In this document: one piece after another, positions 1-64,000 of the stretch
How the letters are laid out: every line of letters starts with the position of its first letter
Position numbering within the stretch: position 1 is the stretch's first letter
Assembly: GCA_040285855.1 (NCBI GenBank)
Contig: JAUFOQ010000017.1
Location: forward strand, 868,001 to 932,000
Reading direction: 5' to 3'
From: Eukaryota sp. GEM-RC1
Lineage: Eukaryota
Length of the DNA stretch: 64,000 nucleotides
Position numbers and translations under genes: made by a program
Notes under the pieces: model-generated
Told to the model about the DNA's origin: nothing
The model's database searches: none
The model's input: the letters and a program-made list of their open reading frames with translations, nothing else

Positions 1-1
1 A

Positions 2-2900
2 AATACTTCTGAACAAGAAAGTCGTTCCCGTACCATCAAAACATATATGAAACTTGTTGTAAAGCTTGCTGATAAGCATGCAGTTAACTTGTCACTTGTT
101 CTTCTTCCTTATGGAACATACAATTCATGGAGAACTAAATCCATCCACATAACGGAAGTGTCAACATCTGACTTACCAGATGATCTTAAAAAGGGTACCA
201 TGGATTTTTGCCTCAACTACAAATCAGCCGTTGCCATTGTGCTAGATGTTGATCTAGAAACTGTTCATCTCTTTCCTTTTGATGGTTCTTATGAGAAGCG
301 TGACATATCTCTTCCACTTCCTTCAACAACTTCAACTCTAAATCATCTTAAGGATCTACTCAAAGACGTTAAACGAGTTACAATTGCTCGTTCCCCTCCT
401 CCTCCTCAGCCTCAGTCTCCTCCTCTTTTACATGATTGTGACAATACTCGCTTTGACGATACTCCATCGCAAGTCGTTTTTCCTTCACCAAAACGTCGTA
501 TTGATAACTTCGCAATCAATCATATTCATTCTATTTTCTCTGAACCATCTGAAATAGTTCCTGTTCCAGTCAGTGATAATGCTAATTTATCTAAACCTAT
601 GAAACGCAAAAAACAACGTAACCCGTTGATTCTTTCTGTAGATTTAATCAGTGATCAGTTTTACATAAATTCAAAATTAAAATTTGAATTTAGTGATATT
701 GAGAAAATGTTGACAAAGGATGATAGGGAAGGTAAAACACAACTCTTGTTGAGTTCTGAACTTGATTTCATTGTGATGCTTGCATTCCAAAAATTTAAAT
801 CAAGGAGGTACAAATTCCTGCAATCTCAAGAAACTCAACAGTTGGCAGGTGATCCAATATGCTATGCCTTACATTCTGGTAAGGCTATTGTCGATACACT
901 AAAATCAGGAAAAGAATTCTTGCCCCATTATGTTTGGTGAAAGAACATGTTCCTGGTGATGCAGGATCTGGTCATTGGATTCTTATTGAATTGTTTCTAA
1001 ATGAAGCAAATGTTTTATTATTCAATATTTATGATTCTTTGGATTATTCATTAACCACTGAATTAATCGTTAATCCTTTTAGAACTGTTTATGGATGTGG
1101 GGAAACAAATCTGTTTGCAAGATTACCAGAGTATAAGGTGGACTACTATATACCTTTTGCACAGTCAACATCGTCTCTTATCTGTGGATGGATTGTCTGT
1201 TTGAATGTTACTTTAATTTTACTAGGATTAATGGTTGATGCACGTCAGGAACAAAATCAGACAAAATTAAACACTAACAGATCAAGAAAAAATCTATGTC
1301 TTGTTATGTATGATCTACTTCAGAGTGTACAACCTAGAGATGGGAGCCGGCTAAATTTAGCCGGCTCAGCCAACTAGCCGAGCCAGCCGGCTGTCCCAAA
1401 TTGGAAATATTTCCAGCTGCAAGCCGGCTGGCTCAAATAACTTTTAGCCGGCTCAAGCCGATTATTGAAATTTCATTTTTGACAGCTGAAATATTTATAA
1501 TTCGTTCATGAATTGATACAAACATAACATTGCAGGACATTAAATATTAAAACTAAAGAATTTCTATAAAAATAATCTTTATCAACATTAGCACAATAAT
1601 CAGCAGTTTACATTCTTCACATCAATTTGCAATGGACATTACTTTGGTCTCTGACAATGAAGAACCTATAGAAGTATCTCAAAGCAACTCTTCCAACGAC
1701 ATAGTTTCCTTAGAACTCCTCAAGCCTCTTCCCAAAGATATTGCTCCTTTCTTCCAACAGGCGGCCAAGAAACTCCCAAATGGTGATATAGAAGTGCGTA
1801 CTGAAACCATCGAATGTAAATTTTGTGTCTCTAAGCGCTACAAGTCATCGACAGCCACAGGTAACTTGCGTTCTCATGTGAGAAAGCACCATAATAAGCT
1901 CTATGAATCTGAAGTTCCTCCCCTTAAAAAGAGTCGACAAATAACTGAATATCTTCAGCCAACAGAACGCTCCTTCAAAAAAGATCCAAGTGGAGTAATT
2001 CCTCTCATTGTTGATCATATTCTTGCAGGAAGTTAGACATCCGCTATTAACACGCCTTCAGGAGGAGTATAGCAGTGAAAATGGAGGAAGAGAAGTGAGA
2101 AAGAAGACCAAATCCTTCAGAGCTAAGCTTAAGATCATCAAAGAATCTGTGTCCCAGAACAGTACCACAGATGAACGTTCTGACTCTGAGGATCTATCAG
2201 TTGAAAAGGAGTTAGATACGTATCTTTCTATGTTTTCGGCCGAGAATGACAATCCCTTAGATTGGTGGAGAGTAAACTCTGAAAACTTTCCTCTGATGAG
2301 CAAATTTGCAAGGGATATGTTAGCTGTTCAAGCGACCTCCGTTAGTAGTGAACGATTGTTTTCACAAACTGGTAACGTAATAACTAAGAAGCGTTCCCGG
2401 TTAGATGACACCACGGTAACTGCATTAATGTGTTTGCGGTGCTGGCTTTTGAACGAAGAAGATCAGAAAGACGATGAGTAGAGTAGCGATAATTGAAGAA
2501 TAGGGTAGAATTTATGTATAACAATAATGAACCACATAAAACAAATCTATCAAAGAAAAGACACTGAAAGCATATGCTTTGACAAAACAGTTAAACAATA
2601 AATCTACATCAAACTCATTGCGGCTGAGCCGGCTAAAGCCGGCTTGAGCCGGCTAAACTATGTTGGAAGCCATAGCCGGCTAACTAGTACCTGCAGCTGA
2701 GCCGTGAGGAAAATTTGAGCCGGCTCCCATCTATAGTACAACCTGACTTGGTGACAGAACAAAATGTAATTGATGGTTCAACAACAAAATTTGAAAACAA
2801 ATCGTCAAAGACAAAAGACGAAAATGAAGTTTTAGGGAAAAAACAGGAAAACGAAGAATTAAAACCACTGCAAGTGTTTTTGGAATCAAAAAGACTTTAA
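2..2900 (+). CDS. Ulp1/SENP-like (peptidase C48) cysteine protease, 5'-truncated by the window edge, frameshifted near 925-935 and interrupted by a hAT element
   Basis: Frame is open from base 2. Triad motifs GSGHWILI, IYDSL and AQSTSSLICGWIVC. Removing 1335-2735 plus one TSD joins ...LLQSVQP to DLVTEQNV... (ORF ending 2900) in frame. Two homopolymer +1 indels (cccc, ttt) would restore FLPIMLVKEH. Confidence 0.75.
1335..2735 (+). mobile_element. Non-autonomous (internally deleted) hAT DNA transposon
   Basis: 18-bp TIRs TAGAGATGGGAGCCGGCT / AGCCGGCTCCCATCTATA (1 mismatch), 8-bp TSD GTACAACC at 1327-1334 and 2736-2743, many subterminal GCCGGCT motifs. Confidence 0.95.
1632..2481 (+). pseudogene. 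hAT transposase remnant: BED zinc finger joined to the C-terminal dimerization domain, catalytic core deleted
   Basis: CKFC...LRSHVRKHH (BED) in 1632-2036; PLDWWR...LAVQATSVSSERLFS...RSRL (hATC) in 2008-2481. Confidence 0.9.
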
Positions 2901-3378
2901 AAAAATGAATTGACAGTGATAGAGAATAAATAGTACAATATAGATGTATTTATAATTTTGTAAAACATATAAGAATAACACAGCAAATAAACAATAATAA
3001 TTGTACAATATTACAATGTTCAATTTTGCAGTTTGAACTGTGTCAGACGTAGTCTGAATACCAATGTTTTGTTACATAGTTATTACACACAGAACAATCC
3101 GTGAATTTCATCCACCTGAAATCTGACAGAAATTTGTTACAGATTTAGTATGTCAGAAAATGTGACATATAAAACCAGACCAATTTGTTACATATTCAGT
3201 GTAGATGTGGTAGCATAGTTTATGTGAAAAATCATGGTATAAATTATAAATTTAGACCAGATAAACCCAATCAATCAACTTCTTCGTTGATTGATAAATA
3301 AAGAAAAAATTGTAATAAAGACTTATAATTATTATATTGTTCTACATAATAAAAAAACATCAATGAATTATTGAAAGA

Positions 3379-3860
3379 CTATATAAAATCAAGTGATTGC
3401 AATCCTGAGGGTCTAAAGAAGTGTTTTTCCAAATTTTGCTTTTTGTCCTTATCACGGATAGAATCGTAAAAGACAACGATTTTTTGATTATGTTCATACA
3501 AATTGTAAACATGTCTGGCATCATTTGGCAGATCAAAGATTATACAAAGATCAGCCCGAACAGAATGGTTAACCGCTAATTGAGTAGTACTGATCAATAA
3601 AACAGGATCAGTCTGTTCATCGAATATTTTCAGACTTGATGTAATCTTTCGTGGTTTTCCACCCTCTAGTGTCACAACTTTAAAAGCAACCTCAGAAACA
3701 AGCCTTGAAAGTTTCCTTACTTTTTCAACTGAATCAGTTGTAATTACAACTTTTGTAACTCAAATATAGTCAACAAATGCTTCACCTTGTTGATTTTTTC
3801 ATCAACACTCCATCTAGATGAAAGAAACTGAAGTCTTTTCGTCGTATCAATGTCGATGGG
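3379..3860 (-). other. Degenerate DEAD-box (eIF4A-like) helicase C-terminal domain at the polyprotein C-terminus
   Basis: EKINKVKHLL...VITTDSVEKVRKL...FKVVTLEGG...PVLLISTTQLA...LCIIFDLPND follows the HELICc layout, but motifs V and VI (ARGxD, HRxGR) are lost. Confidence 0.55.
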
Positions 3861-6615
3861 ATGAGCACTTTCTTCAACAACAGGAATCTCAACTTGTTGA
3901 ACTTGTTGAGTCGATTGAACAGTTAAAGCATGTAGTTCAAGACTTCGTTGTTCGTAAATATTTTTTGAATCACAAGAGCGAACATCATGAACTTCTAATG
4001 GTACACCAGAAATACCAATCACAGATAATGCTGAAAGCATTAACAGTGTTCCATCCTTTTCAGAACAATGAAAGAATTTAAATCATTGCAAAAATCGATT
4101 TTTAACAGTTGACCTGTTAACTCACCACTTGAACAATCAATAATAAATTGAATCTGTTTCTTTGGTAGTTTCAAACCGAAACCAACACAGAACCCAAATT
4201 CCGTGATGTACATTATTGTGTCATAATGCTTAACATACACTGCATCTATAATTCTGTCATCTTTGTGACAGGAGCAAAATTCCCATACAGGTTGTTCACC
4301 AAGCAGCTCCCTTTCATACAAGTCTAACTTTCGGATGGAACAAGTGCCGACAACTAGAACGAAATCGTCATAGCACTTCAAACTTTTGAATTCTTCGTCA
4401 CGATCAATTTCAGACATGTTTAAATCCATTAATGTTGATAATTCTGAACAATTAACACAATTTTTTCATCTTCCTGCACAAAAATGATCAACAACAGAGT
4501 CTTCGTTGCGACAACAAAACAATTTTTGCAGCAGCCATGTCAATACATTGAGAATCAAAACTGTCTCTGGCCAACGGCAACGGTAATACTTGTCGAATAG
4601 TCTTTCGTTTGTCTGTTTTTGGCTTGTATTGAATCATAAATATGGGCCCTTCAAAAGCAATCAGTATGGCCTGGTAAAGCAATTGATGATGAAGTGCAAA
4701 CATAGTCAATTGATTGTCAAATGGTTTACACTGTGGTCTATCATCATCAATACTGCGACTGAACCTTCGGAGTTCTTTATCAATGTTGTAGACTACAAAT
4801 CGTAATGTAACATTCAACACAGGAGTAGGAGTAGGAGTAATAGCAGAAAAAAATTCTGTATGGAGAGTTTCGACAACGTCGTTGTCTATATTCAACGTTC
4901 CAATGGCAATTTTTGATTCAAATGAAAAAACAACATAGAAAGTTCTCATTTCTTCACGTGTAAAATTTAAGATTTGAACATTTTGTCCTAAATATTTAGC
5001 AGTATGAGAAGAGGCAGTACAATACGACTTAGTCCAAGATGACAAATCCAAAGTACTTGTAGCTACTGGTGACTGGGGCAATGCAGTAGTTTCACTAATC
5101 ATGGGTTCAGGAAGGTCAGCGTTTTCGGGGATCATAGGTTCTTCAACCTTGTGTTGGGCTAAGGTAATTTCAGAATTTACTACTTCATTAAGTGTAGTAC
5201 ATGATGATGCACATAAAGGACACGCAGGATCAAAGCACATCAACAGGTCCTGTTCATCATTGACTTGGAAATTTAGTAACTGGAAATGATGTTTCCTTCC
5301 ATTCACATAATCCACGGTAACTGGTGGACTGTTACTTTTCAGTAAGTTGAAATCAAGAATAATAATGTTGTCATACCACGATTTCAACACAGTTATGGGA
5401 ACCTCACCTTGTTCCGTTAAATATACCAAAATACGTAATCGATTGATACATCCAAAGGTGGATTCGATTGGTAACTCATGATAAGGCCAGTAAACATTCC
5501 AGACACGTTTTACCTCAAAAGATCCATGAATATCCAGCTCATTACTGTATGCAATTAATTGTTTGAACCTCGAATCTTGACAATGCATTGGTGTACCAAC
5601 CTTGATAGATGGCTTTGCCATTTCCGAAACCAAATTGATATTGAAGTTCATGAGCCATACGATGAACAAGTATTGAAAAGAAGAAGGAATATGAGACAAG
5701 AATTGTGGAAACTTATCACCAACAGAAATACCATTATGATAACCTAGATCTGTAGGTACAGGGAACAGTGATTTGGCACATTTAACTTCCTTGGACCACT
5801 CATTATCAATACGAGTGTATTGAGTCAAATCACTACAAGGACTTGACATAATGTCGAAAGTTAATTTAATAGAATTTCTTGGTATATGCAAATGTACGAT
5901 ATTACCCCACTGTAACAATTGGTTGTACATGTTCCAAAATTCTGGGCCATTGACAACTTTCAATGCCATTGATAAATTGAATCGTGATTTGATAATGAAT
6001 CTATACCAATCAAGATGGAACGTAAGAGAAAAATTTTTTAATGAATCAAGAGTTCCACGGCACTTGTTGACAAACAGTAGATTTTCAATTTCAGTTGTAT
6101 TCTCTGAATGCAACATAACAACAGTGCTTTCGGTTTCACCTGGAGCTAGATCTGAAGTAATTTTAACTTTTGAACATAATGTCTCTGAAGGAGTACTGTC
6201 ATCATCACTGTCATTAACTTTTAGAGATTTGGAAGATTTGACAATTTTTGTTCATCAAACAATTTCTTTATAAAGCTGTTAAATTTTTTCCATTGACATA
6301 ACCTTCCAACTTCAACCTAACTGAGAATGAATTGTCTACTACAGTTGAATGGAATGACTTATTGGGATAAGAAGCCACAATGGCTTGAAAGAGAGACGTC
6401 GTTGAATTTGGAGATTCAAAAGAGAAGAGAAGATTGTTGATTCATTTCGAAACTTATTGAGTGTAACTTCAGAAGGATTTGATATGAAATTGACAAGTTT
6501 TAGAGCAATGCCTTCCAATGATATTAATTGATTTTTGAGATGAGTATTAGAATCTTCCATATCCACGAAACGTGAAACTAAAGATCTTAGTTCATTTAAA
6601 TATCGCTCTAGTTTT

Positions 6616-8513
6616 TCAAAAAACTAATTTAGATAAATTCTTAAGGGCTTGATCATTAAGGGTTTGATCACGTGTTGGGACAATATCCAGATTTTTAATA
6701 AATTCGCCACATAAAATGTAATGAACCAAGGATAATTTGAAAAACATGTCTGAACGTACAACTTTAGATTCTTCAATAGTAGAGAGTTGTTTGAGTAAAG
6801 GAATCGATTGTGAAAAGGTATACAAATCGTAAAATGACATAAAAGTTGTACGAGAGCAACGAATGAACGACATAGAATTGATACCCGCAAGAAGAATCAA
6901 TCCAGGACACAGGTAATTGTTTGTTAAACAGAAAAATAAAAACTTGAAGTTGTAGAATGAAATATTGGCATTGGTGCAAATCTTTCCGAGATAAGTAAGG
7001 GGAGAATTTAGTTGGTTTTTTGAAAGAACATTAGTGCGGAAAAGAACATCAACCGAAGACATGATGTTCTCGCTAGAAGGAACATCAGGCAGTTGACTGA
7101 TGAAAAATTCAGGGGGATTTGGACGATTACTGATTAAAAATTGAGGATTTTCAGCGATCTGTTTGATTGTTAACAATGGCTCAATCAACGAACAATTTAG
7201 AATTTCTGGTTCGTCGAAATGCAATCTCGAAGTTCCATTCGGATATAAGTTTGTCTGCACAAGACGTAACGAAAGTCCAGGAGAATTTCTTCCAGCACGA
7301 CCAGAGCGCTGGTCCAAAGAAGCAATGGAGCAATGATGAGTGTCGAGAAGGTCATCTGCATCAGTTTGCTTTGACAAACCACAGTCAATGACAAATTTGA
7401 CCCCATCAATAGTCAAGGAAGATTCTGCTATATTGGTAGCAATGACAATTTTAAATTGTTTTTTCGCTGGTTTAGCCACAGCTGCATCTTGTTGGACTGA
7501 ATCCAGACTTGAATACAACGGATACACACCTGGCTTCTCAGAAGAAGCTGGGATGTATAGACCACCAGATCCACTTTTTTCTGACTCTCATACTCATTCT
7601 CAATAATATTACTGAGAGTTGTAATTTCTGGACTTCCAGGAAGAAACACGAGCAAAGTAAATCCTGTACATTCTGGTTCAAACTGAAAAAGCTTCTGAGA
7701 CAGGGAGTAATAACAGAGACATAGTCGGGCTAACGCTCTGAAATTGATACTTTTATATGAAAGAGGATTACAGTGTTGAGTGAAATAGTCGTAGTATGAG
7801 TTCACATTGAAGACAAAATAAGTGTAAATATCAATAAAATGATCGTTGAAAACCTGTTGAAGTGTAGGTTCAAATATCGGAGTTATCACAAGTTTTGATA
7901 TTAAGGGACTATAATGAAATTCATTTTGACGAACAAAATTCACATCAAGGACAATCAGTGGATTGGTTCTTCCAGCTGCATGGATAGTATAGGAGGGTTC
8001 GGTATCTAAATAATTTCCTTGTGTAAGGTAATTAAAACAAGGATTAGGTTTGTCCATAGTTGCCGAACAGATTACCACTCTCAATTTTGAATCAGTTTGG
8101 GAAATTATTCTCATTTGTGCTAATAAAATGTCAATGTCACATTTTCTTTCATGAACTTCATCCACCATGATAGTTGCAAATCGAGACAGATTGCTATTAT
8201 TTGTCAGAAATTTAGAAGTGAAGGCAGCGGTTTGAACTTCGATAAATCTTGGTGAATGTACTGGAATGTTCGTATTCTTGTTGCCTGTTCGGTATCCAGA
8301 CAGAGGAAAATCACTATGACATAAATCATTGATAAAATCGGAGAGTTTTGTGGCTGGTAGAACTCTAGGTTGACACACAATGATTGGTTTCAAAGTAACC
8401 ATAACCACAACAACACCAGTTAAAACAGATTTCCCGGAACCTGTTTGACCAGAAACAATAAACGGAATAATATTGTTGTCTTTGACATGATTTTGACCAA
8501 CAACACGAAACAA
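6616..8513 (-). other. DEAH/RHA-family RNA helicase domain (frameshifted near 7530-7590)
   Basis: GQTGSGKS, QPRVLPA, DEVHER, SAT, LVFLPG, ATNIAESSLTIDGVKFVIDCG, QRSGRAGR. Confidence 0.92.
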
Positions 8514-9672
8514 TTGTTAAAAAGTGTCTTTTCCTTCATTAACAAATGCAATACGGCAGTTACGTGCTTTTGAAATCAACTGAAAGCAAGAAAACACCAA
8601 GTGGAAGTAGGCGTCATTACTGTCAACTGTATTATTCCACTGTTCAGTTAGTGTCAAAATTTGAAGAATTTGTGTTAGTAAATCACTTTCGCGGACATAA
8701 GATTTCAAATGTGCTAATTTAGAGCATACTTTAGGAAAATCAATTGATGTAAATGTACACGTTGGTTCCTCTGGTGAAGTCACAGTGCTTGGGAAATTGT
8801 AAACATAGCGGGGAGGTCGTCTCCATTGAAGATAATGATCTAACAACATCTTGTAATCACTATGATTTGACGCCAACCATGACAATGAGACTAAGTATTC
8901 CATTGCCTGGAAACAGAAAGACATTAAAGAGAGATCTTTGTTTTCTTTTTTTTGTTCATAATGGTAATGGGCACAAAATGACAGTTGGAACATGAGCATA
9001 CTCATAGTTTCAATTTTGTTTTCGAAAAAATCTTGATATACAGTAAACTGATGTCGGTAAACTTCTTTCCGTTGTACAACTTGTTTAGTTTCAGGGTCTT
9101 TAATTTCGACAATGCGGCTTTCTTCATCTGTATCCACAAAAGTATAGTGCTCGAGAAAATGACAAAAGTTAAAAAAATCTTGAAAGTAATTGAGAAGTGT
9201 AGGACGAATCTCTGATATTATTAAAATCATCCCGCATAATACTAAGAGAAGTTTGATTATATAGATCATCAAATCCGTCATCATTTAAAGGATCGTCTGT
9301 AGGATCGTCAGTATGTTCAAAATCAGAATCTTTGACATCAACATCAGGTATTTTGGGGGCTTCTTTTTCAATTAATTCAATAACATGAGCAATATCAAAG
9401 ATTAACATTTTGAGTTTATAAGTAGCTTTTGACTTTGCAAACTTTTCAATCACTTTTTGGTTTTCTTTGTACATTTCCAAAGTAAATTGATTATTCGTAC
9501 GATCATACACTTGAAGGTTGAGTTTTTTCTCCTCCACAACAAATTGCAGATGAAGCATTGTTAATAAAATGTCCAGCATAACCTCAGGACGTACCAAAAC
9601 TTTAGGGTTGATATTTTGATACAAGGATGTGATACTTAATGAAACATCACTAAGTCTAAAAGTTTGGAAGGG

Positions 9673-9714
9673 ACATTCATTATAACTGTGACCAGGAAGA
9701 AGGCAGAAGAGACA
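9673..9714 (-). other. CCHC zinc knuckle
   Basis: CLFCLLPGHSYNEC = C-x2-C-x4-H-x4-C. Confidence 0.8.
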
Positions 9715-10419
9715 TGGAGCAATAAAAAGGCAAAACGATTCACGAAAAGAAGGTTGTTTTTGAGGACAATGGGGAGGCATCTCATATTTGAATCCAAGAG
9801 GCATAATCGGTAAACTCACAGTAGATTCTCGATTAGGGTCACACAATTGACACCAATATTTATGGAGGGATTCCAACGCTCCATCATAACTGAGCAAGTA
9901 ATGATTAGCATCTTGTTGACATTCAATCAACTCCGATTCATAGTGTTTGGCCATGATGTAATTTTCAATTCTCCAATTACTTGGCGTGTCACCAGGTTTG
10001 CAACACTCTTGTATAATTTGGGCCAGGAACGAGCGTCGTGATTCATTGTCTGGATTGGGAATGACATCTGGAGCGAGATCAGTTAAGTTTTCGGATTCAT
10101 CTATAAAAACATGATTCATACATGAACAAACTTGGAAACCAGGTGTTCTTCCAGATCTTAGCACTGGATGGGCAAAAGTTTCATGTGGAATACGGCAGTA
10201 ACGATGCAATATGCCCATGTGGTATTTAGTTCTTTGATTATGTTTCTTTTGTTTTAGCTGAGTTTCTTCTGTTAGAGTTTCTTCTGTTGGCGGTTCTTCT
10301 GTTGGCAGTTCTTGTGTTGGCAATTCTTCTGGTAGCGTTTCTGGCAGAGATGGAGGAGGCGATGGTGACACAGAAGTTCTTCTGGGTCTCTTTACTTCTG
10401 GGGATGGTAAACGATCATG

Positions 10420-10470
10420 GGGACCTGGATTCTGCTCAACGTCTCCATCGATAGAGAGATCACGTTTCCA
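10420..10470 (-). other. 2A-like ribosomal skipping (StopGo) peptide
   Basis: WKRDLSIDGDVEQNPG|P matches the D(V/I)ExNPG|P consensus exactly, with a typical upstream WxRDL. Confidence 0.88.
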
Positions 10471-10471
10471 T

Positions 10472-11401
10472 GATGTGGACGAGAGGATAGAGCACAGAAT
10501 AAGCGGAGACGACATCTTAGGACGAGGAGGGAAGCACGTATCCACACATTTCTTCAACCCACCATCCATATCCCGTGACCGTGCTATGGAAACAGTGTTT
10601 GGATGATGAGATGAAGCAATGGCGGATGTGGACGAGAGGATAGAGCACAGAATAAGCGGAGACGACATCTTAGGACGAGGAGGGAAGCACGTATCCACAC
10701 ATTTCTTCAACCCACCATCCATATCCCGTGACCGTGCTATGGAAACAGTGTTTGGATGATGAGATGAAGCAATGGCGGATGTGGACGAGAGGATAGAGCA
10801 CAGAATAAGCAGAGACGACATCTTAGGACGAGGAGGGAAGCACGTATCCACACATTTCTTCAACCCACCATCCATATCCCGTGACCGTGCTATGGAAACA
10901 GTGTTTGGATGATGAGATGAAGCAATGGCGGATGTGGACGAGAGGATAGATCACAGAATAAGCGGAGACGACATCTTAGGACGAGGAGGGAAGCACGTAT
11001 CCACACATTTCTTCAACCCACTATCCATATCCCGTGACCGTGCTATGGAAACAGTGTTTGGATGATGAGATGAAGCAATGGCGGATGTGGACGAGAGGAT
11101 AGAGCACAGAATAAGCGGAGACGACATCTTAGGACGAGGAGGGAAGCACGTATCCACACATTTCTTCAACCCACCATCCATATCCCGTGACCGTGCTATG
11201 GAAACAGTGTTTGGATGATGAGATGAAGCAATGGCGGATGTGGACGAGAGGATAGAGCACAGAATAAGCGGAGACGACATCTTAGGACGAGGAGGGAAGC
11301 ACCTATCCACACATTTCTTCAACCCACCATCCATATCCCGTGACCGTGCTATGGAAACAGTGTTTGGATGATGAGATGAAGCAATGGCGGATGTGGACGA
11401 G
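10472..11401. repeat. Six near-identical 153-bp (51-aa) tandem repeats
   Basis: Unit start GATGTGGACGAG at 10472, 10625, 10778, 10931, 11084, 11237 and a partial at 11390; only a few substitutions. Confidence 0.97.
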
Positions 11402-11511
11402 GCGAGGGGTGTTAGCAGTATAATAGAAGACATTGGAGTGGGAAAATTATGGAGCTGTAAACAACTAAATTCCATTTGTCTTTATTAAAAACATTTAAAT
11501 AAACACAAATA

Positions 11512-11941
11512 CTAGAATTCAATATCATTAAAGCAACAATCATTGCCATTAAAACTCACATCAGCTTTTTCTTCATAAAAAACACTGAGAGCTAATAGAG
11601 CTTTTGAAATCATGATAGGAATTGTTTTAAATATTGTAAAAACAATACGATTCAACCAAAATTTGAAATCAAATTTCTTGTTCATTCATTTTTGACCACT
11701 TTCTCAAAATCAGAGAGAAAACAAAGAGCATCTCTACCAAGTCGACCATAAATTGAAATTGCAAAGGACATAATTTGTACTCAACATGTCTAATATGTTT
11801 GAGAGCAGTCAGTGGTTCCTCATATTTGTTTCTCTTGTATTGTTCTGAAGAATTCAGTGGAGAAACTTCATTTTTAGCATCCTTGAATGCACTTTTTTTG
11901 CAAACATCCACAGTAATCACATCAAAAACATCTGTAAACAA
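11512..11941 (-). CDS. Small hypothetical protein (frameshifted)
   Basis: ORF 11669-11941 plus a coding-like tail ...ALLALSVFYEEKADVSFNGNDCCFNDIEF* ending at 11512. Confidence 0.3.
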
Positions 11942-12060
11942 CTATACTGTACAGATAGAACAAGGAATTCTCATGACTTCACAAATACATTTACAAGGAT
12001 CGTTTTGTGTACACTTTTATTTTCTCTTAGATACAAGTAGAACAATTTATTACTGTGCGT

Positions 12061-13768
12061 TTATTCTAAATATTGTAAAGAATGATGATGATAAAGTAAA
12101 ACATAGCCATTTAAAGAAATCTCAGTTAATACTGTCTGTTTGTCTACACCTTTCTTGCAATCACTATTGGTATCATGTAACCACCAAGAACCTTCTTTTT
12201 CCTTTGCATATGTCACACAGTGACCGTCAGCAAGGGAATCGTAATGACAGATCGCAGACAGCAGTCTGTATGTGTATTTTTCTTCAACACTACTTTTGGT
12301 CTTGGTTGACACTTTGGCGGTTCAGGTTCGACTGGTACTTCTTTCCCAATCACTACCTCTAACAAAATGCTGACTCCCACACTTTCTTTCATTTTCATTA
12401 GAAATGTCAAAGACAGACAATTCTTCTGATGTTGGATAATGAGACAATGTGTAAATGTCCTTAAGTGGCAGTTGTGAGTTGATTTCATTGGTAGGGGAAA
12501 ACTCAATCGATTCTGAACCCAATTGTGCTTCAGAAGACAGGAATAGATAGAGTGATAGATTTGAAGAAATAGTAACTGGTTGAGGATGTCCAGTCAGTCT
12601 AATGATAAGAGCTTTTGGAAGAGAAGCAAAAGTTTCAGTAATTTCTGATTTTTGTTCAGGACAAGTAGCACAAATTATTTCTTTTCGAAAAGGTAGATGA
12701 GCTTGCAACAATGATTCGAGATCGGTTGGTCTAGAAGGATACCGCCTTTGGATACTTTCCTTGTTAATTTCCAAGGCGAAGTGAATTTTAGATGTCGGAT
12801 CAGTCCCACACCAAGAACATTTTGTTGTTGTTTTAATACAGAAACAAAATGCATTAACAGCACAAGAATGCTTTAATTTTTGAGTTATCAACAATTGATC
12901 TAAATCTTGCTGAAGTGATGATTTGACATCTAACTGAGTCTGAACTTTTTTTGGTGATGGTTTCTCATCTAAATCATATCCATAATATTGGAAGTCTGTA
13001 GTATCAGTTTCTTCTGATTCAGACTGTGGTTCAAATTTTTGACAAAGAGTGTAATTCATCATTTGATGAAGATGGCAAGGTGGTGCGGAATTCCTTGTCA
13101 AGTGTTTTTAAAAGTTTGGCAAGAAAATTGAAAGGATCGTGTTGACCCGCCGCAAACACAGGATAAATGTCAGCGATTTGCGCACGAACACCTTCAATAT
13201 CTTTCGTATAAAAACAATTGAAGAGAGGAGTAGCAGAAGTATCAAAATCTAGTTCTTTGAAATGATTTACATTGAGTTCGAAGAAACGTTCAATGTGACG
13301 TATAATAAAATGGATAACTGAATAGACATAACAACAATCAGATGAAGTAGAAATTGAAGGAGTAGTAGTTTTAACAGGAATGGCAAGAGCCTCGTTAACT
13401 GTTTTAGTCAAACTGGAAAGAGAAGAAGGGGATACAATCAGGTTATGAGATGAGAGGGTGGTTTTTACGATGAAAGATATCACGTCGCTAATACACTGTG
13501 TATCTTCAAGGGGAGTGATTGCACGAAGATTAGAGGACGATGCTAAGCTGAAAAGGAACTTTGTTTGTGCAACGTCTGATGTTACAAGAACGAGATTGAA
13601 ATGGTATTGAATATGTCCATTATACACTACGACAATGAAGAAGTCGCCCGCAGTGTCTTGGACGATGACAATTTCAACATCTGTAACTTCCGCAGGAATG
13701 TCATTTACGAAGTCTAGTTGCATCTGTTGTTTGGGAAAACGTTGGCGGACACGGAATGATGTTGACAT
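12061..13768 (-). CDS. Ubiquitin-specific protease (USP, peptidase C19), frameshifted into four pieces
   Basis: Cys box CCYVYSVIHF, GQHDPFNFL, fingers CSWC/CATC, LPKALIIRL, His box YRLLSAICHYDSLADGHCVTY, WWLHD. Confidence 0.82.
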
Positions 13769-13940
13769 GTTTGTACAGAGAGGAAAATTTATGTCCTAGT
13801 CTATTATTACAACAAAGATTCCATTTTTGACTTTCAATCAATACAATAGGGTGGGTTTATTCATTCCGTGATGAATTTGTCATTCACGAGGATTAATGTT
13901 TTACTATAACTAACTAATACAGGATTAATAAAGGAACCAG

Positions 13941-15493
13941 TGAAGTAGAAATTGAAGGAGTAGTAGTTTTAACAGGAATGGCAAGAGCCTCGTTAACTGT
14001 TTTAGTCAAACTGGAAAGAGAAGAAGGGTTAGGCAAAATCAGGTCTTGACACTTAATTCGTGGAAGTCGCCATTGATTATTCGTACGATCATACACTTGA
14101 AGGTTGAGTTTTTGAGAAAGTTCCCACACTAAGAATTTAAGTGTCGGCTGCCACAAACCTAAGAAATCTTACCAACATAAACGTGTTCAAAAATTTGTTC
14201 ACTAATCAGTCTGTTGCTGGGTTGAGTACAAACAAAGGATGGCCCAGAACAATGAGCCTTAACTTTATTAATTATCTTGTGACTGGTTCTTTTCATGATG
14301 AGAACTACAGATTTACTTGAAGATACTAAAACAATTTTTTAGTAACGAAAAAGTTTAAATCAAAAACATTCTGTATGAAGAGTTTCGACAACGTCGTTGT
14401 CTATATTCAACGTTCCAATGGCAAGTTTTTGATTCATGTGAAAATCTGGATCACCATATTGGAGAGCAAATCTGTGGACCAAGTTTTGTTCACTTCGTTC
14501 TTTTCTTGAATACTGGGTAAGGCGTCTACGTCTAAAAAATTTCTCTTCATAGAAACAAGCCTTGAAAGTTTTTGGAACTGAATCAGTTGTAATTAAAACT
14601 TTTTATAACTCAAATACAACTGCACTTGTTGATAAACAGTAGATTTTCAACATCCACTGCCGTAGCTTTGATGATGCAGCCTCCCTATCCTTATCTAACT
14701 CAACTCGAGACTGACTCCATTGCAGGGTTTCGGGCTCAGTTGAGTTTAGATAGTCCCAGTATGAAAGGCCTTATTACTTTATGCAAAATTCTGTCTATTA
14801 ACAGGACAGTGATTGATCTGGATATCTCCCCCAACTTAATTGATATTGAAAGTCACATTTTCATTTATGTTTTTCACCAACGAATTTTGTTCCCAAAGAA
14901 GCGGGGGTGGCAGGATTTGAAGAGGTGATGTATATGACATAAAGACCATTTACATCTGTTGATCTACTCTGCTTCTGAATTGTACAGAGGAACGAAGATA
15001 TACCACCAAGCTATTGCTCAAGATGTTCCCATTGTGACTTTGAGAAGAAGAGCAGAGAGAAATGAAACAGAGGGAACGAAGAAAGTTATACAGTATGGCC
15101 GATGCACGATTACTGATTAAAAATTGAGGATTTTCAGCGATCTGTTTGATTGTTAACAATGGCTCAATCACGATGGAACGAAGAAAGTTGTTATACAGTA
15201 TGGCCAAGACAAATCACAAGACAACCATACTTCTCAGAGGACAATCTTCAAGTGGTTCAATGCAACGTTAAGCGGATCTACGAAACATACAATGCAAGAG
15301 GCATTCAGCAAGAATCAGTCAGAAATCCAGTGTTTTCAGCAGAGGAGATAACTGAAGGAGCATCATCACAGAAGAAGTGGATAAAGAGAAAACCACGGAA
15401 CAACACATTCCTTCAACCCACCATCCAAATCCCGTGACCGTGCAATGGAAACAGTATCTGGATGGCGGAATTGAGAAATGGCGGATGTGGACG
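13941..15493. repeat. Patchwork of short direct copies of neighbouring genes
   Basis: 13941-14028=13343-13430; 14072-14113=9486-9527; 14368-14436~4853-4920; 14551-14616~3694-3766; 14622-14650~6060-6088; 15106-15170=7123-7187; 15401-15493~part of the 153-bp repeat. Confidence 0.92.
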
Positions 15494-15933
15494 CAAAGCA
15501 AAGCAATGAGTGCAACCACGATACACCAGATGACAACCCAACTCATCTTGCCCACTTGTCGAGTGCAGGAGACAAATTGACAAGAAGAGCGGAATTGCCA
15601 TCTATGTAAAGAGGTCACTTCTCATAGATATACGTGGCAGCAAGCACATATCGTGACCAAAACTTACTTTTGGCATCATCACAATGTCTATAGTTAGAAA
15701 GATGGAGGATCATACGCATGTCAAGAGAGAAGAAAAGTGAAATTGCAGTATTCATTTTTGGAGTCTTGTCTTGTTTGTCTACAGATAGCAGACATCTTTT
15801 CTGTCTTCGGATATCTCCTACACTTCAAATACAACATTTTTGTACTTACTTACTTGACATCATTCATTAATTAATACATCAACAATGTTATTTTCAATGC
15901 TCTTGTGTATGACAACATTGACAATGCATTGAA

Positions 15934-17320
15934 CTAGAACGTATATGTTGATTTCGTGTTAACAAGGAAGAGACTTGAAACAAAAGAAGAACGGGATGCT
16001 TTATTGATATCTAAACAAAGAAAACTACAATAATGATCTATAAAAACAAATTTAAATCGCATATGGTGTATGAGGCTAGCAGTATCACGAGTAGTATCAC
16101 CAGCAATTCGAATAGCTCTTTCAATTACTGGGGTGGTGGTTTCACGAAGGGCGGAAGCAACTGCACTAAAGATGAGTTTTAAATCGCATATGGTGTATGA
16201 GGCTAGCAGTATCACGAGTAGTATCACCAGCAATTCGAATAGCTCTTTCAATTACTGGGGTTCACGAAGGGCGGAAGCAACTGCACTAAAGATGAGTTCA
16301 AGTTCCTTCTCGTCAAGTGAATGCTTAGAGTTTGCTAAAAGAGTAGTCACTGCCTCATGACCAGTCTTGACAACGCTGTCAACGTCAACAATCTTCTTAG
16401 GTTGAGGTTCAGTTATCTAGAATTAGATCAGTGGATTCATGTATGAAAGAAAAGTGAACCTAGACCTTAGACTTCACTTCACATCTTCGGAGTCCTATAC
16501 AAGACCATGCACACTTATCTCATTCAATAAACAACATCTTCTTTATTTTGTTCTACTTGCCAGTTGTTTCTGCAAAACAGGTCCTACATTTAACTTCTTT
16601 ATCTCTAACTTCTTTCTCTTATCGCTGCCTGAGATAGGCTTTTCCTTTCCACACTGATGTCCCAAAGTCTTGGAAACAAGTGATCCTAGGGAGGATTGAA
16701 TTTCATCGTATTTAGTAGGAGTGGAAGGAGCGGATTCGGTGGGAGAGTTACGAGAGGACTTTGTGAGAGGTTCTGGAGTTGTGGCTTCTTTGCTCACAAC
16801 TTTAGCTTCTTTAAGGTGCTTGTTCTTTTCTTAACAATATGAGTTCTTTCATGAATAACATTAGGAGCAATTGAATAAAACTCAGAAAGATCTTCGTTTT
16901 CTTCAGCATTCATACCATACACTTTCTTAAAACGTGAAGAAATGTCTGGTACTTTTGCGCCTTGGGAAGCTAAATATTGAGTTCTAGAATTAATAAAGTG
17001 AACAATATTCTCAAAAAGTCTTCCTTAGACTGTACCAAGTCTGAGAGGAATTCATCATTGTTGGTACTTATAGAAAGTCCATCGGTTGAATTGTCACGAG
17101 GTCGTGAAATTAGAATATAATCCCCATTGGGACCGAGCTGAACACTTTTACCATCCACCTTTGTCGATGTATAACTAAAGACGTTATAGACATCCTGGTG
17201 CTTGTTCATATTCTTTCTTCGGAAAGCGTTAGAGCGTCGTTTCTTGTTATAATTGACAGACATAGACGTTGCATCATCTGAAGACTGAAATGAGAGTGAA
17301 TAAAGACATACAACTGACAT
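15934..17320 (-). pseudogene. Fragmented hypothetical ORF(s)
   Basis: Run of short minus-strand ORFs (16970-17320, 16543-16797, 15934-16251); no recognisable motif. Confidence 0.3.
16051..16298. repeat. Tandem duplication of ~125 bp
   Basis: TTTAAATCGCATATGG...CTAAAGATGAGTT occurs twice; the second copy lacks 7 bp. Confidence 0.93.
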
Positions 17321-17362
17321 TGGATTTTTGCCGGAAAAATATTTTCCTTCACTATCAATTCA

Positions 17363-18161
17363 ATGACCAACAATATCTTACAAGATTGTTTGGCAACATT
17401 CTTTGAAACATATCTCATTCAACAAATACAAGCATGTGGGTGTATCAAATGCATGGCCATAGGAGAACTTAACTCTCTTGACAAATTGACATCACTTTTG
17501 TCTCACATACATCGTATGAGCTTTCATCCAAATCCTGAAGATGACTTAACTTCTTTATCTCCTTTACTTTCAATCTGCTCACATATACTAGCGAAATGTA
17601 AGACGATCGATTCCATTGTGGAACGTGGTATTCAAAATTGTTTGTTGTTGTTGTAGTAGTGTAGATGTTGAGGGAATGCTAAATTGTTTTTCTGTCCTGT
17701 TATTTGTACTTGCAAATTCTTTACAAGCAATGTATAACACGTTGTTGATCACAAAGTGTGAAAGAATATTGTTTCTCAATGATATTTCCGAATTTCTTTG
17801 GAGTATTAATGATCGACAGTGTCTAGTTAAAGTATTGACAGTTTTGCTACTATCCTTGAATGGTGATGAATGTAGGGAATTGTTACTTACTGAAGTATTC
17901 CAAGAGTTTACAGGATGTTCTGAAACATTGACAGATATAATACTTATGTGTGAGAACAGTCAAGATGAGGAGTTTGTTGACATGTCCGTTGTTGTTAAAA
18001 GGGTGTCTTCGTTGTTCAACTTGTTTGATGTGAATGAGATTTGTGAATGTGATGCAGATTGTGACAAGGAGTTTGTGAGTTTCATTGATTCATTGCTTAA
18101 GTATAAAGAACAGTTGTATTTTATAACAAATAGCAATAAGGAGATTACATTCGACATATAG
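17363..18161 (+). CDS. Hypothetical Cys-containing protein (frameshifted)
   Basis: Overlapping ORFs 17363-17656 and 17616-18161 with coding-like composition. Confidence 0.4.
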
Positions 18162-18618
18162 AGAACACAAATCGGGGTGTTCTACTTCTACGAGGAACAT
18201 CAGCTGTGTAGGGAGGAGGAGGAATTACCTTGGATTTAGTGAAACAGAAGCAGAAGGTACCTTGTCTTCAGATAGAATGGCATCAACGAGGGCTAGGAGA
18301 GAGAACTCATGTTTGATTTGTAAGATCAAGGGGGTGACTTTAAAAGACTCGGATATGAGTTAGAGTGCTCGAAAGTAGTCCAATGACACGATACATTGCT
18401 CTATTTCATCAAGATCGATCCCAACACCAACATCACGTTTTACATAGACATATAATTTGACATATGAGACGATAGAAAGCTCATCATGATAGAACAAGCT
18501 TCTAAGAATTATGTACGACCAGCATTTTCCATAAAGTGGAGGTAGATATATAAATTATAGTGAAAGGAAAGTTTCCCTGCACAATCTGCATCTTAAACAT
18601 CACCACTTCACACACTCA

Positions 18619-20068
18619 ATGTCCATTATCAACACACTTACAGACGAACAGGCTCAGGTCTTCCAAGCTATTACTCATGCAAGACCTTCTAAGCGTCGAA
18701 ATTTCTTCATTACTGGTGGTGCCGGATCGGGCAAGTCTTACCTACTGTACTGTCTTAAACAGTGGTGGTCTAATGCGGGTTCCAAGCTAATGAGACCCAA
18801 TGGCCATGTCTTTTTTACTGCTACTACTGGTGTTGCTTCCACTGTCTTTGGTGGTCAAACCCTACACTCTCTCTTTGGTTATAATTTTATCCGTAATGAA
18901 AAACCAATATCTGATGTCATTCGCTCTATGCCTTCGAGTGTTAAGTCTGTTTTACGAACTATTAGTGCTCGAAATTCAATGCTTGTTATTGATGAAATTT
19001 CAATGTTGACTGCTGAATTATTCAACAGAGCCTCTGATATATTTAAAAATTTACTGAAGTCTCAGTTACCATTTGGTGGACTTCAAGTTGTAATATTTGG
19101 TGATTTTTTGCAACTTGCACCAATTGTAAAATCTGATTCAAACACACGTACTGTTCTTCAACTTTCAGACTTTACGTTTTCATCACAGTCTTGGAAGGAC
19201 TTGAATTTAAATTTTATTGAATTATCTGGAAGTATCCGACAACAAGGTGATGTCAATTTTTATAATTTTTTGAATGAAATACGTCTCGGACTTTTTGATG
19301 ACTATATGAAACATATTTTATTGAAACATAAGTCATTAGCCAAAAATATTGAAAGTCCAACCAAATTATTTGCTAGAAACAAGGATGTCGCCGACGAAAA
19401 TTTAAAGCAATTTGAATTATTATGTGAACAAGGGAATGAAAATGTTGAATTTCATTCCCTCGATAAGTTCAATGAAAACTTAATTAAATCAGAAATTGTT
19501 AAAAGTTGGGCATTTGGTAAGCCTAATGAGGAACAAATGGAAAAGGCTTTTGATTTAAATGTAAAAAAAATTATCAAGTAGGCTAAACGATTTTGCCGAA
19601 CAAAAATTTCACTGTGTCGTCGGGGGTTTGGTAATGTTTACCCAAAACAAACCAGATCAGGGCCTAGTAAATGGGTCAAAAGGCAAAATTATTGATTTCT
19701 CTGAAAGTTCACATTTCATTAATGTAAGATTCGGGAGGGACGAAGAACCAATCAAAATTATTCCAACTAAATTTGAAATTGAGGTGTTGAATGAGAAGAA
19801 AAAGCCTGTAATTATAGCATCCCGATTGCAATATCCTCTTCGTCCTTGTTGGGCAATAACAGTCCATAGATCTCAGGGTCTAACAATTGAAGGAATTGAA
19901 GTTTCCTTAAATTTTTGGGAGTATGCCCAATTGTACGTCACATTGAGTCGAGTGAAGAACTGGAACTCAATTAAAATTTTAGATATTTCTTCTAGATTTC
20001 CTAAACCAAGGATGGATCTATATCAGTGGTATTATTCCACTTTTCACCCCCCCTCGACCGGTTACTAA
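18619..20068 (+). CDS. PIF1-family 5'-3' DNA helicase (frameshifted near 19560-19625)
   Basis: EQAQVF, FFITGGAGSGKS, TATTGVAS...GGQTLHS, IDEISM, PFGGLQVVIFGDFLQLAPI, IRQQGD, GLVNGSKG, QYPLRPCWAITVHRSQGLTI, YVTLSRV. Confidence 0.95.
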
Positions 20069-20081
20069 ACCTCTTTATCCT

Positions 20082-21067
20082 TTGCCATTAGAAGATGAAA
20101 GAATTGTTAGAAATTGGCCTTCTGTGTTGAAAACTTTTGATGAATTTTCGTCCAATATTATTTCTATTGTTGGTGAAAGTATGGAAACTGTTGATGTTCT
20201 TGATCCAGTCAATGAAGAAATTGAGGAAGATTTGGTGGAAGATGTTCCAAAAATTCAAAATTTGAATACCACTTCTGATTCAGTTTTAGAATTACTCGAT
20301 AATGAAGTTGTTGTCTCTGGAAGTGATAGTGGAGATGATGAAACTGATGATGATGACGATGCGTCGTCTAGTATGAATGATTTTGTTGTGAATGATGACG
20401 ATGAGTGTTTCAATAATCAAAGTATAAGTGCCATCAATTCTGATTTAATTTTTCACAAACCTGTGCCAAAACTGAAAAAACAACAGTTACTACTTTGCCT
20501 AAATTGAGACCAAATCTATTGTCTCGAAATACTCTCAAACCAAATTCGAATTTACCTAGTTTGAAATTATCAAAAAAAGTTACAGATCATGAGGACACTG
20601 AATCTATCAACAGAATAACAAATTCTCTTGGTCTTCAGACAGATTTTGAAAACAACTTGAACAATACTCATAGTATTGCAATGCAGACAGAAACAAAGGT
20701 TCTCACAATTGTCCACAATATTGTACCACTGCACTGGAACCAAAATGATACAACATCAGATTGTCTTCCAAATATGAAATTGAAACTTCAGTTGTTAAAA
20801 GATTTAAATTTATTGATGGCGGAAATTTTGAGTTTTCATTTGAATGATAGGGACAAGTACTTTAATGTGTTGTCGTTGACCAATACTTTTGTTATGTCGA
20901 TATTAGATTTAAATGATGAAGTGATGTGTGATGAACAGTGTTTAGGAATATTGGATGAATTTCGTGAAGTGATGTGTGAGTATTGTTGTGGGATTGGATA
21001 TAAGGAGTCGTTTTCGTTGGCTGTGATGTTTGCGAGGGTGATGGGGGGATATAGTAGTGTTAGTTAA
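20082..21067 (+). CDS. Acidic/low-complexity extension, probably the C-terminal part of the PIF1 gene or a separate ORF
   Basis: ORFs 20082-20507 and 20495-21067 follow directly, with breaks near homopolymers. Confidence 0.4.
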
Positions 21068-21165
21068 GTTTGATAAACTGAGGTTGTATATTTTATTGGT
21101 TGTGTTTAAAAAAAATATCAATGTCTAGGTCAACAATTCATTACACATACGACACTTTCATTACA

Positions 21166-21518
21166 AATGTTGTAGTTACAAATGTTGTATCACCAAATGT
21201 TGTAGTTACAAATGTTGTATCACCAAATGTTGTAGTTACAAATGTTGTAGTTACAAATGTTGTAGTTACAAATGTTGTAGTTACAAATGTTGTAGTTACA
21301 AATGTTGTATCACCAAATGTTGTAGTTACAAATGTTGTAGTTACAAATGTTGTATCACCAAATGTTGTATCACCAAATGTTGTAGTTACAAATGTTGTAT
21401 CACCAAATGTTGTAGTTACAAATGTGGTATCACCAAATGTTGTAGTTACAAATGTTGTATCACCAATTGTTGTAGTTACAAATGTTGTATCACCAAATGT
21501 TGTCATTACAAATGTTGT
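21166..21518. repeat. 15-bp minisatellite, 23 units plus a partial, two main variants
   Basis: AATGTTGTAGTTACA and AATGTTGTATCACCA interspersed. Confidence 0.97.
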
Positions 21519-21918
21519 ACATGTAGTTATAACTTGGTGTCTTTGTGTCTTCTGATGAATGAAGCTTCATGGACTTGATGTCGTTGACCTTAGTCTCATT
21601 CCAGATAGCATCTGATAGAATTGAAAAATGCAGTCAAAAACGACTGAAGACACAGCAGTGTATTACACGATCAGAGTTGTAACAAACCAGCAGAGTTGTA
21701 GCAAACCTTAGTGTTTTCCTTTGGAGGATAAGATGTCAATGTGATGTACGTGTAGTAGGATGGTTGTACAACGTTGAGTTTATTCATGACATGGTTGAAC
21801 ACGGTTCACAAGTCTAAGAACGAACACCTGCAAACACGTCTCTATCTTGAAAGAAGCTCAACACTGGATATCAAACGATGTATGGAATCCATCAAAGAAG
21901 GTATAAGTGAATCAGTTT

Positions 21919-21988
21919 GGGGATATGTGGTTATGGGGTGAAGTGTTTTTGGGGTAAAATGATTTTGGGGACATGGAGTATGCACCCC
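21919..21988. other. Four GGGG runs at 16-bp period ending in GCACCCC; candidate element terminus / G-quadruplex motif
   Basis: GGGG at 21919, 21935, 21951 and 21967. Confidence 0.45.
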
Positions 21989-22040
21989 AAATGAATTCAA
22001 CAGAAGTGTTTTAATTGAAATTCTAAAAAAGTCACTTGAA

Positions 22041-22773
22041 ATGCAACCTCCTCCTCAAGATGCCTATCCCCAGCAGCCCTATTACCCTCCTCAGCAGATG
22101 AATCAGGGCCAACCTCCTGTACCGATGCAAAACACAATGATGCCTAACCACAACGGTTTTCCATTCCCTCAACAACCTCAGTATCAGCCGTATGTAACTA
22201 CCTCTTCCCTTTTTTCATTATAGACGAAAGACCAATCCTGTTCCCATCATCATTGCCGTTGTTGTTGTCGCTCTAGTGGTCGTTGCTGTTCTTGTCAATA
22301 TTGATTTGGATGATCTTCTGGACAACGATCCCCTGATGCCAAGAGAGGGGTTCCGATCCTTCTATGTCAGTGAGTTCTTCATCAATGACGAATATCGAAT
22401 TGATTTAGACAGACAACAAGTGTGGTACCGCAACCACGAACTAGGCTTTACTTATGCCTGTTCTGAAGTGAAGAACTGTACAAATGGATTCCCTGTCAGT
22501 TCTTGTTCAGATACGGCCAAGACAGTGCTCCAACGCTTTACAGTCCACCCTGATGCAAAGAGAACGAGCACTCTTACTGTGAATCGGGTAGTGGGATTCA
22601 GAATTTACCAAATTCAATGTACGAATTACGAATACGGAGAAAATGCTTGGTGCTTTACTAATGATAGAATTCGTATAGTTAAATGGCGCGAAGATGGAGA
22701 AGACAAAAGACTCTTCTTGAGCAACTTTAGAGATTTAGAGGAAAACGAGATACCGAACCAGTGTTTATTGTAG
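22041..22773 (+). CDS. Single-pass membrane protein with a P/Q-rich N-terminus; one 34-nt intron (22190-22223)
   Basis: GTATGT...pyrimidine tract...TAG intron joins QYQP to RKTNPVPIIIAVVVVALVVVAVLV in frame (699 nt spliced). Confidence 0.8.
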
Positions 22774-23061
22774 TTTTTAATACAGTGACTGTCGGAAGTT
22801 CTAGTTTATATATATGTGATCTTCAGCAATTTGTTCACATGTCCATGATACTGCAGCTCTTAACCAAACCCTAGTCGTTATTCTCCGAGTTTAGTTACAA
22901 CCGAAGTTTGGAAGCCTTATACAAAAAAATGACAACAATGACATAAAAAGCATCTCTGACAGAAAATAGCTTCTGCTTCTGACGGCTTCTATGACGTTAA
23001 TAGTTATGCTATGGAACACAGAGTTCCGTTTTAAGAAGACAAATCACTAATTTTCCTGTAA

Positions 23062-25911
23062 ATGACTTCCATCTGTTCAGTCGATGTAGGCTCTCACTCG
23101 ATCTGCTATACCACACTCGATGACAATGTTCTGAACACAGTCAGCTCTCTGCCGTTTGTTACCACTGTCGAATCATCCTCATTCCAGAAATGCAGTTGTC
23201 TTTTCTGAAAACAACTATGAAACTCCTACCACTCTGGCATCCACCAAATCACCAATGGATTCATTCCCTTCTCGTTGTTACCATAATACTAATATTCTTT
23301 TGGGTCTTCTACCAACCGATCTTCCTTCACTGAGCCTGCGTTTCCCGCTCATTCCTCCTCTTTCTCTACCGTACCAGTCCAACTCCAACATTGCGATCTC
23401 ACTCACATTCGACTCAGACCAACTTCGTCTCTCTCCATCAGAAGTTCTCGCTTTATCCCTATATGATATCAAGACCCGCATCACACAAGGTTCTTCCCCC
23501 TCCAGTACCATTTTCCCCATCCCAGAACATTGGAACAAGGACAAAGTCTCTGCCTTTCTGACATCACTACATCTTGCTTCATTCCCTTCCCCTCTTCTGA
23601 CTGATGCTGCGACTGCGTACGTCACTGCATATCACCATAAACAAACTCACAATCTTGAAAACTTTTCAACACGTGTTGTTTTTGTAGATGTTGGCTATTC
23701 TGGTACTACTCTTGTTGCTGCTGACGTTTCCAAAACTTCCTCACAAATATTGAAAATTTCATCAACTTCGCGTGTTGGAGGTGTGTTTTTGACAATCACG
23801 TCATAAATCACGTTGTTGATTTTCTTGATGAAGGGTATAAATTCAACTGTAGAGATAACCCGAAGGTGTTGCATAAAATCATGACAACGACGGTTGATCA
23901 TCGAATGTCGTTGTTTACACGGTTTAGAATTGAAGGATTATTTAGATATTTTTCAAAATTTGAGGGTGATCACTTTGATTTTTCGTATCCTATTAATCAA
24001 AAGAAGTATGAAACGATTTGTGATCCCCAGTTTTCGCAATTTTCCGACTTTTGCTCCAAATTTTATAAGGAATTAAAAAAAGAAGTTGGACAGTCTGCAA
24101 CTACCAAGGTTGTTTTGTTTGGTGGGTTTTCGTATATTTCAAAAATTCGATCAATTTTGAAATCTGTATTCGAAGTCGATGTACTTGAAAGTACAGTGAA
24201 AACAAAAGAAGATATGTCTCTCGGTGCTTGTTTGTACCGATGTGAGTCAGATGCTTTCCCAAAATTTCAAATTTCTCGGTTGGACGATCGAAGGGAGATG
24301 CTGACTGCTATGTCGGATGATTTTGTGTTATCACCATCTACAAAATCAAAATTTGCATCATCTTTTGAATTTTTACAAAATTTAAATTATGAGTTTTCTC
24401 AAAAAAATCTTCTGCTAAATACTGCTTCAGATTGGTCTATGAACTTAATCGAAGATTCTCTAGAAGAAGGAGAGAATCTTGTTGACGTTTCTCCATGGTT
24501 CTTCTTTTTGAACTCTTTAAAATCTGTTATTGAAGGACTTTTTGATACTTCATATGTGGATATCAAGGCAAAACTTCCAAAAATTGAAGAACTCACATCA
24601 TTTATTGGTTCCAAATGTCGGGAAATTTTAGAATCCATTGAAAACAATGATGCAGATTCCCCACTTATTAAATATTTTGCATCTATTATCGCTGGGGACT
24701 CAAAATCAGACCTACTGTCTCAGGATTCCGATTCTACTGATAACAAGTTTTACCTGTTACAACATCAGTTTCTTGAATGTTCTACTGTGAAGGGATTTTC
24801 GTCTCTTGCAACTAGATATAGTGATTACGTGGAATTGTTCAAAGATGACGAATTTTTAAAATTTTACTGTTCTTATCGTCAAGTGATTTGCCTCACCCGT
24901 TGCAATAAAGGTGGCCGTGCCTCGCAGATCTTTTATGATCTTCTTGTCTCAGCTGCTAAAAATCCTCTATTTTCGGCCACTTTATCAAATTTAAATATTG
25001 GACAATATCAACTGTTACCTGACAATTATTCCGTTATCCAAACTCAGTTCAATGATGGACATTTTACTGAAGCACTGTTTGCCCTGAATAGTTTATCAAC
25101 ATTTTTTAAAAGTCTGCCCCCTATTACTCTTTTAAAAGCTCAATGTGTCTGGTGTTTGACTGGGGACTATTATAAGTCGAACTCAATAGTTAATAGGTTG
25201 TTTTCTGGTAAGGTTCCCAAAGATATTTCTGTTTTCATGGTACGAATTTTTGAAATTAATGAACTTCGAGAAAAGGTATTTCTTTTAAACGATGATGATT
25301 TAAATTTAACCAAAGTTTACTGTACAAAGATTTTCGATTTGTCGTCTGCTATTCTCTGGAATTCTTTCATGTGTAGTTTTGCTAGAGTTTCTTCTATTAA
25401 CTGGAGTCTCAAACATGAAACTCAATTAACATTCCAAGATTTCCAGCATTTTCTTCAAAAAGTCAATGATATTCCCTCCTATTTGCCAATTAACAAAGAT
25501 CCTTTACAACAAACTCTGAAGGTACTTTGCACTGATGCATCTTCTCCACCCTCACTTGACCTTTCTTATGTCATTGACTTTGTCTCTACATCTGTACGTG
25601 GTTCTCTTCAACAAAAGAAAGCTCTTAGTCATTTAGTATCTCAAGTTAGATCAGGAATTTATGTGAGTCTTAATGATATAGAAAAATTAAAATCAAATGA
25701 TTTTTTCATTTATGTGTTTGTATTACTCGCTAATTACATGAATCATCATTGTAAGGAATCAAAGGAGTTACTGTTTAGTGTTTTGTCACCTAATTTTTCT
25801 CTTCAGATCGAATCATTTGATTCCCTGTTCAAAGTTTCGAGTGCAAGTTTTCGTCGTTTTGAGGAAAAAGTTGAACGGGCTATAGCTAAGAATTATTTGG
25901 AAATTGTGTAG
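23062..25911 (+). CDS. Divergent Hsp70/Hsp110-like actin-fold ATPase with a long helical C-terminus (frameshifted)
   Basis: SVDVGS at the N-terminus, VVFVDVGYSGT, GGVF(F)DNHVINH...NPKVL after one T is restored, VVLFGGFSYISKIR, SLGAC. Confidence 0.7.
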
Positions 25912-26004
25912 ATTTTAGTTGTATAGATTATGTGTAATTCTTTGTACAAATTTTCCTTTTTTCAATTCTTCGTTCCTTAACATTGATTCAAACGATTAAA
26001 AAAT

Positions 26005-26934
26005 GGATAAATGTCAAATATACTCATTTCCCAAATCAATAACTCACACATACTCAAAATGAAATCAAAAATTCATGACGGTTTTACACTATAATGACTC
26101 TCATACAAGGAGCTACCTTTCCATCCAAAGATCTCTGAAAACAAGCTGTACATGAAGAACTTACTGAAACAAGAACGAAGTTGTATAACAACACTGAAGC
26201 GCTACAGTGTACATTGCCAAGAAGACTTGTTTACATGGAAACCGTCCGATTCTGCTCCTGGATTAAAGCTGCCATGGGTTAATAAATCTATAAAATAGAA
26301 AAACAATCAATTTATTGGAAACAACTCGTAGAAAAGCTATGACCAAAATGAATGAAAGATTCAACAAACTTAAGAAAATGAAAACAATGTGCCAGAAGAT
26401 GTAAGAGTACTACTACAAAGGCAGCAGCTTTTCAGGTTGTTGCTTCGTTAACTTGTCCAACAGCAGATGTTCCTGTAAAGAGTGGCAGGAGAAGAAAGTC
26501 CAATGTGTTCACTTCGTCTGAAAGTACCACTAGTAGAGTTTATTGGTGCAGTACATCGAAACAGTCTCTTGAAGTTTTATGTCCGAAATTGTAGTGAGTT
26601 CGAGCAACAGGTAGCACCTACAATGGAAAAGCAGAAGAATGGTCCAGTTACTGAGAGGTAGAGGTCAAGAAGGAAGGATCCATGATGATATGGATGTAGT
26701 GTCTGTAAGCATCAAAGTGTCTGTAAGAAGAAGGGACATACTATGAAGTCATGCCAGAACAAGTTGATGAGTAGGTGATACAACAGTGGTTATAAGAAAT
26801 ACAGGGAGATTGAAGAAGCAGAGATTTATGTGGATATTGACTGAGTACAGATTGAGTATGGTTTGAATTTTTGATTTCAGTTTGAGTAGGTGTGAAATAT
26901 TGATTTGTGGAATGAGTATAAATGAATTTTACCC
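26005..26934. mobile_element. Non-autonomous Mutator-like element (MULE/MITE)
   Basis: ~70-bp imperfect TIRs beginning GG (26005-26076 vs 26864-26934) and 9-bp TSD TTAAAAAAT at 25996-26004 and 26935-26943. Confidence 0.85.
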
Positions 26935-27063
26935 TTAAAAAATTTGTATTATATTACTTTATGGATACATTTAAACACCCTCTCCTCATTCTTCAAACAC
27001 ACTAACGGAATTTAAGGCATTGAACTCTACATGTTAATTTACAAACTCTATGTTTCAATTAGA

Positions 27064-27226
27064 TTACCAATTTGATTTAATTTCGGTATAACCCCAATTT
27101 GATTCAACAACAGTAGAATGCCAGGTTGATTGAACATCAGTAGAATCCCAATTTGGTTGAACATCAGTAGAATGCCAGGTTGATTGAATATCAGTAGAAT
27201 CCCAATTAAATTCAACAACAGTAGAA
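27064..27226 (-). repeat. 27-bp (9-aa) coding repeats at the C-terminus of exonuclease copy 1
   Basis: WDSTDIQST WHSTDVQPN WDSTDVQST WHSTVVESN WGYTEIKSNW. Confidence 0.85.
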
Positions 27227-29787
27227 CCCCGGTTGGAAGGAGGGAATCCTAACTCATCACCAGAATCATTGGGAAGACTTGTTTCACTACTTTGAGATTG
27301 GTTCTTTTTAGATTTCTTTTTTTCCTTCTTTGGTTTCTTTTCTTTCTTTGGCTTAGGTGGATTCTCTACAGGATTAGTTGTATCATCAGCCTTGATTTTA
27401 GCTTTTCTTTCACGTTTGATATTTTCCTTTTTAGTTTCGGTATATTTGGTAAAGGGTACTGATAGCAAATCTTCTCGAAAAGTACGATCCTTAGCTAGTA
27501 AACGTTCCATGGCAAAGACTTGGTCCAAAGTAGAAAATAGAAGTGAAATTCTGACTAGAGGTTTAGATTTGCGGGGTAATACCGAAGCAGTCCTACACAT
27601 TTTAAATCTGTCGAATAAAGCTATAGTTCCTGAAAAAATTGTAGTAAAGAACTCTGGTTCAACAGAAAAAATCACAGGAAGTGAAGTAACTGGAGGTATA
27701 GCTGACGATTTTAGTACTACTAATCCAAGACAATCACTTTGATAGATGACGTTATCATGATTAATTGAAGAATCAGAGGGGACAACTACGATGTCTTTAG
27801 GATCGTGATCAATACTGGTTTGCATTTGAACTAACTCAAGAACGTCAGAAGATAGTTCACAAGGTTTCATAGCAAAAGATTTAGACCGTAGATTAGAATC
27901 ATCATTTACATTTTTGAACCAGTAATGAAGAATAAAAGTCAAACTAACTACAGGCTCCAATGAAGAAAACACTGGAAATTGATGAAATATTGGAACAAGA
28001 TGAGATAGGAACATAGAAACCGAATCTTTTGAACGTCGATTAGTAGAAATAACACGGTCAAAAACTAAACGTGGAACTAAAGTAGATCGATCAACAACAT
28101 TGGTAAAGTTCTGTAAAAGAAGAAATCAGCCACGTCTTGAGGAGTACAAGAAAGTCCGACGAAGTCTTTAGAAATGACGTTATTGGAAAGTAAATCTAAT
28201 AATAGAGGCGGAAGAATATGATCAATTCCAACTTCAAAATTTAAAATAACAGTTTCAGATGCCAAAATAATTTGATCAATTACTTTAACGACAGACCTCA
28301 CAAAGACTGTAACTCTGGGATTTGTTGGACAAATTGAGTTGAATAGAGTCTGAATTGCAGCTTCAGAATTACTTTGAGAAGCAGTAATGCTAAAGTAACT
28401 AGCACTAGGAAGATCTGAACAAACAGGGTAACGGTTTGGATTATTAGCGAATAGATGGATCAATTTAATCTCAATTGCCTGATCTAAAACACCAGAAATA
28501 ACCTTACCAGAGAGCATTTCTTTGGTTACTGTAAGTTGTTCAACACTAACTAATGATGAAGTGTCAATAGCAAGAGCCAGGACATTATAGGCAAGTGAAG
28601 CAAAATATTTTGAATATTTCAGAGGAGTAAGCACGGCAATGAACGACTTTCGAACCTTCTTTTCGGATAACAAAGGAAGTAGAATTCTAACACACAAGTT
28701 TACGATAGAAGAAGCTGTAAAGTCACGTTTTTCAAAGAAGAAGGAGAAATCCTGTGATGGTTGTAGACTTTGAACATAACTATAGTTTGAAGGATGAGAG
28801 AGAATATTAAAAAGAACAGAAACAAAAGAACGTACAGATTGAGAAAGTTGTTCCACTGTGCTAGACCCACTGAGGTCATCAGATTCACTCCCCCTTAAGT
28901 TCAGGACTATCAGAACAGACAGGTTTTAACGTGCTTAACCATGAGGTAGAGCGAGCAGAACGTTTATGGTGAGACACAAGTTTAGTGGTTCGGAAAGGAT
29001 GTTCGGGATCTTCAGTAGGTGCTGATTTGGAGTAAACACAAGCATCGTTCGTGGGATCATCAGTTATCCCATGGGATATCTTTAGATAATAGTTGAAGGC
29101 GATCCAGAAAGCGTCAAGAGCAGCATATTCGATCTGTTTCTCGCTAAGGATTTCCTCACTCCAATTACTCATCGTTATGGATTTACTTCTTTCACACAGT
29201 AATGTGTAGCCATGAGCAGCAAACGTTGAGAGTGGATGGGAAGGGATGCCTAAATCAGCCTGTCCCTTTCCTACTTTTCTGGCATAAATGGTTCCAACTT
29301 TATGGAAATACGGTTCCACATCATAAGGTGAGACTACATCAACGCCCCAGAGTTCTTTCATTCGTAGGATGTCTTGTTCTGGATTTTTGAAGACCTTAAT
29401 GATGTTGGAATCGATCAGTATATGTGTGATATCTTGATGTAAGGTAACAATACCGTGGATCTGAATGACCATGGAAATTGATGGAGTTCCAAGTTGGAGT
29501 ACATCCAATGTATTGTGTCTCCATTCTGAATCTACAGAAATGAAGGGATGATCAGAAGGAATGCTTTGTTTGAGAAGGGAAATATAATCGGGAATGAGTG
29601 AGATATCATCCCGCATTGAAAACAGATAAACAGGGATGGGTTCAAGCTCTTGGACAAATCGAACATGACTGTGAGCTTTCACTTCTTCTTGGGGAGCAAT
29701 ACTCAGGGAGGAGTATTGATCAAGATCGTTCTCAGAGTCAGAAGAGTCGAATATAAGCTTGAATAAGTCAATCGTTGTTCATACCAT
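27064..29787 (-). CDS. DEDDy 3'-5' exonuclease (WRN-exo/EXD2-like) family, copy 1; 27-nt intron 29758-29784; frameshifted
   Basis: ISVDSEW (ExoI), KNPEQD (ExoII), SNWS...QIEYAALDA (ExoIII); ATG|gtatga...aag|CTTATATTC. Confidence 0.85.
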
Positions 29788-30969
29788 TAACGAAAATGTA
29801 TTTGAAAATATCTCTTCAAAAACTTTGATTTATTCGACATTACACAAAGGTCTCCGCTTTTAGTTTTTAAGTATCATAGCATTAATAGTTTTTCGTTGTT
29901 TGCAGTCCAGAATGAATTGGGAAATCAATTATCCAATAATGCTCAGTAATGTGGAATTTCCCCGATCAATTAAGACCGACGAATAATGGTGGAATTGATC
30001 CTTGGTGAATTATTTAACTTTCGGTACTCGAAGCTATTTTTATAGTTAGAAATCAATATAACAGCTGTCAGTTTGATTTAATGTTTAACATATGGTCAGA
30101 AGGAACAATTCTGTATTCCGTATTTTACCTACAAGAAGGCGACATTGGGAAAAGTGGAAAAACACTGTGCAACGGTATAGCGCCTTGAACGTAATACTTT
30201 GGAGATCATGAATTATTGAAATACATAAAAGTATAGAGTATTCCCAGGTCGGGCTGGAATCACACCGCAGTGAAGTTAGATAAGGTTGACACAGCTTGTG
30301 ACTTTGTGATGTTTCTACACAAGAGTACATTGTAATTGAAGATTTGCCGACTCTGTTGCTGGTACTGTAACGTAGATGATAGAGAAACAGTAAAATTAGG
30401 AGGAAAACAAGCATTAATGTCTCTTCAGTTCTACAGTAAGACCACCAACGATCTTCTATCATTTATAAATGTACAGAAAGAACATATTCCCTGCATATGG
30501 AGTAATTTACGGTAATACCAAAAACAGAGTCCGTATTACAGCAGTGGTCACATCCCTGACATTACATTTGACAACTACAAATTACAACACTCTCAATGTC
30601 TTTAGAGCGACTCACATCTATTAAAACCCATCAGTCCCTAAAGATGATGGAAAACTAATGTGAGCACCGAAGAACGCACCAAGAAAATTCCTGCCATCAA
30701 AAAGGACATGAAAGCAGAAAACACTGTGCTCGCTGTAAGAAGTTCAAAGACATGTCTGAATGTAGATTTAATATTTAGAATGTTGATTTTATAATATTAT
30801 AAAAATATGATTAAGACAAGTGAAATATAGGTAAAAGGAAAGCAGAGAAAGGCTGTTCACATCATCCATACAAGAACTTGCTTGTTTGACTTGCTAAAGA
30901 AGCACCGTTCAACCAACCACCAAGAAGCCCCTCCTCTCAAAAAGCTTCGTAGTAAAGAAGACGATTCAA

Positions 30970-31911
30970 ATGCAAAATCATCCTCCAACAAAGAATCAGT
31001 GGATTCTAATCAATGGACTCCTAAAGTACAAGAAACAGCGTTTACATTCGAGTACTGACCCACTTCTCAAAACAGAATATCAACACAGTACAGATGATCT
31101 TTTTACGACTTCTGTAGAGGGTTTGCAACAGTGTCCATGTAACGATCCTGATCTTTTTCTGGAAAAATTCCATTCAGCAGTACGGAGTTACGCTACCGCT
31201 ATTCTAAGTGAAGCTAAGTCAAAGTATAACTCTTTTATTGGGTATTAATTTGATGTAAAAATCAGTGCTGTAACCAAGAGATTGATCCATGAATTAGAGC
31301 TAAAGTTTTCCAATATTCTACATCTGAATCTAAATCTTCATACTATGTTGTTGCTTTAGATGAAGTTGGGACCCTTATATCAAAGGTTGCTGGCAACATT
31401 TCTTGTAATCAATAAAGATGTCTTCGATATGCTGCTAGGAATTTGATTTCGTCTGGTCTCCATTGTGTCCTTATAGTTACTGGTACGAACTTATCATTAA
31501 ATTACTTCGTTCAAGATCCGATTCAACAAGATTTTTACCGAATTGAAGAATCTTCGATAAAGAAGTCTATAAAACCTCCAGCCACATGGTCACCATTTCT
31601 GGATGACTTTCATGTAATTAATTCTATCCAATTATTTGGAACTCATGAAGGTCTATTAAAACTTTACATTGTCCCTTTGCTTACTGTTCGAGACTGTATT
31701 TCCACTAGACCGCTTTGGAATGCTTATGCATATAGTGCACTCAGCCAGAATCCTACCCCTAAAGCTTTTGTTGGTGAAGTTCTCTCCACAATATCATCTA
31801 AAGTGTGATGGAGCAGAAAAGATAGAATTAACACGTCACATGTACTATTCGGTATCTATAAAAAACGACTTCTTCGTACTACTTATACTTTTCCTGGAGG
31901 TAGAGCATTGA
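30970..31911 (+). pseudogene. Decayed ORF with a Walker-B-like motif
   Basis: Fragments include YVVALDEVGTL near 31345; a similar LVLLLDEGGSL lies in 56959-57423. Confidence 0.3.
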
Positions 31912-32613
31912 AAACCTCACTTAAAATCTAATTGAATATTCAGAAGTTCCAAAACGACTCTTTTATCTAAAGAACAGTTGGTCAAAAGTTTTGAAAAAGA
32001 TTAAAAGTGAGGGAAATTACTTCCTCCACCTAGTGAACTTAAAAGCAGTTTCTAGACGAATGAAGTGCATTCAAGACCTTTGAGATGAAGGAAACAAACA
32101 CTACTCGAATTCTTCATGTCTCCAAGAGTGATCGTAAGTGACGCATTCATAAAAACCACTCCATTCAACAGCTTCATGGGAAATCCATGACGGAAGAAGC
32201 ACAGAAAGAAGGTGGAAACTCACAAAAATCCATCCCTACAGAGTCCGATTCAGAACAACATATGATGAACTCTAAGTAAGCATCGAATATGTTAGAGAGA
32301 TGTAAACATCCATAAGCTCAAGGGGGGTAACGTGTTAAAGACGTGTTTTTTAAGGTGAGGGGGGAAATTGAGGTGGGGGGAAGAGAGTTAAGTCTCACTG
32401 TGCGGTAAATTTGGAACACACAGAAGGATGATACTATATTCACAATACAGAGAAATATGGTCCCATCATCTTTTTTTCTGGAAGACACAAACAATAAGAT
32501 ATCTCAGAGAACGCTGCGGTGTAGAATCTACCTCAATCGAGTCAGTTGGTATACTCTGATTGATGATGAATTGACGTAGAAAATGCGAAGTTTGATGTTC
32601 GGTCCAACATTTT

Positions 32614-34077
32614 ATGGAAGACGTTAACTACAAATTACAACACTACCAAATGTCTTCCTCCTTTGGATTCTCCCCAGCCAAAGTACTGTCCGATCTTCTC
32701 TTCAACGAAGAACTCTCTGATCAGCAAATTCTCTTCAACGATGAACTTTTGTATGTCAACCGCAACGTTCTTGCTCTCAACTGCAAGTATTTCCATGATA
32801 TGTGGTCTATGGAGTTCAAGGACAAACACGAGACTTCTTTGGATCTTTCCAATCTGCCTGTGTCTGCCTCTTCTCTAATCACATTCTTACGATCTCTTTA
32901 TGGTCAAGATGCGGAGATCAACGTAGAAAATGCATATGATTTCTTTTACTTATCACACTACTTCAAATGTGATGTTCTTTCTTTTCAAATCACGTCCGCT
33001 CTTAATTCGTCACTATTAGACACACAATACTTGTCTAACTTCATCTCTAATGCCAACAAAATAGATGATCTTCGTGCACTTTTGTTTGCAGGTCCTTTTC
33101 TTCAGAAAGTTTCTTCACTTCGTCCTCTTTGTCTTTCGACTTCTTTTCTTGTTTCTATAAACGAGAGCGAGTTTTGTGGGTCTAAGGAAAGTCTTGGCTG
33201 GTTTGTCAAAAGTCTGGTGAAGTCAATCGAAGAAGATTATTTTGATTGTTCTGAATTGGAAGGTGTTTTGAACTCAATCAAAATTGATTTGATTGAATGG
33301 AATGATTGGAATGAATTGTTACTCTCACCACTACAAAAATTTGAAAATTGTAAGGAAGTTTTGATGAACTTTCATTTAGAACGTCTACGTACACAATTTT
33401 TTGGAGAGATTGACAGTGAAAATGAACATACTCCAAAGATCAATGTTGAAATTCAAAAAAAATTGGATTCTGTCATTTTGGAAAATCTAAAAATGAAACA
33501 AAAATTGGATTTCCTTTTGCAAGACCATCAAAAAAGTAATGAATCTCTCTTGAACAAGATCAAAAAATTAGAGAAAGATAATGAGATACTTAGAAACTGT
33601 TTCACTCCAATGTCTTTTTCTCCTCAACATAAACATTCTGATATTGTTATATCGAACTCTGGTAAAATGATATCCTTCACTGGAAGCAATGAGTGCCGAT
33701 CAATTCTAGGTGATAAACCCTTGGTGAAAGGAGGTGTTTACAAGTGGAAAGTTAGGTATCGCAATATGAGTCATTATGCTGTGTTTATTGGAATTGTTCC
33801 ACTTTCGAACTTTAATTCGTCATCCCATCCGGGTGACATGGTCCATTCAAAGTACATCCGTGACAAGTGTCAACAATATATTTCAGGAATGTTTTCTAAT
33901 TGGCAAATTGGAGATGTATTAGAATTAACTGCTGACATGAGGAATAATACATTTGCAATCAAGGAAATCATTTCTGGATATATTGACTTGATCACGTACT
34001 TTGATGACGTGGATGATGATTACTATCCTCTTTTCTGTCTCTATGACTCTACTCAAGCAATTGAAATAATTGATTGA
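32614..34077 (+). CDS. BTB/POZ domain - coiled coil - SPRY/B30.2-like protein
   Basis: N-terminal SD...VNRNVLALNCKYFHDMW...FLRSLYG...LSHYF (BTB); C-terminal GVYKWKV...VFIGIV...GDVLELTADM...YYPLF. The start may be the ATG at 32650. Confidence 0.85.
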   Translation: MEDVNYKLQHYQMSSSFGFSPAKVLSDLLFNEELSDQQILFNDELLYVNRNVLALNCKYFHDMWSMEFKDKHETSLDLSNLPVSASSLITFLRSLYGQDAEINVENAYDFFYLSHYFKCDVLSFQITSALNSSLLDTQYLSNFISNANKIDDLRALLFAGPFLQKVSSLRPLCLSTSFLVSINESEFCGSKESLGWFVKSLVKSIEEDYFDCSELEGVLNSIKIDLIEWNDWNELLLSPLQKFENCKEVLMNFHLERLRTQFFGEIDSENEHTPKINVEIQKKLDSVILENLKMKQKLDFLLQDHQKSNESLLNKIKKLEKDNEILRNCFTPMSFSPQHKHSDIVISNSGKMISFTGSNECRSILGDKPLVKGGVYKWKVRYRNMSHYAVFIGIVPLSNFNSSSHPGDMVHSKYIRDKCQQYISGMFSNWQIGDVLELTADMRNNTFAIKEIISGYIDLITYFDDVDDDYYPLFCLYDSTQAIEIID

Positions 34078-36417
34078 TTGTTATAGTTGATTTTAACTGT
34101 CTCCTTGTAACTTTTTTTTAGTAACACTAGTTTTGTTTAAGTAGTGTGGACTTATTTTAAAAATAAAAGAGAAGTGGCTTCAAAAGTTGTGATCACAATA
34201 ATGCAGTAACATTTGAGATTTTGTTAATGTATTCAATTCGTGGGAATTCAATAAACTGTTGTTCTTTACTTAGAAAACACAAGTTAAAATCTTTCCAAAA
34301 ATGAAGACTGTCGTCATCAATGTAACGATGAAATAATTATGCAATCTGATTAAGATCAAGATCTCAAAAGGGAAGAAAATCGTCCTAGTCTGATGCAGGG
34401 AATTTTTGTTGGCATATTGGACCTAATGAGTTCGGTTTTCTAAGTGTGGACGTTACAGACTCTTTAGCACTGTATTGCGTTTCGGCAGACCAACATGTTG
34501 GAAAAAAGCTATCCCTTTACGCAGTGTAACTGTTGCCACGTGGCAACGACAAAGTTGAACCAACACTTAATCTCAAGAATAAAGAGGATATCTGCAGGTT
34601 GCTTCCAGTTGTCATAGAAGAAATGGTTTATTTGGTTAAGATACGCAAACAGAAAATGAAATGGAGTAGTATATTCCAGTCAATCCACTAGCAGATCAAA
34701 CTGATTCAACGCACATGCATGCTAAAGATAATATGTGAATCATGCTGATCAATCAATGTTACGTAACAATCAATCATACAATACTATTGACAGTAAACAA
34801 TGATGGGTAGTGATATCAATGATACACTAAAAGCAGGTCATCATCACATTGTTGATCAAATGGACAGCTCCGATGCTTGATGGTAACATTGACAGACTCT
34901 ATCAGTAATAAAGTATCACAATAAAAAAAACGGATTTATGTGCGGAGAAAAACACATAATAAGTTAAGTACAAATAGATAAACACTATTAAAACAAATTA
35001 TCAAACGAACTACCTAATTCCGAAAAGTAGTTGCCTCCAAACAACTTGGACAAAATGGAATCAACATATCTATACATAGACCTAAAAATCGAAAAAGCAA
35101 ATTTACTCTTCCAGTACGATCTGTTAAACTTCTTGCCAAGTTCTGAACACAAATTAATAAGCATAGACTCAATCAGAAAAGTCCATCTGAAACGTCATTT
35201 TAATCATCTTCAGTTGAATGTCTTCAAAGTCTAAAAAACATACCTCTTGATTTAAGCTCTTCATTGCTTATACATGTGATACCTTGTTTGGCTCTGTATA
35301 CAAATAGAAAAAGTTGTTCGAACTGTTTTTGAACAGCTTCGAAAGTGAAATTAGAGATGGTCAAAGTTGAATCGACAATTCATCTAATGTTAATAATTTG
35401 AAAATAATAATTCAACACATAAACAATAATAAAAACGGAGTTTTGTGCGAGCAAATTGCTCTGATGATGATAACCGTATATTTTAATTTATTTTGTCATT
35501 TACTACTTTGTTTTTATAAATTGAAATCAATTAATTTATTAATTAATTCCACTAAGCGCCATATTAATTGATATCTTATACTTTGAACCATAGTTGCAAA
35601 ATACACGGACAAAATATTAATATAATACAGAATACAAAAATACAATACATATACAGACTACAAATACAATACACAATACTGTATTAAGTGTATTTTTTTC
35701 TTGTAATTACAAGTATTAAACTAAGTGTATTGAGAGTCCAACGACTGCAAACGTGATTGTTCTTCAGGGTTATCATGGTTCACCTCTTCGGTACATATTC
35801 TTAGACTTTTTTTCATTTACCAACCCAATTGTTATTTCGATTCTAAAATGCACCGAGGGTTCAAATGTTCATTTGGTCCACGGAAAGACCTGACGTGGAG
35901 TTATACAGTTATAAAATGTGACTTTGGACACTTTTTGTCTCGTACATTAGTGGTAAATCATCTTAATATACCGCTTGTAGGTAAACAAGTATAAACTCGA
36001 AATCACAGTCCCCAAAGACTACCCGTACCTCTTCAAAACAGGATCAAACTGAGTGTCGTGCAGCTCGTCTCATCAGGGTTTTGAATCTTCATCACTGACT
36101 GTCAGTAGTGAAACTACATTGCACAACTTCACATGGTTTGGTATTTTTGAATTCTTTGGACTGAACATTGCTAAACGTTTCTAAATTTTTGTTACTTGAC
36201 TTTGATCGGTGTTTCACTTATTAGTCATCTAGCATGCGCCGTTGACGTAAAAACCAAAAAATAGTCAGTACCTCTCCAAGATACAAACTTGTACTATCTT
36301 TTGTTCATTGGAACATTTTGGAAACTCTAGCTGTTCTAAAAATGGAAACATGTTTAAGAAACAACTTCAATTTTTAATATACAACTTTATTGGTTACTCT
36401 TGATAACTTAGCTAAAT

Positions 36418-38849
36418 TCAAACAGAATTACTGGGAAGGATTTGCTTTGCTCTGTTCCCCCGTTTGTTTTTGGCTTTCTTTTTATCTTTGGGTTTCTTAG
36501 CTTTAACATTGTTTACTTCATTTTTGAGTTTTTTTGAGCTTGACGTCAGAAGATTCATGGCAGAAGAGGCCGAGACCTTGCAAAAATTCACTGATAGCAA
36601 ATCGGTTCTGAAAGTAAGATCTTTAACAACAAGTCGTTCCATAGCAAACACTTGATCTAAAGTTTTGAAGAAAAATTTAAGTGTGATGGCAGTTTCAGTG
36701 TGCTGGATCGTAAGATCTTCACATATTTGAAATCTTTGGAATAAATTCAAACTCTTCACAAGCTCTTGATTCCAAAATTCTTTCTCCACAGAGAAATACA
36801 CTGGGAGGGATTTTTTTAGTGTTTTAGCTGAAGTTTTTAATACTACTAATCCAAGACAATCACTTTGATAGATGACGTCATCATAATTAATTGAAGAGTC
36901 AGAGGGGACAACTGCAATCTCTTTTGTACCAGGATCAATGCTGTTTTGTTGTTGAACTAACTGAAGAACATCAGGAGTATGTTCAACAAAATTCAAAACA
37001 CAAGAAGTAGATGGTAAACCAGAATCATTATTTTTGAAAAAGTAATGAAGAATAAAAGTCAAGCTAACAACAGGTTCCAGTAAAGAAAACACTGGGAATC
37101 GATGAAATTCTGAAGCAATAAGTGATGAAAGTTTAGCCCAGTTTGCTGTTCTTTCATTGAATTCTGAACTAACTAAGTCTAAAACTAAACGTGGAACTAA
37201 AGTAGATCGATCAACAACATTGGTAAAGTTCTGTAAAAGAAGAAATCAGCCACGTCTTGAGGAGTACAAGAAAGTCCGATGAAGTCTTTAGAAATGACGT
37301 TATTGGAAAGTAAATTCTGTAAAAGAGGCGGAAGAATATGATCCATTCCAACTTCAAAATTTAAAATAACAGTACCAGATGCCAAAATAAGTTGATCAAT
37401 TACTTTGACTACAGATCTTGCAAAAACTGTAACTCTAGGTTTTTTTGGAGAAATAGATTTTAATAGAGATTCAATTGCAGCTTCGGAATTGTTTGAAGAA
37501 GTGGTAATACTTAAGTAACTAGCATTAGGAAGATCTGAACAAACAGGGTAAACTTTAGGTATTTTACCCCAAATGAGACCCAATTTTGTCTCAATTGCCT
37601 GATCTAAGACACCAGAAATAACCTCACCAGAGAGCATTTCTTTGGTTACTGTAAGTTGCTCAACACTAACTAATGATGAAGAATCAACAACAAGAGCCAG
37701 AAGATTATGAGCAACTGAAAGAATATACAATGGATACTTCAGTGGGGTAAGCACGGCAATGAACGATTTCCAAATCATCTTGTCGGATAACAGCGAAAGT
37801 AGAATTCTAACACACAAGTTTACGATAGAAGTAGCTGTAAAGTCATGTTTTTCAAAGAAGAAAGAGAAATCTTGTGATGGTTGTAAATTTTGAACATAAC
37901 TAGAGTTTAAAGGATGAGAGAGAATATTGAGAAGAACAGAAGAAAAAGAACGTACAGATTTAGACAGTGATTTTTGAGTTGATTTCGTCTTCTCATCAAA
38001 GTTCTTTTCCAGAACATTTGGAGCATCATGAATATCACAACAGAAGGGCTTTAGAGTACCTAACCATTGAGGAGATCGAGTAGACAAAAGTTCAGCAGTC
38101 GGGAAAGGATGTTCAGGAATTTGACTATGAGACGAATTGTAGATGAAAACACAAGCATCGTTAGTGGGATCCTCAGTAATCCTGTTGGATATCTTGAGAT
38201 AATAGTTGAATGCGATCCAGAAAGCGTCAAGAGCAGCATATTCGATCTGTTTCTCACTAAGGATTTCGGCACTCCAATTACTCATCGTAATCTTTTTCCC
38301 CTTTGTACAGAGCAATGTGTAGCCATGAGCAGCAAACGTTGAGAGTGGATGAGAAGGAGCGCCTAATTCAGCCTTTCCCTTCCCTACTTTACTGGCATAA
38401 ACCTTTCCAATATCATGAAAGTAACGCTCCACATCATAAACAGACACAACAGCAATTCTCCATAATTTCTTGATTCGCTTGATGTCTTCGGATTGTGCCT
38501 TAAACACCTTAATGACATTGGGATTAGTCAATAAATCACTGATATCTTGATGGAGAGCAGTAATTCCATGAATCTGAATGACCATGGAAATTGATGGAGT
38601 TCCAAGTTGGAGTACATCCAATGTATTGTGTCTCCATTCTGAATCTACAGAAATGAAGGGATGATCAGAAGGAATGCTTTGTTTGAGAAGTGAAATGTAA
38701 TCGGGTATGAGTGAGACGTCATCCCGCATTGAAAACAGATAAACAGGGATGGGTTCAAGCTCTTGGACGAATCGAACATGACTGTGAGCTTTCACTTCTT
38801 CTTGGGGAGCTATACTTAGGGAGGAGTGTTGAGCAAGATCGTTCTCAGA
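36418..38849 (-). CDS. DEDDy exonuclease family, copy 2 (fused in frame behind copy 3)
   Basis: VDSEW, KAQSED, YAALDA; no ATG or intron of its own; homology begins at SENDLAQ inside ORF 37197-39494. Confidence 0.82.
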
Positions 38850-41307
38850 TCCGGAACAGTTTTTCGGAAGTGGTTTGTTTTTGACCTTCTTTTTATCTTT
38901 AAGTTTCTTAGCTTTAACATTGTTTACTTCATTTTTGTCTTTTTTTCTACTTGACGTCATCAGATTCATGGCAGAAGATGGCGAAACCTTACAAAAATTC
39001 AATGATAGCAAATCTGTTCTGAAAGTAAGGGCCTTAACAACTAGTCGTTCCATGGCAAACACTTGGTCTAAAGTTTTGAAGAAAAATTTAATTGTGATGG
39101 CAGTTTGAGTGCGATGGATAGTAAGATTTTCACACATTTTAAATCTTTGGAATAAATTCAAGTTCTTCACAAGCTCTTGATTCCAGAATTCTTTCTCCAC
39201 AGAGACATACACTGGGAGGGATTTTTTTGGAGATTTAGCTGAACATCTTACAACTACTAATCCAAGACAATCACTTTGATAGATGAAGTCATCATGATTA
39301 ATTGAAGAATTATAGGGGACAACTGCAATCCCTTTTGTACCAGGATCAACATCGTTTTGTTGTTGAACTAACTGAAGAACATCATCAGATGGTTGGTTAA
39401 GAACTTTTGAAGCATACGAAGTAGACCGTAGATCAGAATCACCATTTTTGAAACAGTAATGAAGTATGAAAGTTAACCTAAGAATAGGTTCCAAGGGAGA
39501 AAACAGTAGAAATTGATGAAATTGTGAGATTAGAAGTGACGTATACTTAGACCAGTTTTGGCTGAATTCTGAATTAACTAAATCTAAAACTGAACGTGGA
39601 ACTAAAGTAGATCGATCAACAACATTGGCAAAGTTCTGTAAAAGAAGAAATCAGCCACGTCTTGAGGAGTACAAGAAAGTCCAACGAAGTCTTTAGAAAT
39701 GACGTTATTGCAAAGTAAATCTAATAATAGAGGCGGAAGAATATGATCAATTCCAACTTCAAAATTTAAAATAACAGTATCAGATACCAAAATAATTTGA
39801 TCAATTACTTTGACGACAGACCTCGCAAAGACTGTAACTCTAGGATTTGTTGGACAAATTGAGTTTAATAGGATCTGCATTGCAGCTTCAGAATTACTTT
39901 GAGAAGCAATAATGCTAAAGTAACTAGCACTAGGAAGATCTGAACAAACAGGGTAACGGTTTGGATTATTAGCGAATAGATGGATCAATTTAATCTCAAT
40001 TGCCTGATCTAAAACACCAGAAATAACCTCACCAGACAGCATTTCCTTGGTTACTGTTAGTTGTTCAACACTAACCAATGATGAAGAGTCAGTAGCAAAA
40101 GCCAGAAGATTATAGGCGACTGAAAGTACATACAATGGATACTTCTGAGGAAACTTCATGGCAGTAAACGAGATCAATACATCCTGATTAGATAACAAAG
40201 GAAGTAGAATTCTAACACACAAGTTTACGATAGAAGTAGCTGTTAAGTCACGTTTTTCAAAGAAGAAAGAGAAATCGTCTGATGGTTGTAGAGTTTGAAC
40301 ATAACTAGAGTTTAAAGGATGAGAGAGAATATTGAAAAGAACAGAAGCAAAAGAACGTACAGATTGAGAAAGTTCTTCTGTTAGTTGAGAAGAGGAGAGC
40401 TGACCGAAGTTCTTTGCAAGTACTTGCCAGGCATAATGAATATCACAACAGAAGGGCTTTAAAGTACCTAACCATGGGGCAGATCGAGTAGACAAAAGTT
40501 CAGTGGTTCGGAAAGGATGTTCTGGAACTTGAGTTGGTGATGGGTTGGAGAAGAAAACACAAGCATCGTTCGCGGGATCATCAGTTATCCCTAGGGATAT
40601 CTTGAGATAATAGTTGAAGGCGATCCAGAAAGCGTCAAGAGCAGCATATTCGATCTGTTTTTCACTCAGGATTTCGGCGCTCCAATTACTCATCGTAATC
40701 TTTTTCCCCTTTGTACAGAGCAATGTGTAGCCATGAGCAGCAAACGTTGAGAGTGGATGGGAAGGAGCGCCTAATTCAGCCTTTCCCTTGCCTACTTTAC
40801 TGGCATAAACCTTTCCAATATCATGAAAGTAAGGCTCCACATCATAAACAGACACCACATCAACTCCCCAGAATTTCTTGATTCGCTTGATGTCTTCGGA
40901 TTTCGCTTTAAACACCTTGACGACATTGGGATTAGTCAATAAATCACTGATATCTTGATGGAGAGCAGTAATTCCATGAATCTGAATCACCATGGAAATT
41001 GAGGGAGTTCCGAGCTGTAGTACATCCAATGTATTGTGTCTCCACTCTGAATCTACAGAAATGAAGGGATGATCAGGTGGTACGCTTTGTTTGAGAAGGG
41101 CAATGTAATCGGGTATGAGTGAGACATCATCTCGCATTGAAAACAGATAAACAGGGATGGGTTCAAGCTCTTGAACGAATCGAACGTGACTGTGAGCTTT
41201 CACTTCTTCTTGGGGAGCTATACTTAGGGAGGAGTATTGAGCAAGATCGTTTTCAGAGTCAGAAGAGTCGAATATAAGCTGAAATGAGTCAGATAACGTC
41301 AAACCAT
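38850..41307 (-). CDS. DEDDy exonuclease family, copy 3; 26-nt intron 41279-41304
   Basis: Same Exo motifs; ATG|gtttga...ctgac...cag|CTTATATTC. Confidence 0.85.
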
Positions 41308-41603
41308 TGATGGGGAGCGAAAAATTTGGAAATTTTTCACTTCTTTGATTTCCAGGAATATTAATCAAATGTTTTTGTCTATAGGATAATTGCAAATCTC
41401 TTTTTTATGTGATTTTGTATGTCACAATTAATCATTGTACTACTGTATAATTAATTCTCCGTAGTGAGACCAGTGAATATTACTGACAGCACTATAAAGT
41501 CACAGTTTCAAAAGCTGTTGATACCAACCTTGTTGTTTGAGATTGATCTTTAATTAATGTGGAATTTCTTCAGTACCTGTTTGATGACAACTGTGACTGA
41601 ATT

Positions 41604-41652
41604 CAGACAGTGTAATTGCAGACAGTGTAATTACAGACAGTGTAATTACAGA
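41604..41652. repeat. 3x15-bp tandem repeat in the divergent exonuclease/Sec23 intergenic region
   Basis: CAGACAGTGTAATT(G/A) three times. Confidence 0.9.
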
Positions 41653-41698
41653 TAAATCTTAGAATTTTACATCTTCATAACTGTGACTTATCCTTTCC

Positions 41699-43978
41699 AT
41701 GAGCAGCATTACTGATGTCGAAGCCGCAAATGGTCTTCGCTTTTCGCACAATGTTTGGCCTTGTTCTCGTCTTGAAGTTGCCAAATCTTCACTTCCACTG
41801 GCAGTCTTGTACACTCCTTTGAAAACCATTGACAACATGGGTACAATAGCTGGTCGTCCCGTGACTTGTCGTTCTTGTGGAGCTTGTCTCAACCCTTTTG
41901 TTCAAGTCGATGTTCATGCTAAGTTATGGCGGTGTGCTCTTTGTACTGAATCCCGCAACCCCCTTCCCTATCAAGAAATCTCTGAATCCTCTATTCCTCT
42001 TGAACTCACCCCTGAAGCTTCCACTGTTGAATACATAATTCAACACGGAAGTTCTGCCTCCATTCCCCCCATCTACCTCTTTGTTATCGACACGGCCATC
42101 CCCGAAGAGGAACTCTCTGCTATCCGTGAGACTGTCCAATCTGTGCTTGCCTCCATTCCAGACAATGCTCTCCTCGGCCTCATTACTTTCGGAGCCTATG
42201 CTCAAGTCTGGGAACTGACCTCCAGCGAAGTTCCCCGCGCTTACTTCTTCAATGGAGCTAAAGAAGTTTCTCCTGATAAAACTGCTGCTTGGCTGGGACT
42301 TTCTGGTGCTACTCACTGTCGAAACCCCTCTGGTAATGCCTTTCTACAACCAAACTCTGACTGTGACTATATCCTTACTGAGATTCTTGATTCCCTGCAT
42401 AAAGATGCTTGGCCAGTACCTGCTGATGAAAGACCAAAGAGATGTACTGGAGTTGCTTTGGGATTAGCTCAAGCTTTACTTGAACTTTCTTACAAGGGAT
42501 GTCCTGCGAGAGTTGTTCTACTTACTGGTGGTCCTTGTTGTGAAGGTCCAGGTAAAGTCATTGGAACTTCTTTAAAGGAATTGATGCGATCACATCATCA
42601 TTTGGACAAAGATGAGGGACTGAAACATTTTAAAAAAGCAACGAAATATTATCAAATTTTGAGTGATAAATTCGTTGAGTCTGGTCATTCTCTGGATGTT
42701 TTTGCTTTTTCTGTAAGACAAACTGGATTGAAAGAAATGAGCTCTATTATTAAGCAAACTGGTGGCACAGTTGCTTTAGGAGAATCTTTCACTAACACTA
42801 CTTTCCAAGAATCACTATCAAAATTGATTGTTAGGCCTGATGAATCCATGATTATCCCAAGAACTTTTGATGGATACCCTGCTGAAGCCGGAGATAACGA
42901 AGCAGTGACTCTTCCTACTGTTGGTAATGTCGTGGTAACTCTACACTGTACTGGAGATGTCTACGTGGATAAGTTCCTTGGTCCTGGACATCTTAAAGGT
43001 GAACTTGGAGGTCAGTCTAATGCTGAAGTTGTAATGGCTGGTTGTGATACCAATGCTACCATTGCTTTTCTATTTGATTTAAACCCAACTGTTACTCTTC
43101 ATCCACCTGGTCATCGTTTTGTTCAATTTAGAACTACTTATATTCATCCTTGTGGTGCTACAATGCTTAGAGTTACCACTCTAGCTACAAGATGGTCTGA
43201 TACTCTTGACCCTGCTGAGATTGCTAATGGTTTGGATCAGGAAGCTGTGACTGTCATATTAGCTCGACTTGCTGCAGTCAAAAGTGAAACTGAGGAAGGT
43301 GTTGACGTCAACAGATGGATTGATAAGACTTTGATTAGAGCATGTCATTACTTTGGTAGATATGTTCGTGATAACACTGATAGTTTCCAATTACCTGCGA
43401 CAATGACTTTACTACCCCAATTCATTTTCCATTTACGTAGAAGTAGCATGGTTCGTCCTATTAATGTTTCTCCTGATGAAACCAGTTATATTCATTTCTT
43501 AGTTTCACGAGAACCAGTAACTAATTGTTTAATTATGATTCAACCAACCCTTACTGCTTATACTCTTGATAACTTAGAAGGTTTCCCTGTTCTATTGGAC
43601 TCAACATCGGTTGAATCAGACCGTGTTTTACTCTTGGATACGTTCTTCCACGTGTTGGTGTTCCATGGTGAGATGATTGCTGCTTGGCGTGATGCTGGTT
43701 ATCATTTACAGGAAGGATATGAGAATCTTGCAGAATTACTCCAAGTGCCCCTTCTAGATGCTGAGGACGTCATTGCTGAGAGGTATCCAGTACCAAGATT
43801 AACTATTTGTGATGAGAAAGGTTCTCAATCTAGGTTTTTGTTGCACAAACTGAACCCTACTAGTACTCATAAGCATGCTTCGGAAGGACATACCATTTTT
43901 ACTGATGATGTTCCACTTCAGATGTTCTATGAACATTTAAAGTCTGTTGTTTGTACGAGTGGAAGTGAAGATGATTAG
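41699..43978 (+). CDS. SEC23: COPII coat protein Sec23
   Basis: 759 aa; GLRFSHNVWP, zinc finger CRSC..LNPF..WRCALC, trunk FVIDT, RSHH, DQEA, QFIFHLRRS, SPDET, MIQPTL, GSQSRFLL, IFTDDV. Confidence 0.97.
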   Translation: MSSITDVEAANGLRFSHNVWPCSRLEVAKSSLPLAVLYTPLKTIDNMGTIAGRPVTCRSCGACLNPFVQVDVHAKLWRCALCTESRNPLPYQEISESSIPLELTPEASTVEYIIQHGSSASIPPIYLFVIDTAIPEEELSAIRETVQSVLASIPDNALLGLITFGAYAQVWELTSSEVPRAYFFNGAKEVSPDKTAAWLGLSGATHCRNPSGNAFLQPNSDCDYILTEILDSLHKDAWPVPADERPKRCTGVALGLAQALLELSYKGCPARVVLLTGGPCCEGPGKVIGTSLKELMRSHHHLDKDEGLKHFKKATKYYQILSDKFVESGHSLDVFAFSVRQTGLKEMSSIIKQTGGTVALGESFTNTTFQESLSKLIVRPDESMIIPRTFDGYPAEAGDNEAVTLPTVGNVVVTLHCTGDVYVDKFLGPGHLKGELGGQSNAEVVMAGCDTNATIAFLFDLNPTVTLHPPGHRFVQFRTTYIHPCGATMLRVTTLATRWSDTLDPAEIANGLDQEAVTVILARLAAVKSETEEGVDVNRWIDKTLIRACHYFGRYVRDNTDSFQLPATMTLLPQFIFHLRRSSMVRPINVSPDETSYIHFLVSREPVTNCLIMIQPTLTAYTLDNLEGFPVLLDSTSVESDRVLLLDTFFHVLVFHGEMIAAWRDAGYHLQEGYENLAELLQVPLLDAEDVIAERYPVPRLTICDEKGSQSRFLLHKLNPTSTHKHASEGHTIFTDDVPLQMFYEHLKSVVCTSGSEDD

Positions 43979-44055
43979 ATTTTTTGTTTTGTTTATTATT
44001 GTGTTTTTTTGTTAAATATTTCCAGTTTTGTTTCTATAAACACATTGGACTGTCC

Positions 44056-44954
44056 CAGGGATCGAAAAAATATATTGCAATATATTTCTAGCATAAAAAA
44101 TGTACAATAAATATATTGGAAAATGTGATCATTGCAATAAATATATTGGAAACTGAGATGATTGCAATAAATAATTGCAATATATTGCAATATTTTGGGT
44201 AAAATTTGGTTCATGAAAATGAAAGAAATTGAGACGTCCTGCTGACTGAAAATCAACCACTACTAGAACGTCAGCGCTTTTAGTCGGTTACCCTTTCAGA
44301 TACATGCATAAGAACATTAATTATACTTCTTAACGTACTGTAAATCTTGACACTGCTTCTGATCATAATGTACGCTCACACTTCACAACCCATCTTTCTA
44401 CTTTGCTCTTCTGTTGGTATCAATACTTATTTACTTCAATGGTTCCTATGATGTGATGTACACACGTGTTTGAATTTTTTAGCAATTCGTCACGTACGTA
44501 TACCACGTTCATTATAGTCCCACCTACTACATGATAAGACTTCCCGCTTCCTGGTACAGACTCTGGGCAGGGATCGAAAAAAATAAATTGTATTGCTGGG
44601 TGCCACTATGATTGGAACGTGTCTTTATTGATACGTAAACAAACACATGTACCAGTTTCCACAAATCTCATTGCTTGACGTATGTGCTGAGTGATGACAA
44701 TAGAGATGTAGAAACCAACTGTAGGTCCTCTTTTAACTTTTTTGGACTTGGAGTGGACATGTAGTAAAAGAAAGTGTTCTTATGAACAAGACTTGTTAGA
44801 GTTACTCTGCATAAATCTCGTTGTGACATATTGCAATATATTGCAATAAACCCTGTGTTGCAATAAATATATTGCGCATCAAAAGACGTGCAATATTAAT
44901 TGCAATATTATTTATTTCAATATATTGCAATACAATTTATTTTTTCGATCCCTG
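44056..44954. mobile_element. Non-autonomous hAT-like MITE
   Basis: TIR CAGGGATCGAAAAAA at both ends, 8-bp TSD GACTGTCC (44048-44055, 44955-44962), ATATTGCAATA subterminal repeats. Confidence 0.93.
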
Positions 44955-46606
44955 GACTGTCCATCATCATCTCACATAATGTTTAAAATTCATGCAGCTT
45001 TCACAGTATCGAACTTTAGCCATATTTCATTGACTTATTACAGACATGTGAAAGGAGAATCAAAGAAAGAGATGATGTAGGATACTCATCAAAAATTGTC
45101 GTTTCTGTCTTTTGTGAATTTGGTCAGTTTTGGGGACTTTTGTATTTTTAGTTGTTTATTTAGGTAACCTCTTAGTATTTGACTTCTTTCATTTTCTGTT
45201 ATAAATAGACTCACATATAGTTTCATAGATCTGATTGTTGATTTGACGTGAATAGAAAACGTTAGAAAGGTAATCTAGATTCATAACACACAAACAGTAT
45301 TTTTCTAGTTGCTGTCAGTAATGTAAAATTCATATACTTTGTACTGATTGTTATCTTATTATGACAACAACTCTCTCAACCATATGTACATCTCAAAACC
45401 TCCACAATCTGTACTACATTAAGATAAAAATAGCCAAGAATGTTCAATTTTCTTTCTGTAACCTGATTTTATCGTCATCATAGTAAGAATTGAGGAGCAT
45501 ATCTAACTACATGTAAACCAAGAGTACATCATTTGACTGTTCTACGGATGAAGACGGTGTAGCCATTGGTAGGCGGTTCCTTGGTCCTAATGAAGAAACA
45601 AACTGTTCCAATCCCACTACTACAACAGTCTTCACAACAAGTGTTGTAGTTTTTGTGTTTTCCCATGAAAAAGTGTTATGATGTGCGTGATTTTTATAAT
45701 TTCGAACATTTTAAATTCAGGCTTGTAACAATACTACTTTTCTGTTTGAAGCAATGTTTTAAACCTGTATTAAAATTCCATTTAGTTATCACAATATATA
45801 TTTTTTGGCAATTTTTCCAAGGCCTTATCAACAAACATTCACGATACGTACCTCCTTCGCTGTGACTTAGATCAGAGTCACCTCAACACGTGTTGGATAT
45901 ACGATTCTTCTATGTCACCTAAATGAATTTGCGGAAATTACTATTGTTCTTGATAAAACTATATTGAATAAAGGTAGAAAATACGAGTTTACTCCAAAGT
46001 TTACTGAAAGGTATTGATTGTTGATGAATTGTTCTTGTTATCAGTTCTGGATTCATTGAAACTTCTTGACTCATGTGAAAAATACATGTGTTTTCCGTTG
46101 GTTGGTCTTACAGTGAGTTATTCTATTCTCTTTCTCAGAATTTATCCTACATTGTGTTGAACATAGACTAGATTTCTTAGTGATGACGAAAAAATTAATC
46201 GAATCCTATATCACTTTCTTTGATGGACATCAATTCCGTACTGTAAACAGCAATTCGAAGTTATAGTATTACTTAGATTGTTGCACATCCAATCGCTGCA
46301 TAATTGTATTGTTCAAACACAAGTAATTGAAATGCCTATTGTTCAGGCTCTAGTTGTTAATTAATGGAGATACGATGTTTTTGGAGAAGAGCTACAATCA
46401 TACGCTAATGACACGTGTAGGACAATCATTTTTTCTGCTCCGTTATAATTTCTGTTCTAAATAGTTTCATTAAAAAATTGTATCCTTCAATTGATTGTTT
46501 ATCTTCCACTAAAAAGACAACCAACCTTAATCATGACTGCAAAGAAAACAATTACAACAGTTTACACACAAGTAATAATTTAGCAGTTTTTCAAGAATCT
46601 GATGAT

Positions 46607-47313
46607 CAGGGATAGGAAATATTGGATTGGCAATATATTGGTATTGGAAAACAGCTCACCAATCAATACAGTATTGGCTCCAATATATTGCCAATATTGC
46701 AATATGTAGATTGTATAGTTAATACACTTAAATTAATGAAAAATATCAAACAAAACATATCTAAATTTTATACTACAAAAGAAATGCAACAATTTGTTGC
46801 GAACAAATAGTTTTAAGTTTTGAGACTCTAAACTCCATCTCCATCAACGATTTCATCTTCTTCAGACCAGTGGGATTGGCAAGCATTTCCAAAAGTGTTC
46901 ACATTCCAAGGACTTCGATTGAAGTGTAGCCATGACTATTGCTCAAATCTTGCTGACGATAAACAAAATCGATTTTGGCCCATACAAAGCTTACTAGTAA
47001 TGCGAGAAAATAATCTTTCCATTTCAACAGAAGTTGCAGGAATGAACTCTAAGTGTTTCGTTTTCGGATCTCTCCACACACACATTTCCAGGTTTCCTGG
47101 CTGTCAATTGTTGACTACAGGGTATAAAAGACCCCACAAACGACTGTGTTATCAGGCTTGTAAGGGAAGAAAAAGTAAATTTGTTGTTGTATTAGAGACA
47201 TATTGTATTGGCAATATTGGCAATATATTGATATTGAAAAACAGCGGATCAATCGATATATATTGGTATTGATTGGCAATATTGGATTGGAAATTCAATA
47301 TTTCCCATCCCTG
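46607..47313 (-). mobile_element. Non-autonomous hAT derivative with a dimerization-domain remnant
   Basis: TIR CAGGGAT(A/G)GGAAATATTG, 8-bp TSD CTGATGAT (46599-46606, 47314-47321); minus strand near 46920-47050 reads FIPATSVEMERLFS...QNRFCL. Confidence 0.93.
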
Positions 47314-47973
47314 CTGATGATGCTCAACTTTCTCATCATTTTCCACTTCCAAGGAGGATATTTCTAGGAGTTGTTATTAAACATACCTGACATAGTTTTG
47401 ACTGACTCATATGATTAACACTGTCAACCAAATTCCTCTAGGGCTCCAACCTGCTTTTTTCTTAGTCCCTATTATCATTGATACATTGAGTTAGATTATG
47501 TTGTTCTACTTTATTCATGAGTTTGATTTCTTGAAACTCACTATGAATATTATGTCAACCACATAGTAGACAATGGAGCTTGACATTTGAAAGTCAGTTA
47601 TTGAACCCAGAAAAATTGCATCAACCAACATCACTTCAAACAGACTTCGAATGTTGGTGTTCATCATTCTACTCTTTCAACGTATTCAACTACAATGTAC
47701 TTCTTTATTGTTGGGTGATTTGATACCAAATAAGAGCTACTAAACAAACAGTTTACCATATACTAGGGCAACAACAGCTTTAGATTCTCAGTCTGTTGAT
47801 CCGAATGTACCCTTTTATCGATATAACCCCTGCTTTTCACAGTTTCTTGTATGTTCCAGACCTATTAAACATCAACTCTACTGAACAGTTTGAGCAGATT
47901 TGGAGATAGAACGTCTAAACAAAATCCCAATCATTTATGGAAAAACAAACCAATAACTACATAACATACATTT

Positions 47974-50253
47974 CTAATTCTCTTCACTTCCACTCGTACA
48001 AACAACAGATTTTAAATGTTCATAAAATACTTGAAGTGGAACATCATCAGTAAAAATGGTATGTCCTTCCGAAGCATGCTTATGAGTACTAGTAGGGTTC
48101 AGTTTGTGCAACAAAAACCTAGATTGAGAACCTTTCTCATCACAAATAGTTAATCTTGGTACTGGATACCTCTCAGCAATGACGTCCTCAGCATCTAGAA
48201 GGGGAACTTGGAGTAACTCTGCAAGATTCTCATATCCTTCCTGTAAATGATAACCAGCATCACGCCAAGCAGCAATCATCTCACCATGGAACACCAACAC
48301 GTGGAAGAACGTATCCAAGAGTAAAACACGGTCTGATTCAACCGATGTTGAGTCCAATAGAACAGGGAAACCTTCTAAGTTATCAAGAGTATAAGCAGTA
48401 AGAGTTGGTTGAATCATAATTAAACAATTAGTTACTGGTTCTCGTGAAACTAAGAAATGAATATAACTGGTTTCATCAGGAGAAACATTAATAGGACGAA
48501 CCATGGTACTTCTACGTAAATGGAAAATGAATTGCGGTAGTAAAGTCATTGTCGCAGGTAATTGGAAACTATCAGTGTTATCACGAACATATCTACCAAA
48601 GTAATGACATGCTCTAATCAAAGTCTTATCAATCCATCTGTTGACGTCAACACCTTCCTCAGTTTCACTTTTGACTGCAGCAAGTCTAGCTAATATGACA
48701 GTCACAGCTTCCTGATCCAGACCATTAGCAATCTCAGCAGGGTCAAGAGTATCAGACCACCGAGTAGCTAGAGTGGTAACTCTAAGCATTGTAGCACCAC
48801 AAGGATGAATATAAGTAGTTCTAAATTGAACAAAACGATGACCAGGTGGATGAAGAGTAACAGTTGGGTTTAAATCAAATAGAAAAGCAATGGTAGCATT
48901 GGTATCACAACCAGCCATTACAACTTCAGCATTAGACTGACCTCCAAGTTCACCTTTAAGATGTCCAGGACCAAGGAACTTATCCACGTAGACATCTCCA
49001 GTACAGTGTAGAGTTACCACAACATTACCAACAGTAGGAAGAGTCACTGCTTCGTTATCTCCGGCTTCAGCAGGGTAACCATCAAAAGTTCTTGGGATAA
49101 TCATGGATTCATCAGGTTTAACAATCAATTTTGATAGTGATTCTTGGAAAGTAGTGTTAGTGAAAGATTCTCCTAAAGCAACTGTGCCACCAGTTTGCTT
49201 AATAATAGAGCTCATTTCTTTCAATCCAGTTTGTCTTACAGAAAAAGCAAAAACATCCAGAGAATGACCAGACTCAACGAATTTATCACTCAAAATTTGA
49301 TAATATTTCGTTGCTTTTTTAAAATGTTTCAGTCCCTCATCTTTGTCCAAATGATGATGTGATCGCATCAATTCCTTTAAAGAAGTTCCAATGACTTTAC
49401 CTGGACCTTCACAACAAGGACCACCAGTAAGTAGAACAACTCTCGCAGGACATCCCTTGTAAGAAAGTTCAAGTAAAGCTTGAGCTAATCCCAAAGCAAC
49501 TCCAGTACATCTCTTTGGTCTTTCATCAGCAGGTACTGGCCAAGCATCTTTATGCAGGGAATCAAGAATCTCAGTAAGGATATAGTCACAGTCAGAGTTT
49601 GGTTGTAGAAAGGCATTACCAGAGGGGTTTCTACAGTGAGTAGCACCAGAAAGTCCCAGCCAAGCAGCAGTTTTATCAGGAGAAACTTCTTTAGCTCCAT
49701 TGAAGAAGTAAGCGCGGGGAACTTCGCTGGAGGTCAGTTCCCAGACTTGAGCATAGGCTCCGAAAGTAATGAGGCCGAGGAGAGCATTGTCTGGAATGGA
49801 GGCAAGCACAGATTGGACAGTCTCACGGATAGCAGAGAGATCTTCTTCGGGGATGGCCGTGTCGATAACAAAGAGGTAGATGGGGGGAATGGAGGCAGAA
49901 CTTCCGTGTTGAATTATGTATTCAACAGTGGAAGCTTCAGGGGTGAGTTCAAGAGGAATAGAGGATTCAGAGATTTCTTGATAGGGAAGGGGGTTGCGGG
50001 ATTCAGTACAAAGAGCACACCGCCATAACTTAGCATGAACATCGACTTGAACAAAAGGGTTGAGACAAGCTCCACAAGAACGACAAGTCACGGGACGACC
50101 AGCTATTGTACCCATGTTGTCAATGGTTTTCAGAGGAGTGTACAAGACACCCAGCGGAAGTGAAGATTTGGCAACTTCAAGACGAGAACAAGGCCAAACA
50201 TTATGCGAAAAGCGAAGACCATTTGCGGCTTCTACATCAGTAATGCTGCTCAT
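47974..50253 (-). CDS. SEC23: COPII coat protein Sec23, second copy (inverted)
   Basis: 759 aa; about 7 aa differences from 41699-43978. Confidence 0.97.
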   Translation of the reverse strand: MSSITDVEAANGLRFSHNVWPCSRLEVAKSSLPLGVLYTPLKTIDNMGTIAGRPVTCRSCGACLNPFVQVDVHAKLWRCALCTESRNPLPYQEISESSIPLELTPEASTVEYIIQHGSSASIPPIYLFVIDTAIPEEDLSAIRETVQSVLASIPDNALLGLITFGAYAQVWELTSSEVPRAYFFNGAKEVSPDKTAAWLGLSGATHCRNPSGNAFLQPNSDCDYILTEILDSLHKDAWPVPADERPKRCTGVALGLAQALLELSYKGCPARVVLLTGGPCCEGPGKVIGTSLKELMRSHHHLDKDEGLKHFKKATKYYQILSDKFVESGHSLDVFAFSVRQTGLKEMSSIIKQTGGTVALGESFTNTTFQESLSKLIVKPDESMIIPRTFDGYPAEAGDNEAVTLPTVGNVVVTLHCTGDVYVDKFLGPGHLKGELGGQSNAEVVMAGCDTNATIAFLFDLNPTVTLHPPGHRFVQFRTTYIHPCGATMLRVTTLATRWSDTLDPAEIANGLDQEAVTVILARLAAVKSETEEGVDVNRWIDKTLIRACHYFGRYVRDNTDSFQLPATMTLLPQFIFHLRRSTMVRPINVSPDETSYIHFLVSREPVTNCLIMIQPTLTAYTLDNLEGFPVLLDSTSVESDRVLLLDTFFHVLVFHGEMIAAWRDAGYHLQEGYENLAELLQVPLLDAEDVIAERYPVPRLTICDEKGSQSRFLLHKLNPTSTHKHASEGHTIFTDDVPLQVFYEHLKSVVCTSGSEEN

Positions 50254-50758
50254 GGGACAGGAACAGTAATGAGGATGGGAAATTCTGAGACTGAACTCTC
50301 TTGTAAATTAGACTAACAATTGTAATTAAGAACAGTTGATCTACTCTACTGTACTGTACTAATATTCGAAACTGGTTCATCTAGATGTATTAATGTATTT
50401 ATGGTCAATAACTATCGTGTGTAGTATTTTGTTTACTCAATGACATCAAAAAGTACTGTAAAAATCCAATTGTACTGATTACTGCAATCTCAAACAATAA
50501 GACAATATTGAACAGTTTCATAGGTTGTTTCGATGAAGTGCTGCGAATATTCTGAGTTAGTCGCATTGCGGAGAATTTGTATATGAGCACATTGATCAAA
50601 TCGGTTTTGTAGAACAAATTTGTGAAATGCCTTATTCATAAAAAACGCAATTTACAATGGTCATATGGACAACAAGAGTCTGACTGACAATGACTGAATG
50701 TAATTGCAGCTAAATCTAAGAAGAGAAAATTTTAGAAATTTCTCATTCCACGATTGTA

Positions 50759-53126
50759 ATGGTTTGTCCTTATCTAACTCATTTCAGCTTTTATTCGACT
50801 CTTCTGACTCTGACAGTGACTTAGACCCATGCTCATCACTAAGTATTGCTGCCCCAAAAGAAGTGAAAGCTCACAGTAACGTTCAATTCGTTCAAGAGCT
50901 TGAACCCATCCCTGTTTATCTGTTTTCAATGCGGGATGATGTCTCACTCATTCCCGATTACATTTCCCTTCTCAAACAAAGCATTCCTTCAGATCATCCC
51001 TTCATTTCTGTAGATTCAGAATGGAGACACAATACATTGGATGTACTGCAGCTCGGAACACCCTCAATTTGCATGGTCATTCAGATTCATGGAGTTACTG
51101 CTCTACATCACGACATCAGTGATTTATTGACTAATCCCAATGTCATTAAGGTGTTTAAGGCACAGGCATCAAAAGTCAAACGTTTCAAGACCTTTTGGGG
51201 AGTTAAAGTAGTGTCTCCCTATAACGTAGCTAATTACTTCCATGAAATTGGAAAGGTCTATGCCAGTAAAGTAGGGAAGGGAAAGGCTGAATTGGGTCCT
51301 CCTTCCCATCCACTCTCAACGTTTGCTGCTCACGGCTACACATTATTGTGTGAAAGAAAGAAAGCCATTACGATGAGTAATTGGAGTGAGGAAACCCTTA
51401 GTGAGAAACAGATCGAATATGCTGCTCTTGACGCTTTCTGGATCGCCTTCAACTATTATTTAAAGATTTCCCGTACGATAACTGATGATTTCACTGACAA
51501 CGCTCGTGTTTACTCCAAATCAGGACCTTCTGAAGATCCCGAACATCCTTTCCGGACCACTAAACTTGTATCTCACCATAAACGTCCTAATGGATCTAAT
51601 TCATGGTTAAGCACTTTAAAACCTGTCTGTTCTGATAGTCCTGAACTTACTGGGAGTGAATCTGACGACCTCAGTGGGCCTAGCCCAGTGGAAAAACTTC
51701 CTCAATCTGTACGTTCTTTTGCTTCTGTTCTTTTCAACATTCTCTCTCATCCTTTAAACTCTAGTTATGTTCAAACTCTACAACCATCACAAGAATTCTC
51801 TTTCTTCTTTGAAAAACGTGACTTTACAGCATCTTCTATCGTAAACTTGTGTGTTAGAATTCTACTTTCGCTGTTATCTAATCAGGAGGTTCGAAACTCG
51901 TTTATTACCGTGCTTACTCCTCTGAAATATTCAAAATATTTTGCTTCACTTGCCTATAATCTCCTGGCTCTTGCTCTTGATTCTTCATCATTAGTTAGTT
52001 TTGAACAACTTACAGTAACCAAGGAAATGCTGTCTAGTGAGGTTATTCCTGGTGTTTTAGATCAGGTAATTGAGACAAAATTGATACATATATTCGCTAA
52101 AGTACCTATATTTAGCCCTATTTGTATAGATTTACCTCTTGTCGATTACTTTAATATTACTTCTTCTAAAAATAATTGTGGCGTTGCTATTAAGACTCTA
52201 TTCAACTCAATTTGTCCAACAAATCCTAGAGTTACAGTCTTTGCGAGGTCTGTAGTTAAAGTAATTGATCAAATTGTTTTGGCATCTGATACGGTTATTT
52301 TAAATTTTGAAGTTGGAATTGATCATATACTTCCGCCTCTATTATTGGATTTACTTTCCAATAACGTCATTTCTAAAGACTTCATCGGACTTTCTTGTAC
52401 TCCTCAAGACGTGGCTGTCTTCTTCTTCTTACAGAACTTTACCAATGTTGTTGATCGATCTACTTTACTTCCAAGTTCAGTTTTAGACTTAGTTAATTCA
52501 GAATTCAATGAAAGAACAGCAAACTGGGATAAACTTTCATCACTTATTGTTTCAGAATTTCATCAAATTCCATTGTTTTCTCCAGTTGAACCTGTTGTTA
52601 GTTTGACTTTTATTCTTCATTACTTTTTCAAGAATATGAATTCTGATCTACGGTCTAAATCTTTTGCTATGAAACCCCGTGAACTATCTTCTGATGTTCT
52701 TGAGTTAGTTCAACAACAGCTCAGTATTGATGACGATACAAAAAGATTACAGTTGTCCCCTCTGATTCTTCAATCAATCATGATGACGTCATATATCAAA
52801 GTGATTGTCTTGGATTAGTAGTGTTAAAATCTTCAGCTAAACTTGTTGGCAAAACTCGTCCAGTTTGTTTCTATGTAGACAAGGAATTTTGGATTCTTCA
52901 GACTTTGAATTTATTCCAACGATTTAAAATGTGTGACAATCTTACAATCAAGCACACTGAAAATGTCATCACAATTAAATTTTTCTTCAAAACCTTAAAC
53001 CAAGTGTTTGCTATGGAACGACTGTTTGTTAAGGACCTTACTTTCAGAACAGACTTGCTATCAGTCAATTTTTACAATGCCTCGACATTCTCTACTAAGG
53101 ACCCACACCGTGTGCGCAGATCTTGA
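50759..53126 (+). CDS. DEDDy exonuclease family, copy 4; 26-nt intron 50762-50787; frameshift near 52740
   Basis: VDSEW and YAALDA retained, ExoII Asp replaced (KAQASKVK); ATG|gtttgt...ctaac...cag|CTTTTATTC. Confidence 0.85.
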
Positions 53127-53599
53127 TGTTAGTTTCAAGATGAAGCAGTGGATTGGACTCAAGTCTTGTTAGATTCAGTTTAGAGTACATCTAGAACTGT
53201 TATTTTTTAGTATTTTCCAGTCAATACCACAGTGGACGTGTTCGAACTAGATTTTCTTGTTTTATAGAAGTGGCGTAAGAGATAAGGCGGTGTAAATACA
53301 CTTATGTATATTTCAGGAATAAATAATGTAAATTATCGAATAATATCTCTCCTAAAATTGTAGTACAATTTCATGAACACAGAATACAAAGAAAGAACAA
53401 TAAACAACGCCTAACTACAAATAAAGAACATTATCAATCTTAACAAATGAGATACTAATACCTATTCATCCCAAATTCATGTCCCAATGAAAGAGACGGT
53501 TCAAAATCGAATCAAAATACCAAAAAAAGAGCTTAACCTTCAGCTCCAATAACTTTTTTTTGAATGTAGTCTTTATTTTTATGGAACAAAAACACTAAG

Positions 53600-53702
53600 A
53601 TAAACACAAATACTAGAACTCAATATCATTAAAGCAACAATCATTGCCATTAAAACTCACATCAGCTTTTCTTCATAAAAAACACTGAGAGCCAATAGAG
53701 CT
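53600..53702. repeat. ~103-bp direct copy of 11499-11602
   Basis: ATAAACACAAATACTAGAA...CTGAGAGC(T/C)AATAGAGCT, about 3 differences. Confidence 0.93.
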
Positions 53703-54366
53703 AAAACTGTCATTAATATTCATTCCATTTTGATTACACAGTTTGCCGAAAGATGTGAGCAATGGCTGTCCGAAAAAAGCCACACTTTTGATAATTATCA
53801 GTGACATATACTAACGTCCAGTAATGGAATTAGAATTTAACCAATTCAAAATTGACGTATTTATAAACAGTATATTTAGGTGTCCTTTGATAGCACAATA
53901 GCAGAAACAATAATGAGATATTGATGATAGATTATGTTATTCAATGTTCTCTTTTGAGACCATTGATTTTTAGAGTACCAAGAAAACAAACTTGATTGCA
54001 GTTTAATACAATTTTTCATCTCCAGTTCTTCTTCGAATTACATTGTAAGTTCATACGCAAATCTGTTCAACCTCATTTGAAATTGTGTAATATACAAATA
54101 TCTGAAATTTCAAATATATCATTTATTGAAGTTTGTGTTTGATATACTGATGTATAATTTATAAAGAAGTGATGTTAAATTTTTGAAAAAGGATATATAA
54201 TTCCAGAAGCGGTCATCATTGCCAAAGCTAAAAATGACTACAAAAATTGAAAATGAGTCAGGTTTTTTGAAAAAATTGATTGACGTTTCAAAATTAACAC
54301 GTCATCCAGAGATCCTAATCAAAAAGAATAAAATAAAAAACTATGTACTATTAGTACAAATCAATA

Positions 54367-55563
54367 CTACTCAACTCTGGGACATTTCAAGCACGGTTCA
54401 TTGTTAACAAATTTTCCAGAAATTTTAAAATCTACCCGGACCATTCTCTTGTTTGGAGCAACATCTCGAACAATCGTGCCATTGACAACTTCTATTGTAA
54501 TTTCCTTAGTCCTGAAAATCTCCGTAATTTGATTGATGACATCATCACACGGATCTTGACCTCTTGAAAATGAATAAACATGGATAATGGAATTTTTCAA
54601 TTTTTCACAATCTCCTTCAGAAAACACGTGAAGAAAATCAACAGCTAATGCCGGTAAATTCATGATAAAATGGTGAGGAACAACATCTTTACTTATCATT
54701 GAACGAATAAAATCAGAACCATCGATATTAGATATTTCAAATTTGGCAGAATTGATCTTGTTTATAGCAAAATTATTCTGCAAATATTCAACTGATTTAG
54801 GATTTAAATCATTTGCGTATACAAACACGTCATTCTTAGCCAATGGTACACTAAACGGACCAATACCACAAAACACGTCAGCAACACGTGTTGATGACGT
54901 GGAAGTTGACACTATACTGTCAATCATTCGTTTGTGTTCAATTTGAAGCCTAGAGTTCCAATAAACTTGTTCATAATCGAACTCAAACCTACAGTTATTC
55001 TCCAGTAGCGATACATTTGTATCGTGAACCCCAGCAATGACTTCCATGGGAAACACTCGAAATTGATTGGATATGGAAGAGCTCTTGTTGACGACAGTCT
55101 TAACGTTCTTTAGTTTGTCAAGAAATATTTGGCCAATTTCGTGTTTGAAAGGAATATGAGCAGAGAGAAGATTTAAGTGAATCAAATGACCAGCTTGTTC
55201 ATATGAAGAGGGACCATCAACATCAGGAGGAAGATAGGCACGGAGAGCTTCTGCGGCAGTAAGATCCGGGTAGGTTCGAGTAATGACATGAAAGGAGGTT
55301 TTGATGTTGTGTTGAGAGCAGAAAGATTTGACTTCATCAGGAGTGACAGAGTTAATGGAAGTGTTGGGTGTTGCTGTGGAGGTTGGTTGGATTAGCATCA
55401 TTTTGGCTTGTTGGTTTGATGGACATGGGAAAATCGGAGACGAACCTTTAAGGGATGGTACGAATGAAGATAGCTGTTTTCGAGCAGTAGATATAAGCTT
55501 CAGTGGAAGCTCCAGAGCAATGAGAGTTTCTTCTTTATTGAAACAATCTAGAGAAGTAAACAT
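54367..55563 (-). CDS. TRM5: tRNA (guanine37-N1)-methyltransferase
   Basis: SSYEQAGHLIHLNL, KTVVNK, FEFDYEQVYWNSRLQIEH, DVFCGIGPF, ANDLNP, IMNLP, VRDVAPNK. Confidence 0.95.
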   Translation of the reverse strand: MFTSLDCFNKEETLIALELPLKLISTARKQLSSFVPSLKGSSPIFPCPSNQQAKMMLIQPTSTATPNTSINSVTPDEVKSFCSQHNIKTSFHVITRTYPDLTAAEALRAYLPPDVDGPSSYEQAGHLIHLNLLSAHIPFKHEIGQIFLDKLKNVKTVVNKSSSISNQFRVFPMEVIAGVHDTNVSLLENNCRFEFDYEQVYWNSRLQIEHKRMIDSIVSTSTSSTRVADVFCGIGPFSVPLAKNDVFVYANDLNPKSVEYLQNNFAINKINSAKFEISNIDGSDFIRSMISKDVVPHHFIMNLPALAVDFLHVFSEGDCEKLKNSIIHVYSFSRGQDPCDDVINQITEIFRTKEITIEVVNGTIVRDVAPNKRMVRVDFKISGKFVNNEPCLKCPRVE

Positions 55564-56958
55564 TCAAAAAGTGTAAAAGAATAGATGCATGTGTCTGTGA
55601 TGGCTATTCTTCAAAGAGATATAATAGCTTCAGTACAGCTCCCAGAATCAATTTATTTCTGTGTTTCGATAATTTTTTAGAGTGAGAATCTGTATATTTT
55701 TCGACATTAAAAAGAATGTACAAGAAATTGTGACAAATAGGAGAAAATATCTATTAACTACAGTACAAAGAGAAAGAAACTGGTTTAAGGATGGTCAACG
55801 GTCCCAACATGAACTTCTCTGACAGCTGTTAATAACAAAATTCTTTAAGGTGTCACTTTGCAGACAAGACATTGAAGAATGCGTCTCCATTTTGCTTCCA
55901 GAAGGTTTGTCACGGACTCCGACTGCTTTTGTAACTGTTGTTGTGAACAGTTTGGCTTCTGATCCCGATACTGGAGACGTTGATGGTCCTGGGTCTTGTA
56001 AAACATGCTCTCCCCACGACTGTCGAAGTTCTGAATGAAAATGATCGCCTTGCTGTTGTTGACTTCAACAACTCCGAACAAACTTAACTCGACGACATTG
56101 TTTTTTTTTGAACGTATACATATCCACAGTTCTTTGAACAAAACGACGAATATATCCGGACTGAATTAGAACAAGACTCGTTGGTACACACTGGCAACTC
56201 TATCTCCTCTTCTTTCACAACAACTTCATCTTCTTTTTCTACAATCACTTCAATCACACTGTGAGGAGATATCACTGTTGTAATCCTTCCGCTCACCCAA
56301 ATCACTGATGAAGCAAATCCAACCATAGTTACCACGGTTAATACTGATCTCAAGCCATTACGTGGTACCTACATCTGACAAGGACTCCCTTTATTGGCAA
56401 CTAGTGGAAGAAGGAATTTCTTCCACTACTAGTAACAACTTCAACAAATCTTCTATTTATAAAGTGGATGATTCCATAATATTTTTTGTATTTCTAAAAG
56501 AAACCAAAAGTATTGTAGCTAAGATTATGAATATTTTCAGGAAAGGGGATAGCAGAACTTTTTTTAAAAATTTAAAAGAAGAGCTGCAACTTGCTTTGGA
56601 TATCTTGTTGGTACTGATGAGACGAACTAACAAACTAAATGTTTCACGAAGGACGTTGTGAGAGAAGTCAAGTAGTAGAAGTTCCAGATTTGTTGTTCTT
56701 GTTAATAATGTGGAAACACAGTAGCATTATTTTCATTGATCAAAAACACAGAATCTAATATTGAGAATTTACAATTATTCGGGATATAGTACATCTAGTT
56801 TTCACAGGTAACAATGAGTAGGGGACAATGTGGTCAGGTTTGTACTGCAAAGATCTAACGGGTCTGTGGTGAAAGATGTTGAGAGAAGTATGAGTTACGA
56901 TAACAACGACCAAAAGAGAAGAATCTGTCAACATTCAGTGAACATATCTTGCTGTAAG

Positions 56959-57423
56959 CTAGATCGTTCTTGAGAGATTCCAGTCATGAGCAAAAGCAAT
57001 TCTGGAAAACGTAATCAAAGAACCCCCTTCATCGAGCAACAAAACAAGATTTGTGGAGGGAAGTTTAACAATGTCAAGTAGTTTTTTAGTAACTTCAGAA
57101 ATGGAAAACTTAGGTATCAGTTCAGCATCACGTGATTCATCAAAACAGAGCGTCTTAATTTGGTTCCAAAGAAACAAGGATCTGTCGACACTATTTCTGT
57201 GATAGCGGAACCATTCACGACCGGGATCGTCATGTTTTTTCTGAATTAAAGAATGGACCTCATGAGAATGTTCCATCACTGAAACAATGAAAATTTGACA
57301 CAAAACAACAGAAGTAACCTGAAGGTGGGGTCCATTAAAGTCCTGAAGAACATCCTTCATCAAGGTAATCATTCCTTCGTTAGAAGCAGGCCAAGAAGTT
57401 AACGTACGATCATGAGCAGACAA
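56959..57423 (-). pseudogene. Decayed ORF with a Walker-B-like motif
   Basis: LVLLLDEGGSL; surrounded by fragmentary ORFs. Confidence 0.25.
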
Positions 57424-58772
57424 TTAAATAAGTACAAGAATCTGTAGATGTTGGTATTGGAGAAGGTATAGATAAACCTCTGATTGTAAGTCTGATAAAA
57501 TAAAAACCCGTACTCAAAAGTTATGAACAAATAAAAATAGTCCCATGGTTTATTGTGAATTTATTATTATAGTGTAATAACTCGAACGGTCACATTGGAA
57601 TTTCTGAAGGAGCAAAACTCTGTCAAAGTCCATTTTCTGCTTGGGAATGCTGAAGAGATCTCTATGTCACTGATGGAAGTGTGACACTATCAAGAGCGCC
57701 AACTAATCTGTTGATTTTGTTCAACATGAACAGAATAACTGAAATGCTTGAGGATGACCAAAATGAAGTCGATTTCATCTTCAAAGAGATCGCTTCAGAA
57801 TTGATCAGCGCTATGGATGCATCAATTAGAGTCATTGAAACACTAGCAAATACCCTTTTATCAATAATGCCCAATTTTTTCAGAACTGTAAAAAAAGAGC
57901 ATTAATAACAACAGCGTGTCAGCGTAATAATTATTTAATAATGTACCACATGTGTACCTGTAAGATTTGAATAGTTGACGCTACTAGTATACCAGAACTA
58001 GAACTCTCTTTAAAATTAATCCAAAATTAGCGAACGCTGGATATCTTCTTCTATCAAAGCTGGGGCGAACTGAAAAACTAGACTTTCCAATTGTTATAAT
58101 AAATGATCATGGAGTTTCTTAAAAGCAAATTTCCAAGATAAAATGTTACCACCTGGGATTTCTTTTATATCAACAGGAAAACAAGATCACTATAACTCAG
58201 AATAAAACTTTCTAATTTCACAACGAAACATTTTGAAACTGGAAGTACTGTCAAGCAAAGAAGTTCTTGATGGATATTAATGTCAATGCTCGAAACCAAA
58301 ATTCTTTCCGCCATCAATGGTGCTATAGCTCACCACTTTGCACAAGTAACCCTCATATCTGCGAACTTCTCCTGGTCTTTAGAATATTCCGATCTACTTT
58401 AAAAATGAAATGGAGAACGTACATTACGTGTATGTTTATAACGTGTATGTACCTTATTTTTGTTGCCAAAAGGGCAAACTAGAACTCGGGCACTTGAATA
58501 TCATTATTGATATAAGAGACCTTCGTGAAGTGAATTTTTACATCTTCGTATTTCCGTCCGATAACATAACACTTTCTGATATTGAGATTGATCCAATGTC
58601 TTCATATTCTTATTCTGTGTTTTGAGTTTGAACAATTATGTGTCATCATTGGACAGACTTGGATCAAAAGAAACAACAACAATCTAGACGCAAGGAAGTT
58701 ATCTTCCACACCAGTACATACACACTGTCCAATATCGCAATTTAAAAATTAAATTGAAAAATCTTTTGTTCA

Positions 58773-61247
58773 ATGGTATGACCATCGATCAACTTACTTC
58801 AGCTTATATTCGACTCTTCTGACTCTGAAAACGATCTTGCTCAATACTCCTCCCTCAGTATTGCTCCCCAAGAAGAAGTGAAAGCTCACAGTAACGTTCG
58901 ATTCGTCCAAGAGCTTGAACCCATCCCTGTTTATCTGTTTTCAATGCGGGATGATGTCTCACTAATTCCCGATTACATTTCCCTTCTCAAAAAAAGCATT
59001 CCTTCTGATCATCCCTTCATTTCTGTAGATTCAGAATGGAGACACAATACATTGGATGTGATACAACTTGGAACTCCCTCAATTTGCATGGTCATTCAGA
59101 TCCATGGAATTACTGCTTTACATCATGACATTAGTGATTTATTGACTAATCCCAATGTCGTGAAAGTGTTTAAAGCCAAATCCGAAGACGTCACACGAAT
59201 CAAGAAATCCTGGGGAGTTGATGTGGTATCTGTTTACGATGTTCAGCCTTACTTTCAAGACATTGGAAGGATTTACGCCAGCAAAGTAGGGAAGGGAAGG
59301 TCTGAATTGGGTGACTTCTCCCATCCACTTTCAACGTTTGCTGCTCATGGCTACACGTTACTCTGTACAAAGGGTAAAGGTGTTACGATGAGTAATTGGA
59401 GTACCGAAATCCTTAGTGAGAAACAGATCGAATATGCTGCTCTTGACGCTTTCTGGATCGCCTTCAACTATTATCTCAAGATATCCAACATGATTACTGA
59501 GGATCCTCACAAACATACTTGTGTTTTCTTCTCCGACTCCTCACCAACGCAAGTTCCTGAACATCCTTTCCAGACTACTCTACTTTTGTCTACTCGATCT
59601 ACTTCATGGTTAGGTACTTTAAAACCGTTCTGTTGTGATATTCATTATGCTCACAATGTTCTGGAAAAGAACTTTGATGAGAAGACTAAATCCACTCAAA
59701 AATCACTATCTAAATCTCTACGTTCTTTTGCTTCTGTTCTTTTCAATATTCTCTCTCATCCTTTTAACTCTAGTTATGTTCAAAGTCTACAACCATCAAA
59801 CGATTTCTCTTTCTTCTTTGAAAAACGTGACACTACAGTTACTTCTATCGTAAACTTGTGTGTTAGAATTCTACTTCCACTGTTATCTAATCAGGATGTA
59901 TTGATTTCGTTTACTGCCCTGAAGTTTCCTCAGAAGTATCCTTTGTATATTCTTTCAGTTGCATTTAATCTTCTGGCTCTTGCTGTTGATTCTTCATCAT
60001 TAGTTAGTGTTGAACAACTTACAGTAACCAAGGAAATGCTGTCTGGTAAGGTTATTTGTGGTGTTTTAGATCAGGCGATTGAGACAAAATTGATGCATAT
60101 TTGGACTAAAATACCTAAAATTTGTCCTGTTTGTTCAGATCTTCCTAATGCTAGTTACTTTAGTGTTACTGCTTCTAAAAGTAATAGTGGCCTTGCAATT
60201 CAGGCCCTATTAAACTCAATTTCTTCAACAAATCCGAGAGTTACAGTCTTTGCAAGATCTGTAGTTTCAGTAATTGATCAAATTATTTTGGCTTCTAATA
60301 GTGTTATTTTAAATTTTGCAGCTGGAATTGACCGTGTAGTTCCACCTCTTTTACAGAATTTACTTTCCAATAACGTCATTTCTAAAGACTTCGTTGGACT
60401 TTCTTGTACTCCTCAAGACGTGGCTGATTTCTTCTTCTTACAGAACTTTGTCAATGTTGTTGATCGATCTATTTTAGTGCCAAGTTCAGTTTTAGACTTA
60501 GTTAATTCAGAATTCAATGAAAGAACAGCAAACTGGGCTAAACTTTCATCACATATTGTTTCAGAATTTCATCAAATTCCAGTTTTTTCTTCACTGGAAC
60601 CTGTTGTTAGTCTGACGTTTATTCTTCATTACTTTTTCCAAAGTACTGATTCTAATCTACAGTGTCAATCTTTTACTAGAAGTCTTGCCAACAGAATGCA
60701 TCCTGCTCCTGAATCAGAACTTCTGGTAAGTGCGCATGAAGAGGTTTCTTCCAAAACGGAAAAACAGAAAAGTATGATTACAATTGTACCATACAATTCT
60801 GCTTTCAATCAAGATGACGTTCTGTATCACAGTCATCTTCTTGGATTGGTTGCTCTAACTTCTTCAAACAAGTCATCACATTGGCTACCTCTCTATTGGT
60901 TCATTGACGAGAAGTTCGTGACCCCATCTTTACTGCAAACTTTGAATTTATTCAAAAGATTTAAATTGTGTGCTGGTCTAAATGTACGACACCTCGAAGG
61001 CCACCCTGTTCAAATTAAAATTTGGTTTAAGAAATTATCTGAATTGTTGGCGATGGAACTTTTGTTTGTTAAGGATGATACTTTTGGACAGGACCTTTTG
61101 TCCGTAGAGTTTCATAAGAGTACTGCATCAGCATTTGAGGAACTTGGAACCTTAATTAGAGAGAAGAAGATGTCAATGCATGTTACAAAACCTAATCAAA
61201 GTAATGAACAAAATGCTCCAAGTATTCGTTCTGTTGATGTCTTGTGA
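58773..61247 (+). CDS. DEDDy exonuclease family, copy 5 (intact); 27-nt intron 58776-58802
   Basis: Uninterrupted ORF with VDSEW, KAKSED, YAALDA; ATG|gtatga...cag|CTTATATTC in frame. Confidence 0.9.
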
Positions 61248-61699
61248 GGTCCAGCTTTGTCAGCATTATCGATAGTAGAATGTATATTCTTCATGTTACT
61301 AGTGTACTACAAATTGACATGATTGTACAATTTTCTTTATTCATGTGTTACTTTACGCATATAATGTAGTTATCTTCTTTGTAATTCATAAAATGTATTT
61401 AATATTCTTTTTCTTAATGGAATTTCATGACTATGATATCAGTGTTGTGTTTCTGACATTGAATGTATCAGAATGTTGAGCATGTCAGTTGAACTAATAC
61501 ACAGACTTCCCTATATTGAATGTGCTCATTTTGGTACAAATGTAGTGCTACAAGCAGGGATTCTTCTAGAATCATTTTCTTTGTGATTCTGATCGTATTA
61601 TCTTCCTTCACCATCCTTCTTGGATTTCATTGAGATTGCTCTTGAAAACCATTATCTCGAATCTTTGTACATTATCCAATTTGTCTAACTTAACCCTTA

Positions 61700-63534
61700 A
61701 TGTCTTTTCTAGTCTGTCGGTCAGTGGTATCATTGACATCCAAACAATTACACATACTAGAATTGATCCAGGCCTGTGCTGATACCAATGTCATTTTTCT
61801 CCTCAACTATGTTACAGAATACGTTGCCTCCACCTTCGACGTCTACTCTTTCCTAGCATTTGATCAACCTCTAAAACTCTACCTAGCTCACTCATCACAT
61901 ACACAGCTGAATAAAACATCAAAGTTCATCTCTCAAAATGGCCAGGACTCATTGTCAAGAACTCCTCCTTCTCTGAAATGACCCCTCTACTACTGAAAGG
62001 TTTCATAGATTCGCTCCTTCAACGATCTCTGCTATCCCAAAACTTCTCTCTACTTGACTCTACTTGGGTCTCGTCGTTCTCCTCTACTTGGGGGTTCTCC
62101 TTGTCCGTTCAATCTATTGACAGCTCTCTACCTCTTGAATCCAATGACGTTTCCATTTCACTTTTGATCACTCCTAAATCAATATCCATTTCACCATTCA
62201 CTCTTCCCAAGTCCATTCTTTCTGCTTTGTCTGCTTCAACTTCCCCAGTCTTCTGTCCTGGAGACGATGGGTTTGGCATACCCTGTAAGGTACTGCCTGC
62301 AATGACTCAAGCCTTTGTTGTTGCTGTTTGTAGAGAAAAAGTGGAATCAAGTGAAAATAGCTTGGATCCAATAATAACTGAATTTTCAATTTCTGACATT
62401 CGACATTTAATTATGTACTGGAAATTAATTCATAAAATTTCAGTTCCGGTGGATACTTTGTTTGCTGTAGCTAAGGTAGTGTTTCATCAATCATCTCAGG
62501 CGCTGACGTATCCACTTTCCTGTTTGGTTTCACCACAATCAATCAAACCTTATGATGGAAATTTCCAAGTCTCACAGCTACTTGAATCCATTGCCAAGGT
62601 GCTACCAATCAAAATCAGCTCAAAAATAGGTCAAAATTCTACGAATTCGTGGTCAAGTGCAAAACAAATTTCCTCATCGAGTACTTCCGAATTAATTTCC
62701 TTTTCTAAAGCTTCTGGATTTACATCTGCTAGAAAGAAACTTAGTAATGAGTCTGTTTCAGAAAAGAAATCTGTTGCTGATGATTATTCACATGATGATT
62801 CTAGTGAAAGTTTTAAAAATGCTGAAATTACCCACCAAATCGATGATTTTGATAGCCTTCCTAATCCAGAATCACCGTCCATTCCACAAGAAGTCGTCAG
62901 AAGTCAAGCTCCGACACCTGTCACTACTGAGCCTTTGTCTGGTTTACGAGGATTAATGTACAGAAAACAGCAAGAAGCTCTGGTTAAGCCAATCAAACCA
63001 GTTAAAAACCCCACACAAAAAGAGTCCAAAATCACCATGCCAGTCACTAACAAAACCAGACCCTTGATTCCAAAGAAGATCGCACCTCCAATCAAGAAGA
63101 AGAATGTGGAAAGTACATCAAATGATTCCGTCAATGATGTTGAAGAATCAATTACTACCGATTCTCTTCCAAAGTCACCACCTTCTGATCAACTCATACT
63201 CAAGAGTTTCCTTCAAGGTTTAGGATCTCTCCAGTGCTTTTGTCGAAGTTCGATCGTGGAGAGTAGTGCTAGTAAAAGTAAGAGTAAAAGTAGTAATGCT
63301 AGTAAAAGTAGTGGTCGTCCAAAAGCAGAGAAGGTTTCGAAATCAAAGGCTACTGTCACCACAGCACCCTCTGTATCAGTTACTATAGAAGAAGTTAAGA
63401 AACTGATTAGTACGGGTAAGTTGGAGAAGTATACAATTGCCCAGCTGAAGGCTATTCTCAAAGACTTTGGTCTTAAAGTTGGTGGGAAAAAGGCAGAATT
63501 GTTGGGTAGAATTACGGAATATACTGGTGTATAA
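61700..63534 (+). CDS. Protein with a C-terminal SAP domain; middle region resembles C18orf63/DUF4708
   Basis: KYTIAQLKAILKDFGLKVGGKKAELLGRI (SAP); CKVLP...YWK...TYPLSC recalls DUF4708 (from memory, unverified). The 5' end is uncertain and 61700-61981 is joined by a frameshift. Confidence 0.6.
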
Positions 63535-64000
63535 CTTTTTGATTCTGCATATCGACATTCAAATTGGTCGATTTCATTTTATTGATTTTTGTTATAATCC
63601 TTTTATGTATTTCAGTTCCATGTGCATTGAATATTGAGAAAGTACAATTACACTGTTGGAAATTGGTTCAGCTATGGTCAATACCAAAATGATTGGTGTT
63701 TATATCTAGCAGTGCTTGATTTTGACACTTTCCATCATTGATTGAAGTTGTTTTCAGAATATTAATTTTTTGTAATATGTCTTTGGGAGTTAAAGAACAG
63801 ATCAAATGATTCAATTATTTTGTGTTCTTTGATAGGCTTTTACGAGATGTCAGACTCAATTAGTTTTAGATTGTTATTATTACCTGTTTTTTTGATTGAA
63901 TCAAGTATTTTCTTTTAAATAAATCAAAGTGTATTTGTAACAAATAACTAAATATCGATAACCTAATTCCCGTCGACACAATCCTTATGTTTCCATCCAT

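Follow-up and report, generated by a model that had tools for sequence, protein, structure and literature searches.

The genome of the free-living anaerobic skoliomonad protist Eukaryota sp. GEM-RC1 contains a block of 22 kb or more that is repeated at about 8–10 loci on different contigs and brings together genes for a PIF1 helicase, a DEAH helicase, a USP deubiquitinase and an Ulp1/C48-like protease. One copy occupies the left part of the window, the 64,000-nt stretch of DNA analysed here, and its left end falls outside it. With a probability of about one half, we consider the block to be one giant, cargo-rich cut-and-paste DNA transposon with inverted ends, represented here by a decaying copy whose transposase is predicted to lie left of the window or to come from another copy. 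It is most like Mutator/Rehavkus elements, with its superfamily unproven. The window copy comprises the following features:

2–2900, plus strand: Ulp1/C48-like protease gene (roughly 505 amino acids in intact paralogues)
1335–2735, plus strand: nested, internally deleted hAT transposon, with terminal inverted repeats (TIRs), target-site duplication (TSD) and empty sites
3379–4465, minus strand: gene in three frames, with weak Helicase_C similarity (E 8.6e-4, below the cut-off) in its C-terminal part
4488–6289, minus strand: ORF542, which matches no known family (8 loci on 7 contigs)
6342–11475, minus strand: gene of leader repeats, 2A motif, zinc knuckle and DEAH/RHA helicase, all covered by one model, P0150 (1,629 amino acids)
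9673–9714, minus strand: CCHC zinc knuckle (C-x2-C-x4-H-x4-C), kept in 8 of 8 models
10420–10470, minus strand: 2A/StopGo motif WKRDLSIDGDVEQNPG/P, followed by NLS-like KRPRR
10472–11401, minus strand: six 153-bp repeats (6.1 copies) with a 51-residue unit, Met followed by a hydrophobic stretch
11487–11602, no strand: 116-bp piece, a small repeat that recurs at 53588–53702 (95%)
12061–13768, minus strand: gene for a USP (C19) deubiquitinase, showing Cys, Gln-like and His boxes
13941–15493, no strand: scrambled fragment array of about 1.5 kb, with seven pieces that match minus-strand genes of the element itself
15934–17320, minus strand: ORF17k, a gene of no known family (roughly 300–340 amino acids in paralogues)
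17363–18161, plus strand: two overlapping frames of no known family, from the open reading frame list
18619–20635, plus strand: stand-alone PIF1 helicase gene with an acidic tail (PF05970, E 1.3e-32)
21161–21519, no strand: 15-bp minisatellite, 23.9 copies in a tandem-repeat scan
21916–22023, no strand: likely right terminus, four GGGG runs with a 16-bp period, the end at 22023 being a guess

The PIF1, DEAH, USP and Ulp1 genes each have 5–16 paralogues on other contigs of the same organism, mostly 94–100% identical to the window copy (minimum 92%). The Ulp1 family numbers 16; the DEAH family comprises 14 proteins, or 9 loci once halves are paired, with P0154, a match to the window's own DEAH half, counted as self. 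There are 11 USP proteins (8 loci on 7 contigs), 8 ORF542 loci after removal of P0147 (39 amino acids, unrelated-looking) from the cluster, 8 ORF17k members on 6 contigs and 5 PIF1 members on 4. Genes near the ends outnumber inner genes, save for PIF1 (5 versus 8–9 for the inner genes) despite its near-end position. Most families have at most two copies per contig; the exceptions are one contig with three Ulp1 copies and one with five PIF1 genes of a sister family. Contig co-occupancy of four gene families reaches 30 against 15.6–18 expected (p ~0.0003) under a null model in which placement is proportional to contig size alone.

Several fused or read-through models join these genes directly, although all such linkage evidence consists of predicted protein models, in which false introns are possible. 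P0179 follows Ulp1 to base 469 and continues in a tail matching 20059–20090, with the stop codon in place; its junction has one 2-nt gap and the microhomology CC(A/C)TCG, and 0 of 200 shuffles did as well. P0187 joins Ulp1, as far as 505, with the LLLCLN-stop of 20487–20507 (as good in 1 of 100 shuffles), a match that is weak on its own after multiple testing, roughly 85 tails having been screened. Because these two paralogous models fuse the Ulp1 start straight to the PIF1 3′ region across 3000–3300, the suggestion of an earlier, sequence-only reading that two elements meet there is disfavoured. P0207 reads from DEAH into ORF542 and P0204 is a fusion of both; ORF542 is likely to continue the DEAH gene at the C terminus, for a predicted total of about 2,300 amino acids. 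In P0151, DEAH is cut near 7300 and followed by 10 of 12 residues of plus-strand 21978–22013 in inverted orientation (best of 100 shuffles, only 7 of 12). This join, seen in one model, points to inverted repeats at the termini and would place the right end at 22013 or further right. The contig of P0151 holds two DEAH and two USP genes but one ORF542, as expected from the DEAH cut. The block genes thus behave as one unit. The contrary pattern, single-copy genes that never occur together, does not hold, because the genes occur in multiple dispersed copies and are linked to one another. In a locus-tag adjacency test none of 830 pairs fell within 10 tags; reading this as a sign of unlinked genes was rejected, since complementary halves of one split gene lie 174–697 tags apart on the same contig and the tags are therefore non-positional.

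The Ulp1 gene starts 9 codons left of window base 1 and ends with 54 codons at 2736–2897; in the window an A run near 910 carries a one-base shift, and the hAT insertion splits the gene. The protein matches neither the Pfam C48 HMM nor PDB, and its single-sequence AF2 model (pLDDT 33.5) has no Foldseek matches; 24 of 30 ESM Atlas matches are Peptidase_C48 clusters (score 0.94). It carries His, Asp, Gln and Cys in CE-clan order, a putative His-Asp-Cys triad plus oxyanion Gln, and we class it as a predicted Ulp1/C48 protease. None of the 13 models listed that keep the window copy's start shows a transposase fusion. The inserted element belongs to the hAT superfamily, with which it shares short TIRs (18 bp, 17 of 18 matching), an 8-bp TSD (GTACAACC), a BED finger and a dimerisation domain; it differs only in its deleted catalytic core and is otherwise ordinary. 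Five paralogues read through the empty site, and the first ORF of the hAT has 5 cluster members.

The DEAH helicase region (6616–8516) matches PF00270 and PF00271, with DHX36 and DHX29 as nearest solved relatives (E 6e-27). Alignment with DHX36 locates motifs I (GQTGSGKS), II (DEVHER), III (SAT), V (ATNIAESSLT) and VI (QRSGRAGR), which together with an HA2-like region mark a predicted DEAH/RHA helicase. P0208 is a DEAH relative at 36% identity, and a metagenome scan returned 14 remote, generic helicase loci at 25–49% identity. The 153-bp leader repeats, of which other copies have 2–7 units, give an RNA fold z of −2.4; they and the rest of 1–23000 have no Rfam match. The 2A motif is unchanged in 8 of 8 models covering it and contains the D(V/I)ExNPG/P core, from which ribosome skipping is only predicted. 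According to the accessible parts of PMC12338488, PMC12846837, PMC3708506 and PMC4981915, the 2A sequences found in RNA viruses and in APE-type non-LTR retrotransposons have the same exact core near the N terminus, and the dual-targeting class shares a signal-like leader. Here, in contrast, the motif precedes a DEAH helicase, stands behind tandem leader repeats and has Trp at position 17 rather than the 16 of class B. ORF542 is blank in Pfam, PHROG, Atlas and AF2 (single-sequence pLDDT 30.5). In the 3379–4465 gene the middle frame is multi-copy, and a search for a longer homologue of the 4043–4465 frame found none.

The split USP frames of the window have no profile match, and full-length paralogues match PF00443 (E 2e-8 in 3 of 3). 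The His box resembles those of USP11/4/15 and the Cys box is diverged; both boxes and the profile point to a predicted C19 protease. Pieces of the neighbouring array measure 29–103 bp, are 81–100% identical to their sources and all keep the source orientation; two are closer to other copies than to the window copy. A 128-bp stretch is tandemly duplicated at the 3′ end of ORF17k, and the frames at 17363–18161 have no match by exact look-up.

The PIF1 gene, with homopolymer-run shifts near 19565 and 20050, is represented by five models that all begin at the same helicase Met and lack a Rep domain. Its sister family has 16 members at 52–59% identity; the best outside matches are stand-alone PIF1 proteins (30–40%). 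A quick tree of 52 rows, with no Helitron references, places both families on one long unplaced branch. Beyond the gene, the putative right terminus includes a small hairpin (21964–21991), and the P0151 tail matches 21978–22013; within the 64 kb, the G-run pairs of the terminus are confined to this site. The hairpin region is as stable as shuffles (z −0.13), the GGGGTAAAA motif is not enriched, and inspection found no CTRR followed by T past the hairpin. The next gene, a host gene, begins at 22041 and has a 34-nt GT-AG intron (22190–22223), read from sequence alone. The sequence-only reading had set the boundary at the minisatellite and G-runs before this intron-containing gene: those features hold, and its end at 21988 must move to at least 22013. 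It had also named the four protein families, internal repeats (here the 153-bp, 15-bp and 16-bp periodicities) and a lack of housekeeping genes, all of which our searches bear out, the last across the 25 and 61 frames scanned in 1–22050. It had overlooked the hAT element, the 2A motif and the fragment array. Its large mobile element is favoured by multi-copy, dispersed and linked genes, whereas a Helitron assignment of the PIF1 gene fails for want of a Rep fusion.

Frameshifts were rejected as proof of decay, because host genes carry the same homopolymer shifts and 7 of 13 Ulp1 models share one. The DEAH gene has such shifts and, near 10950 and 8517, two nonsense substitutions; USP has one frameshift and, near 12322, a nonsense codon. 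These three nonsense changes are better evidence for a decaying copy.

Apart from the hAT remnant, the 86 frames of 1–22050 contain no transposase, integrase, Rep or capsid family. The accessible text of PMC2836005 reports Ulp1 in Mutator and Ginger1 elements and a Trichomonas transposase with a C19 peptidase, and that of PMC6446971 describes a minisatellite before the 3′ TIR of Rehavkus and MULEs that carry extra ORFs and insert close to genes. Our block resembles Mutator-like elements (Rehavkus, VANDAL), as portrayed in those sources, in its Ulp1 domain, extra ORFs, gene-start position and deletion derivatives that retain both ends, and in its minisatellite at 21161–21519, a non-specific trait. 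It differs in its size of at least 22 kb, and neither a MULE DDE transposase nor a TIR pair nor a TSD of 8–11 bp shows within the window; an inverted end is suggested by the P0151 tail. PIF1, USP and the 2A–zinc knuckle–DEAH gene go unreported for MULEs in the same partial texts.

If the transposon reading is correct, a transposase encoded left of the window, or provided by another copy, would act on inverted ends of the kind suggested by P0151, and the element would have inserted 17–30 bp upstream of the host start codon. Internal deletions like those of P0179, P0187 and P0204 may arise through microhomology-type gap repair, with the fragment array as filler copied from the element's own and other copies during repair. 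Ulp1 and USP are predicted to remove SUMO and ubiquitin marks at repair sites or in silenced chromatin, PIF1 and the DEAH helicase to unwind the G-rich end or R-loops, and 2A to separate a nuclear RNA helicase from a repeat leader that may be bound to the ER.

We consider it unlikely that the block is instead a Helitron-like element of the rolling-circle type, its Rep separate or missing, perhaps targeted to chromosome ends like Paramecium Helitrons, with the G-run and hairpin as its right terminus. PIF1 points towards that end and a hairpin lies near it; PIF1, terminal hairpins, satellites and short-segment mosaics occur among HLE1, HLE2 and Paramecium elements, UCH domains occur in HLE2 (PMC11417382), and the Helitrons of Paramecium show left–right deletion derivatives, a mosaic satellite and satellites ahead of the right end (PMC13085455), as far as these partly accessible papers go. 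The usual limit of two copies per contig also fits. Yet all five PIF1 models lack Rep, no Helitron_like_N match lies upstream of PIF1, its outside relatives are stand-alone, no CTRR end follows the hairpin (Helitron-like ends being a 3′ hairpin plus CTRR at an AT site, or short TIRs at a TT site), the inverted end suggested by P0151 (at least 36 bp) exceeds the 11–18 nt of HLE2, and the mosaic here is built from the element's own coding sequence. That low per-contig number suits chromosome-end blocks too, as do the absence of any transposase match and the fall in copy number from Ulp1 (16) through the inner genes (8–9) to PIF1 (5) towards host genes; a subtelomeric or segmental duplication, spread by recombination without its own mobility enzyme, is nevertheless rather doubtful given three Ulp1 copies and five sister-family PIF1 genes on single contigs, end-to-end deletion models, the inverted terminal match, a sharp host-gene junction and no telomeric array anywhere in the window.

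About as doubtful is a giant eukaryotic mobile element of a class so far undescribed and without any known transposase, with two G-quadruplex-type helicases matched to a four-run G-rich end, SUMO and ubiquitin proteases that counter silencing, a viral 2A signal that splits its largest protein, and an internal array of short pieces of its own family's genes that could act as small-RNA template against competing copies. For an endogenous Polinton- or PLV-type virus with core genes left of the window or lost, which we regard as quite improbable, one can cite the 15–40 kb size, TIRs and many ORFs in both orientations of Polintons (available text of PMC6431247), along with a CE-clan protease, PIF1 and 2A as virus-like traits; but PolB, helicase-primase, packaging ATPase, integrase and capsid are unmatched within the window, DEAH and PIF1 queries find no IMG/VR relatives, and DEAH and USP are of cellular type. 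Chance accumulation of several small independent elements is hardly credible: the hAT is truly nested and the 116-bp piece recurs at 53.6 kb, but four fused or read-through models and contig co-occupancy bind the remaining genes.

The accessible text of PMC11316075 gives a repetitive fraction of 48% for Eukaryota sp. GEM-RC1, the name on the paralogue records, and its sections 6 and 17 give no description of the repeats. Our literature search found no paper on the element; its scope did not extend to Repbase reports, papers behind subscription or PMC11316075's large supplement, which may describe it. An element of 22 kb or more that has spread recently and unites PIF1, USP, Ulp1 and a DEAH helicase with a predicted 2A split would, coming from a deep metamonad lineage, broaden the known cargo of eukaryotic DNA transposons. 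It would also offer a candidate 2A found in neither viruses nor retroelements, and a natural example of an element that keeps pieces of sister copies. A further consequence, and a warning for annotation, would be that dozens of 'hypothetical proteins' in the Eukaryota sp. GEM-RC1 proteome are element genes.

The four enzymes that the sequence-only reading placed in one mobile element, PIF1, a DEAH helicase, USP and an Ulp1-like protease, are all real by profile, sequence or Atlas matches. The PIF1 protein matches PF05970 (E = 1.3e-32), and its frame has three close clusters, all from Eukaryota sp. GEM-RC1 (98, 59 and 52% identity), followed by sequences at 28–40%. The DEAH helicase keeps every core motif intact; DHX36 and DHX29 are its best solved relatives (E = 6e-27), and it favours no RHA helicase clearly over the others. 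USP matches PF00443 in three of three full paralogues (E about 2e-8), and its His box resembles that of USP11/4/15. The Ulp1-like protein has no match in Pfam or PDB sequence searches; C48 clusters make up 24 of its 30 Atlas matches (score 0.94, 168–175 shared features). Its gene, which is unfused, begins 9 codons before the left edge of the window.

Features of the candidate element
2–2900 (+): Ulp1-like gene
1335–2735: deleted hAT with 18-bp TIRs, an 8-bp duplication GTACAACC, a BED finger and a dimerisation domain
4488–6289 (−): ORF542
6342–11475 (−): DEAH gene
12061–13768 (−): USP gene
13941–15493: fragment array, seven pieces of 29–103 bp
15934–17320 (−): ORF17k
18619–20635 (+): PIF1 gene

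The block probably constitutes one dispersed unit (probability about 0.85). The remaining copies are known solely as predicted proteins on contigs of given length, and junctions were sought by comparing the tails of paralogous models with the six frames. One Ulp1 model, P0179, follows the gene to base 469 and continues in the PIF1 3′ region (20059–20090), with CC(A/C)TCG microhomology at the junction, a single gap of 2 nt and the stop kept in position, a combination matched by none of 200 shuffles. Another, P0187, follows Ulp1 to 505 and ends with six residues and the stop of 20487–20507; this match, equalled in 1 of 100 shuffles, is weak alone and lies 430 bp from the P0179 junction on the same strand. 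The two models imply internal deletions of roughly 20 kb on other contigs. A third model, P0204, joins DEAH (to 7267) to ORF542 (from 5688). For shared contigs, the DEAH, USP, ORF542 and ORF17k families score 30 against 15.6–18.0 expected (p about 0.0003; window's contig left out, null placement by length), a value that repeat-rich contigs could inflate. That the block is a chance nest of elements is accordingly very improbable. Locus-tag distance had suggested unlinked genes, since none of 830 cross-family pairs lay 10 tags or fewer apart; that test is invalid, because two halves of a split gene can share a contig with hundreds of tags between them.

Three features escaped the sequence-only reading: the deleted hAT, the unity of the frames from 11475 to 6342, and the fragment array. 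Those frames are a single gene, since P0150, a related model of 1,629 amino acids, spans them all. The gene encodes in order two to seven leader repeats, a 2A core (exact in eight of eight models) with an NLS-like KRPRR behind it, then a CCHC knuckle and finally the helicase. Another model, P0207, continues from DEAH into ORF542, so an intact product may reach about 2,300 amino acids.

The array pieces match 13343, 9486, 4847, 3694, 6060, 7120 and a 153-bp repeat; their order is scrambled, source orientation is kept throughout, and every source is a minus-strand gene of the element. Such matches arose in none of 50 shuffles, none of the pieces is drawn from the host DNA (42 kb), and about two-thirds of the array is without a match in the window. 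Three residues in one piece occur otherwise only in the repeats of P0150, and another piece has one residue specific to the model P0141, which argues for copying from other element copies rather than local assembly error. Template switching during gap repair generates filler DNA, and such filler would be the ordinary explanation of the array; a small-RNA role is speculation. A 95% copy of 11487–11602 lies at 53588–53702, and nothing else in the host part of the window derives from the element.

Five paralogous Ulp1 proteins run uninterrupted across the hAT site, an empty site that proves the insertion. Together with three nonsense substitutions (near 10950, 8517 and 12322), it suggests that the window copy is decaying. 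Homopolymer shifts in the element genes may be sequencing errors, since host genes carry them too and one is common to 7 of 13 Ulp1 models.

The ends are approached through P0151, a model in which DEAH is cut near 7300 and followed by a peptide in which 10 of 12 residues match plus-strand 21978–22013, whereas the best of 100 shuffles reached 7 of 12. Because the DEAH gene reads leftwards, the simplest reading is a deletion reaching a left end that would repeat the right end in inverted form. The contig of P0151 holds two DEAH loci, two USP loci and one ORF542 locus, as expected from such a deletion; the model would also fit an inversion or a further, oppositely oriented copy. Under the inverted-end reading, the right end would lie at or beyond 22013, and a host start codon stands at 22041. 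The tandem repeats and G runs described earlier from the sequence are present: the terminal zone has a 15-bp minisatellite, four GGGG runs with a 16-bp period, unique to this place within the window, and a small hairpin whose stability is ordinary. Short TTTGTTACA repeats at 3050–3200, in the gap where the Ulp1 gene and the minus-strand genes converge, resemble the TTACAAATGTTG unit of this minisatellite.

Among 86 frames of 1–22050, the hAT remnant was the sole trace of a mover gene. The leading account, at about even odds, is a giant element that has inverted ends and would move by cut-and-paste, mobilised by a transposase encoded outside the window. Passages in PMC2836005 place Ulp1 in Mutator and Ginger1 elements and a C19 peptidase on a Trichomonas transposase, and passages in PMC6446971 describe MULEs that acquire ORFs and insert near genes, and Rehavkus, with a minisatellite ahead of its 3′ TIR; the present element likewise has one near its right end. 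A Helitron-like element is unlikely: UCH occurs in HLE2 (passages in PMC11417382), and satellites and end-to-end derivatives occur in Paramecium Helitrons (passages in PMC13085455), whereas no Rep fusion was found here. A chromosome-end block is somewhat less probable still, and a Polinton-like element is doubtful. A literature search, with Repbase and the genome paper's large supplement outside its scope, found neither the element nor its gene set described.

A sister PIF1 family (the P0002 and P0003 clusters) has 16 members on eight other contigs, at most five on one, two of them with unexplained tails (P0132 and P0135), and is likely a second element family. Two DEAH relatives, P0206 and P0208 (75% and 36% identity), are nearer than any cellular helicase and possibly come from sister elements.

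The window is AT-rich eukaryotic DNA, and its host part includes further repeated genes.

Features of the host part
23135–25911: diverged Hsp70-like gene (PF00012, E = 2.6e-9)
27064–29778, 36418–41404, 50704–53126 and 58782–61247 (both strands): PF01612 paralogues
41687–43978 (+) and 47974–50307 (−): Sec23 genes, 98% identical
44056–44954: non-coding hAT-type element, TIR CAGGGATCGAAAAAA, 8-bp duplication GACTGTCC
46607–47313: second non-coding hAT-type element, CAGGGAT ends, likely 8-bp duplication CTGATGAT

In the Hsp70-like gene the C-terminal extension is long, and a T run carries a shift. The PF01612 (3′–5′ exonuclease domain) gene has five paralogues in both orientations (84–95% DNA identity), several broken at one common T run. 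The Sec23 pair forms an inverted repeat of 2.3 kb whose arms stand 3.9 kb apart, and a third copy of the CAGGGATCGAAAAAA TIR lies at about 44567.

According to passages of PMC11316075, this skoliomonad metamonad genome measures 33.5 Mb, of which 48% is repetitive, and falls into 21 contigs; it was assembled from Nanopore reads that short reads had helped to correct, and repeat masking preceded gene prediction. Exact look-up found 6 of 19 window frames. Clusters may miss fragments, so the copy counts are lower bounds: Ulp1 has 16 members (15 listed, nine contigs); DEAH 14 proteins at nine loci on seven contigs, counted once complementary halves had been joined in four sets as well as in the window's own gene; USP 11 proteins at eight loci (seven contigs); ORF542 eight members (seven contigs); ORF17k eight (six contigs); and PIF1 five (four contigs). 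Because paralogue identities to the window are mostly 94–100%, the spread of the element is recent.

Follow-up and report, generated by a model that had tools for sequence, protein, structure and literature searches.

The window, a 64,000-nucleotide stretch of DNA from Eukaryota sp. GEM-RC1, carries what we take, with a probability of roughly 0.6, to be a broken copy of a multicopy, lineage-specific gene; its frame, which encodes a divergent DEVH helicase, opens with tandem leader units followed by a canonical StopGo/2A peptide (Table 1). At NPG/P of the 2A, the translating ribosome would let the leader go and continue into a proline-initiated giant protein built around the DEVH (DEAH/RHA-type) helicase, and the mature N-terminus would be uniform whichever unit's ATG initiates. 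The basic cluster KRPRR near this new N-terminus may be NLS-like, and the mature protein would then be nuclear, acting on RNA or nucleic acid. If this is true, 2A, a device familiar from RNA viruses and retrotransposons, occurs here in a new setting, a multicopy protist helicase gene. The preliminary description of this DNA had proposed a 2A polyprotein; the window holds instead one disrupted copy of a family of 31 gene models.

The extended 2A peptide WKRDLSIDGDVEQNPGP corresponds exactly to positions 10470–10420 of the minus strand, where the motif had been placed before. GDVEQNPGP is encoded at 10443–10420 (minus strand), the G/P bond to be skipped lies between 10423 and 10422, and a scan of all six frames found NPGP in the window at this site only. 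The core octamer is expected 1.5e-4 times per window and was seen in 0 of 300 shuffles; on these counts a chance origin of the core motif is excluded. Beyond the StopGo core octapeptide, the W-x-R-D-L-S-x-D-G context matches the upstream “motif 4” signature as published in PMC12846837: six of the eight specified positions of WV(R/K)DLTx[acidic]G are exact, with S replacing T and K replacing V. The viral StopGo sequences with this DLTxDG-like motif, as that source gives them, likewise read W-x-(R/K)-D-L-(T/S)-x-acidic-G and then DVExNPGP, p11 being G and p12 D; the GEM-RC1 peptide departs from them in three residues (K for V after W, S for T, and Q for S at p15) and in being genomic and eukaryotic, whereas theirs belong to RNA-virus polyproteins. 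Motif 4 corresponds to class B, the tryptophan-bearing class, of Rao et al. 2025 (PMC12338488), and in rabbit reticulocyte lysate one of its representatives is described as giving StopGo at nearly 100% (PMC12846837). Judged by its sequence, the GEM-RC1 2A is a bona fide StopGo element. The same 2A is present in all four copies with a known N-terminus (the window copy and the paralogous models P0122, P0128 and P0134), in line with the conservation across copies that had been asked for, but these copies are 96–98% identical after the 2A, so that a motif shared by all of them is no test of constraint.

Upstream of the 2A, full 51-aa units start at 11433, 11280, 11127, 10974, 10821 and 10668, and a seventh begins at 10515 and continues into the 2A; Tandem Repeats Finder reports a 153-bp period with 6.1 copies and 99% matches at 10472–11401. 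The first unit is divergent (MSSIILLTPLASSTS...), the five later ones each open with an ATG (MSSPLILCSILSSTS; MSSLLIL in one) and contain a second in-frame ATG, and an additional in-frame ATG lies ahead of the array at 11475. Translation begun in units 1–4 is stopped by the TGA of the fourth unit. Each unit combines the gene's first 15 codons, start codon included, with 108 nt from upstream, and the 153-nt units probably arose by duplication of this 5' end. It follows that the 2A is N-terminal behind a 31-aa leader and does not lie between two evolved domains, which is the placement of most eukaryotic 2A-like peptides. In P0122, P0128 and P0134, seven, three and three full units (47 or 51 aa each) precede the 2A and its leader, which is identical and likewise 31 aa long.

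Table 1. Features of the disrupted gene copy and its surroundings (positions within the window)
Feature	Position	Strand	Basis or remark
Three short frames (4465–4043, 4082–3747, 3759–3382)	3382–4465	minus	switch at A4 runs
TGA	4488–4490	minus	common to 5/5 copies (window, P0139, P0142, P0141, P0004)
587-aa open frame	4491–6251	minus	first Met at 6116
End of helicase C-terminal region and bridge to 587-aa region	6255–6625	minus	four frame breaks
DEVH helicase core	7288–8450	minus	motifs, Pfam, PDB, NCBIfam
Frame break, A6 run CAGAAAAAAGTG	7572–7590	minus	P0128 and divergent subfamily read through
In-frame TAA	8517–8519	minus	Tyr in paralogs (GKDTFYQLF)
Frame break, T7 run	9169–9180	minus	T6 in paralogs (...SRFFNFCHF...)
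Zinc-knuckle-like pattern CX2CX4HX4C, CLFCLLPGHSYNEC	9673–9714	minus	spacing match
P/E/T-rich 15-nt repeats (PTEE-type)	10260–10342	minus	number differs among copies
KRPRR basic cluster	10378–10392	minus	10 residues past the new N-terminal proline
StopGo/2A, WKRDLSIDG-DVEQNPG/P	10420–10470	minus	sequence, motif comparison with PMC12846837
Minimal 31-aa leader MSSPLILCSILSSTSWKRDLSIDGDVEQNPG	10423–10515	minus	last unit's ATG to glycine of NPG
Six full in-frame 153-nt (51-aa) leader units	10516–11433	minus	sequence and Tandem Repeats Finder
In-frame TGA, fourth unit	10951–10953	minus	TGC in other units
USP/UCH deubiquitinase gene, three pieces	12061–13795	minus	Pfam UCH 4e-8 on 12061–12321
Mosaic of element fragments (42–116 nt, shuffled order)	13935–15493	minus	81–100% identical

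These units bear on a reading of the locus as a true two-product polyprotein, in which the 2A would split off a functional protein of six 51-aa repeats, produced in a fixed ratio to the helicase. In 4/4 copies the array is open and shares the frame of the 2A, and the unit lengths of 141 and 153 nt are each divisible by three, with stops in the two remaining frames of the unit, so that the array looks translated; a diverged unit at 15379–15493 (81% nucleotide identity) still reads 61–65% identical in the same frame. We nevertheless regard this reading as unlikely, given that the units repeat the start of the gene, that their number ranges from 3 to 7, and that all four inter-unit nucleotide differences noted in the window alter the protein, one of them to a stop. 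The codon-usage score is also near zero in the units (about −0.04), against +0.1 to +0.5 from about 10545 onward, where a positive score tracks the ORF chain as far as 3495, and searches with the repeat polypeptide found no family, fold or relative. The six in-frame 51-aa repeats described previously are real, but probably as tandem copies of the gene start and not as a separate domain.

Past the P/E/T-rich repeats, the CCHC knuckle proposed earlier is upheld by its spacing, which is also kept in P0122, P0128 and P0134, but not by Pfam, which gave no zf-CCHC match at E ≤ 10. The helicase has its full set of core motifs, as had been claimed, with motif I (GSGKS, 8450–8427), motif II (8162–8151, reading DEVH and not DEAH), motif III (SAT, 8069–8055) and motif VI (QRSGRAGR, 7311–7288), all on the minus strand. 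Pfam detects DEAD (6.7e-6) and Helicase_C (2.3e-11), NCBIfam HrpB matches at 1.4e-40, and the top PDB matches are DHX37, Prp16 and DHX36 at 1e-16. By these motifs and matches it is a divergent DEVH helicase of the cellular DEAH/RHA type, and viral and phage collections yielded no relative, in agreement with the preliminary view of a cellular enzyme. It has motifs I, II (DExH), III and VI in common with DHX36, DHX57, DHX29, DHX37, Prp16 and the bacterial HrpA/HrpB, and the PDB alignments extend about 120 residues beyond RecA2, into the winged-helix/ratchet region; a Pfam search of the ORF chain detected neither HA2 nor OB domains. Unlike these helicases, the GEM-RC1 protein has an insert of about 150 aa between motif III and RecA2, a long novel N-terminal region and a C-terminal extension of more than 900 aa. 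In a tree it groups weakly with DHX29/57/36 (attachment 69), its branch measuring 2.2 substitutions per site, and no orthologue was found in any other organism searched.

The 587-aa region has relatives within Eukaryota sp. GEM-RC1 and none outside it. Since the TGA that ends it is common to all five copies, the tail beyond it may constitute an ORF of its own or be a dead remnant. Codon-usage scores are positive in all three short tail frames; searches gave no matches for the two upstream ones, and the third (3759–3382) resembles a degenerate Helicase_C/eIF4A-III-like RecA2 without motif VI. The degenerate second helicase C-domain reported earlier accordingly survives as a weak likeness, with nine PDB matches, all to eIF4A-III (E 0.08–0.26), and a Helicase_C match of 20 bits (E 8.6e-4), which is under the Pfam cut-off of 23.5 bits.

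In the window copy, the chain is interrupted by two copy-specific stops, a third stop in common with four paralog models, and about nine frame shifts in A/T runs. With the TGA at 10951, the TAA at 8517 and these frame breaks, the copy cannot make the protein as assembled, and it is either a pseudogene or an unpolished assembly. Of seven main-family copies compared at the A6 run near 7580, six, namely the window copy and five of the six models (all but P0128), have no in-frame reading, which points to many dead copies or to a systematic homopolymer assembly error; in at least five models (P0002, P0004, P0122, P0129, P0133) a 38-nt GT..AG “intron” bridges the run. The bridge to the 587-aa region is broken at T6GA5 near 6620, T4 near 6415, A6 near 6290 and A5 near 6262, and P0149 is continuous through the last three. 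The single frame of about 8 kb reconstructed previously thus holds in part: P0149 joins the helicase C-terminal region to the 587-aa region, the only junction at which single-frame continuity is seen, but about a dozen corrections are needed here and the TGA at 4490–4488 recurs in 5/5 copies.

Breaks occur somewhere in every copy examined, and the gene models, mostly fragmentary, span 121 to 1629 aa, against a full chain of more than 2,300 aa. This would fit a 2A that is an inactive relic without a role, whether acquired from a virus or retroelement or a product of chance, with the helicase starting elsewhere or the family dead. The core motif alone is reported to be insufficient for activity (PMC3708506), and many eukaryotic 2A-like peptides are described as lowering protein abundance instead of skipping (PMC13405545). 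Such a relic is nonetheless improbable here, the least likely of the readings we weighed: besides the counts that exclude chance, the upstream context needed for activity (PMC12846837) is also there, 4/4 copies have an open frame both before and after the motif, and the coding signal begins at the leader.

Collecting further genomic copies, as had been suggested, gave 31 models on at least nine contigs of Eukaryota sp. GEM-RC1 (20 helicase models, eight NCBI models of the 587-aa region and three further ones), with the 2A behind 3–7 units wherever the N-terminus is known. Main-family copies are 96–98% identical where compared. Two subfamilies are 45–76% identical over aligned columns and keep all helicase motifs; identity peaks in RecA1 (72.5%) and RecA2 (76.3%), which argues for selection on helicase function. 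The family could be a fast-expanding ordinary host family, e.g. of RNA surveillance or defence helicases, in which an N-terminal 2A would serve dual targeting or dosage, after the example of sea-urchin NLRs, without mobility. The cellular type of the helicase and its weak DHX29/57/36 grouping fit this, as does the hydrophobic start of the leader (PLILCSIL), which recalls the signal-like 2A leaders of NLRs (PMC4981915). None of the ORFs in the chain shows a recognisable reverse transcriptase or RdRp, as noted before, and no transposase, integrase, viral relative, terminal repeats or target-site duplications were found for the element, so that any mobility would be putative. We hold a host family to be a real possibility, yet a less probable one than the reading given at the outset: the mostly fragmentary, near-identical models, the deletion and mosaic derivatives (P0150; window 13935–15493), the repeat-rich surroundings (hAT, PIF1-like helicase, five exonuclease copies) and the long branch without orthologues all speak against it. 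The balance tips slightly towards a selfish or mobile family over a housekeeping one.

The 2A-bearing APE-type non-LTR retrotransposons (L1Tc/Ingi, Rex1, L2, CR1; Odon et al. 2013, PMC3708506) are likewise multicopy, with a 2A near the start of a long ORF and decayed copies, and the L1Tc 2A has the same -EQNPGP ending. Membership was rejected, since the defining endonuclease/reverse transcriptase was not found in any frame; a poly(A)/microsatellite tail is also absent at the element's 3' end. Sea-urchin NLRs (Strongylocentrotus purpuratus; Roulston et al. 2016, PMC4981915) are described with short N-terminal D(V/I)ExNPGP sequences of 26 aa, compared with 31 aa here. In both cases the peptide has a hydrophobic leader start and heads a large multidomain protein of cellular type from an expanded family; the GEM-RC1 gene differs in its DEVH helicase downstream in place of NACHT/LRR, its motif 4 context and its leader repeated 3–7 times in tandem, the leader's signal role being putative.

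Mouse LINE-1 carries tandem 5' “monomers” of roughly 150–200 bp in variable number. The GEM-RC1 units resemble them in opening a multicopy element as a tandem array of variable size, and differ in being in frame with the ORF and in each having start codons; a promoter role would be hypothetical.

The USP/UCH gene ends 580 nt upstream of the leader array. Beyond it, the mosaic contains a leader unit and pieces of the helicase, the 587-aa region, the tail and the USP gene. Other repeats crowd the neighbourhood, among them hAT, the PIF1-like helicase and the five exonuclease copies.

N-terminal StopGo translation is the best-supported reading of the locus, as judged from its sequence. The putative 2A peptide lies in a minus-strand frame that translates as ...MSSPLILCSILSSTSWKRDLSIDGDVEQNPGPHDRLPSPEVKRPRR..., and its core octapeptide, DVEQNPGP (10443-10420), conforms to D(V/I)ExNPGP. 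This is the sole NPGP in the six frames of the window, where octamers of the form (D/G/C/N)(V/I)ExNPGP have an expectation of 1.5e-4 per window and appeared in 0 of 300 shuffles. Since the core alone is insufficient for 2A activity without a suitable context (as stated in PMC3708506), the main argument for activity is the extended match upstream. Compared by eye, not by profile, with motif 4 of section 10 of PMC12846837, WV(R/K)DLTx[acidic]G, the upstream context WKRDLSIDG is exact at six of the eight specified positions (W, R, D, L, D and G), with T replaced by S and V by K, G at p11 and D at p12. A motif-4 example presented in that source gave almost 100% StopGo in reticulocyte lysate (PMC12846837). 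StopGo also calls for an ORF that stays open to either side of the peptide and supplies at least some 18-30 residues ahead of the break; in the window the stretch from the nearest upstream ATG to the Gly of NPG is 31 residues long and 417 open codons follow, and the frame is likewise open on both sides in the paralogous gene models P0122, P0128 and P0134. The perfect 2A motif reported in the preliminary description was thus borne out in core, context and frame.

Features of the window, with coordinates, strand and supporting evidence
Feature	Coordinates	Strand	Evidence
StopGo/2A peptide	10470-10420	minus	WKRDLSIDGDVEQNPGP; Gly-Pro bond between 10423 and 10422
Six full in-frame 51-aa leader units	starts 11433, 11280, 11127, 10974, 10821, 10668	minus	
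129-bp repeat, two sites	11474-11602; 53575-53703		91% identical
USP/UCH deubiquitinase gene, three pieces in different frames	12061-13795	minus	Pfam UCH 4e-8 on last piece; His box present
Shuffled mosaic of helicase-element fragments	13935-15493	minus	fragments of 42-116 nt, 81-100% identical
hAT transposase remnant, broken frames	2-2481	plus	dimerisation domain 3e-26
PIF1-like helicase, broken frames	17592-21067	plus	1e-32
DNA_pol_A_exo1 copies	27458-29770; 36462-38860; 38873-41351; 50712-53084; 58764-60687		
Intronless Sec24 genes, inverted orientation	41657-44008; 47941-50290		97.75% nucleotide identity
Tandem repeats	16051-16298; 21161-21519		

The peptide is preceded by an array for which Tandem Repeats Finder reported 6.1 copies at a period of 153 bp, with 99% matches (10472-11401). 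The six full units are followed by a seventh, starting at 10515, that passes into the 2A peptide after 15 codons rather than into the remainder of the unit. Each unit consists of 108 nt of upstream sequence followed by the gene's ATG and its first 15 codons, so that the array amounts to the 5' end of the gene duplicated in tandem. Of the unit's frames, only that of 2A is open. The paralogs P0122, P0128 and P0134 carry seven, three and three full units of 47 or 51 aa each, both lengths being multiples of three, and an identical 31-aa leader follows the units in all three. With seven intact genes of the window as training set, the codon-usage score stays at about -0.04 within the units and then rises to between +0.1 and +0.5 from about 10545 onward. 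All four of the nucleotide differences read between units are protein-changing, one of them being a TGA at 10951-10953. We infer that the array is a translated-through 5' duplication and not an evolved protein. StopGo would free this variable-length leader and leave a uniform, proline-initiated helicase protein, and the start codon in every unit suggests a role in which the 2A peptide normalises the N-terminus of a protein made from heterogeneous 5' ends. The 129-bp repeat holds the closing ~30 codons of a 57-aa ORF with its stop, together with an AATAAA signal; the first of its two sites stops about 40 nt short of the earliest in-frame ATG in the 2A gene, so that a conventional promoter would have little space other than within the units.

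Among eukaryotic genomes, 2A peptides at the N-terminus are known from non-LTR retrotransposons and NLRs as well as a few further classes of protein, and what they are for is a matter of debate. The N-terminal position is described as typical of eukaryotic 2A peptides (PMC12338488, PMC4981915, PMC3708506). A preprint describes, for some non-LTR ORF2 proteins, deubiquitinase domains that lie N-terminal to 2A (PMC13405545). In the window, 580 nt separate the end of the USP/UCH deubiquitinase gene from the leader array downstream of it. No reverse transcriptase (RVT) or endonuclease family was found in any ORF of the chain with Pfam (E<=0.01 or E<=5), NCBIfam or PHROGs, and no RdRp, capsid or viral-type protease family with Pfam. 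With the defining enzymes absent, membership of either class fails: an APE-type non-LTR retrotransposon was ruled out for want of a reverse transcriptase or AP-endonuclease downstream of 2A, and an RNA-virus polyprotein or endogenous viral element because the chain holds none of the viral Pfam families just named and the family has no relative in viral_contigs. The earlier remark that no reverse transcriptase or RdRp is recognisable holds for these profile searches of the chain ORFs.

What follows the 2A proline is a KRPRR cluster, a variable PTEE-type repeat and a Cys/His-rich region, and then a helicase. A CCHC zinc knuckle had been proposed for the Cys/His-rich region; the CX2CX4HX4C spacing of that family (PF00098) is present (9714-9673), and neither the 27-aa nor the 77-aa piece searched drew any Pfam match at E<=10. 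The post-2A region had no match in a PDB sequence search and a best score of 0.81, unusable, in Protein Atlas; no relative appeared among representatives of 326-1038 aa, a set that misses the paralogs carrying this region since they sit inside the cluster of the gene model P0002. An AlphaFold2 model of P0134 had a mean pLDDT of 37 and was unusable.

The helicase has the SF2 DEAH/RHA motifs I (GSGKS), II (DEVH), III (SAT) and VI (QRSGRAGR), matches Pfam DEAD (6.7e-6) and Helicase_C (2.3e-11), and scores 1.4e-40 against the HrpB profile. Its best PDB matches are DHX37, Prp16 and DHX36 (~1e-16), with alignments extending ~120 residues beyond RecA2, to query residue ~221. The description of a complete DEAH helicase stands for the core motifs; as to the C-terminal module of winged helix, ratchet (HA2) and OB fold, P0122 gave neither HA2 nor OB_NTP_bind in Pfam. 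In a tree of 31 rows, picked by us from the named matches of the helicase protein search with the remaining matches left out, the family occupies a branch of 2.2 substitutions per site beside DHX29, DHX57 and DHX36, with support of only 69%. A 2A peptide ahead of a DEAH/RHA-type helicase would be a new setting; the word "helicase" is absent from the main texts of three 2A surveys (PMC12338488, PMC12846837, PMC13405545), though cases may be listed in their supplementary tables.

Downstream of the helicase, the 587-aa open frame (6251-4491) had no Pfam, NCBIfam, PHROG or PDB match and no usable match in Protein Atlas. When 1.84 billion representatives were searched exhaustively with HMMER, five proteins were returned, all from Eukaryota sp. 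GEM-RC1, and an AlphaFold2 model built on 9 alignment rows reached a pLDDT of 26, unusable. A Q-motif noted by eye at the C-terminus of this region (FEGPIFMIQ) was dropped, having no profile or PDB support. The tail (4465-3382) consists of three short frames, and a dead DEAD-box domain had been suggested here. The last frame does resemble the RecA2 domain of eIF4A-III, weakly, in that all nine of its PDB matches are to that domain (E 0.08-0.26); it falls short of the family threshold (Helicase_C, 20 bits vs a 23.5-bit cut-off) and lacks motif VI (HRxGRxGR). The two pieces ahead of it had no PDB match. With no upstream RecA1 carrying motifs Q, I and II found either, assignment as an eIF4A-like DEAD-box second domain was rejected.

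The preliminary description also placed all these parts in one reconstructable ~8-kb frame. In the window, stop-to-stop ORFs chain on the minus strand from 11481 down to 3379, interrupted relative to the paralogs by the TGA at 10951 and by a TAA at 8517, where the paralogs carry Tyr. The frame breaks at T7 (~9176), A6 (~7580), T6GA5 (~6620), T4 (~6415), A6 (~6290) and A5 (~6262), and again at A runs near 4468, 4060 and 3755; all of the breaks lie at A/T runs. For the junction of helicase and 587-aa region a single frame is supported, since in the paralog P0149 one unbroken frame leads from the C-terminal region of the helicase to the 587-aa region across three of the window's breaks. This frame may not extend into the tail, where a TGA at 4490-4488 is common to all five copies seen at that point. 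Short introns were rejected as an explanation for the frame changes: at least five other models span the A-run at 7580 by a 38-nt GT..AG "intron", which must be an annotation device because P0128 and the divergent subfamily, a second and less similar group of paralogs, read through it in frame. A variant genetic code was likewise rejected, as no subset of stops gave any gain in ORF, and intact genes in the window terminate with all three stops. The window's single-copy genes are intact in spite of 10 homopolymer runs at least 6 long. Short-read polishing misses repeats. The window's copy may be either a real pseudogene or a product of residual assembly error. At the A6 run CAGAAAAAAGTG (7572-7590, minus strand) a -1 shift is needed to keep the helicase frame, and in-frame reading is missing there in the window and in five of six main-family models examined; candidate causes are a frameshift passed on by descent, a homopolymer miscalled systematically and a site prone to slippage.

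The gene belongs to a multicopy family. Searching with the helicase fragment gave three GEM-RC1 clusters (97%, 68% and 97% identity; 14, 5 and 1 models), with the next match at E 2.6e-18. The 587-aa region retrieved a cluster of 9, made up of eight NCBI models and one 39-aa metagenome fragment, and three further models. The family totals 31 NCBI models on at least 9 contigs of 1.8-4.0 Mb. Most are fragments, given model sizes of 121 to 1629 aa against a chain of more than 2,300 aa. Copies of the main family, which includes the window's, are 96-98% identical after 2A; those of the divergent subfamily are 45-76% identical depending on the region, with the highest values in RecA1 and RecA2, and retain every motif. 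A metagenome scan with P0134 found no relative, one with the helicase alignment found distant DEAH helicases only (25-49% identity, 26 loci), and the phage collection gave three distant HrpA/B matches and no close relative. No literature was found under the name GEM-RC1. The locus also points to a repeat family of ~8 kb that is restricted to one organism, an unclassified eukaryote, and contains roughly 2,000 unassignable residues.

Dispersed, near-identical and fragment-rich copies, together with deletion mosaics, favour a selfish element. Against such an element speaks the lack of termini and of any mobility enzyme that could be recognised: Pfam found no transposase or integrase family in the chain, and no convincing terminal repeats flank 2300-17600 in a comparison confined to this single locus. 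We consider it unlikely that the family is an undescribed selfish element at ~30 genomic sites, with the DEVH helicase as its sole recognisable enzyme, a variable array of in-frame 5' monomers each bringing a start codon and perhaps a promoter, and StopGo erasing the resulting N-terminal heterogeneity.

The shuffled mosaic matches a leader unit and the segments 7187-7120, 6088-6030, 3766-3694, 4928-4847 and 9527-9486, and includes part of the adjacent USP gene (13448-13336); a deletion derivative, a repair scar and an assembly artefact are candidate origins. The window as a whole is intron-poor eukaryotic sequence of 36% GC with intronless Sec24, TYW2 and BTB genes and hAT and PIF1-like remnants, and Rfam and tRNA scans of it found no non-coding RNAs. 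The helicase locus is flanked by the hAT remnant and the PIF1-like helicase, and tandem repeats were recorded at two sites. A second multicopy family is represented by five ORF copies of ~2.3 kb with a DNA_pol_A_exo1 (3'-5' exonuclease) domain, 80-88% identical, some intact at 700-820 aa and others split into three frames. The two Sec24 genes encode proteins of 763 and 777 aa with all five Sec23/24 Pfam domains.

Follow-up and report, generated by a model that had tools for sequence, protein, structure and literature searches.

A stretch of about 1.5 kb (1563 nt) in the genome of Eukaryota sp. GEM-RC1, situated in a 2.2-kb spacer flanked by two minus-strand genes, is, on the evidence of its sequence, a real mosaic of short copies from the genes of a multi-copy element and from unrelated genes. 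We see about an even chance that this mosaic, with its nine or more short gene fragments, was put together by MMBIR/FoSTeS-like template-switching repair, in one chain or a few, and that it is a scar which probably has no function. It is probably not a working small-RNA archive.

The repeat element around the mosaic

All of the genes that surround the mosaic (a c.300-aa ORF, a USP/UCH gene and a repeat-2A-helicase polyprotein) are dispersed families of 8–20 copies each, so the mosaic is the spacer within one decaying copy of a repeat element. The other copies of these families were compared here as proteins, using paralog models and protein clusters. The USP/UCH gene (12064–13768, minus strand), donor of the leftmost piece of the mosaic, has a paralog, P0048, that matches Pfam UCH (E 2.7e-8); its protein cluster has 11 members at an identity of at least 90%, and the gene contains a 136-nt GT..AG interval (13024–13159) that is skipped in the paralog models. 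Six pieces come from the polyprotein gene block (3382–11481, minus strand), which comprises six 51-aa repeats, a 2A motif (DGDVEQNPGP), a CCHC knuckle, a DEAH-like helicase and a long tail, with a 153-bp tandem array at 10472–11401 in the N-terminal part. In the copy within the window, as we call the whole 64-kb stretch of DNA that was analysed, the polyprotein is interrupted by a TGA at 10951, a TAA at 8517 and frame changes.

The right border of the spacer is formed by the multi-copy upstream ORF (15937–17320, minus strand; c.300 aa in the paralogs, with 8 cluster members). It is broken in the window copy, where it carries a 128-nt tandem duplication (16051–16298) that is absent from the paralog proteins, and an extra T within a T-run is a further slippage-type lesion of this copy of the element. 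No terminal inverted repeats were found around the polyprotein gene block. A many-copy element encoding both a USP-type protease and a repeat-2A-helicase polyprotein is so far undescribed. Metagenome and viral collections contained no relatives of the USP ORF or the helicase, the comparison of a 542-aa ORF with the ESM Atlas gave no usable match, and no relevant paper naming GEM-RC1 was found. The 64-kb window also contains a five-copy 3′-5′ exonuclease gene family, and a PIF1-like gene near the mosaic is without a Rep domain.

Copied fragments and the sequence between them

Comparison of positions 13801–15700 with the 64-kb window by BLASTN, rerun at word sizes 11 and 7, gave seven matches of 29–137 nt, all in +/+ orientation, with identities of 82–100% and E values from 1e-5 to 1e-45. 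They confirm the short matches to the USP gene and the polyprotein listed in a preliminary description of this DNA, each at the place given there. Piece 1 (13941–14028) is an exact copy (88 nt, 100%) of 13343–13430 in the first exon of the USP/UCH gene, at a distance of 598 nt, and is followed by an exact copy (14072–14113; 42 nt, 100%) of 9486–9527, where the polyprotein reads 'KLNLQVYDRTNNQ'. The 4.9k piece (14362–14444; 83 nt, 94%) is a copy of 4847–4928, and the 3.7k piece (14551–14616, possibly extending to about 14633) is a diverged copy of 3694–3766 (82–89%) with several small deletions, including one of 8 nt. It is adjoined by the 6.0k piece (14622–14650), a 29-nt copy of 6060–6088 with one mismatch (96.6%). 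The 7.1k piece (15103–15170; 68 nt, 98.5%, of which 65 nt are exact) copies 7120–7187 in the helicase region ('IEPLLTIKQIAENPQFLISNR'), and the repeat piece (15367–15503) is a diverged copy, at 82–87%, of one unit of the N-terminal repeat of the polyprotein (the 10472–11401 array); it is 15 nt shorter than the 153-bp unit of the window, and its alignment requires a 15-nt gap.

Together these element-derived pieces account for 518 of the 1563 nt of the mosaic. Their donors within the window are intact, while the copies are short and sharp-edged, and all donors are found on the left side of the mosaic, at distances of 598 nt to 10.3 kb, with none in the 48 kb to the right. The earlier statement that the copies keep the orientation of their sources holds for all seven (two-sided p = 0.016), and all seven donors fall inside a 10.4-kb minus-strand gene block (p = 3.6e-6, if donors are taken to be uniform over the rest of the window). 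The pieces are exonic and of one sense, and none crosses either of the intervals that are skipped by the paralog models (7548–7585 and 13024–13159). Apart from gene families and tandem arrays, other short matches in the window are few by word-11 BLASTN, namely one dispersed 116-nt duplicate (11487–11602 and 53588–53702), four short palindromes (24–108 nt) and four short diverged matches (29–146 nt) within 26–47 kb that do not involve the gene block, and the patchwork is therefore exceptional here.

The gaps between the element-derived pieces measure 43, 248, 106, about 419 and 161 nt and are thus not, as had been supposed, similar in size to the copies. For this filler the preliminary description gave no match within the window, and there neither word-7 BLASTN, nor tblastx of the interval, nor tblastn of 58 family proteins gave a further donor, but at least about 340 nt of it has relatives outside. 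One such fragment (14651–14891, plus strand) is a unit of a family of 60–70-aa repeats ('...SPSLEGLITLFEILSINKSVIDLDISPHLIDIE...') that matches 40 proteins at E ≤ 1e-3 (best 3.1e-28). It contains a frameshift near 14868, and its comparison with P0090 gives 73% identity over 41 aa and then 7 of 8 aa in another frame. P0081 is another protein with a 2A motif, and its N-terminal tandem repeat, which stands before that motif, resembles the first part of the fragment (14651–14760) at 62–78%. The window contains no further match to these families. The other (14938–15039, plus strand) is a BRCT fragment of 34 aa, sharp at both edges and 70.6% identical to residues 34–67 of P0108, on which Pfam recognizes BRCT.

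For some 640 of the 1563 nt no donor was found in the window or by the protein comparisons, and a 24-nt filler string had no exact match in the metagenome and viral collections. Of the 15 ATG ORFs of the spacer (13.8–15.9 kb), 10 (37–92 aa) were looked up exactly, and none was an annotated protein with paralogs; the plus-frame read-through, compared with proteins of 139–443 aa, gave no homologues, a Pfam scan of 10 mosaic ORFs gave nothing credible, and the 64-kb window contains no Rfam families or tRNAs. A stop-poor plus frame at 14593–15351 was considered as a sign of a gene and dropped, given that 17 of 396 non-coding control windows have five stops or fewer; the homology that was found is that of two short fragments and not of a whole gene.

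Divergence, junctions and order of the pieces

From left to right the identities of the seven pieces to the window copy are 100, 100, 94, about 85, 96.6, 98.5 and about 82%. This heterogeneity is real (chi-square p = 1.7e-6), with a single difference in 198 nt for the three freshest pieces and 26 in 162 nt for the repeat piece and the core of the 3.7k piece taken together. The preliminary description had read the range of identities as successive acquisitions, and part of that divergence may have another cause, since two diverged pieces carry paralog variants: the 4.9k piece reads 'TECF' like paralog P0052, where the window gene reads 'TEFF', and the repeat piece has R/D/L variants and a short unit length resembling the 47-aa units of paralog P0022. 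Identity to the neighbouring gene is therefore not a clean clock, and as the donors belong to a multi-copy family the neighbour need not be the source of the diverged pieces; some of the divergence may reflect other donors or an ancestral state. Among the family copies amino-acid identity is at least 90%, and the repeat piece stands much further than that from its neighbour, so part of the mosaic may have been inherited with the element and not have arisen in this copy. The fragments are decaying, as is seen in the frameshift of the repeat-family fragment and in the differences of the repeat piece, which are spread over codon positions 1, 2 and 3 as 8:6:7; in the other diverged pieces ungapped differences are too scarce for such a count.

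The 7.1k piece is bracketed by a direct repeat of 31/34 nt, a duplicated target of which the left copy lies at 15070–15100 and the right copy, with one mismatch and a 3-nt insertion, at 15172–15205; such a duplication is what leaving and re-entering a template produces. By eye, the piece also has a short AACGAA/ACGA overlap with the duplicated target. The central run of the mosaic consists of the 3.7k piece, the 6.0k piece, the repeat-family unit, 46 nt, the BRCT fragment, 30 nt, and the duplicated target with the 7.1k piece. Fragments that abut or nearly abut in this way argue for a chain and against separate insertions into native spacer. Only one donor-to-donor junction is readable; its shared CTTGTTGA is at the level of chance (p = 0.54) and was dropped as proof of a microhomology switch.

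Beyond the edges of the pieces, similarity is not significant at 13 of 14 flanks, the exception being a weak degenerate continuation at the right flank of piece 1 (p = 0.025), and the idea that the copies degenerate into their flanks was given up on this count. Inspection of the sequence by eye gave neither splice sites around the pieces nor a poly(A) tract. A repeat-spacer architecture was not found in the mosaic, and positions 13780–15750 contain only short, poor inverted repeats and no terminal repeats. The order of the donors along the gene runs 'there and back' (ranks 2, 4, 5, 7, 6, 3, 1), as do 126 of the 5040 permutations (p = 0.025); it is not used as an argument and is kept as unexplained.

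Origin and meaning of the mosaic

If the mosaic was produced by template switching, the 3′ end from a break in the spacer would repeatedly have annealed to exposed single strands, copied 30–250 nt and dissociated. The single strands that served as templates would mostly have come from the adjacent gene block, from one of its strands and no further off than about 10 kb, and sometimes from other copies of the family or unrelated loci. Once, synthesis would have gone back to its original template at a point behind where it had left it, which would have produced the 31-nt flanking duplication. At least two episodes would have been involved, or a single one with diverged donors. Serial template switching or templated repair had been one of two readings offered in the preliminary description, and it is the one preferred here on the strength of the sharp copies, the intact donors on one side and one strand, the target duplication and the abutting fragments. 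The decay of the fragments and the other slippage-type lesions of this element copy also speak for it.

Known MMBIR/FoSTeS rearrangements of the chromoanasynthesis type likewise consist of many short segments of tens to hundreds of bases, copied and not moved from several loci both near and distant, and show a flanking duplication at template re-entry such as that around the 7.1k piece; as in those cases, the copies here stand head to tail and their sources survive (seven donors in the window, and outside relatives for two fragments). Unlike those cases, the mosaic is fixed in a protist genome inside a repeat element, it draws most of its donors from a single strand of one neighbouring gene block, and its pieces differ in apparent age. 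The human-cell MM-BIR molecule described in PMC13065848 held 16 insertions of 55–3916 bp from 9 chromosomes with a median junction overlap of 3 bp, and the mixture of cis, paralog-type and unrelated donors seen here matches such events. Polymerase theta (POLQ) scars offer a partial parallel. As described for C. elegans in PMC5068794, POLQ templated inserts arise by reiterated priming, extension and dissociation in error-prone synthesis, and scars with several inserts took their template from one flank in 16 of 17 cases, as did all seven pieces with window donors, which lie to the left of the mosaic. The classical inserts of that study, however, are about 10 bp long on average; for about 85% of them the priming site is no more than 10 bp from the break, and only about 3% map far away (PMC5068794). 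At 29–250 nt, and with donors either outside the window or 598 nt to 10.3 kb off, the pieces here greatly exceed such inserts in size and in distance from their source, which sets them apart from polymerase-theta scars and counts against the template-switching reading. It also counts against that reading that a single event requires unseen diverged donors (0% versus 18% difference among the pieces), while several events are left without a cause for the hotspot. Further points against it are the chance-level overlap at the one readable junction, the lack of significant similarity at 13 of 14 flanks, the roughly 640 nt without a known donor and the possible inheritance of part of the mosaic.

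Gene-fragment mosaics are found as well in Pack-MULEs, in Helitrons and in the 'filler DNA' at excision sites, where capture is thought to arise by template switching in gap repair. The present mosaic is likewise made of short fragments of several genes inside a multi-copy element; unlike a Pack-MULE or Helitron, it has no terminal repeats or Helitron ends that could be found, and most of its fragments are from the carrier element itself. That it is an ancestral, heritable part of the element, a store of this kind to which the fresh pieces are later additions or conversions, is unlikely. Both bordering genes are multi-copy at 90% identity or more, as such a store would have it; the repeat piece, 18% off its neighbour and 65% identical in amino acids to the best paralog unit, would be older than the recent spread of the family; and the fragment homologous to the N-terminal tandem repeat of 2A-bearing P0081 suggests that such sequence travels with this kind of element. 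Against this stand three pieces that are 98.5–100% identical to the window copy itself, the lack of terminal inverted repeats or other termini at the spacer or the gene block, and the 10 spacer ATG ORFs tried, none of which is an annotated protein with paralogs. It is quite improbable that the mosaic is the wreckage of an older element copy of the same orientation, shredded by deletions and insertions and partly overwritten from the neighbour. Every piece does have the orientation of the element, and from 14551 rightwards the 3.7k, 6.0k, 7.1k and repeat pieces follow, on the plus strand, the order of the gene. Two of them, the 3.7k and the repeat piece, are clearly diverged (82–89%); the 6.0k piece differs at only 1 of 29 nt and the 7.1k piece is fresh (98.5%). 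The left half, however, is in reverse order without inversion (13.4k, 9.5k, 4.9k, 3.7k), no residual similarity is found between or beside the pieces even at word 7 or at the protein level, and the pieces of 100% identity would require conversion tracts of 42–88 nt without surrounding diverged homology. An assembly artefact, in which long reads were chimeric or repeats were joined wrongly where repeats abound, is extremely unlikely. The window copy does have homopolymer-length frame breaks typical of a long-read consensus, and the family has many near-identical copies. Between the repeat piece and its donor, however, there are 21 substitutions and no indels, and the piece has variants of the paralog type; the mosaic also includes diverged fragments of unrelated genes, whereas chimeras would match their sources almost exactly and would seldom outlast the consensus.

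Short RNA-derived patches, copied from transcribed sequence elsewhere, are described at breaks in human cells as TSIP class 2 (PMC5110952). A patch made by template-jumping reverse transcription, in which a mosaic cDNA mended a break, would have this precedent, and it would agree with seven element-derived pieces that are all exonic and of one sense and with two that carry variants of other copies, as a pool of transcripts would give. We accord it little probability, for the repeat-family and BRCT fragments stand in the same chain with opposite coding polarity, Pfam detects no reverse transcriptase in 11 gene-block ORFs and 6 paralog proteins, and no poly(A) tract caught the eye in the sequence; TSIP class 2 insertions, moreover, are usually single patches, whereas the mosaic strings fragments of both coding polarities together and shows no sign of splicing or poly(A). 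In piRNA clusters such as flamenco and in CRISPR arrays, fragments of mobile families are gathered at one place in one orientation, and the preliminary description had proposed a spacer-like antisense memory of this kind. A plus-strand RNA antisense to the USP and polyprotein mRNAs would place the family under small-RNA control, all seven family-derived pieces would be antisense in it, and the exact matches of 88, 42 and 65 nt have sufficient length to serve as sources of small RNA; any link of the five-copy 3′-5′ exonuclease family in the window to RNA silencing is a conjecture. The proposal finds no support in the layout of the mosaic, and a working archive has only the slightest probability. 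The mosaic has no repeat-spacer order and no clean polarity of age, its pieces are bits of 30–140 nt from a neighbour and not whole insertions, with no repeats between them, and it has fragments of both polarities if the repeat-family and BRCT ones, which come from unrelated genes, are included. The differences of the repeat piece are even over codon positions, the repeat-family fragment is frameshifted, no inverted copy could form a hairpin, and the window has no Rfam family or tRNA. A broader version, in which the spacer is transcribed and is a transposon-borne archive of bits of its own family and of host genes that is read out as antisense or small RNA tuning the family or serves as raw material for variable N-terminal repeat 'leaders' before 2A, is very improbable; the 'leader' part of it comes from the homology of 14651–14760 with the tandem repeat before the 2A motif of P0081.

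Should small RNAs nevertheless turn out to be made from the mosaic, an element would have been found to record itself in a new way. Chains of templated insertions are mostly known from human tumours, from cells in crisis and from laboratory models. If the template-switching reading is true, the mosaic would add to them one that has several donors and is fixed in the germline of a little-known, unclassified eukaryote, and a natural genome with the donors next door would make the rules of template choice readable, including strand, distance, and cis versus trans.

Short copies between two minus-strand genes

The mosaic at 13941–15503 lies in a spacer of 2166 nt that is bounded by the start of the USP gene (13768) and by the stop of an upstream ORF (15934). 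When the interval 13801–15700 was compared with the whole window by BLASTN, and again under other settings, all seven short segments that the preliminary description had matched to the USP and polyprotein genes were recovered at the sites it listed. Named by the position of their donors, these are the USP piece (13941–14028, 88 nt, exact copy of 13343–13430), the 9.5k piece (14072–14113, 42 nt, exact copy of 9486–9527), the 4.9k piece (14362–14444, 94% identical to 4847–4928), the 3.7k piece (14551–14616, 82–89% identical to 3694–3766, with small deletions), the 6.0k piece (14622–14650, one mismatch to 6060–6088), the 7.1k piece (15103–15170, matching 7120–7187, 65 nt exact) and the repeat-unit piece (15367–15503, 82–87% identical to one unit of the 153-bp tandem array at 10472–11401). 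Every match is plus/plus, so that the source orientation is kept in 7/7, as had been claimed (p = 0.016), and all donors fall within the adjacent 10.4-kb gene block (p = 3.6e-6 under uniform donor placement). Piece edges are sharp, with similarity above that of random window sequence in only 1 of 14 flanks. The patchwork is therefore real and non-random, and only the statement that filler and copies are similar in size was wrong, as filler pieces range from 43 to 419 nt.

Outside gene families and tandem arrays, BLASTN listed few other short matches in the window, including four short palindromes and four short diverged matches within 26–47 kb, none of which involves the gene block. The 116 nt immediately preceding the polyprotein start (11487–11602) have a second copy in the same orientation, 95% identical and 42 kb away (53588–53702), which is flanked by an exonuclease gene and a TRM5-like gene. 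Candidate explanations are a promoter module, a small mobile piece and a further stray fragment. Read on the minus strand, the family-derived pieces of 13941–15503 follow the gene order 2, 4, 5, 7, 6, 3, 1, that is, down the gene and then back, and such down-and-back orders make up 126 of 5040 permutations.

The repeated gene block and its decay

The window is eukaryotic and intron-poor, GEM-RC1 being an unclassified eukaryote, and three GEM-RC1 "hypothetical proteins" match the helicase portion of the minus-strand gene at 99, 96, and 65% identity. Exact look-ups recovered the window's own ORFs in the protein collection and, with paralogs defined at ≥90% identity, placed each gene around the mosaic in a paralog cluster scattered over many megabase contigs: polyprotein/helicase (14 + 1 + 5 members), USP ORF (11), ORF 4491–6116 (nine listed, including one unrelated 39-aa sequence), the upstream ORF 17320–15937 on the minus strand (eight), PIF1-like gene (five) and hAT/BED ORF (five). 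Since the flanking genes all belong to such clusters, the mosaic sits within a repeated genomic block whose genes share one orientation. Encoded in this block (3382–17320, minus strand) are a basic protein of about 300 aa, a USP/UCH protease and a polyprotein that combines six 51-aa repeats with the 2A motif DGDVEQNPGP, a CCHC knuckle and a DEAH-like helicase; the USP label is correct, as a full-length paralog matches Pfam UCH (E = 2.7e-8). Every part of it has 8–20 near-identical copies on many GEM-RC1 contigs. No transposase, reverse transcriptase or terminal repeats were found for 3382–17320.

The window's copy is decaying. It has premature stops at 10951 (TGA) and 8517 (TAA), both of which the paralogs read through, an additional T in a T-run at 9172, and, near the 3′ end of the upstream ORF, a 128-nt tandem duplication (16051–16298, copies 94.5% identical) that is missing from the paralog proteins. 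Two GT..AG intervals, 7548–7585 (38 nt) and 13024–13159 (136 nt), are skipped in paralog gene models; splicing out the latter would take away a stretch resembling the Q-x-D box of the UCH fold, so that this intron may have been called only to get round a change of frame.

Elsewhere in the window, a hAT-like element (1334–2736) has 25-nt inverted ends (1334–1358 and 2712–2736, 88%) and subterminal motifs GCCGGCTCA; the BED-finger and hAT-dimerisation ORFs inside it are also multi-copy. A 2.3-kb 3′–5′ exonuclease gene (Pfam DNA_pol_A_exo1) is present in five diverged copies (80–88%) in both orientations (27458–29770, 36462–41351, 50712–53084, 58764–60687), and the same region contains an inverted Sec23 gene pair (41657–44008 and 47941–50290, 97.75%).

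Filler fragments and paralog variants

As had been described, the filler has no further donor in the window, at either the DNA or the protein level. The plus frame of 14593–15351 was translated with X at its four internal stops and terminal stop and scored against 1.84 billion representative proteins, giving 40 proteins at E ≤ 1e-3 and 18 at ≤ 1e-10 (best 3.1e-28), which local alignments split into two fragments. One (14651–14891, plus) is a unit of a 60–70-aa repeat family ("...SPSLEGLITLFEILSINKSVIDLDISPHLIDIE..."), of which two members also contain Pfam LRR_6; it is 73% identical across 41 aa to P0090, a protein from outside the window, and carries a frameshift, since the match resumes for eight residues in another frame. 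The other (14938–15039, plus) aligns over 34 aa, at 70.6% identity, with the first BRCT domain of the outside protein P0108, and this similarity ends abruptly at both edges. Their coding strand is opposite to that of the element-derived pieces, and neither family has another match anywhere in the window. Part of the filler thus consists of gene fragments as well: nine fragments, representing at least four gene families, so far account for 861 of 1563 nt, and 14551–15205 is nearly all covered by abutting fragments.

The first part of the repeat-family fragment (14651–14760) also matches, at 62–78% identity, the 42-aa tandem repeat with which P0081 begins. This 256-aa representative-library protein has three such repeats, their unit being homologous to the mosaic fragment and to the first half of the 60–70-aa family, followed by a second 2A motif, DGDIESNPGP; its tail, which we take from its motif to be Ulp1-like, matched nothing in Pfam. 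Tandem repeats followed by 2A may be a recurring design with leaders built from captured fragments.

The family-derived pieces differ in their identity to the window donors (chi-square p = 1.7e-6), the USP, 9.5k, and 7.1k pieces having a single difference in 198 nt in total. The repeat-unit piece, translated as "...RHPDTVSIARSRDLDGGLK...", falls 15 nt short of the window's unit; in this short length and in its R, D, and L residues it agrees with the 47-aa repeats of the paralog P0022, as opposed to the 51-aa repeats of the window. The 4.9k piece has TECF, shared with the paralog P0052, where the window gene and five other paralog models covering the site have TEFF (6/7 sequences, window included). 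These variants point to other members of the family, or to this copy in an earlier state, as the templates of both pieces. The claim that the pieces came from the neighboring genes consequently stands for the location of the seven matches and not for the source of these two, and the range of identities, although significantly heterogeneous, is no clean clock of successive acquisition. The repeat-unit piece reaches only ∼65% protein identity even with P0022, and as its 21 differences from its donor are spread 8:6:7 across codon positions, it is either old or the product of error-prone copying.

Origin of the mosaic

Structurally, the mosaic consists of short copies joined in a chain, and their donors remain intact; recognizable cis donors lie on one strand, on one side and within ∼10 kb, with donors from elsewhere mixed in. 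The 7.1k piece is bracketed by a 31/34-nt duplication of its target, as would result if a growing 3′ end left its template, copied another site and re-annealed behind its departure point. Chain and target duplication are the signature of replicative template switching, and these features support the serial template switching or templated repair offered earlier as one alternative. Microhomology, a defining feature of such switching, did not exceed chance at the one donor-to-donor junction that could be scored.

An inherited, transposon-type store of captured fragments would accommodate the old pieces and the link to P0081, but it is unlikely, as the three fresh pieces (USP, 9.5k, and 7.1k) do not fit and neither termini nor terminal repeats bound the block. 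A patch derived from RNA or cDNA explains why the family pieces share one sense, and also their paralog variants; the opposite polarity of the repeat-family and BRCT fragments, and the lack of a reverse transcriptase among scanned ORFs and paralog proteins, make it quite improbable. The wreckage of an older element copy is about as improbable, given that the left half runs in reversed order and that no residual similarity surrounds the pieces. The other earlier alternative, a spacer-like memory acting as a functional antisense archive, finds no support in the architecture and is very improbable. Misassembly is equally hard to believe, because the repeat-unit piece, which shows paralog variants, differs from its donor by 21 substitutions and no indels.

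A study of human cells (PMC13065848) describes MM-BIR products with up to 16 insertions (55–3916 bp) drawn from many chromosomes, whose junctions overlap by a few bases, and the mosaic likewise strings together short copies from several loci. Classical polymerase-theta scars (PMC5068794) share reiterated priming and a one-flank rule (16/17 cases); unlike those of the mosaic, their inserts average ∼10 bp, with priming no more than ∼10 bp from the break, and classification as such a scar was rejected for this reason.

In the template-switching reading, a break or collapsed fork in the spacer would have been the trigger and one exposed strand of the adjacent block (a resected overhang, lagging-strand template or R-loop strand) the main template, in at least two episodes or in one with diverged donors. 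The mosaic is thus most probably a repair or replication scar of a known general kind, unusually legible and inside a decaying copy of an undescribed multi-copy element.
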